Shown: piece after piece, positions 1 through 64,000 of the stretch
Layout: each line of letters begins with the position of its first letter
How positions within the stretch are numbered: the stretch's first letter is position 1
IMG/VR virus record: IMGVR_UViG_3300016480_000208
Source: a virus
Lineage: Duplodnaviria > Heunggongvirae > Uroviricota > Caudoviricetes > Demerecviridae
DNA length: 64,000 bases
Direction: 5' to 3' (one strand)
The notes under the pieces: generated by a model
Told to the model about the DNA's origin: nothing
Database searches by the model: none
Seen by the model: only the letters and a program-made list of their open reading frames with translations
Position numbers and translations under genes: made by a program

Positions 1-117
1 CCGACAAGTACTTTTTCGATGTATTACAAGTGTCAAGTACTTATTCGATATAAGTAGAAATTCGACCAGGGTCGCGTAGCAAGTTTTATTTTGTGATATT
101 TGGAGGGATGAGGGGAA

Positions 118-398
118 GGATGGTGAGATTTGGGGAGGCTTAGGGGATTTCGCCGGTAACAATGGCTTCGCCATTGAATTCGGCGGTAGGGTTGAAAAAA
201 TTTACAGGGTAGGCCACCATACCCTACCGCCGAATTCAATGGCGTCTTATAGAAATATGGTGAGATTTGGGGAGGCTTAGGGGATTTCGCCGGTAACAAG
301 GGCTTCGCCCTTGGGGTTGGCGGTAGGGTTGAAAAAATTTACAGGGTAGGCCACCAATCCTCCCGCCGCTACGCGGCGTCTTATAGAAATATGGTGTG
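118..398. repeat. Two tandem ~138-bp direct repeats. Copy 1 contains a perfect 22-bp inverted repeat (171-192 / 221-242, containing gaattc); copy 2 is degenerate.
   Basis: Direct reading: 'atggtgagatttggggaggcttaggggatttcgccggtaaca...' recurs at ~120 and ~258. 'ccattgaattcggcggtagggt' at 171-192 is the reverse complement of 221-242. Confidence 0.85.
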
Positions 399-403
399 AG
401 CTG

Positions 404-527
404 GGAAGTAGAAATTCGATATGATGAAGTAGAAAAATGACTGGGATTTTAAGGAGGGAAGTAGAAAAACGAGGTAGGAAGTTAGAATAGTAAAAGGGTA
501 TGATAAAGTAGTAAAACGATGTAGAGA
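404..527 (+). repeat. Array of five or more short AAGTAGAAAA-like direct repeats (iteron-like); a related copy is at 50-66.
   Basis: 'gaagtagaaattcgat', 'gaagtagaaaaatgac', 'ggaagtagaaaaacgagg', 'ggaagttagaatagtaaaa', 'aaagtagtaaaacgatg' all seen in sequence. Confidence 0.7.
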
Positions 528-936
528 TGGAAAAAAGCCCAAAATAGCCTTTTTTATCCATCTTTCTCTATAATTACCCTCTAAATTTTAGATATAACTG
601 TAGCCATTTCCAGTTGTTTGAAATTTCTGGAGTGGCTCACCGACCGTGCATACGAAAATTTTCTAGATGGACGCTGAAGGAGTCGAGACCGCAGGGGGTC
701 TCTCCAGGCTAAAAATTTTCTTGCACTGCCACTCCAGATTCATTTATTTTCTCTGTCCTTACAGTATATCTTAGCATACCTTTATCTAAGAGGGAAGTTT
801 TATTTTACTATACCCAAGTATTTAGGGGGTAGCAGAAACCGCCCCCTAAACCGCCCTCATGTTACATCGTGAATGCTGAGGTCGTTGGTAGAGTTGTCTT
901 GGTATGTGACTTCAACCACTTTCTTCCTCTCTCCAG

Positions 937-2112
937 CTATGCATCGGTTGAGGAAGGATGGCCAGCACACTCAAAATACAGTTCGGCGAGTTCGGGGGAA
1001 TTCTTCCTGTCACCTAACCAAGTGTAGTATCTTGAAGCGTGGATGGTGTTCATCAGAGATACCAGTTCTTTTCTTGATGGTAGGTTTTTGATATTTGGGT
1101 GTGGGGTCTTTTTGGCTGTTTCCCATAGATAAGCTGATAGTAGGGTTATTTCTGGTATGTTGAAGGGAACTGTACCCTTCCCAGTACCGTGTGGGCGGAG
1201 CTTATCTAGCAGGAAAGTTACGAAGTCATCCAAGTCAAAGTCGATGACTGTGTTGCCCTTTTCAGCAGCAACCCGTACTTTTTCCGTTGGAACAGCAGCG
1301 TTAGAAGCTACTTCAAACTCTGGCTCTTTAACCTCTTTAATAACCAACTTAAGTAGGTATGAGTTGATATTAGTGCCAAATACTTTTCGCAGTAGGCCAC
1401 GCTGAACACTCAGTGCGCGGGTTCCAGCTTTGGAAGCTGGGCTCGCGAAGGCTACAATGTTTGCTTGAGTTTTAATCTACTCCAGCAATTCGTCATTAGT
1501 GAACCTATACACTTGCTTGGTTCTCTAGTACCACATCTATGACAAGAATATCTGGAGATTATCAGTGTGCACTCCCATATCACTCAATTTACCAACATCC
1601 TGCAATAGAGTGTCTGGGAAGCTGCCTGAGATAACAGGGTATTGGTCGTTGACTCGGTCAATCAACAAGCCCACGGATTTAGGCTCATCCTACCTCTCAT
1701 TCAAGGTCAACCACGTAAACTAACCTTCTACAGGGTATTCATCGTATGGTAGCATATACTCAAATACGTTGGGCAATCCGGTGACTTGAACCTTTTCCCC
1801 TCGTAGCTCCAACCATTTTACCTAGAATGCTGCTTCTAGGTCAAGCAGGTTCTTATACTTGGTAGCTGCGGCAATGTACAAAGCCTATTTGAAATCCGGT
1901 AACATGTTCTCGAAAGGAAGTACCTGAGTAGCTTCTTCAACATCATAACCCTTAGCAATAAGGTCGTTTAGCTGCTTTAAATCCTTATCATGTTGATATC
2001 TGTATAGTTTCATTTGTTCTCTCCAAAAAGCTGAGACCCATTCCCAGCTACTTTTATTAGTATACACTATTTTTGTCTTTGGGTAAAGTACAAAAACGAA
2101 ACAACCCAGCAC
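937..2112 (-). CDS. Hypothetical protein of ~390 aa. The frame is continuous only if ~8 in-frame TAG codons are translated.
   Basis: Six-frame ORFs 937..1347 and 1885..2112 are in the same frame. The ORF 1885..2112 terminates at + 'cta' (TAG on minus) and the frame continues through further TAGs with no TAA or TGA. Confidence 0.45.
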
Positions 2113-2733
2113 AAGGCTGGGTTATGTTAATTACCAAACAACTTTAATATCTTGATGTTGAGGGATACCGTGTTTTTCCCTGATTTCTTTAACAGTGGGG
2201 CGCTCACCATTATAGGTAAACCAGTTATTGCCCTCTTTATCAGCAAACATCCGAGGTTCAATCATATTGAGACCCATACCCCAGCCATCAAACATAATAA
2301 TCCAGTAACCATTAGCCATATTATTTCTCCACTTGTTGGCAGAAATGCCAATCATACTTTGAGCCTAGCCGACTTTTAAGGTCATATGCGATTTTCTCAC
2401 ATTTTTCTTTAGATGTGATGTTATCCACATTAATAGAGCCACCAGTAGACACATTACCCCAACCAACAGACATGTACAAAACCAACAACCAAACTTGCAT
2501 ACTCTTATCTCCTCCACCCTGCGCCGCACCGCTAAAAAGCGGATACCGCAGGCTGTTATTTACGTGTAAATGCGTAGATTAACAAGAAAATAGGATAGAG
2601 CGGCCACAGCAGTCCGCCTATAATGAAGGGCCACCAAACCTCCCCCTTCTTAATCTTAGTGCCTATATAGCACTTCTCTAAAAAGATGGCCGCAATTACT
2701 GCGACCATTAAGTAGATAATCAATACTTGCATA

Positions 2734-4350
2734 TTACAGCTGACTTACCAACAGAGCACGGATTTCCTTGAGGGAAGTCTCTACCAGAAGCTTACCGTCA
2801 CGGAATACCGGCTGGAGAAGGCCTTCAGCTTCACGGGCTTCAGAAACTTCATCTTCCATGTAGATTTCCCCATTATCGTTACGGCCTACGTAAATTAGGC
2901 CCTTAGCAGACTTCTTCTTACGGTCAGTCTTAGGGTCTTTCGCAATTGCCTGACGCTCACCATTGACTACGATGGAGGTAGCCTTCATAGCACTGCCATG
3001 GGTATCCCGAGTAACATATTGGTAGGTGAAGCTACCAATCCCGAGAACTACAGAAGGTACAAAACCTTTCTTCATCAGTTTGCGGTGAATCTGACGCTGG
3101 CGTTCCAGCGTAATGGAGTCTCCGTAAATAGCCCCAATATGGGAGTCCAGCAGTTTATAGCTTTGTGGACGATAGGTGTAGCATTCATCTACCGGAGCCC
3201 ATTCTACATAGGTGCCTCCAAAGATGTCCCAGAGACTCTCTATCAGACCTTTTACTTCGTACTGAGAGATTTCTTCAAACTTCATAAGACCATGTTCATT
3301 AGCCTTAACTACCTTAATGAACTCATTGGTTTCCTGTACCAAATAAATACCTTCTGCTGTAATTTGCTGAATAGTATCTACATCACTATAGTCCAAGCCA
3401 CACAGGATATCTACAGGGTCACCAGAATCGGGACGGATAACCAGAGTACCTTGACGAGCCATGATTTCATCTTTCAGGGCAGGCAGGTATTCGCCTACGA
3501 GCTTCCAGAAGTCCCAGGTATCAGATACCACAGACAGGATGCCAGTAGGGGTAACATTGGTCATCAGATGTCTCAGGGACTCCAGCTCACCATCCGTACC
3601 ATAAGAACACATCACGCTGTGCTCAGTAGCATCCACAGATGCCATTACCAGCTCTTTCTCTACATCGGCATTGTAGAAGTATTCTGCGAACTCGGCTGCC
3701 GGATAAGTGTCGCTGCCCACGAAACTGCACAGGTGACCAAAGCCACTCATTGCGGCAGCCATGCTGCCGAACATCCCACGGTAAGAGAAGTCATGGCCCA
3801 TAAAGGGAATCATCTCTTTAGCAATCGGGGTTTTCTCGAATGCCTTACGGTATGCAAACGCCGTGGTTGCAGAAGTAGACATTGGCCAGAGTTCCGCAGA
3901 GAGCAGAGTTTCCAGCAGACCAGGAACCCAGTGGAAGCCAGGAATAGTGTTCTTAATAGTAAACGGGGGAACCCCGTAAGGAACAATAGTACCTTCTGGC
4001 AGTGCCTTGATTTCAATAGGCAGATAGCCTACATCCCAAAGCGCTTCAATATGCCCTACTGGCACTTTCTTGCCCAGAACGGAATTAACCATACGGGAAT
4101 ACTTAGCTACAGCCTTTTTCTTATCAACACAGAAGAAGGTAGCATTCCAGCGGTCAATCAGGAACTCCTTAATTACATACTGGAGGCCCAGGTGGACAAC
4201 GCCACCGATTTCCAGAGCTTCTGGGATGTTGCTCAGTTTATTGGAGCGGTTGGTAAAGTTTTCATATGCGTAACTAACACCAGGTTTGTAAGCAAACGGG
4301 TGATAAGTTTTGTAAGCATCAGACATGAGAGGGGCGGTCAATTGAAACAT
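2734..4350 (-). CDS. nadV: Nicotinamide phosphoribosyltransferase (NAMPT / NadV family); possibly the NAMPT-like Namat partner of an NAD-reconstitution pair.
   Basis: 538-aa ORF with NAMPT-like motifs (GYLPIEIKALPEGT..., DSGDPVD). No in-frame TAG; it ends with TAA. Confidence 0.8.
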   Translation of the reverse strand: MFQLTAPLMSDAYKTYHPFAYKPGVSYAYENFTNRSNKLSNIPEALEIGGVVHLGLQYVIKEFLIDRWNATFFCVDKKKAVAKYSRMVNSVLGKKVPVGHIEALWDVGYLPIEIKALPEGTIVPYGVPPFTIKNTIPGFHWVPGLLETLLSAELWPMSTSATTAFAYRKAFEKTPIAKEMIPFMGHDFSYRGMFGSMAAAMSGFGHLCSFVGSDTYPAAEFAEYFYNADVEKELVMASVDATEHSVMCSYGTDGELESLRHLMTNVTPTGILSVVSDTWDFWKLVGEYLPALKDEIMARQGTLVIRPDSGDPVDILCGLDYSDVDTIQQITAEGIYLVQETNEFIKVVKANEHGLMKFEEISQYEVKGLIESLWDIFGGTYVEWAPVDECYTYRPQSYKLLDSHIGAIYGDSITLERQRQIHRKLMKKGFVPSVVLGIGSFTYQYVTRDTHGSAMKATSIVVNGERQAIAKDPKTDRKKKSAKGLIYVGRNDNGEIYMEDEVSEAREAEGLLQPVFRDGKLLVETSLKEIRALLVSQL

Positions 4351-4363
4351 ATATTATTCCTTA

Positions 4364-4597
4364 TTAGTTAAAAGGATTACTGAGGAAATCATGAACACTT
4401 ACAACTTCTTTATAGTCGATACCTTCACGGAGATTGGCCTCGATTACTATACGCCCCTCATCGTCCCTAAGGGATAGCCCTCGACTACACGTTCCCGTGA
4501 TTTCAAAAATATGTCCTACGGTGAAAGTACCACCGGGTACTTTCAATGCCCGCATAAGGGAAATACGTTTCCCCACAACAGTATCAGGTATAAACAT
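4364..4597 (-). CDS. Hypothetical small protein.
   Basis: 77-aa ORF whose start overlaps the prs-like stop (ATGA junction). Confidence 0.35.
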   Translation of the reverse strand: MFIPDTVVGKRISLMRALKVPGGTFTVGHIFEITGTCSRGLSLRDDEGRIVIEANLREGIDYKEVVSVHDFLSNPFN

Positions 4598-5376
4598 TAT
4601 TCAGTCCAGTCATAGGTTGCAGTAACATGGTATCCTGCTTCTTGGAGGCGTTCTTTAGCTCCGTAGCTGAAAATGCCATGAGTGACATGCAAGTAAAGGT
4701 TATTGGCTCCAGCGTCTTTCAGTGCCTTAGCCAACTGCAAGAAAGTACGGCCACCATCACAGATGTCATCCATAACCAGTAAGTCCTTTCCTTGAACATT
4801 GCCAAACACTATTGGGTCACTAAGCTCACCTGTCTTAGTATTCCGCATCTTGCCTGCTTGAATGACTTCTGGGATATTGTAGGCCTTTGCCGCTTTTTGT
4901 ACCTTCTTGGTTGCCCCAAAATCAGGGGCAACCAGAGCGTCAACAACAGGTACAAACTCTGGCATTTCCCAAGGCTCATTAAACACCTTGTCAATCAAGG
5001 CAGAACCTACATCACTGTGGCAGTCGTTAATGACAATAACGTCGACTGGGAGAGTATTCAACAGCTTAGTGAATACTTTAAGAGAGAAGGCTTGACCTGG
5101 CTCTGTAACACGGTCTTGTCGTGCATAGGGTAGATACGGAAGATGCAGAATTAGGTGGACGTTACCCAACAACTCACGAACAGCATCAACAACCAGGGCC
5201 AGTAGCATAATCTCCCCATTACGAATATGGGCCTCGATAGTAACCTCTTCTTCAAAGTCCCACATTTTGGCATCGGCGTAGTCTAGTACAACGTCGTACT
5301 CACCACCGGCGTACTGCTTAACGTTAATTGGCATTTCGGTGCCACGGGCACCGGTAACTTTAAACTTGTTCATCAT
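4597..5376 (-). CDS. prs: Ribose-phosphate pyrophosphokinase-like protein (Prs family; candidate ADP-ribose pyrophosphokinase Adps).
   Basis: PRPP synthetase signatures LPYLPYARQDR and DDICDGGRT. Lies adjacent to the nadV-like gene. Confidence 0.7.
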   Translation of the reverse strand: MMNKFKVTGARGTEMPINVKQYAGGEYDVVLDYADAKMWDFEEEVTIEAHIRNGEIMLLALVVDAVRELLGNVHLILHLPYLPYARQDRVTEPGQAFSLKVFTKLLNTLPVDVIVINDCHSDVGSALIDKVFNEPWEMPEFVPVVDALVAPDFGATKKVQKAAKAYNIPEVIQAGKMRNTKTGELSDPIVFGNVQGKDLLVMDDICDGGRTFLQLAKALKDAGANNLYLHVTHGIFSYGAKERLQEAGYHVTATYDWTE

Positions 5377-5945
5377 AGGTAAGTCTCCAAAATTGCTTTA
5401 ATTGCTTTAAGTTTGGTATCTTCGTCCCAGTCCAGCTTAATTATGTCGGTTATCTTTTTAATAGGGGTTTCTGGCACAATCTCTGTGCGGGCTATGATTC
5501 TACCATTTTTAGCCAACCATGCAGCTACCTTAAGTGTGAGCTCGGAGTTTTCCGGGTTATTACGGCAACTAACACACAAACCGTATTCATCAATCTCAGG
5601 TTTACCACATTTACATAGGTAGGTTTTCAGTTGTGGTACGAAAGGTAGTTTAAACACCCTGTACCTATCATAAGCGCTCTGTAGCCTATCAAACTCCCTA
5701 ACTGCTCGGTATTCTGGGAAGTTACCTATAGTAACCGGTATTTGGTGTAGGCCCCAAAAGTCCCACAACTTGAAGTAATCCTTAAACAGAGCACTGTACC
5801 AAGGCTTTTGTCTGTATACGTTGAAACCTTCTGGAAACTTAATGCTTAACCGTTTCTTGTAGGAAATAACTGGCAGTGCTTTTTGCGGCAAGTTATTGCC
5901 GCTAAGATCGATATAAGACATTGAAGTTCCTCCCGATTTATGCAA
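5373..5945 (-). CDS. Hypothetical Cys-rich protein.
   Basis: 190-aa ORF with CKCG...CVSC motifs. Upstream block with extended -10 (tgatataat, minus strand). Confidence 0.45.
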   Translation of the reverse strand: MHKSGGTSMSYIDLSGNNLPQKALPVISYKKRLSIKFPEGFNVYRQKPWYSALFKDYFKLWDFWGLHQIPVTIGNFPEYRAVREFDRLQSAYDRYRVFKLPFVPQLKTYLCKCGKPEIDEYGLCVSCRNNPENSELTLKVAAWLAKNGRIIARTEIVPETPIKKITDIIKLDWDEDTKLKAIKAILETYL

Positions 5946-6475
5946 TTATTATATCAAATATTCACGTTTCGGGCCAGAAATACAATAAATTACCAGACGC
6001 CTTCCGAGTACAATTCCAGCCCTGACCCACCATTACGCTCAAGATCAAAAGGCTGACCACTTTCTAGGACTACTTGCATAGCCTCTTCCCGATCCATGAA
6101 TACTCGCCATTGATCAAGGAAGCCCTGCTCTTCTTTGGCGATCACAGACCTACCCGATTCTTTAAGGCCAATCCAATCTGCTTGCTCTCGCATAAGCGGA
6201 TCCCAGTGACGAATACCTACTAAGGTAACAACACGACCATCCTTGAAAGTAATACGGTTAGCGGCACAAACAACTTTACGCGGGAATGAGTGCATCAGAT
6301 ACAGTCCTTTTCAAAGTCATCAAGTTTAATTACTGGATAGATATCTTGGGAGTCCCGGAAGGTGCTCCAAAGCTCGTCTGCGTCACTACCAAATTCATGG
6401 CACACAAAAACACCATCAACAAACACAGAACCCATAACACCACCATTGAGTTCATCATTGCAAACATGCTTGAGT

Positions 6476-6754
6476 TCAATTGCCATTTTTCTCTACCTCT
6501 TGCATCAAATTCTCCATACACTTCTTCATAACACTTGCTTTTGGTGGGTTAATCAGCCTTACATTAGTATTGGATATGGCTACCTCAAGTTTTTCTGTTA
6601 ACTCTGCCCCACGAATCTTTTGTTCAGTAGTTAAGTATTTAGAGTCTATAGCGCAAACCTCTAAGTATTTGGTTAATTCCGTACTATCAAACACTTGGGG
6701 GTTAGCTACTAGCAATGGTGACACTAAGGCAAACATCATAATAAACTTTTTCAT
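6476..6754 (-). CDS. Small secreted protein (signal peptide).
   Basis: MKKFIMMFALVSPLLVANPQ N-terminus. Confidence 0.45.
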   Translation of the reverse strand: MKKFIMMFALVSPLLVANPQVFDSTELTKYLEVCAIDSKYLTTEQKIRGAELTEKLEVAISNTNVRLINPPKASVMKKCMENLMQEVEKNGN

Positions 6755-6818
6755 TTGCTATTCTCCTTAATTTATATAGATATTATAGCAAAAAACGGGC
6801 ACGATGGCCCGTCTTATT

Positions 6819-7247
6819 TCACCATTTCCCGCCAGTTAACGGGATATCAAAGATTGTTTCCATCCCAGGGCTTAGGTACAGTTGCTTACAGAATTTCCTA
6901 CCATTATGGTGTTTCTCAAAACACAGGTACGGATTACCCTCTGAGTCTCGCTTAACCACTTCGGTATCATAGCCAAGTTTTCGCATATAGCGGTTTACAG
7001 AGGAGTAGATATGTATAATCTGCTCATGTGAGACATAAAACCTTTTTATTGGGCCTGTATCGCTATCTCGGTAACGACCCATAAAACCTTGCCCCTGGTC
7101 TGGGTTTACAGGGAGTAGGTCGAGTACAATAGCTGCGAATGTTTGTACAGCTTCTTTAGCAATAGCTTCTTCTTTATTAAACATGTTTAATCCTCTTAAT
7201 ATGTAATTTGGTGTCTTCTGTAATGAAGAAGTGGGAAACAAAGCCAT
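6819..7247 (-). CDS. Hypothetical protein.
   Basis: 142-aa ORF, followed by a hairpin terminator at 6790-6815. Confidence 0.45.
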   Translation of the reverse strand: MALFPTSSLQKTPNYILRGLNMFNKEEAIAKEAVQTFAAIVLDLLPVNPDQGQGFMGRYRDSDTGPIKRFYVSHEQIIHIYSSVNRYMRKLGYDTEVVKRDSEGNPYLCFEKHHNGRKFCKQLYLSPGMETIFDIPLTGGKW

Positions 7248-7487
7248 CGATGTTATTAAGGGTGCCTAGGAAGAGGGGTTCATTACCCAACTCTTCGAGC
7301 TCAAAACCCTCGCCGGACATGATACCCCTTATAACCACTTTACGCCTATCTGTATCGCCCTCGTCAACTACACAGTAAAGCATAGCTTGTCCGCTTGGGT
7401 GCAAAGTCAGGCTCAGAACCTGAGCTGATTTGGACAACTAAAGCTCTGTATCCCCTATAAATCTAAGTGGGAAACGGTGAATAGTTT

Positions 7488-7940
7488 TCATTTAGTAAGC
7501 TCCAGAACAATGTTGTTGGCTTGGTCAACCAGCTTACGTTTGCGGTTAGAGTACACCACCCCTTTGTATCCTCCCAGAAGTTCCCCTAGCAGCTTGGGGC
7601 TGCAAGACACACAGTAGCTAAGAATCTCCAGCAATTCAGAGAGTCTGATATAGGCTGCTGGGTTACCTTTACCGGCCAAAGTGTTTGGGACTTTGGTATC
7701 AGGATGTACACCAAAGCTGACCAGAAATACTGTCAGGGACAGTAGCTTTTGGGCATCCTCAAAAGATACAGCTACTTTGGTCTTATAGTTGTAGAAACCT
7801 TTCAGGCCATCAAGCCAATAGATGATACCTTCACTATTGGTTCCACGCATGGTCTCAACCGACTGGAACCCCAACTCTTCCATAAAGAGGTTAATCAGTT
7901 CGATTTTACGATACAGTTTAACGCCTTGTGCTTCGCTCAT
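7488..7940 (-). CDS. Hypothetical protein.
   Basis: 150-aa ORF. Confidence 0.4.
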   Translation of the reverse strand: MSEAQGVKLYRKIELINLFMEELGFQSVETMRGTNSEGIIYWLDGLKGFYNYKTKVAVSFEDAQKLLSLTVFLVSFGVHPDTKVPNTLAGKGNPAAYIRLSELLEILSYCVSCSPKLLGELLGGYKGVVYSNRKRKLVDQANNIVLELTK

Positions 7941-8165
7941 TTTAGCCTCCGTAAAGTTTTAGCCAATTCTCGACATACTTCTATTCGTTGTTTGGTAGTC
8001 AACTTCTTCCACTGTGGGGAAGTTTTAGACTCATAAACCATAGCCTTCTTTATAACCTCTCGCTCCGCAGAAGTTATCAAGGGATACGTTGAACAGTCTT
8101 TTAGTATGGCGTGTGCTGGAGTACCCACCAAAATAAGAAATAGTACTATATACTTAATCACAACG

Positions 8166-8723
8166 TTACCCCACTATGATTTTGTGATGGTCGGCCACCT
8201 CAATCTCTTTAGACTCCAGACGGTCGATCACTTCTTCAAGAAGAAGATACCGACCCCAGGCATCCCAGCCCACATCCATACTACGCCCAAAACCTTCCAA
8301 GTTACCATGGGAGTGGCCGTAAATATGCAGACTGCCGCGGCCCTGGTCTTGCCAAGCACGAATCGAGTAATGGCACATAACAATCTTCTTACCGTCAAAC
8401 TTATGGCAATACAGGTCTCGAACATTAGCTACTCCCACATCTAGTAGCTGCTCTTCTGTTACTTTATCCAGCCACCCATCGTGGTTACCCCGGATAATAA
8501 CCTTGTTACCCGTCATGGACCTCAGTACATCCAGAGTAAATCTTGCCGTACCAAAGCTAAAGTCGCCCAAAATGTACAGAGTATCAGTTTCTCGTACAAG
8601 GTCGTTATGGTATTCGATAAGGGCCTCAGTCATTGCTTCCCGAGAATCCCAAGGACGGTGCTCGGGACACAGATTAAGAATGTTAAGGTGACGGTGATGA
8701 AGGTCACTGGTGAAATAAATCAT
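8166..8723 (-). CDS. Calcineurin-like metallophosphoesterase.
   Basis: GDxxFG, GNHD(GW) and GHSH motifs. Confidence 0.65.
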   Translation of the reverse strand: MIYFTSDLHHRHLNILNLCPEHRPWDSREAMTEALIEYHNDLVRETDTLYILGDFSFGTARFTLDVLRSMTGNKVIIRGNHDGWLDKVTEEQLLDVGVANVRDLYCHKFDGKKIVMCHYSIRAWQDQGRGSLHIYGHSHGNLEGFGRSMDVGWDAWGRYLLLEEVIDRLESKEIEVADHHKIIVG

Positions 8724-8724
8724 T

Positions 8725-9327
8725 TTATACCTCGAATTCTGTTATGCGGCAAGCAGTGTTTATAAAAGTAGTTAGAGTGGTAGTGATTGTACCTGTATCT
8801 TCATGTATATGCCCAAATACGTGGAACTTTGGTGGTACGGTGTCCACGAAATTGGCGATAGCAGTAGAGCCTACATGTTCTCCGCTGAAAACTGAGTCTA
8901 AGGTATAGAAGGGCGGGCTATGGGTTACCAACACATCCACCTTGCCAACCTTCTCAAGTTTATTAGCAATGAACTTTTCATCAGCCATAAACTCGAACGG
9001 CCCATAAATTGGAGACCATGGCATGAAACCAAACTTAACCCCTTCATGTGTATAGGTGCCACCAAAGAACACCATAGCATTTGGGATATTACTGGTAATC
9101 ATCTCAACTACTTCTGGCTGAGTAAGACAAGTATCATGGTTTCCTGGGATTATAAATACTTTGTCAAATGCAGAGCAATAAATATCCCAATCAAATATGA
9201 AACTGGCTATTTCATTTATAGTACCACGGTTAGTTAAGTCCCCGGCGATAATCAGAATATCCCCACCATGGCCATTTACTTTAGGTGGCTTTGCTCCATG
9301 GATATCAGACGTAGCTGTGATTTTCAT
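8725..9327 (-). CDS. Metallophosphoesterase (Icc-like).
   Basis: DIHG, GDLTNRG and GNHD motifs. Confidence 0.65.
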   Translation of the reverse strand: MKITATSDIHGAKPPKVNGHGGDILIIAGDLTNRGTINEIASFIFDWDIYCSAFDKVFIIPGNHDTCLTQPEVVEMITSNIPNAMVFFGGTYTHEGVKFGFMPWSPIYGPFEFMADEKFIANKLEKVGKVDVLVTHSPPFYTLDSVFSGEHVGSTAIANFVDTVPPKFHVFGHIHEDTGTITTTLTTFINTACRITEFEV

Positions 9328-10400
9328 TTTAAATCCTTAATAATCAAAAGAGGCACCACACTTCTCACAAACATCTGTCATGTACTGACCACCGCCACCT
9401 AGACATTTCCAGCTATGATTGCAGGATAATTCATAAGTACACTTGTTTAATAGGTACTCCTCATTTGCAATACTATTTAAAATATTTCTAACTTCGTAGG
9501 CTTTTTTATGTTGCGGCATATATGGATCATTTTGTACTTTACTAAGTACTTTTCTTTTGTGCTCGATATCTGTCTTAATATTTTGCACTTTTACTTCTGT
9601 TTCTTCACGCCAGAAATCTCTTTCCATAGTACTATTCCTTACATAAAGGGGTTAAGTAATACCATCATAGCAAAGAAAGCTAGAGAGGCTAGTTGGGCTG
9701 GAAAGTGCCAGATCCTTTTACCTTCCGGAAACATACGAGTCAGACCAGCATATCCAATAAGCTGGAACACCATCACTATAGATAGACAGGTTCCAAGAAA
9801 CCACATAATACTTAAGAAAGCGTCCATTAGTTCTCCTTAGAAGCAAAGATGGCTATCAGAATAAAGATAGCCACAGAGGACAGGATAATCGCTGCTTGTC
9901 TACTAAGTTCAAACTGAGGAAACTCCAGTAGACGTTCCCACATAAACACCAATGGTGCAGTATCAAACATCAGTAAGCTGGCAAAACTAAAGAATATAAA
10001 AGGCGTTGCCAGCAAAGCAAAAACCGTAATAGCCAATGCTTTAAGCAGTCGTTTAATCATAATTAAAACCTCAAAGTCATTTCTAAGGATACACCCATAT
10101 CATTGGCTCTGCAACCTGCCACAAACGCACTAACAGTGTTAGCAGCAGGCATGCCCTCTAAATCTATGCCTAACTTTATATTAAATACTCTACGATCCCC
10201 GTAGTCAGCTACGTAATCTATTTGTGGCTTGCCCATTAGTCCATCAAAATACAGCTCCATTAAGTCTCTAATCCCAAATCGGCAGGTACGGGGGACAGTG
10301 ATGGTGCCTTCTATATGTGTCCAAACGCTCATGTAATCTCTCCTCTCATTCAATATAAATATTATATCAAATAAGTGGCTTGTTAGCTACAGATATTATA

Positions 10401-10430
10401 TAAAAGAAAAGCCCGTCAAGGGACGGGCTT
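10401..10430 (-). terminator. Rho-independent terminator.
   Basis: agcccgtc aag gacgggct + T-run (minus). Confidence 0.65.
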
Positions 10431-10925
10431 TAGGTATTACGGACGAGGGGCTAGTATGGCACCACCAGTAAACATAGGTAGAACCATGGATGCCAGAATA
10501 GCCACAATAGCCACTACAACAATTAGTTCAATCAGGGTGAATCCATTACTTTTCTTTAGCATTTTTGACAGCCTTATCCACAAGCGGGGTTTCGGGTTGG
10601 GAGTTAATCACGTCTTTTGGTTTAGCCTGCAGGGTTTTATTTTCCAACTCTGTTGGCATTTCTACTTCCTCAGCAACTGGACGCTGTAACCTAGGTGCAA
10701 CCTCATTAATTGGTCGAATAATTGGTGAGGTCAGGGACTTGAACACAATATATACCAGTGTTAGAATGGTCATTACTAGACAGCCATAGCCGAACACGGA
10801 ATACTTGTTATTAAAGTCTTTTACTTTGGGGTGTCTATTAACACCCCAGATAAGAACACCCCACACCAGGATACCCAGTAGCATTGCTACTACTGGAATC
10901 CACATAATAATGCCAGTGTTACCCA

Positions 10926-11786
10926 TTATTTACCTGCCATGTTTTGAACAGCAATGGAGTCCAGCATTTCAGTAGGCACGAATACTTTATTTTCAGAAGC
11001 TGCCAGCTTTTCCAGAACTTCCAGTTGACGAAGTTTCAGGTAGTTCGGACTAAACATCTTATCGGCAACCATTGCTGTAGTAGCTGCTTTCATCATTTCC
11101 AATTCACGCCGCTGGGTTTCTACTTCTTTATCAGTCTGGATTTGCAGCAAGTCAAGGTTACGCTGAGCCAATACTTGGTCTTCGTTTTCCTTACGCTTAG
11201 CGGCATTTTCTTGAGCATCAGTGATAATTTTGGGGTAGTCTACATTGGTAAGGCCAGCAGCCTTAACCAGGAAAGGTGTGCCCTTCAACTGATTTTGAAG
11301 CTCAGAATGCAGGAATTGGTTGACCTTATCCCGGTTAGATGCAATTTCCGCAATAGTAAACTTAGACAGAATTTGTGGCATCAAAGTATTAATCTTAGTA
11401 GATGCTGTACGATTATACACATCACCAAGCCGGATCACCGCCAGTTGATCCTCTACGTTCTGTGCTGGAATGATGCTGAAAATATTGTCGTATTTGCTAG
11501 GGTCAATGGCCAGAGTCATTGATACCCCGTAAGTAAGGTTCAACTTGTCTTTAGGCATGAAAGTCTTAAATTCATTATTGAACACTTGGTCGGAGGCTTC
11601 TAGCAGTACCAGCTTATCACAATATCCCCAGCATTTATCCAGCCGGAACTTTGAGGGTTGGATAATATTTTCCTGGAAACCTTTAGGGGTTTGAATTTTA
11701 CCTACATAAGAGGTAGGTACCTCAGCTGGCTGGCCACATCCGGCCAGAACAAACATAGCGATCAACATCAATAGATATTTCTTCAT
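10926..11786 (-). CDS. Lipoprotein (lipobox LAGC), coiled-coil rich.
   Basis: MKKYLLMLIAMFVLAGCGQP signal and lipobox. Confidence 0.55.
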   Translation of the reverse strand: MKKYLLMLIAMFVLAGCGQPAEVPTSYVGKIQTPKGFQENIIQPSKFRLDKCWGYCDKLVLLEASDQVFNNEFKTFMPKDKLNLTYGVSMTLAIDPSKYDNIFSIIPAQNVEDQLAVIRLGDVYNRTASTKINTLMPQILSKFTIAEIASNRDKVNQFLHSELQNQLKGTPFLVKAAGLTNVDYPKIITDAQENAAKRKENEDQVLAQRNLDLLQIQTDKEVETQRRELEMMKAATTAMVADKMFSPNYLKLRQLEVLEKLAASENKVFVPTEMLDSIAVQNMAGK

Positions 11787-12122
11787 TTATTTCTCCACTT
11801 GGTTTATCAATTTATGTCATTATTATATCAAAGAACGGGGTTTCTAGCAAAAATTACCGCATAAGAGCGAAGGGCCAGGCAATTGCAATATAAATAGCAG
11901 ATACTATAGCAATTACCGTCATTCTAGCTGCGGCATTGGCCCTTGGGAGCATCATAAATTGTATGCGAATTTTTGCAACCTTTTGTCTGTGCCTTTCTGG
12001 AAGTTTTTCAATAGGGATATACCCCATATACATTCTGGTAAGCATCACTGCGGAACCGATACCCAGAAGGGCAGATATGGAGACATATACTACTAAAAAG
12101 TAGTGCAAAAACATATCAGTCA

Positions 12123-13034
12123 TTAAAAAGCCCCCTCATTTACAAAGAAATCTTCTATCACAGCCCTACGACCCTGCTCTTCGAGGTCATCCCATTCTTC
12201 TTTGGAATATAGATCGCGGATAACCTCAATTACCCGGTAAAACTCTTCATCAAAATGCTCTTTGCGGTTTTCACCAAACATCAAATCAGAGGCTTTGGAA
12301 CTACGCATCAAGAACTTCTTGGTGAGGTAGTGGTTAGTCTTTAGCTTGAACAAAAGCTCTCCATTGGTCGAATAGACCATCCAACCTTCATGCTTTGCTG
12401 TTTTTGCAACTTCCAGAGCCCATCCAAGGGTAGTTGGTACTGCCTGGTGGTGCATAAAACCCATATCTTTTGCAAGGGCGTTACGCTCCTCAAAAGAAAA
12501 CACCTTTTCAGGAGTTTTCACCCTCAAAAGGTGCAACCCAAAAGTTTCACTAACAATATGCGGGTCGCTGGGGTCTACTACCTCAAAAGTAAGGGTAGTA
12601 AACTCCGGAAACTTCACCAGCTCCTGTACCTTACTATGTGGGATAGAGTTAAAGAATCTAGTAATACCTAGAGCCACAAAATCAGAGTCTAGCGACCCAG
12701 TAGTAGAGAATAACAGACGATGCATACCCAGCTCTTCTACCACTGTAACATTCAGCATAAATCCATTAACTTTATAGTCAAGAATTACCTCCGTATCAAG
12801 AGGCAGACCTACTCCAGTGTTACGTTCCCCGAAGTTGTATACTTTAACCATTGGCTCTACGACTAATTGTTCACCACGGAACACTGTGCCACGAAACAGT
12901 TCCAACTCTGGGGTCCACAGGTTCTTGTAGAACACTTTGCGAGCATATTTGTAGATGGTGTATTCACCACATTCGGTGGCCTTCACTAAGCCCTCGGTAA
13001 CAAGTCGTTGGGCCATTTCATAAGTAGCTTTCAT
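12123..13034 (-). CDS. rnl: Rnl1-like RNA ligase (tRNA-repair type).
   Basis: From memory it aligns to the T4 Rnl1 N-terminus (YxIYKY..ELFRGTVF..EPM.K.FN) and has a nucleotidyltransferase motif I, KVNG. Confidence 0.6.
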   Translation of the reverse strand: MKATYEMAQRLVTEGLVKATECGEYTIYKYARKVFYKNLWTPELELFRGTVFRGEQLVVEPMVKVYNFGERNTGVGLPLDTEVILDYKVNGFMLNVTVVEELGMHRLLFSTTGSLDSDFVALGITRFFNSIPHSKVQELVKFPEFTTLTFEVVDPSDPHIVSETFGLHLLRVKTPEKVFSFEERNALAKDMGFMHHQAVPTTLGWALEVAKTAKHEGWMVYSTNGELLFKLKTNHYLTKKFLMRSSKASDLMFGENRKEHFDEEFYRVIEVIRDLYSKEEWDDLEEQGRRAVIEDFFVNEGAF

Positions 13035-13042
13035 AACATTCC

Positions 13043-13489
13043 TTAAATAAGTTTGATAGATGCACGAAGTTTGCGTTCTTGGCCTTCACGTACCTCTTGT
13101 GGAACGCCATGGATAGAATCACTACCATGACGGTTCTCTACAATGAGCGAGATAAATCGCGCACCATGTTGTTTGGCGATGTCTTGGTAAATTCCCACAT
13201 CTTTTTCTGTGGTGGCTGTGTTATGCACGACTACGCTTGTCCCATCTTCCAAAATCTGGCGAACAGTTAATTGGCACCAGTGATGGGCTAAGTGGATTTT
13301 ACGGATATCAAAATCGTAATCAGGGCCCCAGTAGTCGTCCGCAGCTACTGTAGTGAAGCTACCAAGGTTTTCAAAGATACCAGCCAAGGTAGATTTGCCG
13401 GCCCCAGAAACACCACGTACAAGAATTAGTGTTTTTTCCATGTTAGAACCCCAAAAGTTTAAGAATACCTGAAATAGCCATAAGAGCAA
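13043..13489 (-). CDS. pnk: P-loop polynucleotide-kinase-like protein (Pnk kinase domain only).
   Basis: Walker A GVSGAGKST. Lies adjacent to the RNA ligase. Confidence 0.5.
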   Translation of the reverse strand: MLLWLFQVFLNFWGSNMEKTLILVRGVSGAGKSTLAGIFENLGSFTTVAADDYWGPDYDFDIRKIHLAHHWCQLTVRQILEDGTSVVVHNTATTEKDVGIYQDIAKQHGARFISLIVENRHGSDSIHGVPQEVREGQERKLRASIKLI

Positions 13490-13680
13490 AGCCCAAGTAG
13501 ACCATAGGATCGATTATTTTCCAGTACTTGTAGTATTTTGGTTTAGCGTGGTAGGCACTACTAATAAAGCCGATGATATAACCAAAAATAAATAGGCTCA
13601 GGATTGGAAACTCGCGAATAAACTCAATCATTTGTTTCTCCATTCAATTTATACGAATATTATAGCAAAAAAGGTGGTTA

Positions 13681-13962
13681 TTAGCCACCTTTATCTTGCA
13701 ATAAGCAACCACTCAGGGCTGCTTCCAATTGGTCAATATAAGCTTTCTACTTTAGTCTATCGACTAGCAAACCTCTGGCTCTCTCTACCCTAGAATCTGG
13801 TACTTTGTCTAAGATAAACACGGGTTTTTCTGGCATTTTGCTGGCGCAAGGGACAAAAACCTCTTTGTTTACGTAGATTATCTCAGTTTTAACTATGGGT
13901 TTTTGCTAACAGCCTGTTAGCATCAATCCAAGGAGTCCAGCAAACCAAATACTTGCTCGCAT
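13681..13962 (-). CDS. Outer-membrane lipoprotein spanin (Rz1-like). It starts inside the 3' end of the Rz-like gene in the +1 frame and contains in-frame TAG codons.
   Basis: Manual translation gives MRASIWFAGLLGLMLTGC(TAG)QKP... with a lipobox Cys. The ORF track shows nothing here because of the TAGs. Confidence 0.5.
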
Positions 13963-14309
13963 ACTGTGCCCTCCTGATTTTTGGCCATAAGGGCCTTAAT
14001 TTTTTCTTCATAGGTTTTAGCCTGTGCGTCTGCCTGAGCTTGCTAAAGCTTACCCTGCGCCTTCAGGCTTTCCTAAGCCTAGGCCGCAAGTTGTACACGC
14101 TGGTTATTGTCTTCGATGACCTGTTCTAGTGAGGTATTATTCTATTCTAAAGTAGACACTTGTAATTGGTATTCCTATACCAGCTTATTCAAGTTAGCTA
14201 CCTCTACCTCTAAGCCCCTATTTTCAAACTTAGTAGCAGCCAGGGCTAGCTATAACACCTATATAATAGCTATTCCTATTAGGTTGTCCTTCAAAAATTT
14301 TTCTATCAT
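13923..14309 (-). CDS. Inner-membrane spanin (Rz-like) with an N-terminal TM segment, a coiled coil and 5 or more in-frame TAG codons.
   Basis: Manual translation: MIEKFLKDNLIGIAII*VL*LALAATKF...QLAA*A*ESLKAQGKL*QAQADAQAKTYEEKIKALMAKNQEG... The TAGs sit in hydrophobic and coiled-coil positions. Confidence 0.55.
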
Positions 14310-14346
14310 CTTATACTCCAAAAGCGGGCACAAGGCCCGCTTAATG

Positions 14347-14907
14347 TTATTTAATGCTAATTGTTTCAGCCAGTCCGGTATCGAATGCTCGGTTGGTTTG
14401 AACATCGCTAATAACTTGGCACATCTTATTCAGGTCAATTTTCGGGTAACCCGCCAGATTCATCCAGAAACCAGACCAAACGTACTCAAGATTGCTTTTG
14501 TAAGTAGCACACGCTTCCAGTTTACGGTCTTGTGAGAGCTGGAACTCCTTACGACCACCTTGCATGGCGGCTTGGATATTCAGATAAACTTTCTGGTCAA
14601 CAACCTGACCCTTCTCCTGAATCCACTGCATCATAGCCTTGGAGCCACCCTCTCCATAACGAGAACTCATTTCAGCCTCCACATACTTAGTCAGGTCGTT
14701 GATAAGCATGTCTGGAATCTGGGCCATGTCCTTAACGGTCATGGTCAATGCGCTCAAGGTATTGCGTGAGTTTTCATTATACTTGTTAATTGTCTGTTCT
14801 TGTCGTACAGCTTCGTTTTTATATGTGATGTAAGTCGTGAAACCAACACCAGCAGAAACGAAAACCAGAGCAAGTACAATAGCCAGAGCAATAAGTGCTG
14901 CCTTCAT
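14347..14907 (-). CDS. LemA-family membrane protein.
   Basis: N-terminal TM (MKAALIALAIVLALVFV) followed by a LemA-like helical region. Its start overlaps the upstream stop (TAATG). Confidence 0.45.
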   Translation of the reverse strand: MKAALIALAIVLALVFVSAGVGFTTYITYKNEAVRQEQTINKYNENSRNTLSALTMTVKDMAQIPDMLINDLTKYVEAEMSSRYGEGGSKAMMQWIQEKGQVVDQKVYLNIQAAMQGGRKEFQLSQDRKLEACATYKSNLEYVWSGFWMNLAGYPKIDLNKMCQVISDVQTNRAFDTGLAETISIK

Positions 14908-15962
14908 TAAAACATCTCCTCTTGATGAAATTTGCGGCCGATAAAGGCCATGCCTACAATTTGTAATACAACCAGAACAAAGATAACCCAAGGGTTCGCC
15001 TTCACAGAACTATCGAACAAGTCTTTAAACTCTTTATTGCTTACCCTTACGAAGTGTTTCTCAACCAAAGCCATCTGGTTTTTCAGCATGTCTAGGTTAA
15101 GTACATCACCCAAAGCTGCTTGACGAAGCTGAGTAATGAGTACTGCGTTATTCATGCCCATTGCGAAAGTGTGTGCCCTGAACCAGTTGACCTTGCCCCC
15201 AGCATCTACACCATAAATCATAATGAGCGCGTTTTTGTCTCCACCCTTTACCTGATACAACACGCTATCTGCATATGCCTCAGTTGGGTAGTCTGTTACA
15301 ATCACCCAAGGTGCTACTTGCTTTTTAGCACCATTTTCCTTCAACCACTCTCTTAGGTACTCGTTGAATCCTTGTACTGAAACCTTGCTGTTATTATCTA
15401 CCAAACGCACTCTGTAGTAGTCAAACGTGGAGGGCTCTTTTACACTGGAAATAATCTCACTTTTAGGGGGAAGGAGAACTGTATCCTCCATAGCCTTCAA
15501 GAAGTTATTAGTTGTGGTGGTGAGCGTTGCAGGCTCACCAATTACAACTTTAGACCAGCGGGGTGGCTCGTGGCTGCCACGACGGTCGATACGGTCGATG
15601 GTAAAGTTTCCTACGCTAGACCTAACTACCCAATCCCAGTCGTTAGTATGTTCATCACAGTAGATAGGAGTACACGTCCTATTGCCTTTACTATCGCTGG
15701 AGCATGACTCTCCGCATTTGTACTGGTGCTCACAAGAGGTATACTGTTTTTCTTTGCCAGTGATCTTACCGTGAAGCAGATTTGTTTCAAGAGTGCCAGA
15801 CCACATAGACAGTACAGTAATCATGGTTCCCAGTAGCGCTGCTACGACTCCAGCACCGAAATGTGCCAACACTTCTTTGGGGTTGATGCTTTTACCGTAG
15901 TACAACCTACTTCCAATGACCACAAAAACTGTAGCCATAAAGAACCATGCGAAGTAAATCAT
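14907..15962 (-). CDS. Cys-rich integral membrane protein.
   Basis: 351 aa with multiple TM segments and many Cys residues in the central loop. Confidence 0.45.
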   Translation of the reverse strand: MIYFAWFFMATVFVVIGSRLYYGKSINPKEVLAHFGAGVVAALLGTMITVLSMWSGTLETNLLHGKITGKEKQYTSCEHQYKCGESCSSDSKGNRTCTPIYCDEHTNDWDWVVRSSVGNFTIDRIDRRGSHEPPRWSKVVIGEPATLTTTTNNFLKAMEDTVLLPPKSEIISSVKEPSTFDYYRVRLVDNNSKVSVQGFNEYLREWLKENGAKKQVAPWVIVTDYPTEAYADSVLYQVKGGDKNALIMIYGVDAGGKVNWFRAHTFAMGMNNAVLITQLRQAALGDVLNLDMLKNQMALVEKHFVRVSNKEFKDLFDSSVKANPWVIFVLVVLQIVGMAFIGRKFHQEEMF

Positions 15963-17012
15963 TTACTCAGTTCCTTCTCATATTTAGAGATAGCAGCCTC
16001 TACCAAGTTCAGTGAATTAGCTGCGATACGTTTAGCTTGTTCGTTCTCGTAAACAGTAGTTGCAAAGGTCTGAATACCATAAGCCCCTAACATCGTGTAC
16101 GCTGTTTTTTGGGTTGGCAGTGCGCTATTCCACAGCAGCCCAAGTATACACGCAATAATTATCTTGCCGAGAGGGGCATTAAGCAAAAACTTACCCAATG
16201 CCGCGTTATCTCTATCCTTAGAGTCTTCTAACCCTACTTTACGCAAAACCCAACCAATAAAACTGAATACCAGCAATAATACAAACAAAAGAATCCATGG
16301 GCTGCCTGTTTCATCTCTGCAAATAGTTTCAGCCAAATAAATAAAGAGTGCGAGTTCCATTAACGTTTTCCCCTAAAAGAAGTCTTATTATCAAAGCCGT
16401 GCTTTTCCAGTTTGTCTTTGTCGCTCAGTTGAACCATCTCAGGCTCGCTGGCGTGACGACCAAACCAAGCATTAATTTCTGTATATAGAAATTGTGGGTC
16501 TACATTTTTAAATACTGCTACTTCTGGGTGGAAGCGAGATGCTTGACCACCAACGTTCAGCTGAGGGTTGGTAAAAATCCCGCCAACGTTATACCCCTTT
16601 TCATCAACATACTCCCCAACCAGTACAATTGGGGCTTTATACTTATCAGTATATGTTTTTAGTTCCTCTAAATACTCATTCACTCTCTCCAAAGCCCAGT
16701 CTTTCCATTTAGGCTTAAAACTTTGCAGGAGCTGACCCTTACTATCTACATAATAAACAATAACGCTCTGGTTCACCACCAGAATCTGGGCCTTGAATTC
16801 AGTATTATCAGTAAATCTGCCGTTCAAGCAGCGATGCTTAGACGGCAGTGCTTTAGCAACTCTAGAGGTCTTACGATCCCAAACAATTTTGGGGTCTTGA
16901 CCATACATAAAGAAGATATGGTCATATACGTCCTTAAACCGTTGAATAATCTTCATAAGCTCTCCTCATTCAATATAAATATTATATCAAATAACATCCT
17001 TGTTAGCTACGA

Positions 17013-17759
17013 TTATTCCGCTATGATGAAAGTCTCACCTTTAGTGAAAACTCGGTCTGCATACCGGTCTCTAAAGTGTGCTATCAAGTTACCTTCTGGA
17101 GTAATTTCTATGAGACACAACAAACGCTTGAACACATAGCCCAGGTCAAGGTATACCCTGTTATTTATAATAGTAGGCCTATCAACTACGGTGTGTCCAT
17201 GGAATACGTACTTCACATCCGGCAGAGCCTTACACGGCTGCCCATAGATGATGTCCCTACCCCACATTGCAGCTTTCTCCAAAACACCACTGGTATCCTC
17301 GGCCATTGCGCTGATAAAGTCTTCCCAGGTGTTGAAGCGGGCTGGAACTTCTGCGTGAACGAAGGCGTACCTGTTTCCATGGAAGTCCACACTAAGATGT
17401 ACTGGCAGTTTTAATACATCTTCTGCATACGTCTTTAGTACATGACGCTCCTCATTAAGAGCCCACACTCCGCCGTTAAAGTAGACCCAGTTGCCTGATG
17501 GCTCAGATTTGTGAGCAAAATCCGCCAAAAACTGGTCATGGTTACCCCTTACTGTGAGGTAGGCACCAGTTTTGTCATAGAGGAAAAACTTCAAAGTATC
17601 TGCGGAATCTGGGCCTCTATCTACCAAATCACCACAGTTAACTAGCAGGTCTTGTGTTACATCAAACCCTACTTTATTTAGCATTTTGTGTAAAGTATGA
17701 ATGTTTCCATGCAGATCGGTGCATACAAACAATCTACCAGAATTTTTTACTACCTGCAT
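17013..17759 (-). CDS. Ser/Thr protein phosphatase (lambda-PPase-like metallophosphatase).
   Basis: DLHG, GDLVDRG and GNHD motifs. Confidence 0.7.
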   Translation of the reverse strand: MQVVKNSGRLFVCTDLHGNIHTLHKMLNKVGFDVTQDLLVNCGDLVDRGPDSADTLKFFLYDKTGAYLTVRGNHDQFLADFAHKSEPSGNWVYFNGGVWALNEERHVLKTYAEDVLKLPVHLSVDFHGNRYAFVHAEVPARFNTWEDFISAMAEDTSGVLEKAAMWGRDIIYGQPCKALPDVKYVFHGHTVVDRPTIINNRVYLDLGYVFKRLLCLIEITPEGNLIAHFRDRYADRVFTKGETFIIAE

Positions 17760-17772
17760 AGAAGCTCCTTAT

Positions 17773-17797
17773 GCGAAAAAAGCTGGCCGAAGCCAGC
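17773..17797 (-). terminator. Rho-independent terminator after the TAG-dense membrane gene.
   Basis: agctggc cgaa gccagct with a T-run on the minus strand. Confidence 0.7.
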
Positions 17798-18370
17798 TCA
17801 TAGATTACGGTTCCAGTTTAGAAAACCATAGGCACATATCGCAAGTATCGGTAGAAACTACCAACTATGCAACACCCCTATAATACACACCCCAAGCCAC
17901 TATACCCAGCTACTGCTTAACCCATTAGCCATAAGTACAGAAGCCACCGATATACCTCCCAAATATTGAAGCTCTACCGCGGTATAAGGTACGTCATGCT
18001 ATGACATGAACATACCTAAACTTAGGAGTCCAAGGGTTAGGTAGCAAATGTACCCTGCTAAGTAGATCCAGCCGTACCCTTGTAAGTTTCTAGGAACGTA
18101 ATCCCTGGTTGCCTATATCTAGCAGCAGGAACCAAATACTATGTTCTATATGGACTACGTAAGAGACGCGGAGTACTACTACTAAACCACACCCTAAACC
18201 TACCCAATGAAGAAACCCAGCTTATTAAGCCTCTAAATGAGAAACATTATAGCTGCGAAAGGTAGCAAGGTTATATACTGGTGGCCTTCCTATAGTACCT
18301 AGGTAGTGATAAGCTAAACTACTAAGAACTAAAGTTCTTTCATAGTTATTTGTTGCAGAAAGGCAGTCAT
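17797..18370 (-). CDS. TAG-dense multi-pass membrane protein (holin-like), ~191 codons with ~19 in-frame TAG.
   Basis: Manual translation from RBS gggagga + ATG (cat at 18368-70) to TGA at 17797-99 has no TAA or TGA. The TAGs fall inside hydrophobic helices. Confidence 0.5.
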
Positions 18371-18471
18371 ACGTCCTCCCTGATTAGCACGCTGATTTCT
18401 CAGCCAAATTTGTAAACCCCATGTTTACAGCACTATTATAGCTCTTATTACGGCATAAGTCAAGCTATTTT

Positions 18472-18972
18472 TTATTTCGCCCCATCAAGGAGTGCGATCT
18501 CTAGTGTTGCTAATGCATCTGTTAGGGGGTTATGCCAACTATTCAGTCTTTTTCTACCTAGAAGCATGTACATGCTTTCTAGCTTAGTTGGTTTCTCAAA
18601 CATCCTTTGACTATCGACTAGCTTATCTACCATTCTTTTGCATCTAATATCGTGTTCCATACCAGCATGGAAAATTAAGGATGCTAGTAGTTTGGCCTCT
18701 TTACCCCAGGAGTAAATGGTATCACAATCCTTGGTAGCTTCCAAAAGGGCTATCACTGCATCTTTACAAGTGTGCTTACCCTGCCACAACTCTTCTTGTA
18801 CTACTACGTGATTTTTTACATAGTGGTTTATCTTTTTTCCTTTCTGGGAAATAGTAAATAGCAGGGAATCTGTTACTACCAGGTTATCCCCATCCTGGTA
18901 GCCTTTTGCCAGGGCTACTGCTAGAGGGAATGTTCCGTTCATTTCTAGGTCTAGCGCACAAAACTGCTTCAT
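18472..18972 (-). CDS. DEDD-family 3'-5' exonuclease.
   Basis: ALDLEMNG exo motif; ends with TAA. Confidence 0.5.
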   Translation of the reverse strand: MKQFCALDLEMNGTFPLAVALAKGYQDGDNLVVTDSLLFTISQKGKKINHYVKNHVVVQEELWQGKHTCKDAVIALLEATKDCDTIYSWGKEAKLLASLIFHAGMEHDIRCKRMVDKLVDSQRMFEKPTKLESMYMLLGRKRLNSWHNPLTDALATLEIALLDGAK

Positions 18973-19250
18973 TTGATATCCTATAGGTTACAAGGGCTTT
19001 CCCCTCCCCAATAGGTACTATATCTAGTACCTTAAAGGGAATATCTTCGTAAAACTTTTGGTAGTTAGACACTATGAACTCTCGGACTAGATTACCATCA
19101 AGGTCTGGAATAAGTATATCAGTTAAAAGTCTGCGATACTCTTTAACCATTTCGTGTACAAAAGTATCTTCCTAGCTATAGGAGCCATCCCAGATCCTGG
19201 GCTATACCTCGGTTTCATAGTAGACTAACAGATTTACCAACGTACCAAGA

Positions 19251-19874
19251 TTAGTTAACGGCTATAAAATAGAACTCATGCCACTGGACTAGGGCATCGT
19301 ACTCTGCGTCATGCAAGGCTCCTTCTGGTTTTAGTCTAGAAGCTGCTTCTTCGGCATACTCTCTCGCAGCATCCAGCAATTCTTTAGGGCGTGACATTTT
19401 AAAAGACCTAAAGTCTCTTCGGCAGTTGTACCCAAAAAGGCTCTCAAAGAAGCCCAAACCACCATTAGAGGTGCCAATAAGTTCAAAATCACAGTTGTAT
19501 TCCAGCAAGTACTCCAGCTTAGGTATGTCATGAGTAATGCCTTTTGACATGAGTATCACTTGGTCCACTTTTAGCTGTTTAGCCCTTCCTGTTAAGGAGG
19601 AGACCTCGTTTACCAAATCCCGAGCAACCCAGGCAACTGGGTCTGTGTTAGTCATATACTTTGCAAGTTGCTTAGGATTATGTTCGGCCCAGAATTTCAA
19701 AGTATTGGGTTGAACTACCCCACCCTCTTGCCAGCTAGGTTTGTAGCTGATTCGTCTTAAATTTTCCGGAGAAGTGCCATAGCAGATACCAATATCCAGT
19801 AACTGGCCATTGGGCTCATCTGTGCTGAGATACTCCAAATCAATCATTACCAGAAGAATGTCTAACTCTTTCAT
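19251..19874 (-). CDS. DEDD-family 3'-5' exonuclease (DnaQ-like).
   Basis: IDLEYLSTDE... motif. Confidence 0.5.
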   Translation of the reverse strand: MKELDILLVMIDLEYLSTDEPNGQLLDIGICYGTSPENLRRISYKPSWQEGGVVQPNTLKFWAEHNPKQLAKYMTNTDPVAWVARDLVNEVSSLTGRAKQLKVDQVILMSKGITHDIPKLEYLLEYNCDFELIGTSNGGLGFFESLFGYNCRRDFRSFKMSRPKELLDAAREYAEEAASRLKPEGALHDAEYDALVQWHEFYFIAVN

Positions 19875-19914
19875 AAATGCTCCTAAAAGAAAGGGGGCTT
19901 ACTGCCCCCGTTAT

Positions 19915-20841
19915 TTACTTGGAAATCTTGACCAGCTTTTCAGACAGGTCTTGAATTACCCGTTGAATCGGGAAGGCTTCCACGGCCTTAAAGGTGGCGT
20001 AACGAAGAGCGTTATCTGCTACTTCCATCACGGAATCATTAACAGTCAGACGACCGTTACTAGATTTCAGAATAGTATGAACTACAGTAACGATACCCAA
20101 AGTAACGAACGGGTTATCTTTGACCCAGGAGTTGGCACCCATCAGTCGTCCAACAAAGCCAACTTTAACCGGCATGATAGAGAACGCGATTTGCTTAATA
20201 ACTTCCACAGCAGCCATACCAGTGGCCACGTCAATAGCGTCGTTTACCACGGTCTTGGAGGTCTTAGCGAGGTTTTGGGTAGCGGCTTGTACAAAAGTTT
20301 GTTCGGACATTTCTTTTTCCTTAGCGTAGGCGATATTTACGGATTCATCAAGGGTTTTATAGGTGTAGGCTGGATCACCACTATACTTAGTACTAGTGTC
20401 AGAGCATTTCTGCTCGTCTCTACCTACGGAGTAGGTTTCTTCAATAACAAACGCGGTATCAGGGCCGGCAATCTCCACCGACATGATACGTCTTTTGTCT
20501 CTCATGGCTTCTACAAACTGCACCATGTCTTCGATAACACGAGTTTGGACTGGAGCTGTACTTTCCAGATCTTCAAAGGTTTCAGTGAAGTAGACCAGTG
20601 TGACGCACATCTTGTTACTACGACACACTCTTAATACGTTTAAGGGGACGGCTCGCGCTGTCATCATATCAGCGAGTGTGCAGTACGACATTCCACGACC
20701 TTTATTACCCTGATACTCTTTGGCGCAAATACCCGGAGCATTTACCATAAAATGGTTCGCGCAGTCTGCGTTCCGGTTTACTAGGGTTTCAAAGACTTTA
20801 AGGCCAGTATATTCAGGCTTAAATCGCAGCTTTACCATCAT
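19915..20841 (-). CDS. Hypothetical protein.
   Basis: 308-aa ORF with a hairpin terminator at 19886-19910. Confidence 0.45.
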   Translation of the reverse strand: MMVKLRFKPEYTGLKVFETLVNRNADCANHFMVNAPGICAKEYQGNKGRGMSYCTLADMMTARAVPLNVLRVCRSNKMCVTLVYFTETFEDLESTAPVQTRVIEDMVQFVEAMRDKRRIMSVEIAGPDTAFVIEETYSVGRDEQKCSDTSTKYSGDPAYTYKTLDESVNIAYAKEKEMSEQTFVQAATQNLAKTSKTVVNDAIDVATGMAAVEVIKQIAFSIMPVKVGFVGRLMGANSWVKDNPFVTLGIVTVVHTILKSSNGRLTVNDSVMEVADNALRYATFKAVEAFPIQRVIQDLSEKLVKISK

Positions 20842-21402
20842 TTACTTCCTTAATTTTGGTCATAGTTCGGGAAAGCACCACTTCTGCTTCTGCGGCAGTC
20901 ATACCTTCTTGAGCCGCCTTTTGCAGGTCTTGAATATTAAAAGATAGCAAATCCAACAGCATCTTATTTTGAACAGCCATTTCATATACACGAGCTTTCA
21001 GTTGTCGTTCAGTTTTGTACTTAGGTTGCATATTTCTCTCCTCACTTTCTAATAAATATTATATCAACAAATCGGGTTGGAAACAACCTTTATTGTAATT
21101 CGTTGTCAGTCTTTACTGATACGATGTATCCTTTTACCAGAGTTTCTAGGTTTAGAATTTTTAGCATCGTGTATGTTTGGTAATCTGGGTACTCGGTCTG
21201 GAGTTTTTGGAGATACTTCTACGGGTTAACCGTACTATGCTCAATTACCTCACCCGAGCTTAAGGTTATAACTAGATGAGAGCGTTTCACACTATTCCCT
21301 CCAACTCAACTTACCTTTTCCTGCTTGGATTAGAATCTACCACTCTCTTCTGGAGATAGAGAACCCTAATTTACGAAGAAAAAGCCTATTGGGCTCAGTA
21401 AA

Positions 21403-21438
21403 CAAAAAAGAGTCCCATAGGGCCCTAGCTTGGGACTC
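21403..21438 (-). terminator. Rho-independent terminator (hairpin gagtccca...tgggactc with a palindromic loop).
   Basis: Followed by tttttt on the minus strand. Confidence 0.6.
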
Positions 21439-21466
21439 ATTAATATGTAGTTTTTTCATAGCTCGA

Positions 21467-21899
21467 AATTGCTAGGGTCTGCCTGACGTTTCTCCTGCGC
21501 CTCAGGGGTGTTTGACACCTACTCCTAAAGGTACGGAAATCCACTAGGTAAAATTTCAAGATTTATATCAGAAGAACCTGAGATAATTGGCATCAGATTT
21601 AACCCAACAAGTGGGCTAAAACCTTCAATGGTCATCTTGTCAACTAAACCCTTTGTGTTTTTGTGCTCCAGCAATAAATTCTATTGTCTAGCCTACTCAC
21701 AAATAAGGTCGGGGGATACGCAAATATTATCTTCCCGCTACCTCAAGTATGTGAAGTATGGGTTAAATACGGATTGAATAGTGAAGTTGGGAAGTTTAGA
21801 AAGCCCCTACAACCTAACTACTATAGTGGTATCAGTAGGTTTGGCGTATGTTCTCACTACTTCAATCTAGGCACGAAAAGCCTTGTAGTCACTAGACAT
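21467..21899 (-). CDS. Hypothetical protein with ~8 in-frame TAG codons (start uncertain).
   Basis: Manual minus-strand translation is free of TAA and TGA from the ATG (cat at 21897-99) to TGA at 21467-69. Confidence 0.35.
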
Positions 21900-22702
21900 G
21901 AACACAGCTTTTTTGTCTGGAAAAACTGGAGCCGCCAGACAGAGCTTGAAGTCTTTAATAACGTCCCAGCTGTATGGGTCATAACCAAGCTACGCCAATA
22001 GTAGCTAAGTTCTGCTATGAAACTATGGTGCCCCAAATACTTCACGTGTAACTTCGTACCTATCCACATTATCCCAGATAGGGCCGGAGAACAGAATCTA
22101 ACCAGAACCGTCATACTACTCAAAAGGATAGCCTAACTAGGATACCGCCTCTAGTTGCTAAAAGATGTTCCCTACTTGGGGGATTTCTGCCCCAAGTAGG
22201 GTATTACTTTTAAGTAGTGTGCTTAAAGAGACAAGCAACTACTCACTCATTAAACCTCCCGATTGGTCAGCACATCTGCTCTAAGGGCATTAAGGGCGCT
22301 ACTAAAGTCAGGGCCAGCACTGGTATGAATTGTTCCGTACAACTCTAGTACTACTGTGCTGGTGCCAATACAGTAGTATCCAACGTCCCCATCGCCTGCA
22401 TCTGGCAGAGGTACAACTGGGTATTGTGTGCTACCAATTTTGAAAAACTCTGGTGCATCAAGGCGCACACTGTAGTCACGATCACTCATTTGCAGGCTCC
22501 TCTGCTTGCTCTGGTTCATTGATGGTGATGGGCTGCAGGCTAGTCAGAGGCTGGACAATCTGTGTGATAATAGCCTGGGCTCCACGTAGAGAGATACCTT
22601 CAGCTTTCACTACAGCGTCCAGGTTGTCGATAATGTGGTTAATTTGAGTATTGGAAATGGCGAATACCTGGTCTTTTACTTGTTCTGTCATGTTTTGCTA
22701 CC

Positions 22703-23551
22703 TTATACAGCCATTTTAGCTGTTAAACTTTCTTGGGGGAAATAGTTTGTCATTTCGAAATCATCTAGGCCAATCATATGGAAGGCCTCTACACCAAACA
22801 TTTTGAATAGCTCTTTAGCTTTTTTGCTCAGCACCAATTCTGGTCTGTTTTCGGCAGGGGTTCTAGTAAGTTGAGTCTTAACTTGGTCTACTTGGTTTGA
22901 GTAAATGTGAGAGTTCACGGAGATATGAGAGTAGGTACCTGGGGTTAACCCCAGAATCTCACAGAAACATAACAGCAGGGCTCCATAGAATACGTAATTA
23001 AACGGTGCTCCCAGGAACAGGTCATTAGACCTCATAACTACTGTTAAGTTAAGCATCCTCTCAATTCCAATATCCTTAATGTTGAACACTGAGGAGTAGT
23101 GACACGGGGGTAGTGCCATTTGGTCTAGCTCTGCTGGGTTCCACATGCTGATAACAGCCCTACGAGAATACGGGTCTGCTTTTAGCAGCTCTTCTACGTA
23201 TTTTAGCTGGTTAACTCCATTGAAGTCAACTAACTGCTTCCCGTATACAGGCCCCAGCTCGCCATCCGTGTAGCCTAACGCTACAGCTTGGGCGTCATAG
23301 TTAGGAGTCCAGAAGTTGGGTTTGTCAGGGTCTCCATACAAAATCTGGGAAAGCTCCCTGACATTGGTACTACCTCGACACATCCAAATAAGCTCAGCTA
23401 TTGCCCCTTTCCAAAATACCTTCTTGGTAGTAAGACAAGAGAAGCCCCACCACATATCCCAGTTAATTTGGTAGGGTACTACTAGTTGATAAGACCCTAC
23501 ACCTGTCCTATCTTCTACTTGCTCACCATACCGCATAACTTCTTGGAGCAT
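22703..23551 (-). CDS. thyA: Thymidylate synthase.
   Basis: Classic ThyA sequence (SNDLFLGAPFNYVFYGALLL, CHYSSVFN). Confidence 0.85.
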   Translation of the reverse strand: MLQEVMRYGEQVEDRTGVGSYQLVVPYQINWDMWWGFSCLTTKKVFWKGAIAELIWMCRGSTNVRELSQILYGDPDKPNFWTPNYDAQAVALGYTDGELGPVYGKQLVDFNGVNQLKYVEELLKADPYSRRAVISMWNPAELDQMALPPCHYSSVFNIKDIGIERMLNLTVVMRSNDLFLGAPFNYVFYGALLLCFCEILGLTPGTYSHISVNSHIYSNQVDQVKTQLTRTPAENRPELVLSKKAKELFKMFGVEAFHMIGLDDFEMTNYFPQESLTAKMAV

Positions 23552-25843
23552 CGTCAGATACCCTTCCTCACCATGCAGCTACATCAATAAAATTCTCCAC
23601 TTTGAAACTTCGCCAAGCTAATGCCTCTAAATCAAAATACCTGATAACGTCATCTGCTTCTTCGTAGCCACCGCCCTTGGGTTGCCAGAATTCTGAGATT
23701 ATTGCATGGTCAAGAGTAGCATATGCTTCTCGGACTGTGCCATCTTTTTTATAGAAGAAAAATCGAAACTCCCCGTGCTTGGGGAGCTTCTCAAGAATTT
23801 CCTGCTTCATTATTAATAAACCTCACGAAGTCTCTTAGCCCTTGAATTGTGAAGAGCTTGAGTAAGCTGGGCTCGGTAAAGGAGCTACTATCGGCAATAG
23901 CGTCCATATAGGGCTGCTTCTTATTAGCAATAGGCAAAACCCCTGGAGCTGCTGTAACCACAAATTTTTCAGATTTTAGCCACTCTACCACTTCCAGTAG
24001 GTTAGCAAGGTTAGTAGTGTTAGCAAAAGTCTTAGGGCCAATAAACGGGAGTACTTTCTTGATTTCGTCCACTACTGCTGCTTTAGTAGGTTTATTCTTG
24101 AAAGTACCCAACTTGAAGTCAGATACAGAAAGACCTTGCTGCATATAGAATCTGTCACCCATCTTACTCTCCTGCTTCGATGATCTTTTTTAGCTTCTCT
24201 TTACGTTCACGTATAAGTTTTAGCTCTCGCAGAAGCTCCAGCTCTTCATCGCCGATTACGTCTAAGACTTTTTTAGCTTTATCCACACTACCAGTGAAGT
24301 TGCCGTTAATATCCCAGAGACTCATCCCGTACCTCCTTAATGCTTGATTTCAGATGCGGATTCCATCGTTGCAATGCCAACTTCGATATAGTTGTCAACT
24401 GCACGTACCAACCATTCCATCGTGTCTGCCAGGGCATAGGTATGGCATGACCGGTTGATATCTGGTTCCTTGGTATCGTAACCAGCTTCTTCCATCTGGT
24501 TTTTGCGCTCATTTTTGGCGCTCATGTACACTTCGTCAATAGAAGAACGTAGTGCTATCAGAGTATCCAGCTCTGCCTTATCACGGATCAACTTGAAAGT
24601 AATTTCGTCCATACTCTACCTTATCTGGTCGCATTTTTGATACCCAGTCAAACAATGTTGCTCGACTTAGGCGCTTACCCATAGCAGCAGCAGTTAGAAT
24701 GTAAGAACGTACTGGGGTACCGAACTCGTACATTTCTAAAAACTCTTCCTTGGTAAGAGCTTCTGCCTCTTCGGTTAAGCTAGGTTGTGGCCAAGAGCTA
24801 TAGCCGGCTTCTTGTACCTACTCTTGAAACATAGTTTTCGACTTAGCAGGCCATATCAGATGAAGAGCACTGACGCTAATACTACCATCGTTGTTTTTAA
24901 AGAACTGGTCCTGTGCCCAGAACTCCAAACTATTGGGATTTCTGCTAAGTTTCATATTAATTATCCTTCATCATGCGACGCAGGGCATTGGTTGCTCGCT
25001 TTAACTTACGGTTGAGTACAGCGATTTCAGCTTCTTGCTCGATAATACGAGTGCGCTGTTCAGCTTCTTTGGTAGCAAGTTCATTGGTTCGCATACCGTT
25101 CTGGATGTTGCCGTAGTACAGGCGCTCAAGGAATGCTACGGAGCATTTACCAAATTCGGAAGTACCAGCCTTAAACGAGTACATAATTTCCAGAGCCCAT
25201 ACCAGTTCGTCTTTATTGAATACTTTAGTGGTATCAGTCATTAGTTTGCTCCTTTTTAAATACCAAGAGATCTTTGTACTTTTCTTTGAGGGTTTTCAAT
25301 TGCGCTTCCGTTACTCCGGTAAGCACCCGCAAGGGATTTAGGGGCTTGCTTGGTGGAATCATAACTACATAGTTAGCTTCCATTGCCTGCTTCCGATTAC
25401 AGAATACGTCCATTAATCTTCTCCGTTCTCTTCTTCACAGTCTGTACAGGTTTGTTCTGCGCTATTGTTGCTGCGCTCGTCGCTCCAACACCACCAACCA
25501 CAGGTTTCGCACTGAAAGTACTCTAAACGGATAGTTTCGTCAACAACTGCCTGCTCAAATCGCTCATAGAGCGCATCCATACGATTGTCGAACTTAGGTT
25601 GGTTAACACTACCCTCACAAAGGTATTTAGAACATAGTTCCGTTAGCTGTTCTTGGAACACACCACGAAGCTCAAACAAGGCATTACAAGAACCGATTAA
25701 GTATTCAGCCCCTTCGCTAACCAGCTTTTTAAACTCAGTCTCGTAGGCTGTAAGTTCTTTGCTTTGACACATATCAGGTTCTCCTCTCAATTTATGCAAT
25801 AATTATATCAAAAATTTGAGTAGTCGGCTAGCAATATTTTGGA

Positions 25844-25876
25844 ATGAAAAAAGCCTTACCCGCTAAGGTAAGGCTT
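25844..25876 (-). terminator. Rho-independent terminator.
   Basis: agccttacc cgcta ggtaaggct + T-run (minus). Confidence 0.65.
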
Positions 25877-25880
25877 AAAC

Positions 25881-26087
25881 TTATGCTTTCTTGATGAACT
25901 GAACAATCTCTGCTGGGGTACGTAAGACGGTGCCGTCTTCCCTGATAAGAGCAGGAGCACTGCGAATGCCGTACCGCCTAGCAACCTCAATATCAGTTTC
26001 AATATTGAAATCAATATTCTTGCTGACTAGCTCGTTATAAAGTGCTACGCAGGCTTTGCAATTTTCAGTCTTAAACAATGTGATCAT
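25881..26087 (-). CDS. Glutaredoxin / NrdH-like redoxin.
   Basis: 68 aa with a CKAC active-site motif. Confidence 0.55.
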   Translation of the reverse strand: MITLFKTENCKACVALYNELVSKNIDFNIETDIEVARRYGIRSAPALIREDGTVLRTPAEIVQFIKKA

Positions 26088-26089
26088 TT

Positions 26090-26738
26090 CTACCTCTCAA
26101 GTGACCTTCTGGACTACTAAATACGTGAATTAAAATGCTAAACTAACTCTGAACCTTTTAACTGCTGAGTTATTTTTGGGGCCTGTTGCCATAAAACAAG
26201 AATCACCCCAGAATAAACCCCACTTAGGTCATATAGTGGTGCCTAGTAAAAGTATGCCTAGCCAGCAGCTTCAAAGTACTGAGTAGGTACTGGTAGGGGC
26301 TGCTAACTTAGGTCATCAACTACTGAGAAGGCCCCCTATAGGGATTTATCCTGCAAGTGGTTTATATATGCTACAGAGCTTTTGTCGACACTGTAGTTGT
26401 TTAGTTGGTCTATTTTTACTGGCAACACCCCTTCTGAGGCTCTAATAGATATAAAGTTATTAAGGAATTGTGGCTCATATTCCCAAATTATAACCTGGTT
26501 CTAGTTTAGCTAGGTTAGCACACTAATGGCCTCCTAGCGCTACTAGGCAGGGAACTACTTCTCCCTTAGCTGCTCCTGCTTCTACATAACGGTTTCCGTA
26601 CTTAGATTTTTAAATCCTTCCAGAATCTCCGTCTGGTAGGCTACTACCCAGTAACTAAGTACACCAAGCAGAATAGTACCGGCACGAAGAGCTAGAGTTT
26701 TAGGGTCTTTTATATCCTGTAAAAGAAGCTCTATCATA
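26090..26738 (-). CDS. Hypothetical protein, ~216 codons with ~17 in-frame TAG codons. Its TGA stop overlaps the ATG of the downstream redoxin gene.
   Basis: Manual translation; no TAA or TGA in frame for ~650 nt. Confidence 0.45.
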
Positions 26739-26851
26739 GCTAGGATAGAGCTTTTTGGTGGCTGCTACGACACGGTAGTTTTCTCCGTAGGACGAACTCT
26801 CTCAATACTTAGTATATGATATAGCGCCACCAAAGTAAATAAGTTTTTAGG

Positions 26852-26882
26852 ATAAAGACGAAAGCCTCGCAATGCGAGGCTC
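26852..26882 (-). terminator. Rho-independent terminator.
   Basis: agcctcgc aat gcgaggct + T-run (minus). Confidence 0.65.
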
Positions 26883-26887
26883 TTTAT

Positions 26888-27714
26888 TACTCTAGGGATT
26901 GCAGATAATCTAGGGGATTATCATACTCGCCAAACAGGCCATGCCTGGCCATGACGGCATAAATATATTCTGCCTCTTCATCCTCCAGGTCTACAGATAG
27001 AACCATTTCCTTAACGGTATCAATATGCACCAGCTCACAATTTTCATATACCCCAGCTTGTACAAACTGGGTCCACACACCATAAGCCTCTTCCTTAAGA
27101 GCCCCTATAACTGCACGAGCCCACATAGTGGTAAAGATACGATTATTAATATCCTGCTCTTCTGGCAGCCAAATGGTAGCGTTGGTGCTAAAGATTTGAG
27201 AAATTTCTTCCTTGCTCAGGAAAGGCAGTTGATATTCCTCAAACAGCGCATAACACCAATCCAGTGAAGCCTGAACATGCTTTATGGGCTCCTCACCAGA
27301 ACCTACGGAACCCATGGACATGTTATGGGACATGATAATTGTGTTCCGTACTGGGAGAATGACATCACCACACAACATAGTCAGTGTGTGAGCCGAACTG
27401 GCTCGACCATACGCTTCTGTAATTACAACAGCCTGACTGCGCGCAATAGCCGAAGATAGGTGGGATGCTGTGGTTACGTAGCCACCATCACCATTTAATA
27501 CAATAGAGACTGTATCTTGGCTACCAGCAGCGTACAGAGTATCTAGAAGCGGTACCAAAGGTTGATAATCTTCCAGAGCAGAGGGCATGTATGCTCGGTA
27601 GTTAGTGACACCCACACGTTGTGGGTCTTGACTAGCTGTGATAATTACTGACGGAATAGTCTCAGGGCTTACCATGGCATATTGCTGCTGGTCGTTGTTC
27701 AGTTTCTTCATCAC
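26888..27714 (-). CDS. Hypothetical protein (possible serine-peptidase-like fold).
   Basis: 275-aa ORF followed by a hairpin terminator at 26852-26882. Confidence 0.4.
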
Positions 27715-28378
27715 AGGTTATTCTCCACGAAATTAATAATGTTCTCTTTACCAAGAGATTTATCATTTATAAAGGTAAGGTCAAAACTAACCCCGTTTAG
27801 GGAGTTTTCAGAGATATGACTGTCTTTTATGCTTTCTTCCGGGTTTATGATATTTAGCATAACAAAATCCATAGATTTTAGCAGCCTAAACTCGTCTGGG
27901 AACCTAGTGTCATCTACCACAATAGTACACCCCGCATTTTCTATAATAGACTATTGCATCAAATCTACCCAGAAGGTATCTCTGATTCTATGGCGGAAGA
28001 ACTCTGTGCCCACTTTTTGCAGTAGCTCCCTGCCACTTATCGAGTCTACTATAAGTCCTGATTCTTGAGCCCAGCATATAAACTTATTTGTAGTCTAATC
28101 GACTTTAAGAGCTCCAAGTAGTCCCATAAGGGCATACTCTACGCTTTGCCTAGAGATGCCTTTGGTCTTGACGTAGGTGTTATCCTTGTCCCCGTAAAGA
28201 GCTTTGTGCACTACTTCTGGTTCGTTTACCTGTGATAGAATCTCAGTCAGAAAGATTTTCAGAGGCTAAGCAAAGCTTAAAATAACGGGGTCAGTGTTGG
28301 GGTATTTATGCAGGAACTACTTTGCTACGGCACTTTTACCACAACCTTTACTACCAGATAGGCTAATCTTATTTGCCA
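27711..28378 (-). CDS. Deoxynucleoside monophosphate kinase (T4 gp1-like) with 5 in-frame TAG codons.
   Basis: Manual translation MANKISLSGSKGCGKSAVAK*FLHKY... The P-loop aligns to the T4 dNMP kinase N-terminus. The listed ORF 27711..27920 is only the C-terminal part. Confidence 0.55.
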
Positions 28379-28800
28379 TAATAATGGGCTCCAGTCCTTA
28401 AAGTTACTTGCTTCATGTACTTCATCCTATGTTTCCCAAAATAGACCTACCCGTTAGTGGGGTCGTCTACTTCGTCATTTAACACCAAAGAAGCTATACG
28501 CAGTGACTCTTGCCACGCTGCCTTATTCTTTGGTGTTAGATTACTGTAGGAATCTCTTGTCCATGTAAACTAATGTCTTTTATATACAACCTTGGTTAGG
28601 TTATTTGAGAAATCTGGATGGTCGACTCTATTTAATGCTACAAACGCAGTAGCAATCTTGTCTATTTTTGTTGCACCTCTTGCTTCGTAGTATACAACGC
28701 AAGATAGGGCTTTGAGTTCGGAACGTGCATACTTACACGACCCTGCCTAGTTACCTCCAAAGCTGAGCATAAGCCCAAGCACTAAGATTAAATGTTTCAT
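28367..28800 (-). CDS. Secreted cell-wall hydrolase (SleB / Hydrolase_2-like); candidate endolysin with 3 in-frame TAG codons.
   Basis: Manual translation MKHLILVLGLMLSFGGN*AGSC...VVYYEARGATKIDKIA...NRV... Its stop overlaps the dNMP kinase start. Confidence 0.45.
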
Positions 28801-29001
28801 ATTGGATTACCTCCGGTAAAGGTCTACCCTTACTGGAGGCTCATCATCAATATCCCAGCCTAGATGTTTAGTTTTACGAGAATATTTAGTTCTATCTGAA
28901 AACACTGCACATCGGTTATACTTATGGGCATGCTTTGCTACGAAATTTTTCATCAGTTGACTCCTTAAAGGAAAGGCGGGACTAAGCCCGCCTTATTTAA
29001 A

Positions 29002-29472
29002 TTACTTTTGGACACGAGGCTTACGCTGTTTGCGGGACTGGGCCAGGTATTCAACCCATGCTTCTACTGCCAGCGGGTTCAGTGCCAGGCCGGGGCGACC
29101 ATTCTTACCTACAGTTTCTACCAGAATCGGCTCGCGGGAGCCAAAGGTCAGAACGGTGCCTTCCTTAAACTTGGCACTTACAAAGCCAGAACCGTTCTTG
29201 GTGATCGGCTTACCAGTCTTGCGATCCTTTTTACCGGTATCACGAGGCAGGCATTCTACAATGCGAACCACTGCTTTAGGGAAGGAGCCCTTGTTTTTGG
29301 GGGTTTTACGCGCAGGCTTTTCTTTGCCCACAGCTGCTTTAGCCACCGCATCATTCGGATGCTTTTTCAGGTGGCGAGCCAGACGTGCTTCCCGATTCTT
29401 GATGGTTTTTTCACGCTTCGGGTCAGCTTTAGTTACGGTTTGTGCTACTTGGGCAGGTTTCTTCTTAGCCAT
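29002..29472 (-). CDS. Highly basic, Lys/Ala-rich protein (DNA-binding / histone-like candidate).
   Basis: 156-aa ORF with an N-terminal KKKPAQ... region. The long antisense ORFs on the plus strand are artefacts of this gene. Confidence 0.5.
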   Translation of the reverse strand: MAKKKPAQVAQTVTKADPKREKTIKNREARLARHLKKHPNDAVAKAAVGKEKPARKTPKNKGSFPKAVVRIVECLPRDTGKKDRKTGKPITKNGSGFVSAKFKEGTVLTFGSREPILVETVGKNGRPGLALNPLAVEAWVEYLAQSRKQRKPRVQK

Positions 29473-29535
29473 TACATTTTCCTCTTTTTTAGTTTATTTG
29501 ATAATTATACAGAAAGTTAAGGTGAAGATCAACGA

Positions 29536-30009
29536 TTATTTCATTTCATTCAAGGACTTATTGCAAAGTTCATCTGCTCGCTCATTGCCAACATTACCTG
29601 AGTGCCCCGCTACTTTAGCCAGTTGAAGATTGCCAACTTCTTGTCCGACTGAGTGCCACAGTGCCCAGATATTCTTGATAATCTCAAGATTCTTGATGGG
29701 GCCAGGGGTTTTCTTCTGCCAGCCACGAGACTGCCATCCATCCATCCATTGAGTTACCACACTGACACAGAAGGCAGAGTCAGTAAAGATAGTGACGCCA
29801 CCATTCATACGATAACGCTGGGCGTTTTTCTGTACGTGGGCTAAGGCTTCTTTAATAGCTTGAAGCTCCATAGCGTTGTTGGTGTCATTACCGTGGGCTT
29901 TGGTCTTAAAGCCCAGTTCTACTCCATCCTGATATACCACAAAAGCCCAAGAAGCGGGGCCAGGATTACCACGACTAGCTCCATCGGTGTAAATCTCGTA
30001 CATCATCAT
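29536..30009 (-). CDS. rnhA: Ribonuclease H.
   Basis: YTDGASRGNPGPASWAFVV RNase HI motif. Confidence 0.8.
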   Translation of the reverse strand: MMMYEIYTDGASRGNPGPASWAFVVYQDGVELGFKTKAHGNDTNNAMELQAIKEALAHVQKNAQRYRMNGGVTIFTDSAFCVSVVTQWMDGWQSRGWQKKTPGPIKNLEIIKNIWALWHSVGQEVGNLQLAKVAGHSGNVGNERADELCNKSLNEMK

Positions 30010-30345
30010 TCCTCACATTCGCAACATACTTGATAGGTTTCATCCCAACTGGCCATAGTAACACCACAGCATGCACAAGGGGTCACATCCCCCTGAAGAC
30101 GCTTGATAAGCTCTACCAGAGATTCATCAGTATCGTCTGACACAAGGTGGCCGTACCCATCAAATACTTCACCTTTGTAGAATACAGAACCGGTACAACC
30201 CTTCTCCCAGTAAACAATACAGTTAGCAAGACTTTTTGGCAGAGTATCTACATCGCGGTTAAAAATATGAAGTTCCATAATTTCTTCCCTTTCTCAATTT
30301 ATATAAATATTATAGCAAATAATCGGGTTATTAGCTAGTTTTATT

Positions 30346-30861
30346 TTAATCTTTGCTAAGTACGTAGGCCTGACGGAGGTATGGAACTCCCTTAACCACT
30401 TCGTAGCCACCAATATTAAAGTAGAAGCAAGTGGATTTTTGCTCAAAGTCTGATAACTTAGCTACTGTCTCATCCCGCAAGTAGATAAAACTATCCTTAT
30501 GCTCTACATTGCCAATCTCCGAAATCATAATATGGTCTGCGGCTGGAATACAGGAGTCAATCAGCTTGCGGCCACCCAAAACCACTACTTCGGTAAGATC
30601 CATATCTGCTGCTTCCAACATTTCAGCCAGGCGGTTATAATCCTCCACAACAACCAAAGGTTTGAGGCGCTTACGTGCGGCTTCCGGCAAGGTTACGTAG
30701 GTAGAGCGTGAACATGCAAAGATACGACCACTGGCGACTTCGGTCATGTCCATGAAGTGCTTCATATCTTCCTTAATATGCCCCCACGGTAGTTTACCTG
30801 AAGTATCTCCAAAAAGCAGTTTGTTACCAATCTTTGCAGTGGCCATAATAATTGTCAGCAT
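30346..30861 (-). CDS. folA: Dihydrofolate reductase.
   Basis: IG..G.LPW-type DHFR N-terminus. The listed ORF start at 30876 is a TTG; the ATG with RBS gaggag is at 30859-61. Confidence 0.7.
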   Translation of the reverse strand: MLTIIMATAKIGNKLLFGDTSGKLPWGHIKEDMKHFMDMTEVASGRIFACSRSTYVTLPEAARKRLKPLVVVEDYNRLAEMLEAADMDLTEVVVLGGRKLIDSCIPAADHIMISEIGNVEHKDSFIYLRDETVAKLSDFEQKSTCFYFNIGGYEVVKGVPYLRQAYVLSKD

Positions 30862-30870
30862 AAGAAATCT

Positions 30871-30916
30871 CCTCAATTTATGTAAATATTATAGCAAACT
30901 ACTGGGTCTTGGGCAA
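30871..30916 (-). promoter_or_regulatory. One of at least 16 copies of a conserved minus-strand early-promoter / 5'UTR block (TTGCCC-17-TATAAT atttaca taaaTTGAGGAG ATG) directly upstream of genes.
   Basis: Minus strand: -35 ttgccc (30911-16), -10 tataat (30888-93), RBS gaggag. Other copies at ~5944-68, 6757-90, 10345-78, 11795-832, 13633-72, 16950-92, 21028-62, 25770-812, 29480-515, 30280-322, 36165-205, 41435-65, 44465-500, 46585-625 and 47840-80. Confidence 0.6.
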
Positions 30917-30949
30917 GAAAAACCGCCCAACAAAGTGGGCGGTTTAGGG

Positions 30950-32071
30950 TTAAAGCCATTTATTTACGGCGTCTGCCATTTCTTCTTCCGAATCCATTCC
31001 AGCGGAAGCTACTCTATAAGTAAGAATCTGGGTTTCTTGCGGGGCAACTTGCAACTTACTAAGGTCTATGAACTTCTCTACCCAGGGAATTGGGTTAGAC
31101 TTAGGTGTGTTAGCCAATGCTTCTAGCTGAATTCCCAGAGGGGCTAAAGCGTTCTTGGTGACGTAAGAGCTATAGCGTTTTAGGATGTCTGCGCTTAGCC
31201 CAACCAATGTAGTGCCTTCTGGCAATACATAATCAGCCCAGTCATTTTCTATTTCCTTAATCTGAGTAAACAACTCAATTACGTACCCAGAATCTACTAC
31301 TTCAGCGTACTCCTCGGGCCACTCTTCCTTCAGAATTGCTAGAATCGCCAAGTCTGCCTGTGCATGTAAGAACTCGTCTTTGATAATGAGAGTAAGTATA
31401 TTGGCGATACCCGGAAGAATATCTTGGTTTGCCAGCCCAAAGTTACATGCAAAAGAGGTATAGAATAGAACCTACTCAAGAGCGTATAGCGCGAAATATG
31501 CTTTTACAAGCAAGATTCGCAGGCAGTACTCTACTTCTTTTAGCTTCGGAAGGCTGTATGTTTCCTTGTTCTGTAGGTAGCTCAATCCGAGCCCATACAG
31601 TTCATCAAACACCGAGGAAACCTAGCTAACCCTACGAGCCACAAAGGGGTTATTGCGAATCTCGTTCTTGATAGCCTAATCAGCGTCTGGCATTACTGAC
31701 TTGATAATATGAGTGTATGAGCGAGAGTGCAAGCTTTCAAAGTATCCAATCTGGATTAGCAGACCCTCTAGTTCTTCATTAGAGCACAAGGCTAGCAGCA
31801 CCATCCCAGGAATTCGACCAGCAAGGGAATCACCCAATACTTGGAACGCCAAATTCTTAATACACAGCTGCTTGTTCTACTCTGAAAGGGTAGGCCACTG
31901 AGCAATATCCTTGTGAAGGGGTATCTCGGTTTCCAACCAAAACTGGGAACGCTGCTTTAGGGCAAAGTCTTCAAGACTTTTATACTTTACTGTGGTATAG
32001 TCTTGGAGTCCCAACTGCTCCCCAAGGAATAGAAAATCTTTTCCGTCTTTTTCTAGGTTTAGTAGATTCAT
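30950..32071 (-). CDS. nrdB: Ribonucleotide reductase small subunit (class Ia NrdB) with 4 or more in-frame TAG codons.
   Basis: C-terminus SNPIPWV...QVAPQE and the iron-site helix YALE*VLFYTSFACNF align to E. coli NrdB (NALEAIRFYVSFACSF). The ORF track splits it into 30950..31351, 31877..32071 and more. Confidence 0.8.
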
Positions 32072-32267
32072 TTAGTTCTCCAAGTAATTATTTGTAAACG
32101 CCAGAGAAGAAAGGGTACTGAACCATGTCAGCACCCCATTTCTCAAACTGCTCTTTATGTCGTTGATCAATCTCTACGATGTACCCATACTTCCATACAC
32201 CAATCACTTTGGCAATCCAAGAGTACCCAAATACTACCTAGTGAACTTGTCTGCCAATCATGTCTGT

Positions 32268-34519
32268 CATAGGGTACAGCCTCCACCAGAACAAGATTCT
32301 TCTTTCATAGAAGAAGAAACAGAGCCAGTGTCAGTGTTGCAGTAGTACATGGTCTTCAAGCCATAATGACGTGCCATCTACCAAATACCCAGAAGAACCT
32401 TCATAGGAATCTTTTCGTCTGGGTAGTCAGAGTACCTGTGATACTCGTTGGTACTGATTGCTTGAGTCATCCAACGCTGGACTACCGCCATAGCCTTAAT
32501 ATACTCAAATTGATCAATATCATAGGCTACCTGATAGCTGGAAAGTGAGGTAAACTCTGTAGCTTTAGGGGCTACGGTCACGATAACGTTTCCACCAGAA
32601 CGTTTGGTAGTTACGATAGAGCGGATAGGTTCAACACCATTGGTTGCCCCCAGCAGTACTGAGGAGGACTCTCCAGGCATACAGGCTGTGAAAGTAGAGT
32701 TACGAACACCGTAGAGCTTCATCTCCCTTCGCAGAGCTTCCCAATCTAACTTAGTAGGGGTAGTTACTAGGGAATCTGAGTTTTTGTTAATCAAGTCAAC
32801 TGGTAGTATGCCGTCACTCATTTTAGTACGTTGATACAGGTCACAAGCCCCACGCTCTTTAGCCAGTCGGATAGAAGCCTTAACAATACTATAAAGCATT
32901 TGTTCGCCCTACTCATTGATAAGATCACGAGCTTCCTGCCCTTCATATGACAGACCGTTTTCTGCCAAATATCCCGCTAGGTTAATAAAGCCAATAGCTA
33001 TATTCCTACGCTGCTTAGCCAGCTACTTGATGGCAGGGAAGGGGATGTCCTGCAAATCAATAATAGTGTCAATGAATTTCACTAGGAGGTACATAGATTT
33101 ATCCCAGTCAGTGATTCTGCCGAGCACCGCGCCACCAAGGTTACACAGACTTACTTCCCCGTTTTTCGGGTCTGGATTAGCCTCATACAAGCCTAGAGGG
33201 CTGTTGAAGGGTTTGGTAGGCTGCACTATTTCCATACAGAGATTAGACTGACATACAGGGTCTTTGAAGAGTGACTAGGCATTAGTATTGTAAACATCCT
33301 GCCAATACATTCTACCACTCTCTAGACGACGTTGCATGTAGGTATGTACCAGTTCCGTTGCTGGGATATAGCCAGACTATTTAGCCTCACTGTAAAGTTT
33401 GCGGAATAGCTCCAAATTGTCACTATAGAAAGCTGCGTACATATCCTCATGTCCATACAAGGATACTAGTTTTACGTTTTCACCCTTAGCGTAAAGTTCG
33501 TGTAGGATTCTGTTGTCCTGTAGTGCGTAGTCTAGGAACTCAATACGCTTGTCTTCTGATACCCTTTGAGACTTTAGGTTCAACAAGTCAGCAATTTCTG
33601 GGTCAAAGAAGGGATAAAATACAGTAGCGGAGCCGCCCCGGGCTTGTTGAGTAAGGGACTTAGTAAGCCTATCTACAGCTCTGTAGAAGGGTAACTTTCC
33701 TGTGTGCTAGAAGCTACCATCACGAACAGGGTCTCCAACACTCCTAGTAGTACCAATCCAACCAATACCCGCTCTGGCAGCAGTCATCTTAAAGATAACA
33801 GAGTTTGCCACATCCAGACTGTCGATAGAGTCTCCGGCCTGAATTAGGCAGCAAGATGCGAATCCTCGGTCATGGGTTCTCAAGCCCAGCAGAGGAGGGG
33901 TAGGCACGTTTACTTTTTGTAGTGAAAACTCATCGTACAAGTCTAATAGCTCTTGGATGGTCCAGTCATTACGTCTGCCCGTAGCATCTACCCCAGTAGC
34001 CATACACATACCCATATACATGAATTGTGGGGTTTCTAGGATAGATTGGGTGTTAATGTCCTTTAGCAGATACTTGTCTGCACACTGCTTTAGTCCACCA
34101 TAAGTGAACAACTCGTCCCTTGAATGGTCAATATGGGCTGCAAAGGCGCACATCTCGTCTAGCGAATACATGGTTGAGAAGCGCTGCCATTTGTTAGTAT
34201 TCTCCATATGTTTCACGAAAGCTAACAAATTGGGCGGAGCATATCTACCGTGTACGGCCTTACGCAGCTGAGCTAAGTAGAGCTTTTTAGCAGGTACATC
34301 ATAAGAGTATTCTTCGCTGATTAGGGACTCTGCCGCGTTTATCAGGCTTTTTTGCAGTTGTTCTGAAGTACACTCTTCTGGCAAATTACCAATTGCGATC
34401 CCAGCAATTGCTGCCCAAGAGGCCTCTTCGCCCTAACAGGCCCACTCAGCCCATTGGTTTAACTTGATAGGGTCAAAGGCTTCTTTTGTTCCGTCTCTTT
34501 TTACGATTGTCTTGATCAT
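32268..34519 (-). CDS. nrdA: Ribonucleotide reductase large subunit (class Ia NrdA) with 6 or more in-frame TAG codons.
   Basis: ATP-cone start MIKTIVKRDG, active-site SNLCMEI and the C-terminal tail ...GLKTMYY...CSGGGC. Fragments 32378..32899, 33023..33235, 33377..33586 and 33707..34384 are all co-linear when TAG is translated. Confidence 0.8.
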
Positions 34520-35115
34520 TTAAGTATCCAACTGATTTGGGGTTGGTAAGGATATCCCACTTCCCAAACAAAAATAGCATAATTAACAGCCGAGGAAGCA
34601 CCGTCATCAATGTCGTCTTTAAGACACTTAATTCGATAGGAGAATATATCAACGTGCTTTAGCTGGCCTACAGTAGAGAAGAATTTGCCCCTGGCTTGGG
34701 AGGTTAAAAAGTCTAGGCGCAGTAGCATGATAACTTTTCCACCTTTGGTGTCCCTAAGCAAATGCAGTGCATGCTCTACGTATTTTTGTGCCTGCTTATA
34801 TGGAGGGTTTGTTATAATGGTTGTTACTGGCTCACCGTAGTACATAAAGGGTAGTTTTTCTGTATTAAAGAAGTCTACCACTTCTGTAGGGAAGCCTTTG
34901 CTGTTTATGTAGCCATAGTCGTAGATGTCCGAGGAGTAAACTGAGAAACCCTACTCTTCTAGTGGGATAGAAACTTTTCCTGTACCAACTGAAGGCTCCC
35001 AGAGTATCTCTCCAAGGTTTAGGTACTTTAAAGCATGTTGTACGAAATCTGGTGGAGAAGTGTAGAAGTCTAGTGCCTACACATCACTTCTACGGATAGT
35101 ATTAGCACTGGCCAT
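34516..35115 (-). CDS. N6-adenine DNA methyltransferase (Dam-like) with 2 in-frame TAG codons.
   Basis: Motif I EPSVGTGK and motif IV NPPY. Confidence 0.55.
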
Positions 35116-35302
35116 GGGTGCCTGCCTTGCGAATTTCAAATCCGTGTTTTACTAGCTCACTAGTGACTGCTTCTAGGGGTAGATGATACGCCACTGGGCC
35201 TATGTACTCTTCTGCTATTTCTCGGATTTCCTTAGCAGACACAAATTCTCCGTTTAGTGTATAATGAATCATGACTCTGGATCCTCTCAAATTTTAAGTA
35301 AA

Positions 35303-35335
35303 TAAAATCCCCCAACTGACGCTGGGGGATTTTTG
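35303..35335. terminator. Bidirectional-looking terminator hairpin (aaaatccccca...tgggggatttt).
   Basis: Perfect 11-bp inverted repeat flanked by A/T runs on both sides. Confidence 0.6.
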
Positions 35336-35337
35336 TA

Positions 35338-36135
35338 TTAATCCCAGAAATCAACAAAGAACTCTGCGGTCTCTGAGCGCACGGACTTAAGCAGTTCTAT
35401 TACAGCTACTGGCTTACGTTCGTATGTTTCAAGCTTTTCAAGCAGCTCTACTAGAGGAGAGTCACCAGGAAGGTCACACTGCTTCTAGTCGCCAGTAAGC
35501 ACTAGTTTACCAGAAGAACCTAGACGCTGAGTTAGACACTTTAGTGCCTCTCTAGACAGGTTCTGTGCTTCATCCGCTAAAACAACGGTAGGGATATGGC
35601 CACCAAGAGTTCTACCTCGCATGTGCTCTACAGCCAGAACTTCAATAGCCTCTGTTTCTACTAGTTCCTTTAGTTTGTTAGGATTTACGTAATAACTAAA
35701 ACCATCAAAGTATGGTGCTATCCAGGGTTTCATCTTCTCGTAAAGAGAGCCTGGCAGAGACCCAAGACTAGGGCCAAGTGGTACGTTAGGACGAATTAAG
35801 ATGATTTTTCCGATCTTACCTTCTAGGAGCTGTTGGATGTAGTACGCAGATGGGAGGAAAGTTTTCCCTGTACCCGCTGGGCCAATACCTACAACCACTG
35901 AAAAGTTTTTCAGGGTATTTAAATACTTACGTTGCTCGTCATTCTTGGGAGTAAGTTCGCGGGGCGCTCTTACGTCCTGCTTCTTGCTACCATAGCTGGC
36001 AGGGAAAGAAGTGACGTTGTTATGGCTGCTATGGGCTGGGCCTGCCTACTCGTCTGTATTCAGAGCTCCTTGGCGTGCAAGACGACGAAGCTCTTTACGA
36101 GAAAGACGTTGTGGTTCCGCAGCTGGTTTTGTCAT
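35338..36135 (-). CDS. phoH: PhoH-like ATPase with 2 in-frame TAG codons.
   Basis: Walker A GPAGTGKTF and PhoH-like VLADEAQN. The listed fragment 35485..35898 plus TAG-separated flanks are co-linear. Confidence 0.55.
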
Positions 36136-36229
36136 ACGATGTATCTCCGAGGCAAAGGTGGATTAGAAGTTAGTTTTCTCTCTCACCTATATAGTATAGC
36201 AAAAATGAAGGTATGCTGCAACTATTATT

Positions 36230-37400
36230 TTAAATCCGGTAGGGCATCTACTAGTTGCTCTATGGAATCAAAATACTTCATAGGGAATCTCTTATCCCTA
36301 TACACTTTAGCTCTAGTTTCCTAGTGCCGGTATCCAGTTCCACCAGATAAAGCTAGGTCTATAGCAATAGGTGTGCGCTTACCGCTCATAAGTCTTTGTA
36401 TGCGTCCAATTAGCTGGGCTATTAATGACTAGTTATCACTACTAGAAGTGAGTATTAGACAAGACAGTATACTTAGTGATAGACCTTCCGAGAATATAGA
36501 AGTAGTGGATACTACGCCCTAGTACTTACCTTCTTGTACTTGTTCCAATATGGTAGCCCTGTTTTTCTCCTCGGATATAATCAATGCCCACTTCTTTCCA
36601 GTTACCTCTTCTAGCACACTGGCAAGTGTTCTGGAGAAATCCACACGGTCTGAGGTGATAAGTGGTATGTGGCCACTAAAATGGGCCTAAGCCTACAGGC
36701 AAACTATCTCCTTTAGATAAACATCCTGGCTATATAGGTCTGTAACCTAGTTGGCCCAACCACCCGGCTGTGCTGTTAGGTTAAACTTCTACTTGGAGTA
36801 GGTTCTGAGAACTATAGGAATCATCACGTTCTCTTCCTTCGGAATTACAACGTTCTTGCTGAACCACCCGGGGAATAAAACGTGCTTACCGTCTTTACGG
36901 ATTAAGGTACCACTAAGGCCTAACTTAATACCGGCAAAACTATGCACTAGTACTTTTTCAAAGGTAGATGCTGGGCAATGGTGCACTTCATCCATAATTA
37001 GTAACCCAAATTCCCTACATAAGGATTGGGCATGCTTTTGTACGGTTTGTATGTTACCAATTACTATAGGAGTGGAGATATCTACCTGGCCACCGCCGAT
37101 TATAGCTGGTGTAAAGCCAAAATGTTTTCTAACCTCTTGCACCCACATGTCTCGAATATCAGTAGTCGTGGTGACTACCAGCGTCTTTAATTGCAATTTG
37201 TGGGCTATAGCTAGCTAAGTAATAGTTTTACCAAACCCAGGTATTGCGTTAATAATCCCGTTTAGCTAAAATCCACCTATCTTAGGGTAACTAAGGAACT
37301 ACCCCATAGCCATACTCTGAGACTCCCTCAATACAAATAGGGGGTCTGGGATTTTCTACGAAACCTTAGAAGTTCTATCTACAAACTCAAACTGACAACC
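36230..37400 (-). CDS. SF2 helicase (DExH) with in-frame TAG codons; boundaries approximate and it may extend toward 37915.
   Basis: Walker A IPGFGKT just upstream of fragment 36789..37196, which carries DEVHH and SGT motifs. Several TAG-only interruptions. Confidence 0.4.
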
Positions 37401-38146
37401 CTAACCTGTTACTCGTTTGCACATGCCAATTATGGTATCTATGTGCCCAGAAGGGAAGGAGTATGCCTGTTTTGAGGTAGAGATAGTCTTAATCTGTAGC
37501 TAGATTGGCTGAAACTTCTGATTAGGGCTCTGCTTGGGCAGTATAAACGTAAGAAGCTCTACCTACTGCTGATGCTCTTCAGGCGTAAGCCGCATATATA
37601 CTTGGTCTGATATAACCACCTTTCGTGGCTAACTTAAAGCTTCTTTCTACGTGAACAATTCTACGTGTCTCCAAAATCTAAAGGCATATAACACATTGCC
37701 CCTAGCTTAACTAGGTAAACATATAAGTAGCCCCTAGAAGCAACTACACGCTCCAGGCCTCCTTCTGGGAGTTTGTACCACATTTCTACCTTACTATCCT
37801 CTAGCTGGTTTGCCTTTATAATTTTAGCCGGCACTACGTCATAGTAGGTACTTTTTACCCACTTAAATACTCTGCCTTGGTTATTTATAAAGTTTAGTGT
37901 TCCACTATTCGCCAACTCCTACAAAGTATTGCATATCTTGTGCAATGGGTACAGCCTATATGATGTCTTGTTGTTTACCTACAACCAGAGACGCCTTTCG
38001 GTATAGGTCTAACCGGGGGCGTTCTAGTCGTCTAGTAAGTATTTCTCCATAGCTGAGGTTATGTACGTTTTTGGCCCATCCTTTTCTATGCTTACATACT
38101 ACCTTAAAGGAAATAGGGGCAAATTTGCCCCTATAAAGTTCTTCAA

Positions 38147-40587
38147 GCTCATAGTGCAGCTACGGTTGGGTACTGTTTCTGCAACTTACCACAAGAGTAG
38201 TCGAAGGAACCACCGTCCTCGGAGTCAGAATCAACGCCCATAGGCGCCCCTGGGATCATTAGTCCACGGTCTTTCTGTATATTACGTACAACAAGCTCCA
38301 AGTATTCTTCTACGCAGGACTCATGAACTTCTGCTACTACTGAGTCATGTACCATACAAAGGATTTGAGCATCCAGCTTACGGGCAGTAATCTCTGCTTC
38401 TGCGTCAATAGCCCCCAGCAGCAGGATATCAGAAGATGCCCCTTGGATGATAGCGTTAAACCCAGAACGCAGCTCTTCGCCGATAACACCACGGTCACTA
38501 GAGGTGATGTTACGCAGACGGCGCTTACGACCAAAGTGGCTATAAATGAAGCCGTGGTTCAGAATCTGGTTGTGGCATTCGGTGATCCACTGCTTCAAAC
38601 GAGGGAATCGCTTGAAGTACACAGCGATGTATTCTTCTGCCTTTTCCTTGGTGCAAGGAACGTATGGCTCACCTGTTTTTAGGCTCTGCTCAAGTAGCGC
38701 TTCGTTAACCGCTTGAGCTACTTTTGCTGGGCCAGAACCATACAAGATACCAAAGGTAATCGCTTTAGCTGCTTGACGCAAGGCTGGGAATAGCTTTTTA
38801 ACCTCTTGAGGCTCGCAAGACAGCCCGAATACCATGTGTGCAATGTTACTGTGGAAGTCAGGATACTTAGCAGGGTCTCTAGTCATATTGATAAAGACTT
38901 GTTGCAGGCCTTTATCACCAGACAGGGCTGCTGCTACCCAAACTTCCGCAGTGGTCATATCCACCGCCACAATCCTGTAACCCTTTCTGGCTTTGATACA
39001 CCCTTTTACTAGTGCATCATCACGAGGAAGCTGTTGCAGGTTTAGGGTACCACTGGAGGACAGACGACCAGAGGTTGTGGTGTGCAAGTGGAAGCCAGTA
39101 CGTAGACGACCATCGAGGTCTACGTGATCCAGTGCTTTCTCGATGTAGGTGTTTAGCAGCTTAGAGAACTTACGGTACTCTAGGATTGCTTTAGCAATAC
39201 TGGAATCTTGGTCTGATGCCAGTTTTTCTAGAGCTTCCGCGTTGGTAGAATCCTGCTTGGTATCAGTCATGATACCTGTAGGTGTCAACCCTTCGTAATC
39301 AAACAGCAGTGTGCGCAGTTGAACAGGAGAGGCTGGGTTAAACGCGGAACCTTTATCAAGTTCGTACCTGTTTACGCTGTCGAACTGGTAGATTCGTTCT
39401 TGTGCTTCACGAATTTTTTCTGATACTACGGCACTTGCTTCTTTAAGCCGAGAAACGCTGAAAGGTACACCACGAGACTCGATACGCTGCAAGAAGCGGT
39501 TGCCCGGAATCAAGATGTTGGTGTAAAGAGAGTTCAGTTGTGGATTTTTACGAATAAGCGGCAAAAACTTATTGTGCAGACGCAGGGTAGCGTCAGGGTC
39601 TTTTGCTGCGTATACCTTAAGGATGTCCCAAGGGATAAGGTCGTAAGTGAAATCCTCTTTCTTGACATTATGCAGGGTGCAGTATGACTTCTTAAATTCT
39701 TCCAGCTCTAAGTCGTAGTCACCCAAGTCAGTGTAGTCGATGGCCAAAGACTTCAAACCATGCGTACCTGTACGTTCATCAAGTGTATAATGCTGTAACA
39801 TGGTATCGTGCATACGGTTTTCATCATATGCCTTGTTAAAGTCGATACCAAAATGGTACTCAAACCAATGTTGGTCAAACTTCAAGTTATGGAATACAAT
39901 GTCCGCCGGAGAATCAAAGATTTGTTGCACCATACCAATCAGTTTAGTATCAAACAAATCAGCGTGGATATACCTCCCATAACCAGGGGTGTCACAGAAG
40001 CACAAACCTAGTGGGTAGCCTTTACGGGCGTACAAAGCTGTGGTTTCCGAGTCCATACCAACCGCAGAACTTTTACCAGATAGGACGTTTTGCACAACTT
40101 GACTAAGGTAGCTTTCCGCTTCTTTGTAGTCCGTGATACCTTCCCAGCTGCCTTCTGCTTTTGCTTGCCCAGAAACCAACAACTGACGAATCTTGGAAAT
40201 TGTTTTTTCCATTACCGGCTTGTTCTCTGGCCGGAAAGAGAGCACAGCCGGAGAAATAGACGCAATAAACCTTGCATTAGCCCAGGCATCTTTGGGAGGG
40301 GCCATAAGCCCAGTGTAATCTGTTACTGAGGTAACTCTACTATACTCTTTCAAAGCCTCAGAACCTACTAGAATAGTGAAATCGTACTCCATAGGGTTAA
40401 ACTGAATGTCGATGTTCTTCTTGGTCGGCTTCTTGATAGAAGGGTCAGAACATAGATGGTAAACATCTACTGGGATAGTCCCATTGAAGTAAATGTTAGA
40501 ATAGTTCTGTCGGTTAGGGCTTTTATCTACTACGGCAATTTTAGGTACTTTGGTCATATACTCAGGTCTCCTTAAACCTCTGTCCAA
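38147..40587 (-). CDS. pol: Family A DNA polymerase with 3'-5' exonuclease domain (T5-type).
   Basis: 812-aa ORF with a PolA palm (RRxxKxxNFGxxYG-like RQAAKAITFGILYG) and an N-terminal exonuclease. No in-frame TAG; ends TGA. Confidence 0.85.
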
Positions 40588-40589
40588 TC

Positions 40590-41435
40590 AATCTCATCAA
40601 TAAACTTCTTCAAGTAGTCTACCTCGGGCTTACTAAGTCCTCCAGGGTCTCCACCTTGTGGTAGTATATGGTTCTATACATATACTCTGAAGTGCTTAGA
40701 TAGCACTTTTGACAAGTTCTGAGCAGCAGCATTACCTGCGTCGTCATTATCCATCAATATCACTACTTTTTTCGTATCTGCGGCCACTAAGGGTAGGCAC
40801 TTTTGGTCAACTGTTCTGTGGGTAACAGTTGAGGCACCAAATACCTAAGTCACGTTAGATACCCCTTTGTCCCTAAGGTTGGCAACATCAAATATGCCCT
40901 CCACTAGAATAGTTACCCCATTACTCTGCACAGCAGGATAGAAGGGTATTTTTGCACCATCTGGATAGGCCAAATACTTTGGCTTTAAGTCGCTATACAT
41001 AGAACGCTAGATCACCGCACATAGGTTCCCCGTTACTAAGTCTGTAATCGGGAAACACAGTCGCCCCTCCCAGTTAGAATGAGTGAACGCCTCTAGTTTC
41101 TTGTAGGTATCCTACGATATGTCTCTGTAGGTCTACGCAAAAGGCTCAATAGACGGCGGCAAGGTTATGCCCACTGAGAAAATGTTAAGCTCCTGTAATT
41201 TTCTCTTGAATTGTCGTATCTTTGGGGAAACTTTTGGTAGTTCCACACCCAAGTACTCATGAATCGACTTACCTTTGAAGCCACACGCATAGCAGTGATA
41301 TACCCCTAGTTCTTTGTCAATGTACATTGATGGTGAAGAGTCTTCGTGTTCTGGATTTAAGCACAGCACCAGATAGTCCTTACCTTTTTCCTTAAAAGGG
41401 ATGCCGCGCTATTCTAATAGCTCTTTTACAATCAT
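40590..41435 (-). CDS. DnaG-like primase (zinc-binding plus TOPRIM) with in-frame TAG codons.
   Basis: MIVKELLE*RGIPF...CYACGFKG zinc ribbon. The listed ORF 41133..41369 ends on TAG and the frame continues. Confidence 0.5.
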
Positions 41436-41507
41436 ATTACCTCACTTTCCAATATTATACACCTAAAAAGACCAGCGATCAAGATTTATAACAAAAAAGG
41501 AGATGAT

Positions 41508-42867
41508 TTTACTCATCTCCTTGTTCTTCTTGTGGCACTTTGACTATGCTTTGTGGGATAATTTTCATGTAGTCCCACGACATATGGGTCACGAAGTTGA
41601 TACCTGCTGGGAGGTTACGCAACTTAGCTACTGTAAGTGTCAGAACTGAGCCAGATTTATTAATGGTGAACTACATATCCACCTAATCTAACAAACCTTT
41701 CTACATACGAGTGGCCCCGTTTTCATCTACTTGATACGGTGAAATAACTAGAACTTTTTGCTTCCTGGCTATTGTGTTCTTAAGCATAGTTGCTAACTGT
41801 GTTTGAACCTTCCAATCCAGCCTATCAAGAGTTTTTACGCCCTCAAGTATAAGCTGGTTTACATAGTCAACAATTACCGTGGTTACTAGCCCCGGGTATT
41901 TTGCCTTTAATGTCGTTAGTACTAGATCAATGGTGGAGATTTTTAGATTCCTATCATCAATTACTACTATCGGTAAAATCTGTTTTAGGTGTTGCTTGAA
42001 ATACGTTTCGTGGCTTTGGAATAGGTCCCTCGTAGGAGGCTCTTCTAGTGCTTTTAGTTGATCCATTAAGTAATCAAAACCACCTTCGTACTGTGCGGCT
42101 TGAGAAAGCTACAACTGTACTTGTTCAAAGTGATTCATAGTACCATTACGTAACGCGGAGAATCTAACACCACTAGCTGTCTACCAAAATCTCTGGTATG
42201 TTTCCTCGGCGGTCATTTCGATAGTGCAGTACGGGGCTATTTTACCAACCATCCAGTGGTGGGCACAGATGTTAATACAAAGTGCTGATTTACCAACTCC
42301 TCGGTATCCACCTAGAAGAATAAGCTCTTCTTCTTTTCCTCCCAGAAACTCCATATCCCAGCGCTCGGATAACCCAAGGGTTGAGAACTAGGTTTGGGTT
42401 TCTTCCTCCGCACGAAACATTGAAATTTCGTTACCGTAGAATACTTTGTCAGAACTGTCTATCTCCTCTTCCACTAGCATCTAGATGGCCTAGAGTTCCT
42501 CTACTATCTCCTGTGGCCCTAACAAGGGTAAGTTGTCTGCAAACTTGTCTAACTTCTCGATAGCGATATGCTGGATGTGCTCGGCTTCTAGTTGCTCCAA
42601 CTATAGGGAGATTGGTACGTCCGGTAGCTCCACCTTTTCAAGTGCTAGTACCTAATGTAGGACGGAAGAGTTTCTGGAATTAAACAACTTTAACTCTTCA
42701 AAAGAGGGGACTCTGGCATGTGCTTCGTAGAAGTTATTTACTGATCGATATACGCTGGAGAATAGGCCCGAGAAGTACTACGATTTCAGCTTTTCCATCT
42801 AAGCTAGCTTTTGCTCCTGACTATCAGACTATAGCAAAAGCCCTAGAGTTGTGCTTTGTAGTGACAT
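41508..42867 (-). CDS. DnaB-family replicative helicase with ~11 in-frame TAG codons.
   Basis: Walker A GGYRGVGKSAL. The listed 41701..42066 fragment ends on TAG, and reading through reaches TAA at 41508. Confidence 0.5.
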
Positions 42868-42886
42868 CTAAGCTCCTTGAGTAATA

Positions 42887-42920
42887 AAACAAAACAAAAA
42901 AGGAGGCACTTAGGCCTCCT
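42887..42920 (-). terminator. Rho-independent terminator after gene 42947..43722.
   Basis: aggaggc actta gcctcct plus a T-run (minus strand). Confidence 0.7.
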
Positions 42921-42946
42921 TCTTTATAGCTCTGAAGCCAGAACTT

Positions 42947-43722
42947 TATTACTCAGCAGCTTCTTTAGCCTTCTTGGCGTCAGCAGCAGCCTTTTTAGCT
43001 GCTCCATCATAGTCAACAGCGCTCAGGCCACGACGGGTCAACATGGACTTGACAGAACGCTCGCCCTTGCCGGTTGCTTCGACCAGCTGTGCAACGGTCA
43101 TTTCAGCAACGTCCAGACCTTCGAACTAATCGGCAGAGGCCTTACGTGCGCTGGCTTCTTGCTTCGGAATAGCAGCGATGCGGCCTTCGCGATGCAGGGA
43201 CAGAGCCTTACCACGAATCTGCGGCAGGGTACGACCCAGGGCAGCAGCAACTGCGTCGATAGAAGCGCCTTCATTGGCCATCTCTACGAACACTGCTTCT
43301 TCTTCTTCGGTATAAGTACGAACTACTTCCTTCTTCGGGGTAGCCTTAACCAGAGAGGTTAGTTCCTCAGACAGAACCTTACCTTGTACGGTACGAGCAT
43401 TAACTTCGAAGGACAGTTGACCAGCCAGTTCAGCATAGGTAAACACACCAGGATTTGCGTTCAGAACGCTATGCAGTTCAGCAGTCTGCTCTGGAGACCA
43501 AGCGGTCTTTTGGGCTGACAGAGACTCTACAGTATAACCAGCCTTACGCAGCTTAGCTGCTACAGAGCGAGAAGTAGTGTCCAGCTTTTCGGCCAGGTCA
43601 ACAACAACTTCTTTGCTTACGCTTGCCATACCGTCAACAGTGCTGAACAGGGTATTGGTCATTTCTTCGTTCCACTTCTTAGCCATTTGTATTTCTCTCC
43701 ACAAGCTCTTTAATAGAGCCAA
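42947..43722 (-). CDS. Hypothetical Ala/Lys-rich protein; the annotated ORF end at 43126 is a TAG and the frame continues to TAA at 42947.
   Basis: 'cta' at 43126-28 followed by 59 more sense codons (...KKAAADAKKAKEAAE) and then a hairpin terminator. Confidence 0.45.
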
Positions 43723-44458
43723 TAGTTATTCCTAGTCCTACAGCTTTCTTATAGGAGCTGGATGTTGTTTTCGATTCATCTTCGCATACGAGGAAGTTAG
43801 TTGCCTTAGTTACTGTGTCTTTTACAGTGTAACCTAAAGAGGTTAAATAGGTTTTCGCTTCGTCGCGGTTTTTAAAGTCATTCAAAGAACCAGTAATTAC
43901 TATGACTAAGCCGTTAGTAAGAGGTGTTACATTGGTTGGGGCTTTAGTACTAGGAACTACTCGGTCTTCTAGGTCAAACACCCAAGGGTTTTCAATAGAG
44001 AACTCTTGAAGTAAACCGGTCAACCTAGGGGTTACTACGTCCTTCATTGTGAAGGCTTGTTCCAAAGAACTGGCTTGTGCTGCTAAAGTTTTTGAAGCAG
44101 TAGCACCAAAGCCAGTAATGGCTAAGCCTTCTAGGAACTTGTCCATTGGAATCTTGGTCGTCTTGTCTACCAACTCTTTGTGTAGCTTATTAGCCATGAG
44201 GTCTGAAAAACCCGCATTTATAAAGTCTTCGACAGTTAGACCAAGAAATTCAGGTATCGTTAATACCGAAATTTTTTCCAATGTTGCTGGGCCAAATCCT
44301 TTTATTGATAGGGCTTTGCAAAACTTTTCTAGTCGCTTGCCGGTCTGGGCAGCACAACCAGATTTATTCGGGCATTTCAGCGTAACCGCAATTGGTGACA
44401 CTACCCGTTCCAACAGTGTTCCACAGCTTGGACACTGTGTTGGTGGAATAATCTTCAT
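43679..44458 (-). CDS. ligB: NAD-dependent DNA ligase, C-terminal part (Zn finger, HhH, BRCT); ligB-like.
   Basis: CPSCGTLLER zinc finger and BRCT-like C-terminus. Confidence 0.6.
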   Translation of the reverse strand: MKIIPPTQCPSCGTLLERVVSPIAVTLKCPNKSGCAAQTGKRLEKFCKALSIKGFGPATLEKISVLTIPEFLGLTVEDFINAGFSDLMANKLHKELVDKTTKIPMDKFLEGLAITGFGATASKTLAAQASSLEQAFTMKDVVTPRLTGLLQEFSIENPWVFDLEDRVVPSTKAPTNVTPLTNGLVIVITGSLNDFKNRDEAKTYLTSLGYTVKDTVTKATNFLVCEDESKTTSSSYKKAVGLGITIGSIKELVERNTNG

Positions 44459-44636
44459 TGAAGCTCCTTCACACTTTGTACATACAGTATATCAAGTTTT
44501 GGGGAAGTGAGCAATAACTATTTCATATTAAGGAGAACCCAATCCTCTAGGGCGGTGCTCTCCAAAGCAGATAAACAGTATAGCCCTAAAGAACATCCAC
44601 GTCAACCGCAGTTTAAAATGCTAACGGCAGTATTGG

Positions 44637-45602
44637 TTAATCCGCTCTCCCAACAATAGTTGGTATAATGTCCCCCGCCCGGATAACCGCCACCTTACAC
44701 CCAATTTCCAGACCCAAGGTCTCGATATACGTGATGTTGTTCAAAGTAGCTCGGCTAATTGAGGTTCCCTTAATATCTACTGGTTCCAAAATGGCCACTG
44801 GCGTGACTCTGCCAGAGGAGCCTACTTGCCATACTACATCCAGTAGGGTTGTTTCTACCGGAGGTTCGTCCTCTTTTACAGCATAAGCTCCCCGCGGGAA
44901 TTTGGACGTGTAGCCTAGCTCTGCAAACACAGTGTTATCGTCCACTCGGTAAACGATACCATCCTGTGGCGCAGTATCAACATATGGGTGATGAAGTGCT
45001 ACATCAAATCCTTGGGAGTCTAGGATTTGCATATCAGCGCTGTAGCTGTTTGTCATTGCTGGACTTAGTCCGTAGGCAATGAAAACCACGCCATATTCGT
45101 CAAATACCTTACGGGCTTCGTTAAGGTCTTTTTCCGTAACTAGCTTACCAGAAACAATATTTCTGGAGTTAGCCGAGGCTCTAGTGGCCACCACTTCGCC
45201 AGTTACTTGTACTAGGCCTTTTACACCAAAAAAGGTGTGGGGGATTTGAAGCAGCTTGATTTTCTCGGTTACGTCTTGACCCTTCTCTCCATCACCGCGA
45301 GTAGTGGCACGCACCAACCGTCCATCAAGATAAACCAGTTCAACAGCGTTGCCGTCGTACTTCGGAGATTCCACCATAGACTTGCCTGCACAGGAGGTGG
45401 GAATCTTATCTCCACGTTTCGGATACACTTTTTGCAGAGAGTACATTGGGTATGCAAGAGGGATGTCTCCAGTAGGCCCAATACTTTTTTCTGCATTGTA
45501 GTACATAACCAAAGCATCATACTGCTCGTCGGACAATTCCGGAGTGCCTTTAGCATATAGTTCTTGGTGATGCTTAAGTAGCTTTTCGATTTCTAAATTC
45601 AT
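44637..45602 (-). CDS. ligA: NAD-dependent DNA ligase, N-terminal adenylation part; ligA-like.
   Basis: KYDG adenylation motif and NAD-ligase Ia/adenylation-domain similarity. It ends with a genuine TAA, followed by a 178-nt gap with a promoter-like block. Confidence 0.65.
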   Translation of the reverse strand: MNLEIEKLLKHHQELYAKGTPELSDEQYDALVMYYNAEKSIGPTGDIPLAYPMYSLQKVYPKRGDKIPTSCAGKSMVESPKYDGNAVELVYLDGRLVRATTRGDGEKGQDVTEKIKLLQIPHTFFGVKGLVQVTGEVVATRASANSRNIVSGKLVTEKDLNEARKVFDEYGVVFIAYGLSPAMTNSYSADMQILDSQGFDVALHHPYVDTAPQDGIVYRVDDNTVFAELGYTSKFPRGAYAVKEDEPPVETTLLDVVWQVGSSGRVTPVAILEPVDIKGTSISRATLNNITYIETLGLEIGCKVAVIRAGDIIPTIVGRAD

Positions 45603-46168
45603 AAAGTAGCTTCAACTCCTCATTAGATAGGATGTTGGCAAAAGCTGCCAATAACCCATCTATGGTCTCGTCTGTATAAGGTAAGGTAATGCCATCTTTA
45701 GTGGGGAAGTATTCCTCATCCCAAGTTGACCAGAACCACCTTCGGATACTGAGGTATAGTTTTCCATTGAACTCAGATACTACCATTCTTATGGTATCTT
45801 GTGTATCCTTGTATTGGCAGATATCAATGGAAAAACATTCAGTAGAATCGGGGCCAAGTTCTGGCCCCGCCTAGGGAAGAGACATTAGAACGCTGAATTG
45901 AGCGGCTGGATGCTATTCACGAAACGTGGTTGCACAGCAAAAATACGCTCATTAGTGCGGTCATAGATAACCAGATGGGGTTTACCGCCCAGAGCTTCTG
46001 CCAGCTGAGTACGGTGTCTATCAGTGATTTGGGGTTCCCACTTACCAGGAGTTACAGTAGCTTGAATGAATTGGCGCTTACCACCAACGTACATTTCAAG
46101 GAAAAATTCATCCAGCTCTACGGCTTTAGCTTTCAGTACGGAAAATTGCATGTAGTCTCTCCTAGTTA

Positions 46169-46567
46169 TTACTTATTGAAGTTGCCGTTTTGAATGGCAG
46201 TGGCAAGGTATTGAGCTGCTTTGCCGGTCAGCTTACCAACGATTTCTTGGTCTACATCTTCTACACCGATAGCTTCCAGAGCTGCGGTCAGGGCTTTATG
46301 GGCGCTATCTTTGTTTACACGACCACCACCGGCTCCAGCACTAGCGGATGCGGCTTTAGGCTCTACCTTTTTAAGGACGTAGACTCCTGCATTAGTCAGG
46401 ATAACACGGGCACTATTCGGGGTGAGGCCGAACTCGGTAGCAATGCTATTCACAATTTCCATTGTGACTTTGGGACGTTCTTCCTCGGGATACGCACTGA
46501 TATCCTCTTTGTAGGTCTCGATTACTTGCTGTTTCAGTTCATCGGTGATAGGTACTGGCTTAGACAT
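46169..46567 (-). CDS. Hypothetical protein.
   Basis: 132-aa ORF with a promoter block upstream. Confidence 0.4.
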   Translation of the reverse strand: MSKPVPITDELKQQVIETYKEDISAYPEEERPKVTMEIVNSIATEFGLTPNSARVILTNAGVYVLKKVEPKAASASAGAGGGRVNKDSAHKALTAALEAIGVEDVDQEIVGKLTGKAAQYLATAIQNGNFNK

Positions 46568-46653
46568 TTACTTTCCTCATTTTGTTGTTAAAGAGTTTTT
46601 CTTAATTCATGCAGATATTATATCGTGAATTGGTGTTTTCAGCAATTTTTATT

Positions 46654-47004
46654 TTACAATGGAGTTTGGTATAGAACAACTTCGTGTAGATTCCCTATAC
46701 GGGCATTGGCTAAATTTCCATCCCTAGGTGCCAGAGCTTTCTGTGGGTGTAGGATACGACCGTGCAGTACCCAGACAATCAAAGCTATAGACACTCGTTG
46801 TCCGTAAATAAACAGGAAGGGATTGCCGAACTTATCATGAGTCCCAGCAACCCCAGTTGCTCCGTACTCATTACCATCCCTCCAGCGCAGACAGGTACTG
46901 GAAGTTTCGTCGTATATAAAGAGTTCGTCTAACTCCTTTTTGGTAAGTTTCATCAATGTCTCACCCACAAAAATTAATGGGGCGTCTTTGCCCGCAGGTT
47001 GCAC
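46654..47004 (-). CDS. HNH-family homing-endonuclease-like protein.
   Basis: ...YGQRVSIALIVWVLHG...DGNLANARIGNL resembles HNH_3-type endonucleases. Confidence 0.45.
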   Translation of the reverse strand: MQPAGKDAPLIFVGETLMKLTKKELDELFIYDETSSTCLRWRDGNEYGATGVAGTHDKFGNPFLFIYGQRVSIALIVWVLHGRILHPQKALAPRDGNLANARIGNLHEVVLYQTPL

Positions 47005-47142
47005 CTTCTCTACAGGCGGTACAGCAGTAACCTACCAGCCTCGTAGTACCCCACTTATCCGTGTGTCGTATCGGACTACCTTCATACGCTGCTATTAACC
47101 TATTACAGTAGTAGCAGCGTGCAAACACGCTGCCGTACATAG

Positions 47143-47847
47143 TTAGTCTCTCCGATTGGCGGACATGCGAGCTTTTCGCATAGTCTCATAAAGGATTTCC
47201 TTGATCTCGTCAGAGGACATGCTAGTAGTAAGCGACTTGAGACTTACCCCCAAGGCTTCCAGATGCTTCAAGGAACCCAGGTCCCACCAGTGATAGTTAA
47301 CGTTGCGATGTCTTTCGCTGTCGAGAAGGTATACGCGGTACTGACCGTCTCCGTGGTGCTTACGAACTTCACCAATACAACCGTAGCCAGAAACCCACAC
47401 AAGCTCCCCTACATCAAAGGTATCTTCTGGGCCTTGCTTGTAGCACTGGTCAGGCATTTGAGCAGGCCACAAAGGATTCGGAGTTTCCGTTGTGCGAAGC
47501 AGTGCACCACTACGCCATAGAGCCATGCGAAGTGCTTCTGTCGGGCGGCACAGGCGTTTGGACAAGTCTGCCAGCGACACACCATTTAGGTAGCCTTCAA
47601 TCAGGCTTTCTAGCTCAACGCCTTCAATGGGGGTGCCCCGCTTTAGCTTACGTCGAGCAGTATCGCGCTCCTTATCTTCGTTGTACTTCTCGATAATATC
47701 GGCCAATCGCTTGGTGTTGTAGGCAATGCCTAGAGTTTCACACGCCAGCTTTTTAGTTGCCCCATCCTGCAACATTTTGATTACTTGCGGGATTAGGGCT
47801 TCATTGTAGTCTTGCTTAGGGGCACGGGCCATATTAGCTTCCTCCAT
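47143..47847 (-). CDS. Hypothetical protein.
   Basis: 234-aa ORF with a promoter block upstream. Confidence 0.45.
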   Translation of the reverse strand: MEEANMARAPKQDYNEALIPQVIKMLQDGATKKLACETLGIAYNTKRLADIIEKYNEDKERDTARRKLKRGTPIEGVELESLIEGYLNGVSLADLSKRLCRPTEALRMALWRSGALLRTTETPNPLWPAQMPDQCYKQGPEDTFDVGELVWVSGYGCIGEVRKHHGDGQYRVYLLDSERHRNVNYHWWDLGSLKHLEALGVSLKSLTTSMSSDEIKEILYETMRKARMSANRRD

Positions 47848-48229
47848 TCAATTTATACAATAATTATAGCAATTATTCAGGTCGTGGGCAATAGATATTT
47901 TAAATCGGGATAACGCCTGATTAGTTGCTCCAGATTTTTACGTAAGTTTGGCTCATAGGGCTCCAACAACGCTGGAGCCGCAAAGAAAGCCACACTGAAA
48001 GGGTACACTTTACATATCATCCGTTAGTTACCTCGGCCAGAACCTATTTTTAGACCGTTCCAGCTCCACCAGTTTTCGATAGGTCTTTTTAAACATACCT
48101 TTGTTATTTTTCTGTTTCTTAGAGTACATCCACGGGTTTAAATCGTTATATACACTGAGGTACTGGGACAGGTATATTTCATGGAGTTCTGATAAATAAG
48201 TAGCACGTCTTGACATTTTCCATCCTTAA

Positions 48230-51157
48230 TTATAACTCGAGCATTTCCGAGTAATCTACAGGAGATTCTTCCTTAAGTGCAGAAGGAAGCGGTAGACTAT
48301 TAAATGAGCAGTACTTCTCTACGTTAAGTAGGGCGTTTGCAGGTTCCCATACCCAATGTTTAGCATCCAAAGGAATACCTAACATGCTGAACAGTAGGGT
48401 AGGAATTTTGTTGTTATAGTGTACACCAGCCCTAAACAGCTTTGGCAGGTTTACAAGACACAAGTCAATAAACTTGGCCTTCTTCCAGCCAGCCTCTAAT
48501 TGGGCATCCATGATTTGACATAATTCGTCCCATAGCCCTGGAATCATCATGAATCGGTATGCCTTTTCAGCCTTCTTCAAGGTGTTATCCTCTAGGAAGT
48601 CAATAATCATATCTACAGTGATGTCTTCCACCCCTGAGAAGTGTTGGACAGCTTTGTAGATCATTTGAGCGTTATTAATCCTTCGTGTATTTGGGATATT
48701 TTTACTCATATAGATTTTGGTGGCGTATAAATTCAAGTGCTCTTCTGAGTACATTGCCAATGCTTTGTACTCCAGCAAGTTCTCCTCACACGGAGGGAGA
48801 ATAGTAACCTTGCTAGTTTTCTTGAGCATGTTGTAGCGGACGTAGAACTGGTACTTATTATGCTCACGCATCTTCCTTAAAAAGAAGATGGTTTGCAAAT
48901 CACCAACCATACCCTTATCAAAAGACGACAAGCACTTAGCGGGAGTAGACACGCCACCGTTGGCATCACCAGAAGTCCAGTAATGGACGTAAATCGGGTG
49001 ACGCTCTCTGCAGATAGCCTGAATACGAATTGCTGGACTGTTTAAGCCAGATGATGTAATACAGTACACATGGGTAAAGTACTTCTGGAAGTCAACACCA
49101 GAGGTCATACTTGGGCTTGTAATACAGATATCCACACATAGCTCTTTTAGGGCTTTGGTGGGTACAGCAGCATCCATGATCATCCGCACGTCTTCATCAT
49201 CCCTACTCTCAGCATGAATCTCCACAATAGTTGGGACCCTAACACCATTAGCAATACAGTGTTGCTGGATACCGTAAGAAAGTTCGTCAATCTGTTTAGG
49301 GCCGTAGTCCGTTACTACTAAGATACGCATTGGTAGACCCGAGCTAGCGTTTGTTAACATATGGCCAACAATATCAGGCTCAGTCTTGTGCTCATACACT
49401 TTAGCGTCTAGGTGAGTAGGAACCTCCGACTGGTAGGTTATAGTGGGTTTTGTATGCCCCACCAAGGCTGAGTAGGCTTCCACAGTCTCGCTAGAGGTGT
49501 CCCCGTCTGCCAAGATCACGTAATCACACTGAATCATCAACAGATACAGCGCGTTAAGGATACGGTCTCGGCGCTCAGTGTCAATGATAGCACTGTCAAG
49601 TAGTTCTTGGATGGTACTGTCGGACTCGTCAATAAACAAGGTTTTGGTGCCAGGAATACCAGTAAATCTCTCCGCAACTTTATGCAAGCTGTGGATAGTG
49701 GTAGCGATACCATTCTTGTTTATTTCAAAGCCTAGCTTGGTGTATACATCCAAATCCATTGCAGAAGCGATTGATTCTACCAGAGTAACACGGTTGGTGA
49801 CAGCTAGAATAGAGCCCAGCTTGCCACGCTTCTGTAGTTCGCGAACAGAGTAGGTTTTGCCCATGCCCAGCGATGCTTTCAGAAAACTGAGCTTACCACG
49901 TTCAGGGAACGTGTCAGGTAGCACAAGCTTGCCCATAGGAGAAGGCTCACAATCGTGAATTTGGTGCTTCCACTTATTCTCCTTAGGAAAGGAGACACTA
50001 CGAGCAACGTCGGCAATAGACCTAGCCATAGCAAAGCGGAAACCGTTATGTAGGTAATCTTTGACCTTTTTCGTACTGCCATGACGCTTAGAATAGCTCC
50101 GTAGAATTGGTGTAAGAATATTTCGCTCAAAGTCTTTGATATCCAGACCTTCTTGCAATGCGTCAAAATAAAGGGTGTGTACAATTTTGATGTACATGTT
50201 GTCACTTACTTTACCTGTCATGATATCATTACACTTTCTCTGCAAGTTTGCAGGCAGCTGCGCTACAGCTTTATCAACCTCTGGATTAGCCAAAACAGGA
50301 ATACCGTCTAGTTTAGCCATGATTTCCAGGTGGTGCTTATTCAGCTCCTCGTACTCCGTTGCCTCAATAGCCGATTCCAGAGCTTTTGGGATAGTAGCAC
50401 TACAGCCAAAAGTATAGTACAGTCTATCTGTACTATGGAAGGGGTCAGCTAGCCCCTCAAGGGTTGGTGGGGCCGTAATCAGAATACGCGCTGGAGAGTA
50501 GGTAGTATTGTCGAGGAATCCTTGCAGTTTTTGGTTAATTTGGTCGATCAAAAAACGAATCTGACCACCAGTAAGTTCATGCTCATTCACAAAGTAGAAG
50601 TGCGCACGAATACCGGAACTGATACCTGCCGAAGAGGATGCCAGAACAATGTGACCCATAGTCTCAGGGAAAAATTCTGGGAACTCTTGATGCAGTAGAC
50701 CTACGATGTATTTGCCAACCTCTGGCAAATCAATTGGGTTGGGCGCAGACATATCAACCCAAGAGTCAATGTCAAATGCTATTAGTTTAAAGGGGGCATT
50801 GTGACTATCGAATGCTACCTTAGTACGTGGAACAAGTGTATCTTGCCCCACCTTCTTTTTACCCACCACCATTAACAGGTTTGGGTTATTTTGAGATTTG
50901 CGTAGAAATTTTACAGCACTCTTGATACTGTCAGGATTTGCTTCCTGTACTACCTCGTAGTAGAATTTCTTCCTTAGATCGCCTGATTCTGCTTTTAGCA
51001 GAAACGGCACAGGCATACTATCTTCCAGCTTGAAGGTAGACGTTATGCTTTTTGTAAAGCTAGGGGTGTGAGTCAAAGGTACATACTCTTCCCTCATGCT
51101 ATTATCTGAGGTTCGGATGTACCTACGCACCAATCTTGGAGCTAGGATAGAGAACAT
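48230..51157 (-). CDS. Large P-loop NTPase (Walker A LGMGKTY, Walker B FIDESD); putative replication helicase or primase-helicase.
   Basis: 975-aa ORF with no in-frame TAG. Confidence 0.55.
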   Translation of the reverse strand: MFSILAPRLVRRYIRTSDNSMREEYVPLTHTPSFTKSITSTFKLEDSMPVPFLLKAESGDLRKKFYYEVVQEANPDSIKSAVKFLRKSQNNPNLLMVVGKKKVGQDTLVPRTKVAFDSHNAPFKLIAFDIDSWVDMSAPNPIDLPEVGKYIVGLLHQEFPEFFPETMGHIVLASSSAGISSGIRAHFYFVNEHELTGGQIRFLIDQINQKLQGFLDNTTYSPARILITAPPTLEGLADPFHSTDRLYYTFGCSATIPKALESAIEATEYEELNKHHLEIMAKLDGIPVLANPEVDKAVAQLPANLQRKCNDIMTGKVSDNMYIKIVHTLYFDALQEGLDIKDFERNILTPILRSYSKRHGSTKKVKDYLHNGFRFAMARSIADVARSVSFPKENKWKHQIHDCEPSPMGKLVLPDTFPERGKLSFLKASLGMGKTYSVRELQKRGKLGSILAVTNRVTLVESIASAMDLDVYTKLGFEINKNGIATTIHSLHKVAERFTGIPGTKTLFIDESDSTIQELLDSAIIDTERRDRILNALYLLMIQCDYVILADGDTSSETVEAYSALVGHTKPTITYQSEVPTHLDAKVYEHKTEPDIVGHMLTNASSGLPMRILVVTDYGPKQIDELSYGIQQHCIANGVRVPTIVEIHAESRDDEDVRMIMDAAVPTKALKELCVDICITSPSMTSGVDFQKYFTHVYCITSSGLNSPAIRIQAICRERHPIYVHYWTSGDANGGVSTPAKCLSSFDKGMVGDLQTIFFLRKMREHNKYQFYVRYNMLKKTSKVTILPPCEENLLEYKALAMYSEEHLNLYATKIYMSKNIPNTRRINNAQMIYKAVQHFSGVEDITVDMIIDFLEDNTLKKAEKAYRFMMIPGLWDELCQIMDAQLEAGWKKAKFIDLCLVNLPKLFRAGVHYNNKIPTLLFSMLGIPLDAKHWVWEPANALLNVEKYCSFNSLPLPSALKEESPVDYSEMLEL

Positions 51158-52586
51158 TAATTGACAACCTCTTAATTATAACTTAGGCTCACATAAAATC
51201 CGTCCAAAGTACGTATTTCAGTGGCACTTTTTTAAGGGTGTGAAAAAGCCTAGCCCTTCGAGCGTCGATATGGACGTGGACTAGGCAGTTTCAGAAATAA
51301 ACCCCAATATACAATACTCAGCAGGAGCTCTAAAGAGCTTTTGTACTAAAGACCAAACCCTTCTTTCGAAGGTAAACAAAGACTATACTAAAACCTATTC
51401 GACCGTACACTGGTGTGGTTAAGTCTTCCAGCATTACTAGGTGTTCCCCAACACCTAGTAACACTTTCTCTCTATATAATACCAGATTACTTGATAGAGT
51501 CCCACCTCACACAATACATCTGAACCACTCTTATCACGCCGTAACTTTATTGTTTGGAACAATGGGTTCCAGGAGGCTATATGGTGCTAGCGGTTCTCAC
51601 TAGCTGCCACCTCCCACTCAAGTTATGTAACGGAAGCGCTTTGGCATAGGTCAGTTAGCATACTGCCTATTATTACCTGTAATTTAATACAAGAGACCAA
51701 CTATTGTCGAATACTTTTCAGTATTTGTTACCACCCTACTACAAGGAAGTAACAAATACTGCTTCGGGGGAAGCAGTACTCGGGTTTACTCAGACTCTCC
51801 AGTGATCCTGTGGCGTCCACTGGCATCTATTCAGTTTTCCATCTGTTACGTTTTCACTTCTGCGACCACATCCATAGACACACGTAAAACATGTCCAGCC
51901 TTGCCAGCTTTTGGGATGTACCATTTTGCTTTGTTTTCGGTCTTTAGTAGGGAAATTGTCGCCAACCTACTGAGTATGTATATTATACTGCTTTAACCGT
52001 AAGCAGTACCCAATCTGTTTCAAGCAACCCCTTTCGAGGTGGGCTTCTCCCGCTAAAGAGATTCCCGTCTAAGGAGGAAAACCGCGCTGGCTTCCTCGAA
52101 TTCCCTAAAGTATGTGAGCTTCTGGCCTTTGAGCGACCATTGGCGTTACGTCGGAGCTGGGTGTGATCCCACAACTGAATCTACCTCCATAGACCAGTCT
52201 CACAGCTTTACCTCTACTACTACAAAGATTCTCCACCTGTCTTTTCACAGGCTTTCACCTGCGGCAAGGCTGTCAGAGAATAGGAGGCTGCTTCATAATC
52301 TCGGTACCAAATAGGCCGCTAAACCTAAAAGGATACTGACCGGCAGCAGAGGACTCGTAACCCGCATCCATTACTGGATATTCCTCACCAACGCTTTCAG
52401 GAGGTAGACAATGTCACGTACTAACATTGCCTAGTACTTACGGCGCTGACCACGAACGTGGCTAGCTAGGGAAACCCCTAGTAATACCGACTTTTCGGGA
52501 AAGCCTTGTTCACAGACCTGAGAGGGTTTATTTCTCAGTTCATGCATATAGTATATCAAGTTCTAGCGTAGAAATCAACAGATATT

Positions 52587-53294
52587 TTAAAATGAATTTA
52601 AGTACTGTATAAGTTCGTATAGTTGTTGATCGGTTAATTTGAAAAATTCAGTACCCCCATTGTTAACTGTGGGATTGAACTCGTTATACGCCTAGTACTT
52701 TTTATGCAGCTATTTTTCTAGGTTCCTGGGACTATCAACAGTTATGTGGTGTACATACTGTAAGCTCCCACCAATATTTGCTATCCTATTCTTTATATTA
52801 TTGGTAATACCTATTTTTATAAGGCCTGTATTTTCACACCTAAAAACGTAAAGAATGTTTTGATTTTGCACGGAACACTTTGGACACCCATGTCCTTTTA
52901 AGTGGTGGTTGGGTGTCTGGGAGAATACACCATGCTCTGGACATATGATTAATACCTCAGTACGTCTGTTTACATATACTACAGCAGAATACTGGTAAGT
53001 ATTACCGTGAACCTATCTGAAATCCTGTATACATTGTTTGGTAGTTTTAAGTACATTACCCTAACATTTTGGACACCCAGTACCTTTTAAATGATCATGT
53101 GGTGTCGGGTAGAAATCACCATGAACTCTACAGGTTACGACTACACGGTCTCTAGATTTAACATACTGCGTCTTAGTGTAATCGTAGGTATCACCGTGCT
53201 TTTCCTTGAACTTATTAATATACCACAGATTCTTCACCTACTGGGGCTATTTACTTGATAGCTTTCCAGTTTTTGTTAAATACTGTTCAAACAT
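52587..53294 (-). CDS. T5orf172-domain protein with two GCPKC zinc-ribbon repeats (GIY-YIG-related), 6 in-frame TAG codons.
   Basis: Manual translation MFEQYLTKTGK...HLKGTGCPKC*...HLKGHGCPKC...LIKIGITNNIKNR...; RBS caaggagaaaaagcATG. Confidence 0.45.
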
Positions 53295-53427
53295 GCTTTT
53301 TCTCCTTGATTGCTTTATTATATAATACATTCGGTAGTTTGTCAACCCTCAAAATATTTTACCCCGCGCCTCCAGGGTCATTTCGGAATACGTCAACGGG
53401 TTACGTGTAAACATGTTAATCTAAGTC

Positions 53428-53456
53428 TTGACATTTTGGCTTGTTTTTGATATACT
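53428..53456 (+). promoter_or_regulatory. Consensus sigma70-type promoter for nrdD (TTGACA, 17-bp spacer, extended tgaTATACT).
   Basis: ttgaca 53428-33 and tatact 53451-56, seen in sequence. Confidence 0.7.
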
Positions 53457-53483
53457 GTGTAAATTAAATGACGGAGGTAAAAT

Positions 53484-55511
53484 ATGTTGAAATAGGGTTC
53501 ACTTCAAAAGAGTAATGGCCGCCTTGAGCAGTGGGATGATTTTAAGCTGATTAAGGCAGTTAATAAAGCTGCGGCAAGGGCTGGGGAGACTATTGACTTC
53601 GATAAGCTAATTCCGCTAGTAAATAATAGCACTTCTGTTAGTGAGTTATATCATAAACTAATGATTGCTTTGCAACTATTGGGATACGAAAAAACCGCAG
53701 AAAGCTACTCACAATACCGCTCCTATAAAAAGGAGTTCGGTGGCTTGCTAATGGAAGTCTGGGAAAAGACGCAGAAGGCATTGGCGTATGGTGATAAGAG
53801 TAATGCTAATGTCGATTCGCTAATTATCAGTTCTAAACAATCTTTGGTGCGTGGCTATGTAAGTAAGGAATTGTATAAGCACAACTTCCTGACAGTAGAT
53901 GAGCAAGAAGCTATCCAAGATGGGTATATCTATATCCATGACCTAGACCAGTTGCTTTATCCGCAAATCAACTGCTGCTTGTTTGACGTAGGTGCTGTAA
54001 TGCGTGGTGGCTTTGAAATGGCCAATACTAGGTACACTGAACCTCAGTCACTACGTACTGCCCTACAGCTTATCTCGGATATTGTTCTATGCGCTAGCTC
54101 ACAACAGTTTGGAGGCTTCACAGTACCAGAACTTGACAAAATTCTGGTTCCGTACTACGAGAGGTCACTAAGTAAACATTTAGATGATGCCTATAAATGG
54201 CACATAGAAGAAGCCTATGCCTATGCTGTAGAAAAAACAGAGGACGAACTAAAGCAGGGGTTACAGGCTTTTAGCCTGAAGACTAACACAATTCCGTCTT
54301 CCAGGGGCGACTTTGCTTTTACTACTGTAACCTTCGGGCTATTGGATAACGAAGATACCTATGATGTGCAAAAGAGAATCGCAACAGCTATTCTACGGGA
54401 TAGAATGTCCTACAGCACTCCTCCTGTTTTCCCTAAGCTAGTATATCTATATAATGAGGGGACTAACGACGAGGAACTATTTGATCTAGCTATTGAGTGT
54501 TCGTGCAGGTGTCTATACCCTGACTTCCTGAGTTTGAGCGGGGAAGGTTATGTGGCCGACATGTACCGTAAACATGGCAAAGCAGTCAGTCCAATGGGCT
54601 GTCGTGCATTCCTGTCAGAAGGTTGTGGGTCATTTGTGGGTCGTGCCAACATAGGGGCTGTATCCTTAAATCTCCCGCTAATCTATAAAATGGAAGGAGA
54701 TTTTTACGAGAACCTACTGACGTACTTGAAGATGGTTAGAACTCTACTAGCCAAACGCTACGAGTATGTTGCTAAAGCTCCGTGCTCTACTAACCCACTG
54801 GCCTTTACTCAAGGTGGGCTTATGGGAGGTACTAAGAGCCCCAGTGAACCAATAGGTGATATAGTAAAACAATTCACAGCAAGTTTTGGTATCACTGCAC
54901 TTAATGAGCTGAACATGTTGCATGAGGGGAAACCTCTTCATGAATCAGATCAAACCTTTGTCACAGAAGTAGTAGACTTTATTAATAAGTTTATTATGTC
55001 GGCGAGAGAGGAAGATGGGTATCTATATGCTCTATATGCCACCCCAGCTGAGAGCCTGTGCGGGACACAAGTACAGCAATTCAGGGCAAAGCACGGGGTC
55101 ATCCCAGGAGTCTCTGATAGGGAGTATTTCACAAACAGCTTCCACATGCATGTATCCGCCGAGATCAACCCATTTACCAAGCAGGACTTAGAGTTTAATC
55201 TATTCCACATGGTTAATGGGGGTCATATTCAGTACACGAGGTTAGACACTGATAAACCCAATGTTGTGAAGGGTGTAATTCTACGTGGGATGATGATGGG
55301 GTTCTATTCTGGAGTTAATGCCAATAAGTGTTTCTGCCAGGATTGTGGACACTCAGCAAATAGAGAGTTAATTGAATGTGATAAGTGCGGCAGTACAAAT
55401 ATTGCTGAAATAAACCGTGTATGTGGGTATTTGGGGTATAGCAAAATATCTGGGGACACACGGATGAACTCTTCTAAGATGTAGGAAATTAGGGATAGGA
55501 GAAGTATGTAA
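53484..55511 (+). CDS. nrdD: Anaerobic ribonucleotide reductase NrdD. The true start is ATG at 53484 and codon 4 is TAG. The terminal TAG at 55482 is read through for 9 more codons to TAA.
   Basis: Upstream of the listed M there is an in-frame ATP-cone (MLK*GSLQKSNGRLEQWDDFKLIKAVNKAAARAGE). The C-terminus has a Zn ribbon and the glycyl-radical RVCGY motif. A consensus promoter lies at 53428-56 and an RBS ggaggt. Confidence 0.85.
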
Positions 55512-55836
55512 TGTTGCTATAGAAACAGCCAATCGGATATTTTGAGGATGGTATGATTACCATCCTATTATTTGCGGGAGAAGGTAAGCCCCCCAGGTCT
55601 TATGCCCCTTTATCTAGGGAGGAAGTCTAGAGACTGCTTGACTTCCCTAAAACTACGTCATTGCATTTGTACAACGTAACAGAGACAAACATAGAGGAGG
55701 TGATAGCCTTGCTTCGTTTTATAAAATCTCTTTACAACACACCCATTTTTTGTTATCATGATTATGAACTATCAGAGGGCTCTAGATTGACGTTGGATGC
55801 CCTAGCCAATAAGTTAATTATGACAGGAGCAATAAA

Positions 55837-56316
55837 ATGAAATCAATTGTACTTCTTTTAGGACTAATCTCAGCTTCAGCTCTTGCTAGCCCAGTAGGTT
55901 TAGTTTATTACCCACAACAGCAAGGTGTACAAGCAATCTATGACAACTTCTACGTCGGGTATGCTGGCAAGGGCCGTGATGACACCACAGTAATCGTAAA
56001 AGAAAACTATGGCGTCACACAAGACCAAACCTATATCTCTACTGAACGTGAGTGGTTTGACTACAATGTTCAAGTAGGTATGGTTGGGTATACAGATTAT
56101 AAGGTGTACCCATTCGCAGGTCTTACCTACAGCAATGACCGTAGTAATGAGGTAATCACCATTGACTCCCAGCACTACGCAACCTATGACCATAGTGACC
56201 ACACTGTTGGGTTTGAAGCAGGTTTGCTTTACGAGTTCTACCCACACGCATTGGCGGGTTTGAAATTCTCCACCCAGTATGAGACGGTGCATTTCGGACT
56301 TGGGGTTAAGTTTTAA
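55837..56316 (+). CDS. Secreted 8-strand beta-barrel outer-membrane-protein-like protein (Lom / Ail / OmpX-like).
   Basis: Signal peptide MKSIVLLLGLISASALA, alternating aromatic beta-strands and a C-terminal ...GVKF. A strong hairpin terminator follows. Confidence 0.5.
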   Translation: MKSIVLLLGLISASALASPVGLVYYPQQQGVQAIYDNFYVGYAGKGRDDTTVIVKENYGVTQDQTYISTEREWFDYNVQVGMVGYTDYKVYPFAGLTYSNDRSNEVITIDSQHYATYDHSDHTVGFEAGLLYEFYPHALAGLKFSTQYETVHFGLGVKF

Positions 56317-56319
56317 TCA

Positions 56320-56348
56320 AGGGAGCCTCAGGGCTCCCTTTGTTTTTG
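56320..56348 (+). terminator. Rho-independent terminator after the OMP-like gene.
   Basis: agggagcc tcag ggctccct followed by tttgttttt. Confidence 0.8.
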
Positions 56349-56358
56349 GAGAGAATAT

Positions 56359-58527
56359 ATGCCTATTTATGTTGGCAACACTGGGGCCTAGAAAATATTA
56401 GGTCTAACAAAAACCTCCCAGGATTAGTGGAACGTAAAGCCAGATACTATATTCCACTCCTCCCTGCCGTATGTAGAAGTAATCGAGCATTATATGCCTG
56501 TTGCGTATAAACACTAGGCTGCACCTTACGACTATCTAGTAAAAGATTATAACCCAGACTACTGGGGGACAGTAACAGTCTACGACTGGTTTAATTACTA
56601 CAACTACGCACCAATAAATGGTAATAAGTATCACAACATTCACTACTATGAGTAGGTATTAACTGATTAGGTGAAATCCTTCTTAAGATACACCAACAAT
56701 TAGTACATACTAATATACCACTTGAGCAATGGCGCCCAAGTAATGATGCCTTAGCATAATTCAGACATAAAGACCACGCACAAAGGGGATTTGCAACATC
56801 TGGACTAGACCGAAGGCAACATATAGACACCAAACTAGGGTTATAGAGCTAGAATGGATCAACTCAAGGCTATTGATAGCCCTTGGGACTTAACGGGGTA
56901 TCAGGACGTATACTGGTTCCAGTACGCTTTTGTGCAGCCTTCCGCAAATGGTGTAGTAACAACACCTAATGGAATAGTGAGTACCCTTGATATTACTGTT
57001 ACTGGTATTACTATTCTTCAGTTAGTGGGGTTAAACCTTGTATAGGCAACCCCAGGAGCAAACCCGCTATCTACCTAGCCCTTGAACCCTTAGCAGCAAG
57101 GGGCTGTTCTTATTTCTAGGGATTCCTTGAATATATAGGGAGTAGAATATAAAAACAAAAAATTCCTACAGGTGCTAACTAACCCGATTACCACAACAGG
57201 CAGTTAGGCGGTAAACGTATCTACTTAGAACTTATAGGTTACAAATCTGTACGCCTCTTCTCCCAGCTTCCAATGGGGGACTAGACTAGACTATCTAGCG
57301 AAATATCGTGACGGGGGCTTCATGAACGTAGGTATAACCTAGGGTTCTTCACAGTACACCTTAATAAATTATCCTCTGGGGCAGGAGTGGTACTCTAATG
57401 TCCCTGCTGTAGGTGCTTGGGGCGTCCTGCCAGGCAATAACATGACAACATATAGTGGGGCTGTACCAGGGTACTGGCCTTATAGTTTTTATGGTGGTGC
57501 GTCAGTTGGGGTTAATTCTTGGAAAGGTAGTATTAGGAAACCCAAAGAGCTTATTTAGCAGTCTTGGTAGCACACCTTTACTAGACTTAGCTAGACCGAT
57601 ACCTGGACTCTAGGTCAGTACTTTAACCAAGGGCTAGCAAATCGCCTTGGTTCTGAGGTTCAATACTTCTAGGGCGTGTAGATTACCTCTCTAAGTAAGT
57701 AGTAGGGTATTGCGTTCGATAGTTCACACCCTAGCATCAATTAGGGTGCCCAATATAAGATGTTCTCGCCAGATTCGCAAATGGTTGCAAGAATTGGTAA
57801 AACATACGCAGCAGCTATCCCACAAGATACCTTTAGCGGGTCACCCTACTATTCTGGGACACGGAATTTCCCATAGTACGAAGATGATATTCTTGTATCA
57901 ATAATTGATTTGGGATAGGAAGAGCAGTAGACCAACAACTTCTTCCTAACATCCTACATTCAAGACCAGGATTTAATTAACCTGTCCTATGCTAATACCT
58001 TGAGGTTTATTGTATCTGGGGGCGTTATCTCATACCAAGAGAATAACTTTAACCCAAGCTACAACATACCTAAGTAGTGCTTATTCTATAGATAGCCGTA
58101 TGATGGGGTTGGTGGGCAATGGTACAAGTCTGTGCAAGCCAATAATGGTTCCCCTGTATGGTTTGGTTATCCAGATTGGTACTACAGCAACTACGACTTA
58201 CCTACAGATATGATAGGATTCCCTTTCCAATCAAACCATATACGTAATAGGTAGGTTTCTGTGGTAAGCTTGCCAGTAGGTGCACAATATATCTTGAAAG
58301 AAGAGCTAAACCCACAGTCAAGCTACGCGTGGAACGGGCCAGACCAAGTTAGGGGGGTACGAAGCTCCATCTAGTATCTTCGTAGAATCTCTTAGTCCAG
58401 AATTGAGGTGCGCCTCAACGTACATAAGACACAGTAGCACAGTGTTTTCTCTAATGGTGGGTATCTTGGTTTCGGTACTTTTGGGTCTAGCGTAGTTCAA
58501 AACTTCTAGATATGCCCTATACTGTAA
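56359..58527 (+). CDS. Long TAG-rich gene: 723 codons with 36 in-frame TAG and no TAA or TGA until the terminal TAA. The Y/N/G/W/T-rich protein may be structural or receptor-binding.
   Basis: Codon-by-codon check against coordinates. The listed ORF 56854..57045 is an in-frame fragment. ATG at 56359. Confidence 0.6.
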
Positions 58528-58542
58528 TTTTAAAACATTTTA

Positions 58543-58812
58543 TTGATTTCCTCCGAACCGTTTATTTGCTATAATTGTTTTATAAATTGGAACGGAGGAA
58601 TAAAAATGTTAGTTGGACTTGATAGTATTGTAGATATTACTGAGCTGCATGTGGTTCTTAGAGACTCACATCCGGCCTATATGGAGTTGACCTATATATA
58701 CAAAATCACCCACTACGGTGAAATGGATCAAAATTTCAACACAGATCTGTGTGCAGCTATTACTAATCGCCTGCAAGCGGTCTTGCAGGAAGGCGTTGAA
58801 GGTGAGGACTAA
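58543..58812 (+). CDS. Hypothetical protein.
   Basis: 89-aa ORF with an upstream tataat block. Confidence 0.4.
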   Translation: MISSEPFICYNCFINWNGGIKMLVGLDSIVDITELHVVLRDSHPAYMELTYIYKITHYGEMDQNFNTDLCAAITNRLQAVLQEGVEGED

Positions 58813-58814
58813 AT

Positions 58815-59081
58815 ATGGAACAAGATATTGAGCAACTGAGTGTACCGGTACCTGTAGGCAAGAACAGTGTTGTTGTCATTTCTCCCAACTTTGAGCGTTT
58901 AGAGGACGAGGGCATTATTGGCCTTGACTGTACTTGCTACCTAAACGTGCTGGGAAATGACGAGCACGATGAAGATTCCGAACAGGGAACTGAGTCCCTT
59001 TTGGAAGAAGCCTCTGCCTTCTTCGGAAAAGTACTCGAAGATTACGCAGCATACGTTATTGCTACACAGAAACCTGAGTAA
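58815..59081 (+). CDS. Hypothetical acidic protein.
   Basis: 88-aa ORF. Confidence 0.4.
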   Translation: MEQDIEQLSVPVPVGKNSVVVISPNFERLEDEGIIGLDCTCYLNVLGNDEHDEDSEQGTESLLEEASAFFGKVLEDYAAYVIATQKPE

Positions 59082-59086
59082 GTGAT

Positions 59087-59518
59087 ATGACGCGAGTAAA
59101 CACTATAGACCCTAAGCTATTGCTGGATCAACACCTAACAAGGGAGTACCAAGAAATAACTCGCGTCAGCTCCCTAGCGAGAGCATACACAGCAAAAGAC
59201 AAGGTACCAAAAGAATATGTTTTAGGTACAGGTCATGTTCTGTTCTTTTACGATAAGGGTGAATTTTTACGCAAAAGATGTGAACTCTTATACGCAGAGT
59301 GCAAACGTAGAGGTTTTAACGTAGAGTACAAAGAGTATAGGCCACACCCAGAAGGTCTTAATAATGACTGGAATCCTAGTCTGACAGACCATCTTGTAAA
59401 CCTCTCGCGGTTGCAAGAGAAACTAGATATGAAACCAGACTGGTATAAGTATCTTAGAGACGACCTAAATGACCCATATCACTATCAAAATCTACCTTGC
59501 CTAGTAAATCTGCAATAA
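59087..59518 (+). CDS. denV: Pyrimidine-dimer DNA glycosylase (T4 endonuclease V, DenV family).
   Basis: MTRVNTIDPKLLLDQHLTREYQEITRV...GTGHVLFFYDKGEFLRKR...WYKY aligns closely to T4 endonuclease V. Confidence 0.8.
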   Translation: MTRVNTIDPKLLLDQHLTREYQEITRVSSLARAYTAKDKVPKEYVLGTGHVLFFYDKGEFLRKRCELLYAECKRRGFNVEYKEYRPHPEGLNNDWNPSLTDHLVNLSRLQEKLDMKPDWYKYLRDDLNDPYHYQNLPCLVNLQ

Positions 59519-59526
59519 AATAAAGA

Positions 59527-59555
59527 TTGCACAACAGCCAATTATTTGAGATAAT
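59527..59555 (+). promoter_or_regulatory. Promoter of the same family (TTGCAC-17-GATAAT). It is followed by the same 'ataataatcaYatgaaatcgRga' leader seen before the suppressor tRNA.
   Basis: Seen in sequence. Confidence 0.55.
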
Positions 59556-59942
59556 AATCACATGAAATCGGGAACGTTAAGTTGCTTATTTCATGAAGTG
59601 GCGTAACGCAGAGCGGTGCACCGACTCATACGTGTGACATAGCTTCCTTTAATTAGTGAAGCCCCACGAGGGCAGACCAAGCTCCTCAGAAAACAATCTT
59701 GGAGATTCTAGTTAAGTCCACAGCGGAGTAGACAGTAACTAATATCTGCTAGAGGGTGCCGATCTTGTGTGTTGAAGGCTACTAGGGCTACCACACAATA
59801 CTTACGCAATGCCAGCTTAATAAGCGATTAGCTGTAAGTCCCTGACACTGAAAAACTATCGGAAAACTTCTGGGTTAGATACCAGACTGGAAGTGAGTTA
59901 CATAGCCCGAGTGCTTCAGACTTCCACACTTTAAAATAAAAG

Positions 59943-59971
59943 TTGCTATTCACTCTGATTCTTGTTACAAT
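59943..59971 (+). promoter_or_regulatory. Promoter (TTGCTA-17-TACAAT).
   Basis: Seen in sequence. Confidence 0.5.
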
Positions 59972-60034
59972 ATTAGAATCAAAGAACGAAAAGAAACTTG
60001 GTTGGTGAGCAGTGAAAGCGTTGTAAAATACTTC

Positions 60035-60063
60035 TTGCCCAATACTGAAAAGTTTGTTATAAT
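60035..60063 (+). promoter_or_regulatory. Promoter (TTGCCC-17-TATAAT).
   Basis: Seen in sequence. Confidence 0.5.
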
Positions 60064-60276
60064 AATCGTACAAAATCAAAAAGGCGTTGGCTTCTCCTCG
60101 ACGGGTGCCAAAAAATTACCGCCCACTAATTAGTCGCCAAGAGTGTGACTATAGCTGGGAAGAAGCTGGAATCGTCAACCAGCACTCTGTTGGCGCAGAG
60201 TTAGTATATTGTAGGCCGGGGCCGCGCTGAAATGCAACTTAAGGCCCTAGGAGCTAACGACCTTTTTGATTTTATT

Positions 60277-60363
60277 GGTGAATATGAGCAATGTGGTTAG
60301 CTTCAGCGGTCTGTAAAACCGTGCTCTCTGGGCCTGTTGGTTCGATTCCAACATTCACCACCA
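60277..60363 (+). tRNA. tRNA-Tyr (GUA), type II long variable arm.
   Basis: Acceptor ggtgaat/attcacc+a+cca, T-arm gttgg-ttcgatt-ccaac, anticodon loop ctGTAaa. Confidence 0.6.
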
Positions 60364-60369
60364 ATTTCT

Positions 60370-60455
60370 GGAGGTTTTGAGCAGTATGGCGAGCTCAGGT
60401 GGCTGTAACCCACTAACTTCTATGTTTATAGGTTCGAATCCTATAACCTCCACCA
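60370..60455 (+). tRNA. tRNA-Tyr (GUA) second copy, type II.
   Basis: Acceptor ggaggtt/aacctcc, D-stem gagc/gctc, anticodon loop ctGTAac, T-arm atagg-ttcgaat-cctat. Confidence 0.6.
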
Positions 60456-60461
60456 ATTTCT

Positions 60462-60577
60462 GGACTTGTAGCGACAACGGTTCGATAGGTGTACCCTGTG
60501 TGCGGAGTAATCTGTAATCACTATCAGGTAAAATCCCTATGGAGCGGTGACTGGTTGGAATCCAGTAAAGTCCACCA
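60462..60577 (+). ncRNA. Oversized tRNA-like element (116 nt) with a canonical acceptor and T-arm but an unresolved core.
   Basis: 5' ggacttg pairs with 3' aaagtcc+a+cca; T-arm actgg-ttggaat-ccagt; no standard D or anticodon arms could be placed. Confidence 0.3.
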
Positions 60578-60584
60578 ATTTAAT

Positions 60585-60659
60585 ATTGGCGTGTTCTAAC
60601 GGTAAGATGCAGGTCTCCAAAACCTTGCGATGAGGGTTCGAATCCTTCCGCCTTTGCCA
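60585..60659 (+). tRNA. tRNA-Trp (CCA)-like with A1-U72, G73 and two U:U acceptor mismatches (possibly degenerate).
   Basis: Anticodon stem-loop caggt-ctCCAaa-acctt, T-arm gaggg-ttcgaat-ccttc, 3' cgcctttgcca. Confidence 0.4.
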
Positions 60660-60665
60660 GTTAAT

Positions 60666-60741
60666 AGACCACTAACTTAATGGTTAGAGTATCCGCCTCT
60701 TAAGCGGAAGGTTCTGAGTTCGAGTCTCAGGTGGTCTACCA
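60666..60741 (+). tRNA. tRNA-Lys (CUU).
   Basis: Acceptor agaccac/gtggtct, D actt/gagt, anticodon tccgc-ctCTTaa-gcgga, T-loop ttcgagt. Confidence 0.8.
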
Positions 60742-60923
60742 GTTTTGCAAGTATAATGTATGAGAAGAATGAGGTAAGCGTGGGGTAACGTTCTCAAGGG
60801 TACACGGTTAGAAAGACACTCGTAATATTAGTCGTCCAGCCCTTATGCCGTGTGAAGTCTAGCCTTTAGGGCAGACCAGATTCCTGATAAAGCCTACAGA
60901 TTATACTTGCAAATTTATTTAAT

Positions 60924-60997
60924 GCTCGGTTATTTTAACGGGAGAATACTTCCCTTACAAGGAAGAGGAGTTGGTTCGATTCCAACACTGAGTACCA
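60924..60997 (+). tRNA. tRNA-Val (UAC).
   Basis: Acceptor gctcggt/actgagt, anticodon cttcc-ctTACaa-ggaag, T-arm gttgg-ttcgatt-ccaac. Confidence 0.7.
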
Positions 60998-61003
60998 AAC
61001 AGT

Positions 61004-61079
61004 TGAGACGTTGTGTAATTGGTTAGCACATGTGACTTTGACTCACATAGTTAGGGTTCGAGCCCCTACGTCTCTGCCA
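61004..61079 (+). tRNA. tRNA-Gln (UUG).
   Basis: Anticodon tgtga-ctTTGac-tcaca, T-arm taggg-ttcgagc-cccta, 3' ...cgtctctgcca. Confidence 0.65.
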
Positions 61080-61173
61080 AACACTCTAAACCTGAATTAA
61101 CAGGGGAAGGGGGCCGTGAGTGTACTATGTAATCCTCCAGGTTATAGAGTAAATATACGGCTCTGCCAATTTT

Positions 61174-61250
61174 GGGTTAGAAGCACATAAGGTATGTGCG
61201 GTCGCCTGTTAAGCGAATGGTAGAAGGTTCGAATCCTTCCTGGCCCGCCA
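61174..61250 (+). tRNA. tRNA-Asn (GUU).
   Basis: Acceptor gggttag/ctggccc, anticodon gtcgc-ctGTTaa-gcgaa, T-arm gaagg-ttcgaat-ccttc. Confidence 0.7.
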
Positions 61251-61264
61251 AATTAAAACAAAGA

Positions 61265-61293
61265 TTGCTATCAAGCTGACAACTTGATATAAT
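61265..61293 (+). promoter_or_regulatory. Promoter of the same family (TTGCTA-17-tgaTATAAT) inside the tRNA island.
   Basis: Near-identical to the 62389 module. Confidence 0.65.
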
Positions 61294-61315
61294 ATCTTCA
61301 GAAATTAAGAATAAT

Positions 61316-61393
61316 GCGTCACTAATTCAATTGGTTTAGAATATCCGGCTTTTAACCGGAAGGTTGTAGGTTCGAGTCCTACGTGGCGTACCA
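61316..61393 (+). tRNA. tRNA-Lys (UUU).
   Basis: Acceptor gcgtcac/gtggcgt, D attc/gaat, anticodon tccgg-ctTTTaa-ccgga, T-arm gtagg-ttcgagt-cctac. Confidence 0.8.
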
Positions 61394-61400
61394 TTTTAAT

Positions 61401-61475
61401 GCTCCTATCGACTAGCGGTTAGGTCACTACCCTTTCAAGGTAGTAACATGGGTTCGAATCCCATTAGGAGTACCA
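61401..61475 (+). tRNA. tRNA-Glu (UUC).
   Basis: Acceptor gctccta/taggagt, anticodon ctacc-ctTTCaa-ggtag, T-arm atggg-ttcgaat-cccat. Confidence 0.8.
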
Positions 61476-61490
61476 TTTAAGAGAGTTAAA

Positions 61491-61814
61491 ATGTATAATA
61501 ACGGAAAAGTAGCAGAAATAACTGCAATGCTGCACTATGCAGAAGCGGGTTATGAGATATTTCTCCCACAAGGTTCATAGTCCTGTGACTTTATTGCTCT
61601 TTCCTCAGAAAGACTTATAAGGGTAGAGGTTAAGTCCACGGGTTAGGTTAACGGGGAAATAGACCTAAGAAAAAGAACCCATACTACTACCACAAAAACT
61701 CAGCATTTTAACTCTAATAAGAGTGATGAAACTTTCTTGTATAATCTACTTACAAAGTAGTTTAAGATAGTGTAGTCAAACACTTTAGAAGGTAGACGTT
61801 CTATACGCGTCTAA
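61491..61814 (+). CDS. Small PD-(D/E)XK nuclease (Hjc-like resolvase / homing-endonuclease-like) inside the tRNA island, 4 in-frame TAG codons; its 3' extent is uncertain.
   Basis: GKVAEITAMLHYAEAGYEIFLPQGS*SCDFIALSSERLIRVEVKSTG matches the Hjc-type E...D...EVK motif. RBS gagag. Confidence 0.4.
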
Positions 61815-61906
61815 TACCAGAACTTCCTTTGCTGTCCACGGACGCTATGGGTTGCTGGAGCAAGCAAGGCTCTGCCCAGCGTGAAGTCGCCTTGCAACAT
61901 TTTAAT

Positions 61907-61981
61907 GCTCTGTTAGTTTAATGGAGAGAACACTTCGCTACGGACGAAGAGGTCTGGGTTCGACTCCTAGACGGAGTACCA
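61907..61981 (+). tRNA. tRNA-Arg (ACG).
   Basis: Acceptor gctctgt/acggagt, anticodon cttcg-ctACGga-cgaag, T-arm ctggg-ttcgact-cctag. Confidence 0.8.
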
Positions 61982-62290
61982 CTTTTGCCTTGGCCGGCAA
62001 GAAGTCTAGCTAGTAGACTATAACAGCAAGCACGGTTATGGGCCGGATAGCTCATACGTCCAGCCACCCGACGTAAAATAGGGGTTCGTTATGGCAGCTT
62101 ATCGAAGTAAAGCTGGTCGGATATAGCCTAACCGTGAGAAAGGCTGGCCTGTTCCCTCTAACAAAGTCAGGTGGAAGTATCTCTTAGATGTCCAGAGCGG
62201 ATCCCGTTGGGTTGATGCGTGTGTCGGTCTAATTCATACAAGCCATCAGGATTAGCCATCCATAGAGGGGTTTTTAAAGCGTTTTCTGGC

Positions 62291-62367
62291 GTGGGCATAG
62301 GTTATGTCTGGTTAAACTCCACGTTGTGACCGTGGGAAAATGGGTTCAAATCCCATTGCTCACCCCA
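62291..62367 (+). tRNA. tRNA-His (GUG).
   Basis: Acceptor gtgggca/tgctcac + C73, anticodon ccacg-ttGTGac-cgtgg, T-arm atggg-ttcaaat-cccat. Confidence 0.7.
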
Positions 62368-62388
62368 GAGAACGTTTTAAAATAATAA

Positions 62389-62417
62389 TTGCTATCAAGG
62401 TATTAACTTGATATAAT
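62389..62417 (+). promoter_or_regulatory. Strong promoter upstream of the suppressor tRNA (TTGCTA, 17-bp spacer, extended tgaTATAAT).
   Basis: ttgcta 62389-94 and tataat 62412-17. The same module is at 61265-93 (before tRNA-Lys UUU) and 59527-55. Confidence 0.7.
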
Positions 62418-62446
62418 AATCATATGAAATCGAGAGTGGTTTTGAT

Positions 62447-62521
62447 GGGGCATTAGCTCAATGGGAGAGCGGCGGACTCTAAATTCGCTGGTTAACGGTT
62501 CGAGTCCGTTATGCTCCACCA
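62447..62521 (+). tRNA. Amber-suppressor tRNA, anticodon CUA, on a tRNA-Ala-like body (G3:U70, A73). Predicted to decode TAG as alanine.
   Basis: Full cloverleaf: acceptor ggggcat/atgctcc+A+cca with the G3:U70 wobble; D-arm tagctcaatgggagagc (E. coli tRNA-Ala-like); anticodon arm gcgga-ctCTAaa-ttcgc; variable tggtt; T-arm aacgg-ttcgagt-ccgtt. A promoter lies 30 nt upstream. Confidence 0.85.
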
Positions 62522-62533
62522 AAACTACTTTTC

Positions 62534-62609
62534 GGGGCTATAGTTTACATGGGTAAAACCGCTGCCTTGCAAGCAGCAGAATTCGGTTCAATTCCGAATA
62601 GCTCCACCA
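62534..62609 (+). tRNA. tRNA-Ala (UGC).
   Basis: Acceptor ggggcta/tagctcc (G3:U70), A73; anticodon gctgc-ctTGCaa-gcagc; T-arm ttcgg-ttcaatt-ccgaa. Confidence 0.8.
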
Positions 62610-62615
62610 AATAAT

Positions 62616-62714
62616 ACAGGTAAAGTCCAGTGGTTGCTGGTACGAATCAATAAGAAATCTATTTGGGTAGTCCAGTTAGGTTCCGCGGAGGTTCGACTCC
62701 TCATACCTGTTCCA
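62616..62714 (+). ncRNA. Oversized tRNA-like element (99 nt) with a perfect 7-bp acceptor and a T-arm but an unresolved core.
   Basis: 5' acaggta pairs with 3' tacctgt+t+cca; T-arm ggagg-ttcgact-cctc; no convincing anticodon arm found. Confidence 0.3.
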
Positions 62715-62720
62715 AATAAT

Positions 62721-62798
62721 CCGTGTGTAGGCTAGTCAGGTTAGGTCGTCTGGTTTGGGACCAGAAAGTCGAAGGTTCGAATCCTTCCACACGGACCA
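62721..62798 (+). tRNA. tRNA-Pro (UGG).
   Basis: Acceptor ccgtgtg/cacacgg, anticodon tctgg-ttTGGga-ccaga, T-arm gaagg-ttcgaat-ccttc. Confidence 0.8.
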
Positions 62799-62822
62799 AT
62801 TTTCTTAGTAAGGATCTCTGTA

Positions 62823-63022
62823 TGAGAAATAAAACTCGTATGTTTATTGTAGAGCATAAAGGTGAACAGTATATTCAGAAAACTGGAACCTTAAATTTTA
62901 TTTCTCTAAAAGATGGAAGTACGATTCCGGGGGACATAGCCGAAGAATTGGATAGACTGAATAAGTTTAAACATGATTTCGGGTCAAAAACTGGGTGGAA
63001 ATCCGTCTTTACTATAGTTTAA
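62823..63022 (+). CDS. Small hypothetical protein between tRNA-Pro and the tRNA-Met-like gene.
   Basis: ATG with RBS aagga. The longer listed ORF 62723..63022 starts inside tRNA-Pro. Confidence 0.35.
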
Positions 63023-63027
63023 TTGAC

Positions 63028-63101
63028 GCGCTTGGGAGGTAAGGCATCTCACTGGTCTCATAAGCCAGTAGAAGTGGGTTCGATTCCCACTTGCGCAACC
63101 A
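63028..63101 (+). tRNA. tRNA-Met (CAU)-like elongator with an imperfect acceptor stem.
   Basis: Anticodon ctggt-ctCATaa-gccag, T-arm gtggg-ttcgatt-cccac, 3' ttgcgcaacca; the 5' acceptor has two mismatches. Confidence 0.45.
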
Positions 63102-63119
63102 AATAACCAAGGATACTTA

Positions 63120-63809
63120 ATGAAAGTACTAATTGCCTGTGAAAGATTTGGGGTAATTCGAGATACGTTTATCAGAGCAGGCCATGATGCTTGGTCTTGT
63201 GATCTAGTGCCTACGGAAGTACCAGGCCCCCATATTCAGGGAAGTGCTCTTGACATTCTAGACCAAGGCTGGGATTTGATGATTGCTCATCCTGATTGCA
63301 CATATTTAACTGTTGCAGCAGCTTGGGCATTAAAAGACCCTAACTTTGAGAAGTACCCCGGTGTTGGCTATCACATGAAAGTGAAAGAAGGCACACTAAC
63401 TGGAGAAGCTCGTAGAAAAGCCCAGCAAGATGCTCTGTGGTTTGTAGAGCAGTTAGCTAAAGCCCCTATTCCTAGGATTGCTATCGAGAACCCAGCAGTA
63501 GGTGCTATCAACAAGAATGTGAATTTGAAACAGTATGGATTTGCTAGTAACTTCCCAACCCAGATTATTCATCCGTACCAGTTTGGGCATGATGCTAGTA
63601 AGGCTACTGGGTTAGCTTTGAAGAATCTTCCTAAGTTAGAACATACACTCTTTATTGAGCCTCGTATTGTAGCTGGCAAAGAGCGATGGGCTAATCAAAC
63701 AGATTCTGGGCAAAATAGATTGTCGCCCTCGACTAGTAGGGCTATGGAGCGTGCTAAGACCTATCAAGGTTGGGCAGATGCTATGGTCTCTCAATGGGGT
63801 TCATTATAA
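63120..63809 (+). CDS. DNA C5-cytosine methyltransferase-like protein (weak motif evidence).
   Basis: PDC-containing motif IV-like IAHPDCTYL and ENx-like IAIENPAVG; RBS aaggatactta ATG. Confidence 0.35.
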   Translation: MKVLIACERFGVIRDTFIRAGHDAWSCDLVPTEVPGPHIQGSALDILDQGWDLMIAHPDCTYLTVAAAWALKDPNFEKYPGVGYHMKVKEGTLTGEARRKAQQDALWFVEQLAKAPIPRIAIENPAVGAINKNVNLKQYGFASNFPTQIIHPYQFGHDASKATGLALKNLPKLEHTLFIEPRIVAGKERWANQTDSGQNRLSPSTSRAMERAKTYQGWADAMVSQWGSL

Positions 63810-63956
63810 TATTGAATGCCTTGTACTTTTCCTGCTTGGCATTGGTAGGTGGTTCACCGGCCTCAAAGGGTGAATATTGGTAGTAGAAATGTGTGAGACC
63901 GTCAGAGGGCACTACCCTTCCTCTGTCCCAGTATTAAGGTAAGCTGGACTAATTTA

Positions 63957-64000
63957 ATGCTCTCGTGATGGAATTGGTATACATACTACGCTTAGAACGT
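63957..64000 (+). tRNA. 5' part of another tRNA truncated by the window end.
   Basis: The leader 'aatttaatgctc' matches the ...ttTAATGCTC leaders of tRNA-Val, Glu and Arg. The sequence begins gctctcg tg atgg aattggta... Confidence 0.3.

What the first reader, a model, noticed from the sequence alone, without database searches (positions are those of the whole stretch)
60270..63101. tRNA island architecture: 15 or more tRNAs and tRNA-like elements, internal promoters, an embedded nuclease ORF, oversized tRNA-like elements and unexplained spacers
Clear tRNAs: Tyr x2 (type II), Trp-like, Lys(CUU), Val, Gln, Asn, Lys(UUU), Glu, Arg, His, Sup(CUA), Ala, Pro and Met-like. A small PD-(D/E)XK nuclease ORF (61491-61814, with TAGs) sits inside the island, as homing endonucleases do in T4/T5 tRNA clusters. 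Two elements (60462-60577, 116 nt; 62616-62714, 99 nt) have perfect acceptor stems, T-arms and CCA but bodies too long for normal tRNAs; they may be intron- or insert-containing or degenerate. A ~300-nt spacer (61982-62290) and 61080-61173 (ending ctctgcca like tRNA-Gln) remain unexplained. Several tRNAs share a ...ttTAATGCTC leader, and one more starts at 63957 at the window edge.
Basis: seen in the sequence. Interest (0 to 1): 0.6.

Follow-up and report, generated by a model that had tools for sequence, protein, structure and literature searches.

The report
Phage tRNA island with alanine amber-suppressor
This is the tRNA gene cluster of a T5-like Aeromonas phage; its layout is ordinary, but one tRNA is an alanine tRNA that reads the stop codon TAG, which this phage uses about 190 times inside its genes.

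Summary
The window comes from a Shenzhenvirus-like phage (a T5 relative infecting Aeromonas). The layout matches the annotated T5 tRNA region: repeated sigma-70-type promoters, tRNAs 6-12 nt apart, tRNA-like and other non-tRNA RNAs between them, and inserted ORFs. The two oversized elements are not intron-bearing tRNAs. E2 keeps its fold through compensatory changes but has no anticodon arm. E1 has no informative variation. The 309-nt spacer is conserved in six of six relatives, with invariant blocks. The 94-nt spacer and the nuclease-like ORF are clean insertions, each placed right after a tRNA's CCA. The most important part is the "Sup(CUA)" tRNA. It has the alanine identity set (G3:U70, A73) in three sequence variants. 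TAG positions in this phage's genes align preferentially with alanine in T5 proteins and in 112 helicase homologues, and not with glutamine. This genus was already flagged in the literature as genetic code 15 (TAG = Gln). TAG = Ala appears to be unreported for phages. The functions of the spacer RNAs remain unknown.

The parts
59528..59555 (+). Promoter-like site P1 (TGCACA-16-GATAAT). First copy of a 58-nt repeated promoter family.
   Evidence: family D2; conserved in relatives
59563..59930 (+). P1 RNA: a conserved non-coding stretch of about 370 nt between P1 and P2. It shares motifs with S1 and E1.
   Evidence: D13, D15, D17; z = -1.0
59943..59971 (+). Promoter-like site P2 (TTGCTA-17-TACAAT).
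60035..60063 (+). Promoter-like site P3 (TTGCCC-17-TATAAT, with an extended -10).
60066..60276 (+). L1: a structured leader RNA closed by a 24-bp helix (60072-60095 with 60249-60273), ending at tRNA-Tyr.
   Evidence: (MFE -76.5 kcal/mol, z = -4.54, 0 of 200 shuffles)
60277..60363 (+). tRNA-Tyr(GUA) #1, type II.
   Evidence: (scores only on tRNA-Sec, 30 bits)
60370..60455 (+). tRNA-Tyr(GUA) #2.
60462..60577 (+). E1: a 116-nt tRNA-like RNA with an acceptor stem, T-arm and CCA but a non-tRNA body.
60585..60659 (+). tRNA-Trp(CCA), with two U.U mismatches in the acceptor stem.
60666..60741 (+). tRNA-Lys(CUU).
60742..60923 (+). S1: a structured insert closed by a 14-bp perfect inverted repeat (60744-60757 with 60900-60913). 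It is present or absent among relatives.
   Evidence: (I13)
60924..60997 (+). tRNA-Val(UAC).
61004..61079 (+). tRNA-Gln(UUG).
61080..61173 (+). S2: a 94-nt insert specific to this phage, ending in a copy of the tRNA-Gln 3' end (CTCTGCCA).
61174..61250 (+). tRNA-Asn(GUU).
61265..61293 (+). Promoter-like site P4 (TTGCTA-17-TATAAT).
61316..61393 (+). tRNA-Lys(UUU).
61401..61475 (+). tRNA-Glu(UUC).
61491..61814 (+). ORF A: a PD-(D/E)XK endonuclease-like ORF of 107 codons with 4 TAG. It lies in a 339-nt insert (61476-61814) that is absent from every relative.
61815..61906 (+). S3: a conserved leader of about 90 nt in front of tRNA-Arg.
61907..61981 (+). tRNA-Arg(ACG).
61982..62290 (+). S4: a conserved 309-nt non-coding element. 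It has invariant blocks (about 62119-62185 and 62234-62290) and variable hairpins.
62291..62367 (+). tRNA-His(GUG).
62389..62417 (+). Promoter-like site P5 (TTGCTA-17-TATAAT), immediately upstream of the CUA tRNA in all relatives.
62447..62521 (+). tRNA-Ala(CUA): an amber-reading tRNA with G3.U70, G1-C72, G2-C71, G4-C69 and A73.
62534..62609 (+). tRNA-Ala(UGC).
62616..62714 (+). E2: a 99-nt tRNA-like RNA. It has a 7-bp acceptor stem, a D-like hairpin, a conserved single-stranded linker, a long hairpin, a T-arm and U-CCA.
62721..62798 (+). tRNA-Pro(UGG).
62824..63022 (+). Small ORF B (66 aa, preceded by AAGGA). No family match. Also present in phage AhSzw-1.
63027..63101 (+). tRNA-Met(CAU)-like, with a C1.A72 mismatch and a weak score (32.4 bits).
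63120..63809 (+). ORF C: a DNA methyltransferase-like ORF (229 aa, 0 TAG). The insert that carries it is absent from relatives.
   Evidence: H8; phrog_757, E = 1e-43
63817..63956 (+). Conserved non-coding leader in front of the next tRNA.
63957..64000 (+). 5' part of tRNA-Leu(UAG), cut off by the end of the window.

Best explanation
Region 59.5-64 kb is the promoter-proximal part of the early 'tRNA region' of a Shenzhenvirus-like phage, a T5 relative that infects Aeromonas.

**Transcription and processing (inferred).** Five sigma-70-type promoters of one repeated design drive units with no predicted terminators. Within these units, CCA-encoding tRNA genes sit 6-12 nt apart. Host RNase P and 3' trimming enzymes would release the tRNAs and, in doing so, also the RNAs that lie between them.

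**Modular build (shown).** Every difference from related phages is a whole cassette gained or lost right at or next to a tRNA's CCA. The cassettes include two tRNA-like RNAs (E1, E2), a structured RNA (S1), a 94-nt insert (S2) and two ORF cassettes (a PD-(D/E)XK endonuclease-like gene and a DNA methyltransferase-like gene). L1 and S4 are conserved in all relatives examined; S3 is absent from the metagenomic relative L013.

**Role of the tRNA set (inferred).** Most tRNAs supply A/U-ending codon readers for a 43%-GC phage in a GC-rich host.

**The amber-reading tRNA (sequence features shown, charging inferred).** The first gene behind promoter P5 is an alanine tRNA with anticodon CUA. It lets the ribosome read the roughly 190 in-frame TAG codons of this phage's genes as alanine.
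For: **Origin of the window.** The tRNA region is 94.5% identical to Aeromonas phage AhP_Mru1 over the 60% of the query that aligns, and four other Shenzhenvirus genomes carry the same tRNA order.

**T5 precedent.** The T5 reference annotation lists the following inside its tRNA region: internal promoters, HNH endonuclease genes, three tRNA-like RNAs (two of them listed as stable) and five other stable RNAs of unknown function.

**tRNAs and promoters.**
- The promoters form a 58-nt repeated family and are conserved in relatives.
- No + strand terminator is predicted.

**Cassettes.** The junctions of gained or lost cassettes are clean.

**Non-tRNA RNAs.**
- E2 forms 100% of the tested pairs in two phages, with 3 of 7 acceptor pairs changed on both sides, and folds to the same architecture in both.
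- L1 folds with z = -4.54 and has a 24-bp closing helix.
- S4 has invariant blocks plus compensatory hairpins.

**ORFs.** Pfam and PHROG matches support the assignments of ORF A and ORF C; ORF B has no family match.

**TAG is read as sense.**
- The coding fraction of 1-59520 rises from 0.74 to 0.93 when TAG is treated as sense. There are 192 TAG codons in 35 of 93 ORFs.
- Alignments to T5 proteins run straight through the TAGs, and all 29 homologous genes end in TAA or TGA.

**TAG means alanine.**
- At 72 TAG positions the aligned T5 residue is Ala 19 times (26% against a 7.3% background, p = 7e-7).
- In a likelihood test, Ala beats Ser by 18.7 nats and Gln by 33.5 nats.
- In 112 helicase homologues, Ala makes up 20.4% of the TAG columns against 5.4% background, while Gln is depleted 0.4-fold.
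- The CUA tRNA keeps G3.U70, A73 and G1-C72/G2-C71/G4-C69 in three sequence variants, with compensatory changes lower in the stem.
- The T5 record notes that T5 tRNA-Ala becomes an effective amber suppressor when its anticodon is replaced.
Against: - No expression, processing or aminoacylation data exist here. The promoters, RNA ends and charging are all inferred.
- The number of promoter-like matches is not above what shuffled sequence gives (11 found against 8.1 +/- 2.6). The case for the promoters rests on their repetition and conservation.
- S4 as a whole is not thermodynamically unusual (z = +0.46).
- Only seven closely related genomes carry these RNAs, so covariation statistics are weak. 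With two sequences, the E2 shuffle control cannot do better than 63/500.
- E1 is nearly identical in its four copies and gives no covariation evidence.
- ORF A scores 25.8 bits against a Pfam cut-off of 26.1.
- Ala is the aligned T5 residue at only 26% of TAG sites, against a 38.5% self-match for ordinary Ala codons.
- In NrdA, only 1 of 7 TAGs faces Ala in TS3 and Akh-2.
- Mixed or context-dependent decoding is therefore not excluded. How RF1 is outcompeted is unknown.
Confidence: 0.8

Rival explanations
1. The oversized elements E1 and E2 are ordinary tRNAs that carry an intron or insert, or are decaying tRNA pseudogenes with no function of their own.
For: - With the intron option, ARAGORN can read E1 as tRNA-Arg(CCU) with a 38-nt intron. 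At a relaxed threshold it reads E2 as tRNA-Ser(AGA).
- Degenerate tRNAs do occur in these islands. AhSzw-1 has a decayed Met-like cloverleaf where AhSzq-1 has tRNA-Met.
- E1 shows no informative variation.
Against: - No group I intron or any other Rfam family matches.
- By established knowledge, a 38-nt insert is far too short to be a self-splicing bacterial tRNA intron, and bacteria lack the enzymes that splice short tRNA introns.
- The stems forced around the 'intron' contain mismatches.
- E2 has no U33-type anticodon loop, yet its acceptor stem and long hairpin are kept by compensatory changes in TS3.
- The T5 reference genome annotates oversized tRNA-like RNAs, two of them as stable species.
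Confidence: 0.2
2. TAG in this phage is read as glutamine (genetic code 15), as public gene calls and a published survey assume.
For: - Cook et al. 2024 list AhSzq-1, AhSzw-1 and Akh-2 as translation table 15.
- Metagenome gene calls for the helicase carry Q at every TAG position.
- TAG = Gln is the experimentally validated case in crAss-like phages.
Against: - The Q residues in those gene calls follow from the translation table that was chosen. They are not evidence.
- Gln is depleted at TAG columns (0.4-fold) and loses to Ala by 33.5 nats.
- The CUA tRNA has the AlaRS identity set. By established tRNA identity rules it lacks the GlnRS elements G73 and U1-A72.
- Seventeen TAGs lie inside hydrophobic segments of a membrane protein.
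Confidence: 0.05
3. The conserved 'spacers' (S4, L1, S3, P1 region) are not functional RNAs. They are either leftovers kept by recent common ancestry and recombination, or sites that act on DNA, such as nuclease or recombination targets or nick or replication signals.
For: - S4 is not thermodynamically special.
- The invariant blocks give no covariation information.
- All indels fall at fixed junctions, which points to active recombination in this region.
- T5 DNA carries sequence-specific nicks.
- Homologues were found in this genus only.
Against: - The S4 blocks are 100% identical in genomes that differ by 20-30% in the flanks and even in the tRNAs. Between the blocks, hairpins change sequence but keep their pairing.
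- The 24-bp closing helix of L1 and its internal helices are far beyond chance.
- All of these elements lie on the transcribed strand, between promoters and tRNAs.
- The T5 reference genome annotates stable RNAs at equivalent places.
Confidence: 0.2

Closest known systems
tRNA gene region of bacteriophage T5 (NC_005859, about 28-41.6 kb)
   Same: - Same virus family (Demerecviridae).
- Dense one-strand array of about 25 tRNAs.
- Many internal early promoters.
- Small ORFs and endonuclease genes between the tRNAs.
- tRNA-like RNAs (RNA1 and RNA2 listed as stable, RNA3 as putative) and other stable RNAs of unknown function (RNAI, III, IV, 2H, X), some lying directly upstream of tRNA-His and tRNA-Arg.
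   Different: - The window's non-tRNA elements show no detectable sequence similarity to the T5 RNAs.
- The embedded nuclease is of the PD-(D/E)XK type, not HNH.
- T5 has no CUA tRNA annotated in its tRNA region and was used here as the standard-code reference.
Stop-codon-recoded phages using genetic code 15 (crAss-like and Lak phages)
   Same: - In-frame TAG in bona fide genes.
- A phage-encoded tRNA with anticodon CUA.
- Low apparent coding density under the standard code.
   Different: - TAG reads as alanine, not glutamine.
- The phage is a cultured-type T5 relative of a gammaproteobacterium.
- TAG-rich and TAG-free genes are interleaved among early replication genes, rather than TAG being confined to late genes.
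UAG = alanine in mitochondria of the green algae Hydrodictyaceae and Neochloris (Zihala and Elias 2019, PMC6821328)
   Same: The same codon is reassigned to the same amino acid, and the reassignment is carried out by a tRNA(CUA) derived from tRNA-Ala.
   Different: That case is an organelle genome with its own altered release factor. Here a virus must impose the reading inside a host that uses TAG as a stop codon.
I-Ssp6803I-type PD-(D/E)XK homing endonucleases (Pfam PDDEXK_5); free-standing endonuclease genes in the T4 and T5 tRNA clusters
   Same: - Small nuclease-fold ORF with a D...E-x-K motif.
- Located in a tRNA context.
- Present or absent among close relatives, with clean junctions.
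   Different: - It scores just under the Pfam cut-off (25.8 against 26.1 bits).
- It is not inside an intron.
- No cleavage site is known.
- It contains four TAG codons, so it can be made only when TAG is read through.

Membership tests
Canonical tRNA (Rfam RF00005), tested for E1 and E2 | Score at or above the family's gathering threshold (29 bits). | tested here: not met
   E1 has no tRNA hit even at E <= 5. E2 scores only 20.1 bits on tRNA-Sec (threshold 47). ARAGORN at default settings calls neither.
Canonical tRNA (Rfam RF00005), tested for E1 and E2 | 7-bp acceptor stem, discriminator base, 3' CCA and a T-arm. | tested here: met
   E2 forms 7 of 7 acceptor pairs, followed by U and CCA. 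E1 forms 6 of 7, followed by A and CCA. Both have T-stems. The E1 T-loop (UUGGAAU) is non-canonical.
Canonical tRNA (Rfam RF00005), tested for E1 and E2 | Anticodon arm: a 5-bp stem and a 7-nt loop with U33. | tested here: not met
   In E2 the position is taken by a conserved unpaired linker (about 12-15 nt) plus a long hairpin. In E1 it is taken by an irregular body of about 70 nt.
Intron-containing bacterial tRNA (group I intron in the anticodon loop) | A group I intron core inside the tRNA. | tested here: not met
   No match to any Rfam intron family at E <= 5. The largest insert ARAGORN can define in E1 is 38 nt.
T5-type phage tRNA region | Demerecviridae genome with a one-strand tRNA array. 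| tested here: met
   The nearest genomes are Shenzhenvirus (Demerecviridae). Twenty-nine window genes have T5 homologues. There are 15 tRNAs plus one cut tRNA on the + strand.
T5-type phage tRNA region | Several internal early promoters within the array. | tested here: inconclusive
   Five consensus-like sites form a repeated family that is conserved in relatives. The raw match count is not above shuffled sequence, and no transcription data exist.
T5-type phage tRNA region | Stable non-tRNA RNAs, including tRNA-like ones, between the tRNAs. | not testable with these tools
   Conserved structured candidates exist. Whether they are stable in the cell needs RNA data.
Sequence homologues of T5 RNAI, III, IV, 1, 2, 2H, 3 and X | Detectable sequence similarity to the T5 RNAs. 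| tested here: not met
   blastn finds only T-arm words. nhmmer profiles of S1, S3, S4, L1 and P1 find nothing in T5 1-50 kb.
PD-(D/E)XK endonuclease, Pfam PDDEXK_5 (PF11645) | Profile score at or above the curated cut-off (26.1 bits). | tested here: inconclusive
   25.8 bits, E = 1.2e-5, over residues 4-77. phrog_5018 matches at E = 2.6e-12. A sequence search of the PDB found nothing.
PD-(D/E)XK endonuclease, Pfam PDDEXK_5 (PF11645) | Catalytic D ... (D/E)-x-K motif. | tested here: met
   D33 and E46-V-K48 in the translation, read directly from the sequence.
Mobile (homing-type) endonuclease gene | Sporadic presence among close relatives, with precise junctions. | tested here: met
   Absent from all five published relatives. 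The 339-nt insert is flanked by TACCA directly after tRNA-Glu. Only distant homologues exist, in unrelated phages.
Stop-codon-recoded phage, genetic code 15 | In-frame TAG in conserved genes, together with a phage tRNA(CUA). | tested here: met
   tRNA at 62447-62521.
Stop-codon-recoded phage, genetic code 15 | TAG is decoded as glutamine. | tested here: not met
   Ala is favoured and Gln disfavoured in two independent alignment tests. The tRNA carries Ala identity elements.
tRNA-Ala (a substrate of alanyl-tRNA synthetase) | A G3.U70 wobble pair in the acceptor stem, with A73 and G2-C71. | tested here: met
   Present in the window's CUA tRNA, in the variant shared by five published relatives and in the metagenomic variant L013.
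tRNA-Ala (a substrate of alanyl-tRNA synthetase) | Actual charging with alanine. | not testable with these tools
   This needs an aminoacylation assay or proteomics.

The most novel reading that the evidence does not exclude
Shenzhenvirus phages, and a wider set of metagenomic T5-like relatives, use a genetic code not previously described for any virus or bacterium. TAG means alanine, and the reading is imposed by a phage tRNA-Ala(CUA) that has its own promoter inside the tRNA island.

If this is right, current GenBank records (genes split into fragments) and public protein collections (Q placed at every TAG) are wrong for this group.

Because these phages are cultured on Aeromonas hydrophila, they would be a tractable system for asking how and why a virus overrides a host stop codon.

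In addition, the island would hold several new families of structured RNA (S4, L1, E2).
Probability: 0.7. Interest if true: 0.75.

Novelty: new variant of a known kind. Interest (0 to 1): 0.55.

Why it matters
**The island itself.** It is a further example of the T5 design and would not surprise a phage specialist.

**What goes beyond that.**
1. The suppressor tRNA is of the alanine type. The published assignment of this genus to code 15 (TAG = Gln) is therefore probably wrong, and every TAG-containing protein of these phages is currently either split into fragments or mistranslated in public databases.
2. As far as I know, stop-codon recoding has been studied almost entirely in uncultured gut phages. 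Here it occurs in isolates that grow on a culturable host. Its mechanism (competition with RF1, timing relative to tRNA expression) and its purpose can therefore be tested directly.
3. TAG-rich and TAG-free genes are interleaved among early genes. This does not fit the current idea that recoding mainly gates late genes.
4. The island contains non-coding elements that are more conserved than the tRNAs, and their function is unknown.

Tried and rejected
**Searches that found nothing.**
- Rfam at permissive thresholds over 59300-64000 gave nothing besides tRNA-clan hits and chance-level matches.
- blastn and nhmmer of the spacers against the T5 stable RNAs and the T5 tRNA region gave only T-arm words.
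- nhmmer of the spacers against the whole window found no paralogues.

**Searches for more relatives.**
- IMG/VR, searched with the endonuclease V protein and with two DNA patterns, returned one distant locus and AhSzw-1 itself.
- The single metagenome scan returned one close relative, L013.
- As a result there are too few diverged copies for proper covariation statistics.
- blastn of E1, E2 and S4 against 50,697 phage records found full-length homologues in this genus only.

**Structure of ORF A.**
- A sequence search of the PDB found nothing relevant.

**Hypotheses rejected.**
- The 167-codon TAG-sense ORF across 61815-62315 is not a gene. It runs through tRNA-Arg. The S4 blocks show no synonymous variation. 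The indels among relatives are not multiples of three.
- tmRNA was rejected (ARAGORN -m found none).
- Riboswitches, ribozymes, 6S RNA, GOLLD and ROOL were rejected as identities for the spacers because Rfam gives no match.

**Not attempted.** I did not build a covariance model. The alignments are too shallow, and S4 is too long for the calibration limit.

Full report

Yes.
- Rfam's tRNA model passes its curated threshold for 14 of them. The first Tyr reaches only 30 bits, and only on the tRNA-Sec model.
- All 15 tRNAs, and both oversized elements, end in an encoded CCA. Where nothing else intervenes, consecutive genes are 6-12 nt apart.
- The stem of 'Trp-like' has two U.U mismatches. 'Met-like' has a C1.A72 mismatch and a weak score of 32.4 bits.
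- TTTAATGCTC occurs four times. GCTC is the start of the acceptor stem of Val, Glu, Arg and the cut tRNA at 63957, so only TTTAAT is leader.
- The cut element matches tRNA-Leu(UAG) of phage TS3.

**2. Where does the window come from?**

- The region is 94.5% identical to Aeromonas phage AhP_Mru1 over the 60% of the query that aligns, and it matches four other Shenzhenvirus genomes (Demerecviridae, T5 relatives). One metagenomic contig, L013, is a further member.
- Twenty-nine window genes have T5 homologues.
- The T5 reference record annotates, inside its own tRNA region, many internal promoters, HNH endonuclease genes, the 'tRNA-like stable RNAs' RNA1 and RNA2, a putative tRNA-like RNA3, and five further stable RNAs 'with unknown functions'. 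Some of these lie directly upstream of tRNA-His and tRNA-Arg.
- The 'architecture' in the finding is therefore the known T5 design.

**3. Anatomy**

*Promoters.* Five promoter-like sites (59528, 59943, 60035, 61265, 62389) share an A/T-rich upstream part, a TTGC-type -35 and a TGnTATAAT-type -10. Four of them belong to one 58-nt repeat family, and they are conserved in relatives. The raw number of consensus matches is not above shuffled sequence, so the case rests on repetition and conservation. No + strand terminator is predicted.

*Cassette junctions.* Comparison with relatives shows that the island is built from cassettes. Each difference is a whole unit gained or lost right at or next to a tRNA's CCA.
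- S2 (61080-61173) is a 94-nt insert found only here. It ends in a copy of the tRNA-Gln 3' end.
- The nuclease ORF lies in a 339-nt insert flanked by TACCA.
- The E2 module is flanked by CCAAATAAT.
- S1 (a spacer of about 180 nt) is present in AhP_Mru1 and Akh-2 and absent from TS3, AhSzw-1, AhSzq-1 and L013.
- A 0.7-kb insert carries a DNA methyltransferase-like ORF (phrog_757, E = 1e-43, no TAG).

**4. The oversized elements**

*E2.*
- Its only homologue is in TS3, at 75% identity.
- Both copies fold on their own into the same architecture:
  - a 7-bp acceptor stem;
  - a D-like hairpin with a 4-nt loop;
  - a conserved unpaired linker, ACGAAUCAAUAAGA;
  - a long hairpin;
  - a 4-bp T-stem, followed by U and CCA.
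- All 19 tested pairs form in both copies. Three of the seven acceptor pairs changed on both sides. Slid controls pair at only 29-50%. The long hairpin also changes sequence while keeping its pairing.
- There is no anticodon arm with U33.
- E2 is therefore a conserved tRNA-like RNA, not a decoding tRNA and not a decaying one.

*E1.*
- It is present in AhP_Mru1, AhSzw-1 and AhSzq-1 at 97-100% identity, so it gives no covariation evidence.
- ARAGORN can read it as a tRNA only by declaring a 38-nt intron flanked by mismatched stems. No intron family matches.

By its features, E2 belongs to the same class as T5 RNA1 and RNA2; E1 may as well, though decay is less well excluded for it. Neither shows sequence homology to them.

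**5. The spacers**

*S4 (61982-62290).* It is present in all six relatives.
- Two blocks, about 62119-62185 and 62234-62290, are identical in every genome. The same genomes differ by 20-30% elsewhere, and the CUA tRNA itself is only 83% identical between the window and the published relatives.
- Between and before the blocks, hairpins differ in sequence but keep their pairing (13 pairs with changes on both sides).
- Its overall folding energy is ordinary (z = +0.46).

*L1 (60066-60276).* This is the leader in front of tRNA-Tyr. It is far more structured than chance (z = -4.54, 0 of 200 shuffles). It is closed by a 24-bp perfect helix, and it has a variable internal hairpin with compensatory changes. 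Such a helix could be an RNase III site. That is an inference.

*S1.* It is closed by a 14-bp perfect helix and has one compensatory pair and one replaced hairpin relative to Akh-2.

*S3 (61815-61906).* It is conserved in the five published relatives and absent from L013.

*Common points.* None of these elements matches Rfam or the T5 RNAs. Their function is unknown. My working view is that they are co-transcribed RNAs whose ends are set by tRNA processing, as T5's annotated stable RNAs may be. A DNA-level role for the invariant S4 blocks is not excluded.

**6. The nuclease ORF**

- ORF 61491-61814 matches Pfam PDDEXK_5 at E = 1.2e-5 (25.8 bits against a cut-off of 26.1) and phrog_5018 at E = 2.6e-12. 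It carries a D33...E46-V-K48 motif.
- It is absent from all relatives. Its only homologues are distant ones in unrelated phages. This fits a mobile endonuclease gene.
- Its four TAG codons mean it can be made only if TAG is read through.

**7. The CUA tRNA and the TAG codons**

*TAG is read as sense.*
- Many genuine genes in the window contain in-frame TAG. Examples are the D10-type helicase (16), the DnaB-like D6 homologue (14), NrdA (7), NrdB (4) and an ORF of unknown function (36). Neighbouring genes such as DNA polymerase and the ligases have none.
- Treating TAG as sense raises the coding fraction of 1-59520 from 0.74 to 0.93. There are 192 TAG codons in 35 of 93 ORFs.
- Alignments to T5 run through the TAGs, and all 29 homologous genes end in TAA or TGA.

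*Which amino acid?*
1. At 72 TAG positions the aligned T5 residue is Ala 19 times (26% against 7.3%, p = 7e-7).
2. Using substitution frequencies taken from the same alignments, Ala is the best explanation by 18.7 nats over Ser and 33.5 nats over Gln.
3. In an independent alignment of 112 helicase homologues (36-45% identity), Ala makes up 20.4% of the TAG columns against 5.4% overall. It is the majority residue at three columns, including the position after the Walker A lysine. Gln is depleted.
4. Seventeen TAGs lie within hydrophobic segments of a membrane protein.
5. The tRNA has G1-C72, G2-C71, G3.U70, G4-C69 and A73. By established tRNA identity rules this is the recognition set of alanyl-tRNA synthetase, which does not read the anticodon. 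The set is kept in three sequence variants whose lower stem pairs differ by compensatory changes.
6. The T5 record itself notes that T5 tRNA-Ala becomes an effective amber suppressor when given that anticodon.

*Remaining doubts.* The non-Ala partners of TAG are mostly S, E, K, Q and L, which are one-step mutational neighbours of TAG. In NrdA only 1 of 7 TAGs faces Ala in TS3 and Akh-2. Many TAGs therefore seem to be recent substitutions at sites that tolerate a change.

**8. What is already known?**

- Cook et al. 2024 list AhSzq-1, AhSzw-1 and Akh-2 as predicted translation table 15, with coding capacity rising from about 56-59% to 83-84% for AhSzw-1 and Akh-2. TAG reassignment in this genus is therefore on record.
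- The original phage papers did not note it, and the GenBank records split NrdA into fragments.
- Public metagenome gene calls put Q at every TAG of the helicase.
- I found no paper that assigns alanine to TAG in a phage. The paper library is incomplete, so this is not proof of absence.
- UAG = Ala with an alanine-type tRNA(CUA) is known in some green-algal mitochondria.

**9. Verdict**

The island is an ordinary member of a known kind. Its amber-reading tRNA makes it a new variant of phage stop-codon recoding. The conserved non-coding elements are real but unexplained.

Noticed in passing
window 1-59520, e.g. 56317-58527 (+), 36225-37706 (-), 41509-42909 (-), 26084-26917 (-), 21456-22289 (-), 17798-18424 (-): There are about 190 in-frame TAG codons in 35 of 93 ORFs. 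TAG-rich and TAG-free genes are interleaved among early replication genes: DNA polymerase, the ligases and the origin-binding protein have 0, the D10 helicase has 16 and the D6 helicase has 14. This does not look like an early/late switch.
   Followed up: yes
window 56317-58527 (+): A 737-codon ORF with 36 TAG codons, the densest in the window. It has no T5 homologue, and its function was not examined.
   Followed up: no
proteins P0001-P0007; GenBank MG676225 region in L006: Public gene calls for relatives either split TAG-containing genes into fragments (NrdA appears as three CDS) or translate TAG as Q. Helicase homologues at 63-66% identity, also with Q at shared TAG positions, point to a wider recoded clade in metagenomes, with contigs up to 122 kb.
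   Followed up: partly
window 62534-62609 versus L001 5160-5234 and L002 4513-4587: The window's tRNA-Ala(UGC) is only 56-57% identical to that of its closest relatives but 77% identical to E. coli tRNA-Ala(UGC). The gene at this position appears to have been replaced by a host-like copy.
   Followed up: partly
L013 6478-6640: In the metagenomic relative, the CUA tRNA and tRNA-Ala(UGC) end in ...CTCCACAAA, without an encoded CCA. Their counterparts in the window and in the published relatives do encode CCA. The CUA tRNA there is a third sequence variant that still carries G3.U70.
   Followed up: partly
L001 5975-6048; L002 5365-5437; L008 5339-5412 (downstream of the window's end): After the second tRNA-Met, relatives carry a tRNA-like gene that ARAGORN calls SeC(UCA) in one phage and leaves with an undefined anticodon in others. 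AhP_Mru1 annotates it as a second suppressor tRNA.
   Followed up: no
window 62291-62367: tRNA-His seems to lack an encoded G-1. The stem reads G1-C72 with discriminator C73, and the preceding base is C. Akh-2's annotation marks its copy as a pseudo-tRNA.
   Followed up: no
window 60502-60530, 59723-59751, 60868-60903, 59669-59692: The centre of E1 resembles a stretch of the P1 RNA and is 81% complementary over 21 nt to the 3' part of S1. S1 in turn shares a 24-nt motif (AGGGCAGACCA...) with the P1 RNA. This suggests a family of related modules, or RNA-RNA pairing.
   Followed up: no
window 60924, 61401, 61907, 63957: Four tRNAs (Val, Glu, Arg and the cut Leu) share the same top of the acceptor stem, GCUC...GAGU-A-CCA, with a G1.U72 wobble pair.
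   Followed up: no
window 62616-62714: E2's D-like hairpin (4-nt loop) and its T-loop UUCGACU resemble bacterial tRNA-Sec, judged from my own recollection of the E. coli selC sequence. This explains the weak Rfam tRNA-Sec hit. No UCA anticodon loop is present.
   Followed up: partly
L008 3140-3219: AhSzw-1 has a degenerate cloverleaf, with CAU in a 9-nt loop and a 5-bp acceptor stem, at the position where AhSzq-1 has an intact tRNA-Met. This is an example of tRNA decay within these islands.
   Followed up: partly

What the first reader, a model, noticed from the sequence alone, without database searches (positions are those of the whole stretch)
62389..62521. Phage-encoded amber suppressor tRNA (anticodon CUA) with alanine identity elements, driven by its own consensus promoter
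A complete 75-nt cloverleaf with anticodon loop cuCUAaa lies 30 nt downstream of a TTGCTA-17-tgaTATAAT promoter. Its acceptor stem is GGGGCAU/AUGCUCC, giving the G3:U70 wobble pair and discriminator A73. Those are the established, anticodon-independent determinants for alanyl-tRNA synthetase. Its D-arm (UAGCUCAAUGGGAGAGC) closely resembles E. coli tRNA-Ala. I infer TAG = Ala. This is consistent with several observations. TAG positions align to G, A, S and G in E. coli NrdB and T4 dNMP kinase. TAGs sit inside predicted TM helices (GVV***YSASLT*SI*NIVFG; IGIAII*VL*LALAATKF). TAGs also sit in Ala-rich coiled coils (QLAA*A*ESLKAQGKL*QAQ). Phages with reassigned stop codons mostly read TAG as Gln, so an alanine-reading amber suppressor would be unusual. 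The native tRNA-Ala(UGC) sits immediately downstream at 62534.
Basis: partly seen in the sequence, partly recalled or inferred. Interest (0 to 1): 0.97.

Follow-up and report, generated by a model that had tools for sequence, protein, structure and literature searches.

The report
Phage tRNA reading TAG as alanine
This T5-like Aeromonas phage carries its own transfer RNA that most likely makes the stop codon TAG mean alanine, a meaning not reported before for a phage (the known cases read TAG as glutamine), and it can be tested directly because close relatives of the phage grow in culture.

Summary
Window 62447-62521 (+) is a canonical 75-nt tRNA with anticodon CUA, G3:U70, A73 and an encoded CCA. 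It has the best Rfam tRNA score in the 15-tRNA cluster and sits behind a conserved TTGCTA-17-TGnTATAAT promoter.

The window is an Aeromonas phage of genus Shenzhenvirus (Demerecviridae). At least 184 in-frame TAGs interrupt conserved genes, including NrdA/B, DnaB-like helicase, primase, SF2 helicase, holin and endolysin.

Two independent lines point to alanine:
- **tRNA identity.** G3:U70 occurs only in this tRNA and in tRNA-Ala(UGC). It survives five compensatory stem changes between alleles.
- **Protein columns.** A Codetta-like test on 40 TAG columns from three protein families against distant standard-code homologs puts Ala first (Ser -33 log units, Gln lower still).

Ala is two mutations from TAG yet is the commonest partner residue in relatives.

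Recoding of this genus was already flagged as "table 15" (TAG=Gln) in a supplementary table (Cook et al. 2024). The alanine meaning appears unreported. Public protein databases translate these TAGs as Q.

Similar Ala-type CUA tRNAs occur in many TAG-recoded metagenomic phage contigs.

Verdict: a real feature and a new variant of a known kind. No biochemical proof yet.

The parts
62389..62394 (+). -35 hexamer TTGCTA of the promoter in front of the suppressor tRNA
   Evidence: The motif is conserved upstream of the orthologous tRNA in AhP_Mru1, Akh-2, TS3, AhSzw-1 and L155.
62409..62417 (+). Extended -10 element, TGaTATAAT, 17-nt spacer from the -35
62418..62446 (+). 29-nt stretch between the -10 and the mature 5' end. 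It presumably holds the transcription start and a short 5' leader removed by RNase P (inferred).
   Evidence: The processing step is inferred from general tRNA biology.
62447..62521 (+). tRNA with anticodon CUA (amber suppressor), 75 nt, with a canonical 7/4/5/5 cloverleaf and an encoded CCA
   Evidence: ARAGORN. Rfam tRNA 67.7 bits. 21 of 21 pairs are kept in both alleles, with 5 compensatory double changes.
62449..62449 (+). G3 of the G3:U70 wobble pair, the major alanine identity determinant
62515..62515 (+). U70, the partner of G3
62479..62481 (+). Anticodon CTA (reads UAG) in loop CUCUAAA. A36-A37-A38 follow the anticodon.
62518..62521 (+). Discriminator A73 and the encoded CCA end
62534..62609 (+). 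tRNA-Ala(UGC), 12 nt downstream. It shares acceptor pairs 1-5 (GGGGC/GCUCC) and A73 with the suppressor.
61265..61293 (+). Sister copy of the same promoter motif (TTGCTATCAAG-N7-AACTTGATATAAT), in front of tRNA-Lys(UUU)
41512..42909 (-). DnaB-like replicative helicase gene, with 14 TAGs in the stop-free frame and 13 inside the protein
   Evidence: Column test.
36228..37706 (-). SF2 (T5 D10-like) helicase gene, with 16 TAGs in the frame, including one just after the Walker A motif (GKTITxLA)
40575..41441 (-). DNA primase gene with 6 in-frame TAGs
26087..26917 (-). T-type holin gene (phrog_860, PF11031) with 16 in-frame TAGs. Three of them lie inside the conserved C-terminal motif.
28372..28806 (-). 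Endolysin-like gene with 3 in-frame TAGs
30953..32071 (-). NrdB gene with 4 in-frame TAGs. The orthologs in Akh-2 and TS3 have none.
32270..34519 (-). NrdA gene with 7 in-frame TAGs. The orthologs in Akh-2 and TS3 have none.
17801..18424 (-). Membrane-protein gene with 17 in-frame TAGs (82 per 1000 codons)
56317..58524 (+). 736-codon frame with 36 in-frame TAGs and no family match

Best explanation
The locus is a phage-encoded amber suppressor tRNA of alanine identity. It is the adaptor for a TAG=Ala genetic code in this Aeromonas Shenzhenvirus phage.

**Proposed mechanism**
1. Host sigma-70 RNA polymerase transcribes the tRNA from a conserved T5-type extended -10 promoter. It may be co-transcribed with the adjacent tRNA-Ala(UGC). 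This step is inferred from the promoter motif and its conservation.
2. The precursor is trimmed; CCA is already encoded. Inferred.
3. Host alanyl-tRNA synthetase ignores the anticodon and recognises G3:U70 with A73, G2:C71, G4:C69 and G20. It charges the tRNA with alanine. The determinants are shown in the sequence; the charging itself is inferred from established AlaRS biochemistry.
4. Ala-tRNA(CUA) reads UAG in competition with release factor 1. At least 184 in-frame TAG codons in replication, nucleotide-metabolism, membrane and lysis genes are therefore translated as alanine. That TAG is a sense codon is shown. That Ala is the best-fitting residue is shown computationally.
5. Genes terminate at TAA or TGA.

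Because TAG-bearing genes cannot be completed without the phage tRNA, the code may also gate expression, for example of the holin. This last point is speculative.
For: **The tRNA is real.**. All 21 stem pairs are standard in both known alleles, and five pairs carry compensatory double changes (5:68, 6:67, 7:66, 50:64, 51:63). G1-G4, U70 and A73 never change.

**G3:U70 is specific.** Among 15 window tRNAs and 31 AhSzw-1 tRNAs it occurs only in the CUA tRNA and in tRNA-Ala(UGC). Other phage CUA tRNAs with the same D-arm lack it.

**The promoter is conserved** in five relatives.

**TAG is a sense codon.**
- Conserved genes carry in-frame TAG but no in-frame TAA or TGA.
- 136 TAGs are conserved with AhSzw-1.
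- The holin's conserved C-terminal motif runs through three TAGs.

**The residue is alanine.**
- An empirical likelihood from partner residues puts Ala first against Akh-2, TS3 and three standard-code T5-like outgroups. Against Akh-2: Ser -13.5, Gln -23.6.
- Where all three outgroups agree at a TAG site, the residue is A at 5 of 7 sites.
- In the profile-column test, Ala comes first in each of three families separately and in all 40 columns combined (Ser -33.1).
- Controls: true S, E, K, G, T, V and L columns are never called A, and Q columns are called A in 2 of 500 resamples.
- GCN is two mutations away from TAG, so the excess of Ala partners cannot come from mutational proximity (reasoning from the code table).
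- If TAG were Gln, Q content would be 7-8 sd above that of homologs.
Against: - **No experiment.** Aminoacylation and the inserted residue are inferred.
- **Conflicting columns.** Holin X68 aligns with an invariant Glu. Helicase X283 aligns with R/K and X389 with E. These are either real substitutions in this lineage or local misalignment.
- **Cys not excluded by columns.** The column test cannot separate Ala from Cys: Cys columns are called A in 435 of 500 resamples. Cys is excluded only by tRNA identity rules.
- **Weak body similarity.** The tRNA body is only weakly closest to tRNA-Ala (51 of 75) and does not retrieve E. coli tRNA-Ala by BLAST.
- **Possible mischarging.** CUA anticodons can invite partial mischarging by GlnRS or LysRS in E. 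coli (established knowledge), which was not tested.
- **Release factor 1.** How one frame with 36 TAGs escapes RF1 is unexplained. No +4 context bias was found.
- **Compositional tests** are non-discriminating.
Confidence: 0.85

Rival explanations
1. TAG is read as glutamine (translation table 15), as in crAss-like and Lak phages. This is what automatic pipelines and public protein databases assume for these genomes.
For: - Cook et al. 2024 list AhSzq-1, AhSzw-1 and Akh-2 as table 15.
- Database proteins P0001-P0007 carry Q at every TAG site.
- Q is among the partner residues in close relatives. It is one transition away from TAG.
Against: - Table 15 is the only TAG-sense option in those tools. 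The Q residues are a translation artefact: the DNA has TAG, and the loci are reported as 'translates_to_query: no'.
- Gln is 23-29 log units worse than Ala against relatives, and worse than Ala by more than the 67 log units of the eighth-ranked residue in the combined profile columns.
- Q content would be 7-8 sd too high.
- The tRNA has A73, a strong G1:C72 pair and G3:U70. It lacks the G73, weak 1:72 pair and G3:C70 set used by GlnRS (sequence plus established identity rules).
Confidence: 0.03
2. Decoding is ambiguous. The tRNA is mostly alanylated but partly mischarged (Lys or Gln because of U35 in the CUA anticodon), or host near-cognate tRNAs and RF1 compete. TAG sites would then carry a mixture of residues plus truncation.
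For: - TAG sits mostly at variable, tolerant sites: the NrdA sites align with E, S, T, G, I, T, A.
- K, E, Q and S are frequent partners.
- RF1 competition is unaddressed.
- Several E. coli amber suppressors are known to be mischarged (established knowledge).
Against: - K, E, Q and S are the one-step mutational neighbours of TAG, so they are expected whatever the meaning.
- TAG also sits at strongly conserved Ala columns: DnaB 253 and 399 at 77% Ala, and helicase Walker A at A/G.
- Engineered E. coli tRNA-Ala(CUA) is reported to insert Ala faithfully (recalled from the literature, not checked here).
- Frames with 16-36 TAGs need near-complete read-through.
Confidence: 0.08
3. TAG is read as another small residue (Ser, Gly or Cys) rather than Ala.
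For: - Ser is second-best in the column tests, and several TAG columns are A/S mixtures.
- Cys columns are indistinguishable from Ala columns in the control.
Against: - Ser is 33 log units worse.
- The tRNA has a 5-nt variable loop, not the long arm SerRS needs.
- A73, rather than U73, and anticodon CUA exclude GlyRS and CysRS recognition (sequence plus established identity rules).
- A/S columns are what a neutral GCG to TCG to TAG path would predict.
Confidence: 0.02
4. The tRNA is a pyrrolysine tRNA (the ARAGORN label), or the TAG-interrupted genes are pseudogenes or assembly errors.
For: - ARAGORN prints 'tRNA-Pyl'.
- GenBank records annotate the genes as fragments.
Against: - ARAGORN gives that label to every CTA anticodon.
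- This tRNA has G18G19, a 5-nt variable loop and a normal T-loop, unlike tRNA-Pyl (tRNA-Pyl features from established knowledge).
- Only TAG interrupts the frames, never TAA or TGA.
- The interruptions are conserved in 8 or more independent genomes and contigs, including essential replication genes of phages that grow in culture.
Confidence: 0.01

Closest known systems
TAG-to-Gln recoding (genetic code 15) in crAss-like, Lak and other gut phages, with phage Sup-CTA tRNAs (Borges et al., preprint 10.1101/2021.08.26.457843; Peters et al. 2022, PMC9523058; Cook et al. 2024, PMC11210395)
   Same: - A phage of a standard-code host turns the TAG stop codon into a sense codon.
- It carries its own CUA tRNA and relies on a host synthetase.
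- TAA and TGA remain stops.
- Lysis genes (holin, endolysin) are recoded.
- Standard annotation fragments the genes.
   Different: - The amino acid is Ala, not Gln. Borges et al. state they observe only TAG to Gln and TGA to Trp in such phages.
- Charging uses the anticodon-blind AlaRS/G3:U70 route, not GlnRS reading the anticodon.
- Replication genes (helicases, primase) are heavily recoded here, whereas in crAss-like and Agate phages they are in standard code.
- The host is a cultivable gammaproteobacterium, and the phage group is T5-like and isolated in culture.
UAG=Ala in mitochondria of Hydrodictyaceae green algae (Zihala and Elias 2019, PMC6821328)
   Same: The same codon-to-amino-acid reassignment, inferred there too from conserved-column analysis and a matching tRNA.
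   Different: That case is an organellar genome with its own release factor changes and codon disappearance. Here the agent is a virus that imposes the code transiently on a cell whose own code and RF1 are standard.
Engineered E. coli amber suppressors of alanine identity, and transplantation of G3:U70 into other tRNAs (Hou and Schimmel 1988; McClain and Foss 1988; Normanly et al. 1990).
   Same: A CUA-anticodon tRNA with G3:U70 and A73 is expected to be charged by AlaRS and to insert Ala at UAG in a gammaproteobacterium. This is the mechanistic precedent.
   Different: Those are laboratory constructs used at single amber sites. This one is natural, promoter-driven, conserved, and serves hundreds of codons.
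CUG=Ala in the yeast Pachysolen tannophilus and AGG=Ala in green-algal mitochondria (the latter cited in Shulgina and Eddy 2021, PMC8629427)
   Same: Reassignment towards Ala, made easy because AlaRS does not read the anticodon.
   Different: Those are sense-to-sense changes in cellular or organellar genomes, not stop-to-sense changes in a virus.
tRNA gene clusters of T5-like phages (Demerecviridae)
   Same: The suppressor lies in the typical large early-region tRNA cluster, with T5-type strong promoters.
   Different: In the regions compared, the T5-like outgroups have no in-frame TAG in the orthologous genes. Whether they carry a CUA tRNA was not checked.

Membership tests
Canonical elongator tRNA | Cloverleaf with 7/4/5/5-bp stems and the conserved tertiary nucleotides (U8, A14, G18G19, U33, T-loop) | tested here: met
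   ARAGORN. Rfam RF00005 67.7 bits against a gathering score of 29. 21 of 21 pairs with 5 compensatory changes. Nucleotides read.
Amber suppressor tRNA | Anticodon CUA | tested here: met
Amber suppressor tRNA | In-frame UAG codons in genes that must be translated | tested here: met
   184 in-frame TAGs in 16,302 codons of conserved frames. They occur in essential replication genes.
Amber suppressor tRNA | Measured read-through of UAG | not testable with these tools
   Needs a reporter assay or proteomics.
Alanine-identity tRNA (AlaRS substrate) | G3:U70 wobble pair in the acceptor stem | tested here: met
   It is invariant across alleles while pairs 5-7 covary. It is otherwise present only in tRNA-Ala(UGC).
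Alanine-identity tRNA (AlaRS substrate) | Supporting elements A73, G2:C71, G4:C69 and G20 | tested here: met
   Read from the sequence. The list of elements comes from established knowledge.
Alanine-identity tRNA (AlaRS substrate) | Aminoacylation with alanine by AlaRS | not testable with these tools
   Needs in vitro charging with Aeromonas or E. coli AlaRS.
Alanine-identity tRNA (AlaRS substrate) | The decoded codon occupies Ala positions in conserved proteins | tested here: met
   Ala is top in all pairwise and profile tests.
Genetic code 15 (TAG=Gln) | TAG is a sense codon; TAA and TGA are stops | tested here: met
Genetic code 15 (TAG=Gln) | TAG aligns with Gln in conserved proteins | tested here: not met
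   Gln is 23-29 log units below Ala against relatives and below the eight best residues in the profile columns. The Q residues in database proteins are a translation artefact.
tRNA-Pyl | Atypical structure: 3-nt variable loop, small D-loop without G18G19, 6-bp anticodon stem | tested here: not met
   It has a 5-nt variable loop, G18G19 and a standard T-loop. The feature list comes from established knowledge.
tRNA-Pyl | Accompanying pylS/pylBCD genes | not tested
   No systematic search was made; none was noticed among the proteins annotated.
Phage recoding as a late/lysis-gene switch (Borges model) | The recoded codon is concentrated in lysis and structural genes | tested here: inconclusive
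   Holin has 16 TAGs in 217 aa and the endolysin-like gene has 3. Structural genes of Akh-2 are fragmented in the annotation. They lie outside the window.
Phage recoding as a late/lysis-gene switch (Borges model) | Replication genes kept in the standard code | tested here: not met
   The DnaB-like gene, primase and SF2 helicase carry 6-16 TAGs each, while DNA polymerase has none.

The most novel reading that the evidence does not exclude
UAG=Ala is a distinct phage genetic code that recurs in several lineages, not a peculiarity of one genus. Phages exploit the anticodon-blindness of host AlaRS by carrying CUA tRNAs with G3:U70.

This occurs in cultured T5-like Aeromonas phages and in many unrelated, strongly TAG-recoded uncultivated phages. 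At least 38 distinct such tRNAs were found in capped scans. In those contigs TAG occupies invariant Ala positions such as PhoH DE-A-QN and terminase DEC-A-F.

Current pipelines and databases systematically mistranslate all of these proteins with Gln.
Probability: 0.65. Interest if true: 0.88.

Novelty: new variant of a known kind. Interest (0 to 1): 0.8.

Why it matters
**It changes the current picture.** The survey read here states that phages differing from their host's code are seen to reassign only TAG to Gln and TGA to Trp. A TAG=Ala phage code would add a third reassignment, with a different logic: it captures an anticodon-blind synthetase through a single base pair.

**It can be tested.** The carriers include isolated, lytic phages of Aeromonas hydrophila, a standard-code gammaproteobacterium. 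This contrasts with most recoded phages, which are known only from metagenomes. Open questions therefore become reachable in the laboratory:
- how a phage overrides release factor 1;
- when the code switch happens;
- what recoding is for.

**It has practical consequences.**
- GenBank records of this genus fragment their genes.
- Table-15 re-annotation, and the large protein databases, put Gln where Ala is most likely inserted. That is about 11 residues per 1000 in this window.
- Such errors affect structure prediction, phylogeny and the use of these phages in aquaculture therapy.
- A natural, efficient Ala amber suppressor that has evolved alongside its promoter is also of interest for synthetic biology.

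Tried and rejected
- **BLAST of the tRNA against E. coli genomes.** It gave only weak Arg/Asn hits. It was uninformative, and it removed the D-arm argument.
- **MFE folding of the tRNA alone.** It gives a non-cloverleaf fold, as is common for tRNAs, so it was not used.
- **Gene-wise composition tests.** Ala is depleted in TAG-rich genes, but so are D, E and K. The tests argue only against Gln.
- **+4 context of TAG.** No bias (p=0.22), so there is no sign of selection for a suppression context.
- **The search for related loci with the DNA polymerase in IMG/VR.** It returned only AhSzw-1 itself.
- **Homolog search with the holin.** It returned only four close recoded relatives. T5-like holins were fetched through tblastn instead.
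- **Pooled TAG-partner test across metagenomic lineages.** It was ambiguous (Ala best, Gln -8.4), probably because of mixed lineages and one-step CAG neighbours. Conserved-motif checks were used instead.
- **Literature.** No report of TAG=Ala in phages was found in the held library. This is not proof that none exists elsewhere.
- **Considered and rejected:** tRNA-Pyl, pseudogenes or assembly errors, and Ser, Gly or Cys identity. See the rival explanations.
Full report
**1. What the window is**

The tRNA region and the nrdAB region match Aeromonas phages. Identity is about 95-97% to AhP_Mru1, about 91% to AhSzw-1 and AhSzq-1, and about 70% to Akh-2 and vB_AdhS_TS3 in nrdAB (about 88% over the conserved tRNA genes). 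All belong to genus Shenzhenvirus, family Demerecviridae, which is T5-like. The DNA polymerase is 99.6% identical to that of AhP_Mru1. It is at most 58% identical to those of classical T5-like phages. These are isolated lytic phages of A. hydrophila and A. dhakensis.

**2. The observation**

- ARAGORN finds 15 tRNAs at 60.2-63.1 kb, including a CTA-anticodon tRNA at 62447-62521.
- Rfam's tRNA model scores it at 67.7 bits, the best of the cluster.
- The sequence is GGGGCAUUAGCUCAAUGGGAGAGCGGCGGACUCUAAAUUCGCUGGUUAACGGUUCGAGUCCGUUAUGCUCCACCA.
- It has a 7-bp acceptor stem with G3:U70, discriminator A73 and an encoded CCA.
- It also has G18G19(G20), a 5-nt variable loop and a standard T-loop.
- The promoter TTGCTA-17-TGaTATAAT lies at 62389-62417.
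- The same 29-nt motif precedes tRNA-Lys(UUU) at 61265. A near-identical promoter lies upstream of the orthologous tRNA in Mru1, Akh-2, TS3, AhSzw-1 and a mis-binned metagenomic copy.
- The relatives annotate this tRNA as 'suppressor', 'Sup-CTA' or 'Pyl(cta)'.

**3. The tRNA is under selection, and G3:U70 is specifically kept**

The window's allele differs from the single allele shared by Mru1, AhSzw-1, Akh-2 and TS3 at 13 positions. Eleven of these lie in stems.
- All 21 pairs remain standard in both alleles.
- Five pairs carry double compensatory changes.
- G1-G4, the G3:U70 wobble and A73 are untouched.

Among 15 window tRNAs and 31 AhSzw-1 tRNAs, G3:U70 occurs only in this tRNA and in tRNA-Ala(UGC). 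Within each genome the two genes are neighbours and share acceptor pairs 1-5: C5:G68 in the window, A5:U68 in the others. This suggests common descent, or exchange of the pair as a unit (inference).

Four other phage CUA tRNAs have the same D-arm without G3:U70.

G3:U70 is the major, anticodon-independent determinant for AlaRS, helped by A73, G2:C71, G4:C69 and G20 (established knowledge). All of these are present.

Other identities are excluded by the sequence combined with established identity rules:
- Ser: no long variable arm.
- Gly and Cys: no U73.
- Gln: no G73 with a weak 1:72 pair.
- Pyl: the tRNA is structurally canonical.

**4. TAG is a sense codon here**

With TAA and TGA as the only stops, long conserved frames appear that contain TAG but no other stop:

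| Gene | In-frame TAGs |
|---|---|
| NrdA | 7 |
| NrdB | 4 |
| PhoH | 2 |
| SF2 helicase | 16 |
| Primase | 6 |
| DnaB-like helicase | 14 |
| dNMP kinase | 4 |
| T-type holin | 16 |
| Endolysin-like | 3 |
| Membrane protein (17801-18424) | 17 |
| 736-codon frame (56317-58524) | 36 |

- In a curated set of conserved frames there are 184 TAGs in 16,302 codons. That is 11.3 per 1000, and 14% of GCN plus TAG.
- 136 TAGs are conserved with AhSzw-1.
- Metagenomic relatives have TAG at the same sites.
- The holin's conserved C-terminal motif continues through three TAGs.
- The distribution is mosaic. DNA polymerase (812 aa) and the 981-aa origin-binding protein have none.
- NrdA and NrdB are TAG-free in Akh-2 and TS3.

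**5. Which amino acid**

(a) Pairwise test.
- For each window residue type I tabulated the residues aligned in a second genome, with a local-identity filter. I then asked which type best explains the partners of TAG.
- Ala wins against Akh-2 in both directions (n=46 and n=69). The runner-up is Ser at -13.5 and -15.0. Gln is at -23.6 and -27.6.
- Ala also wins against TS3 and against three standard-code outgroups: phiR2-01, ValDsh2 and D442.

(b) Outgroup agreement. At sites where all three outgroups agree, the residue is Ala at 5 of 7. These are DnaB-like 103, 243 and 413, and helicase 164 and 338. The exceptions are one Arg site and one Gly site.

(c) Codetta-like profile test.

| Family | Distant homologs | TAG columns | Runner-up (log units below Ala) |
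|---|---|---|---|
| DnaB-like | 70 | 13 | Ser, -9.9 |
| SF2 helicase | 112 | 12 | Ile, -6.5 |
| T-type holin | 6 | 15 | Ser, -7.1 |
| All three | | 40 | Ser, -33.1 |

- In the combined test the next residues are Val at -46 and Glu at -59. Gln falls below the eight best.
- On the 25 DnaB-like and helicase columns, mean log-probability per column was -1.97 for Ala, -3.29 for Ser and -4.92 for Gln. TAG columns fit Ala as well as the GCN-encoded Ala columns of the same proteins do (-1.97 against -2.53).
- Resampling controls never call true S, E, K, G, T, V or L columns 'A'. Q columns are called 'A' in 2 of 500.
- Cys columns are called 'A' in 435 of 500, so Cys is excluded only by tRNA identity.
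- Examples: DnaB 253 and 399 are 77% Ala. The helicase Walker A position (GKTITxLA) is 57% Ala and 42% Gly.

(d) Mutational argument. The one-step neighbours of TAG are Gln, Lys, Glu, Ser, Leu, Trp and Tyr codons. GCN is two steps away. The K, E, Q and S partners are therefore expected from mutation alone. The Ala excess is not, and must reflect functional equivalence. A/S-mixed columns (DnaB 229, 389, 395) fit a neutral GCG to TCG to TAG path (inference).

(e) Conflicts. Holin X68 aligns with an invariant Glu. Helicase X283 aligns with R/K and X389 with Glu.

**6. What was already known**

- Cook et al. 2024 list AhSzq-1, AhSzw-1 and Akh-2 in Supplementary Table S1 as 'translation table 15'. 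They remark that recoding appears sporadically in Demerecviridae. The existence of TAG recoding in this genus is therefore not new.
- Table 15 is simply the only TAG-sense table in those tools. No amino-acid inference was made there.
- The Akh-2 paper does not mention suppression.
- Borges et al. write that they observe only TAG to Gln and TGA to Trp in phages whose code differs from the host's.
- I found no report of TAG=Ala in a phage in the held library.
- UAG=Ala is documented in Hydrodictyaceae mitochondria.
- The big protein collection holds full-length DnaB-like and helicase proteins of these phages with Q at every TAG. The underlying DNA has TAG, so these are mistranslations if TAG=Ala.

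**7. Beyond this genus (partly followed)**

I scanned for GGGG...CTCTAAA...CTCCACCA. This pattern forces G1-G4, U70, A73, CCA and a CUA loop. It hit 6 IMG/VR stretches, 55 GTDB genome stretches and at least 120 metagenomic stretches, the last scan being capped.

- ARAGORN recognises true CUA tRNAs in 71 of 186 loci. There are 40 distinct sequences. Of these, 38 have a full 7-bp stem whose pairs 5-7 covary.
- In the 32 such loci of 5 kb or more, treating TAG as sense raises coverage by stop-free frames of at least 100 aa by a median of 0.35. Treating TGA as sense raises it by 0.095.
- In 74 pattern-matched loci without a CUA tRNA, both gains are 0.016.
- In one lineage a PhoH-like protein with 22 TAGs has TAG at the Ala of DE-A-QN and of PL-A-YMRGR.
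- In another, the large terminase has TAG at the Ala of T4 gp17's 'IEDCAF'.
- A pooled partner test across these mixed lineages was ambiguous: Ala best, Gln -8.4.

TAG=Ala is therefore probably not confined to Shenzhenvirus. This needs proper per-lineage analysis.

**8. Mechanism and open points**

- **Shown.** The gene, its conserved promoter, the alanine determinants, TAG as a sense codon, and Ala as the best-fitting residue.
- **Inferred.** Transcription by host RNA polymerase early in infection, processing, charging by host AlaRS, and competition with RF1.
- **Unexplained.**
  - How frames with 16-36 TAGs escape RF1. No +4 context bias was found, and no RF-related gene was searched for systematically.
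  - Why TAG density is so gene-specific: polymerase 0, neighbouring helicase 33 per 1000.
  - Whether recoding gates the holin and endolysin-like genes.

**9. Verdict**

It is a new variant of a known kind: phage stop-codon recoding by a suppressor tRNA, but with alanine and an anticodon-blind synthetase. It is directly testable in a cultured phage-host pair.

Noticed in passing
Loci L020, L021, L024, L036-L150, L189 (IMG/VR, JGI/ENA metagenomes, GTDB MAG contigs): At least 38 distinct CUA tRNAs with a 7-bp acceptor stem, G3:U70 and A73 occur in uncultivated phage-like contigs. Some are tandem pairs (L045, L058, L079, L094, L097). Most host contigs are strongly TAG-recoded. TAG sits at invariant Ala positions of PhoH (DE-A-QN) and terminase (DEC-A-F).
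   Followed up: partly
Proteins P0001-P0007 and P0030-P0037; loci L017-L019: Public protein collections hold full-length proteins of Shenzhenvirus-like phages translated with table 15. Every TAG appears as Q, and the DNA has TAG. If TAG=Ala, these entries are systematically wrong.
   Followed up: yes
L001 5140-5213 (AhP_Mru1); homologous spots at L002 4387-4459, L003 5103-5175 and L013 7816-7889: AhP_Mru1 has a tRNA with anticodon UCA, which ARAGORN labels 'SeC' and the record annotates as a second suppressor. The orthologs in Akh-2, TS3 and AhSzw-1 have abnormal anticodon loops (tcgg, ca). It lies just beyond the window's end. In-frame TGA was not examined.
   Followed up: no
window 60460-60585 and 62617-62715: Two stretches between tRNA genes end in a T-arm-like GGTTCGA..., an acceptor-like 3' strand and CCA, with a complementary 5' strand. 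They are about 100-125 nt long. Neither ARAGORN (even with intron search) nor Rfam calls them. Judging from the spacing of neighbouring tRNA genes, their presence seems to vary among relatives: no gap between Tyr and Trp in TS3, and none between Ala and Pro in Mru1.
   Followed up: partly
window 61980-62290: A stretch of about 310 nt between tRNA-Arg and tRNA-His has no Rfam match, and its only long stop-free frame is broken by 7 TAGs. A stretch of similar size separates the same two tRNA genes in relatives. Its nature is unknown.
   Followed up: no
window 38152-40587 (-), 48233-51175 (-) versus 36228-37706 (-), 40575-42909 (-): TAG use is sharply gene-specific within one replication module. 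DNA polymerase (812 aa) and the 981-aa origin-binding protein have 0 TAG. The adjacent helicase, primase and DnaB-like genes have 6-16. NrdA and NrdB have 7 and 4 TAGs here but none in Akh-2 and TS3, so TAG codons are still being gained lineage by lineage.
   Followed up: partly
window 56317-58524 (+): A 736-codon frame with 36 in-frame TAGs (49 per 1000) has no PHROG match and is only 26% identical to its Akh-2 counterpart. It lies between the anaerobic RNR genes and endonuclease V. Its function is unknown.
   Followed up: partly
window 60035-60063, 61265-61293, 62389-62417: Three extended -10 promoters lie in the tRNA cluster. Two share the 29-nt motif TTGCTATCAAG-N7-AACTTGATATAAT. The motif is conserved at the same places in relatives, which suggests the cluster is transcribed in several units.
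   Followed up: partly
L024 6825-7514 (IMG/VR 3300002494_000025, 135 kb, 29% GC): In an unrelated AT-rich phage contig, a tRNA-Ala(UGC), an Ala-type CUA tRNA and a tmRNA gene (tag ANEYIPLAA) lie side by side. They sit next to a 1431-codon frame with 24 TAGs.
   Followed up: no
L155 and L172 (contigs binned in a Phocaeicola MAG, GTDB): A Shenzhenvirus-type tRNA cluster (Arg-His-CUA-Ala-Pro-Met-Leu...), carrying the AhSzw-1-type acceptor stem (GGGGATG/CATCTCC) on its CUA tRNA, sits in contigs binned into a Bacteroidota MAG. This is probably a binning artefact.
   Followed up: no
window 61484-61814 (+): A small frame between tRNA-Glu and tRNA-Arg (MYNNGKVAEITAMLHYAEAGYEIFLPQG...) contains several TAGs. 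It may be a small nuclease or homing-endonuclease-like gene inserted in the tRNA cluster.
   Followed up: no
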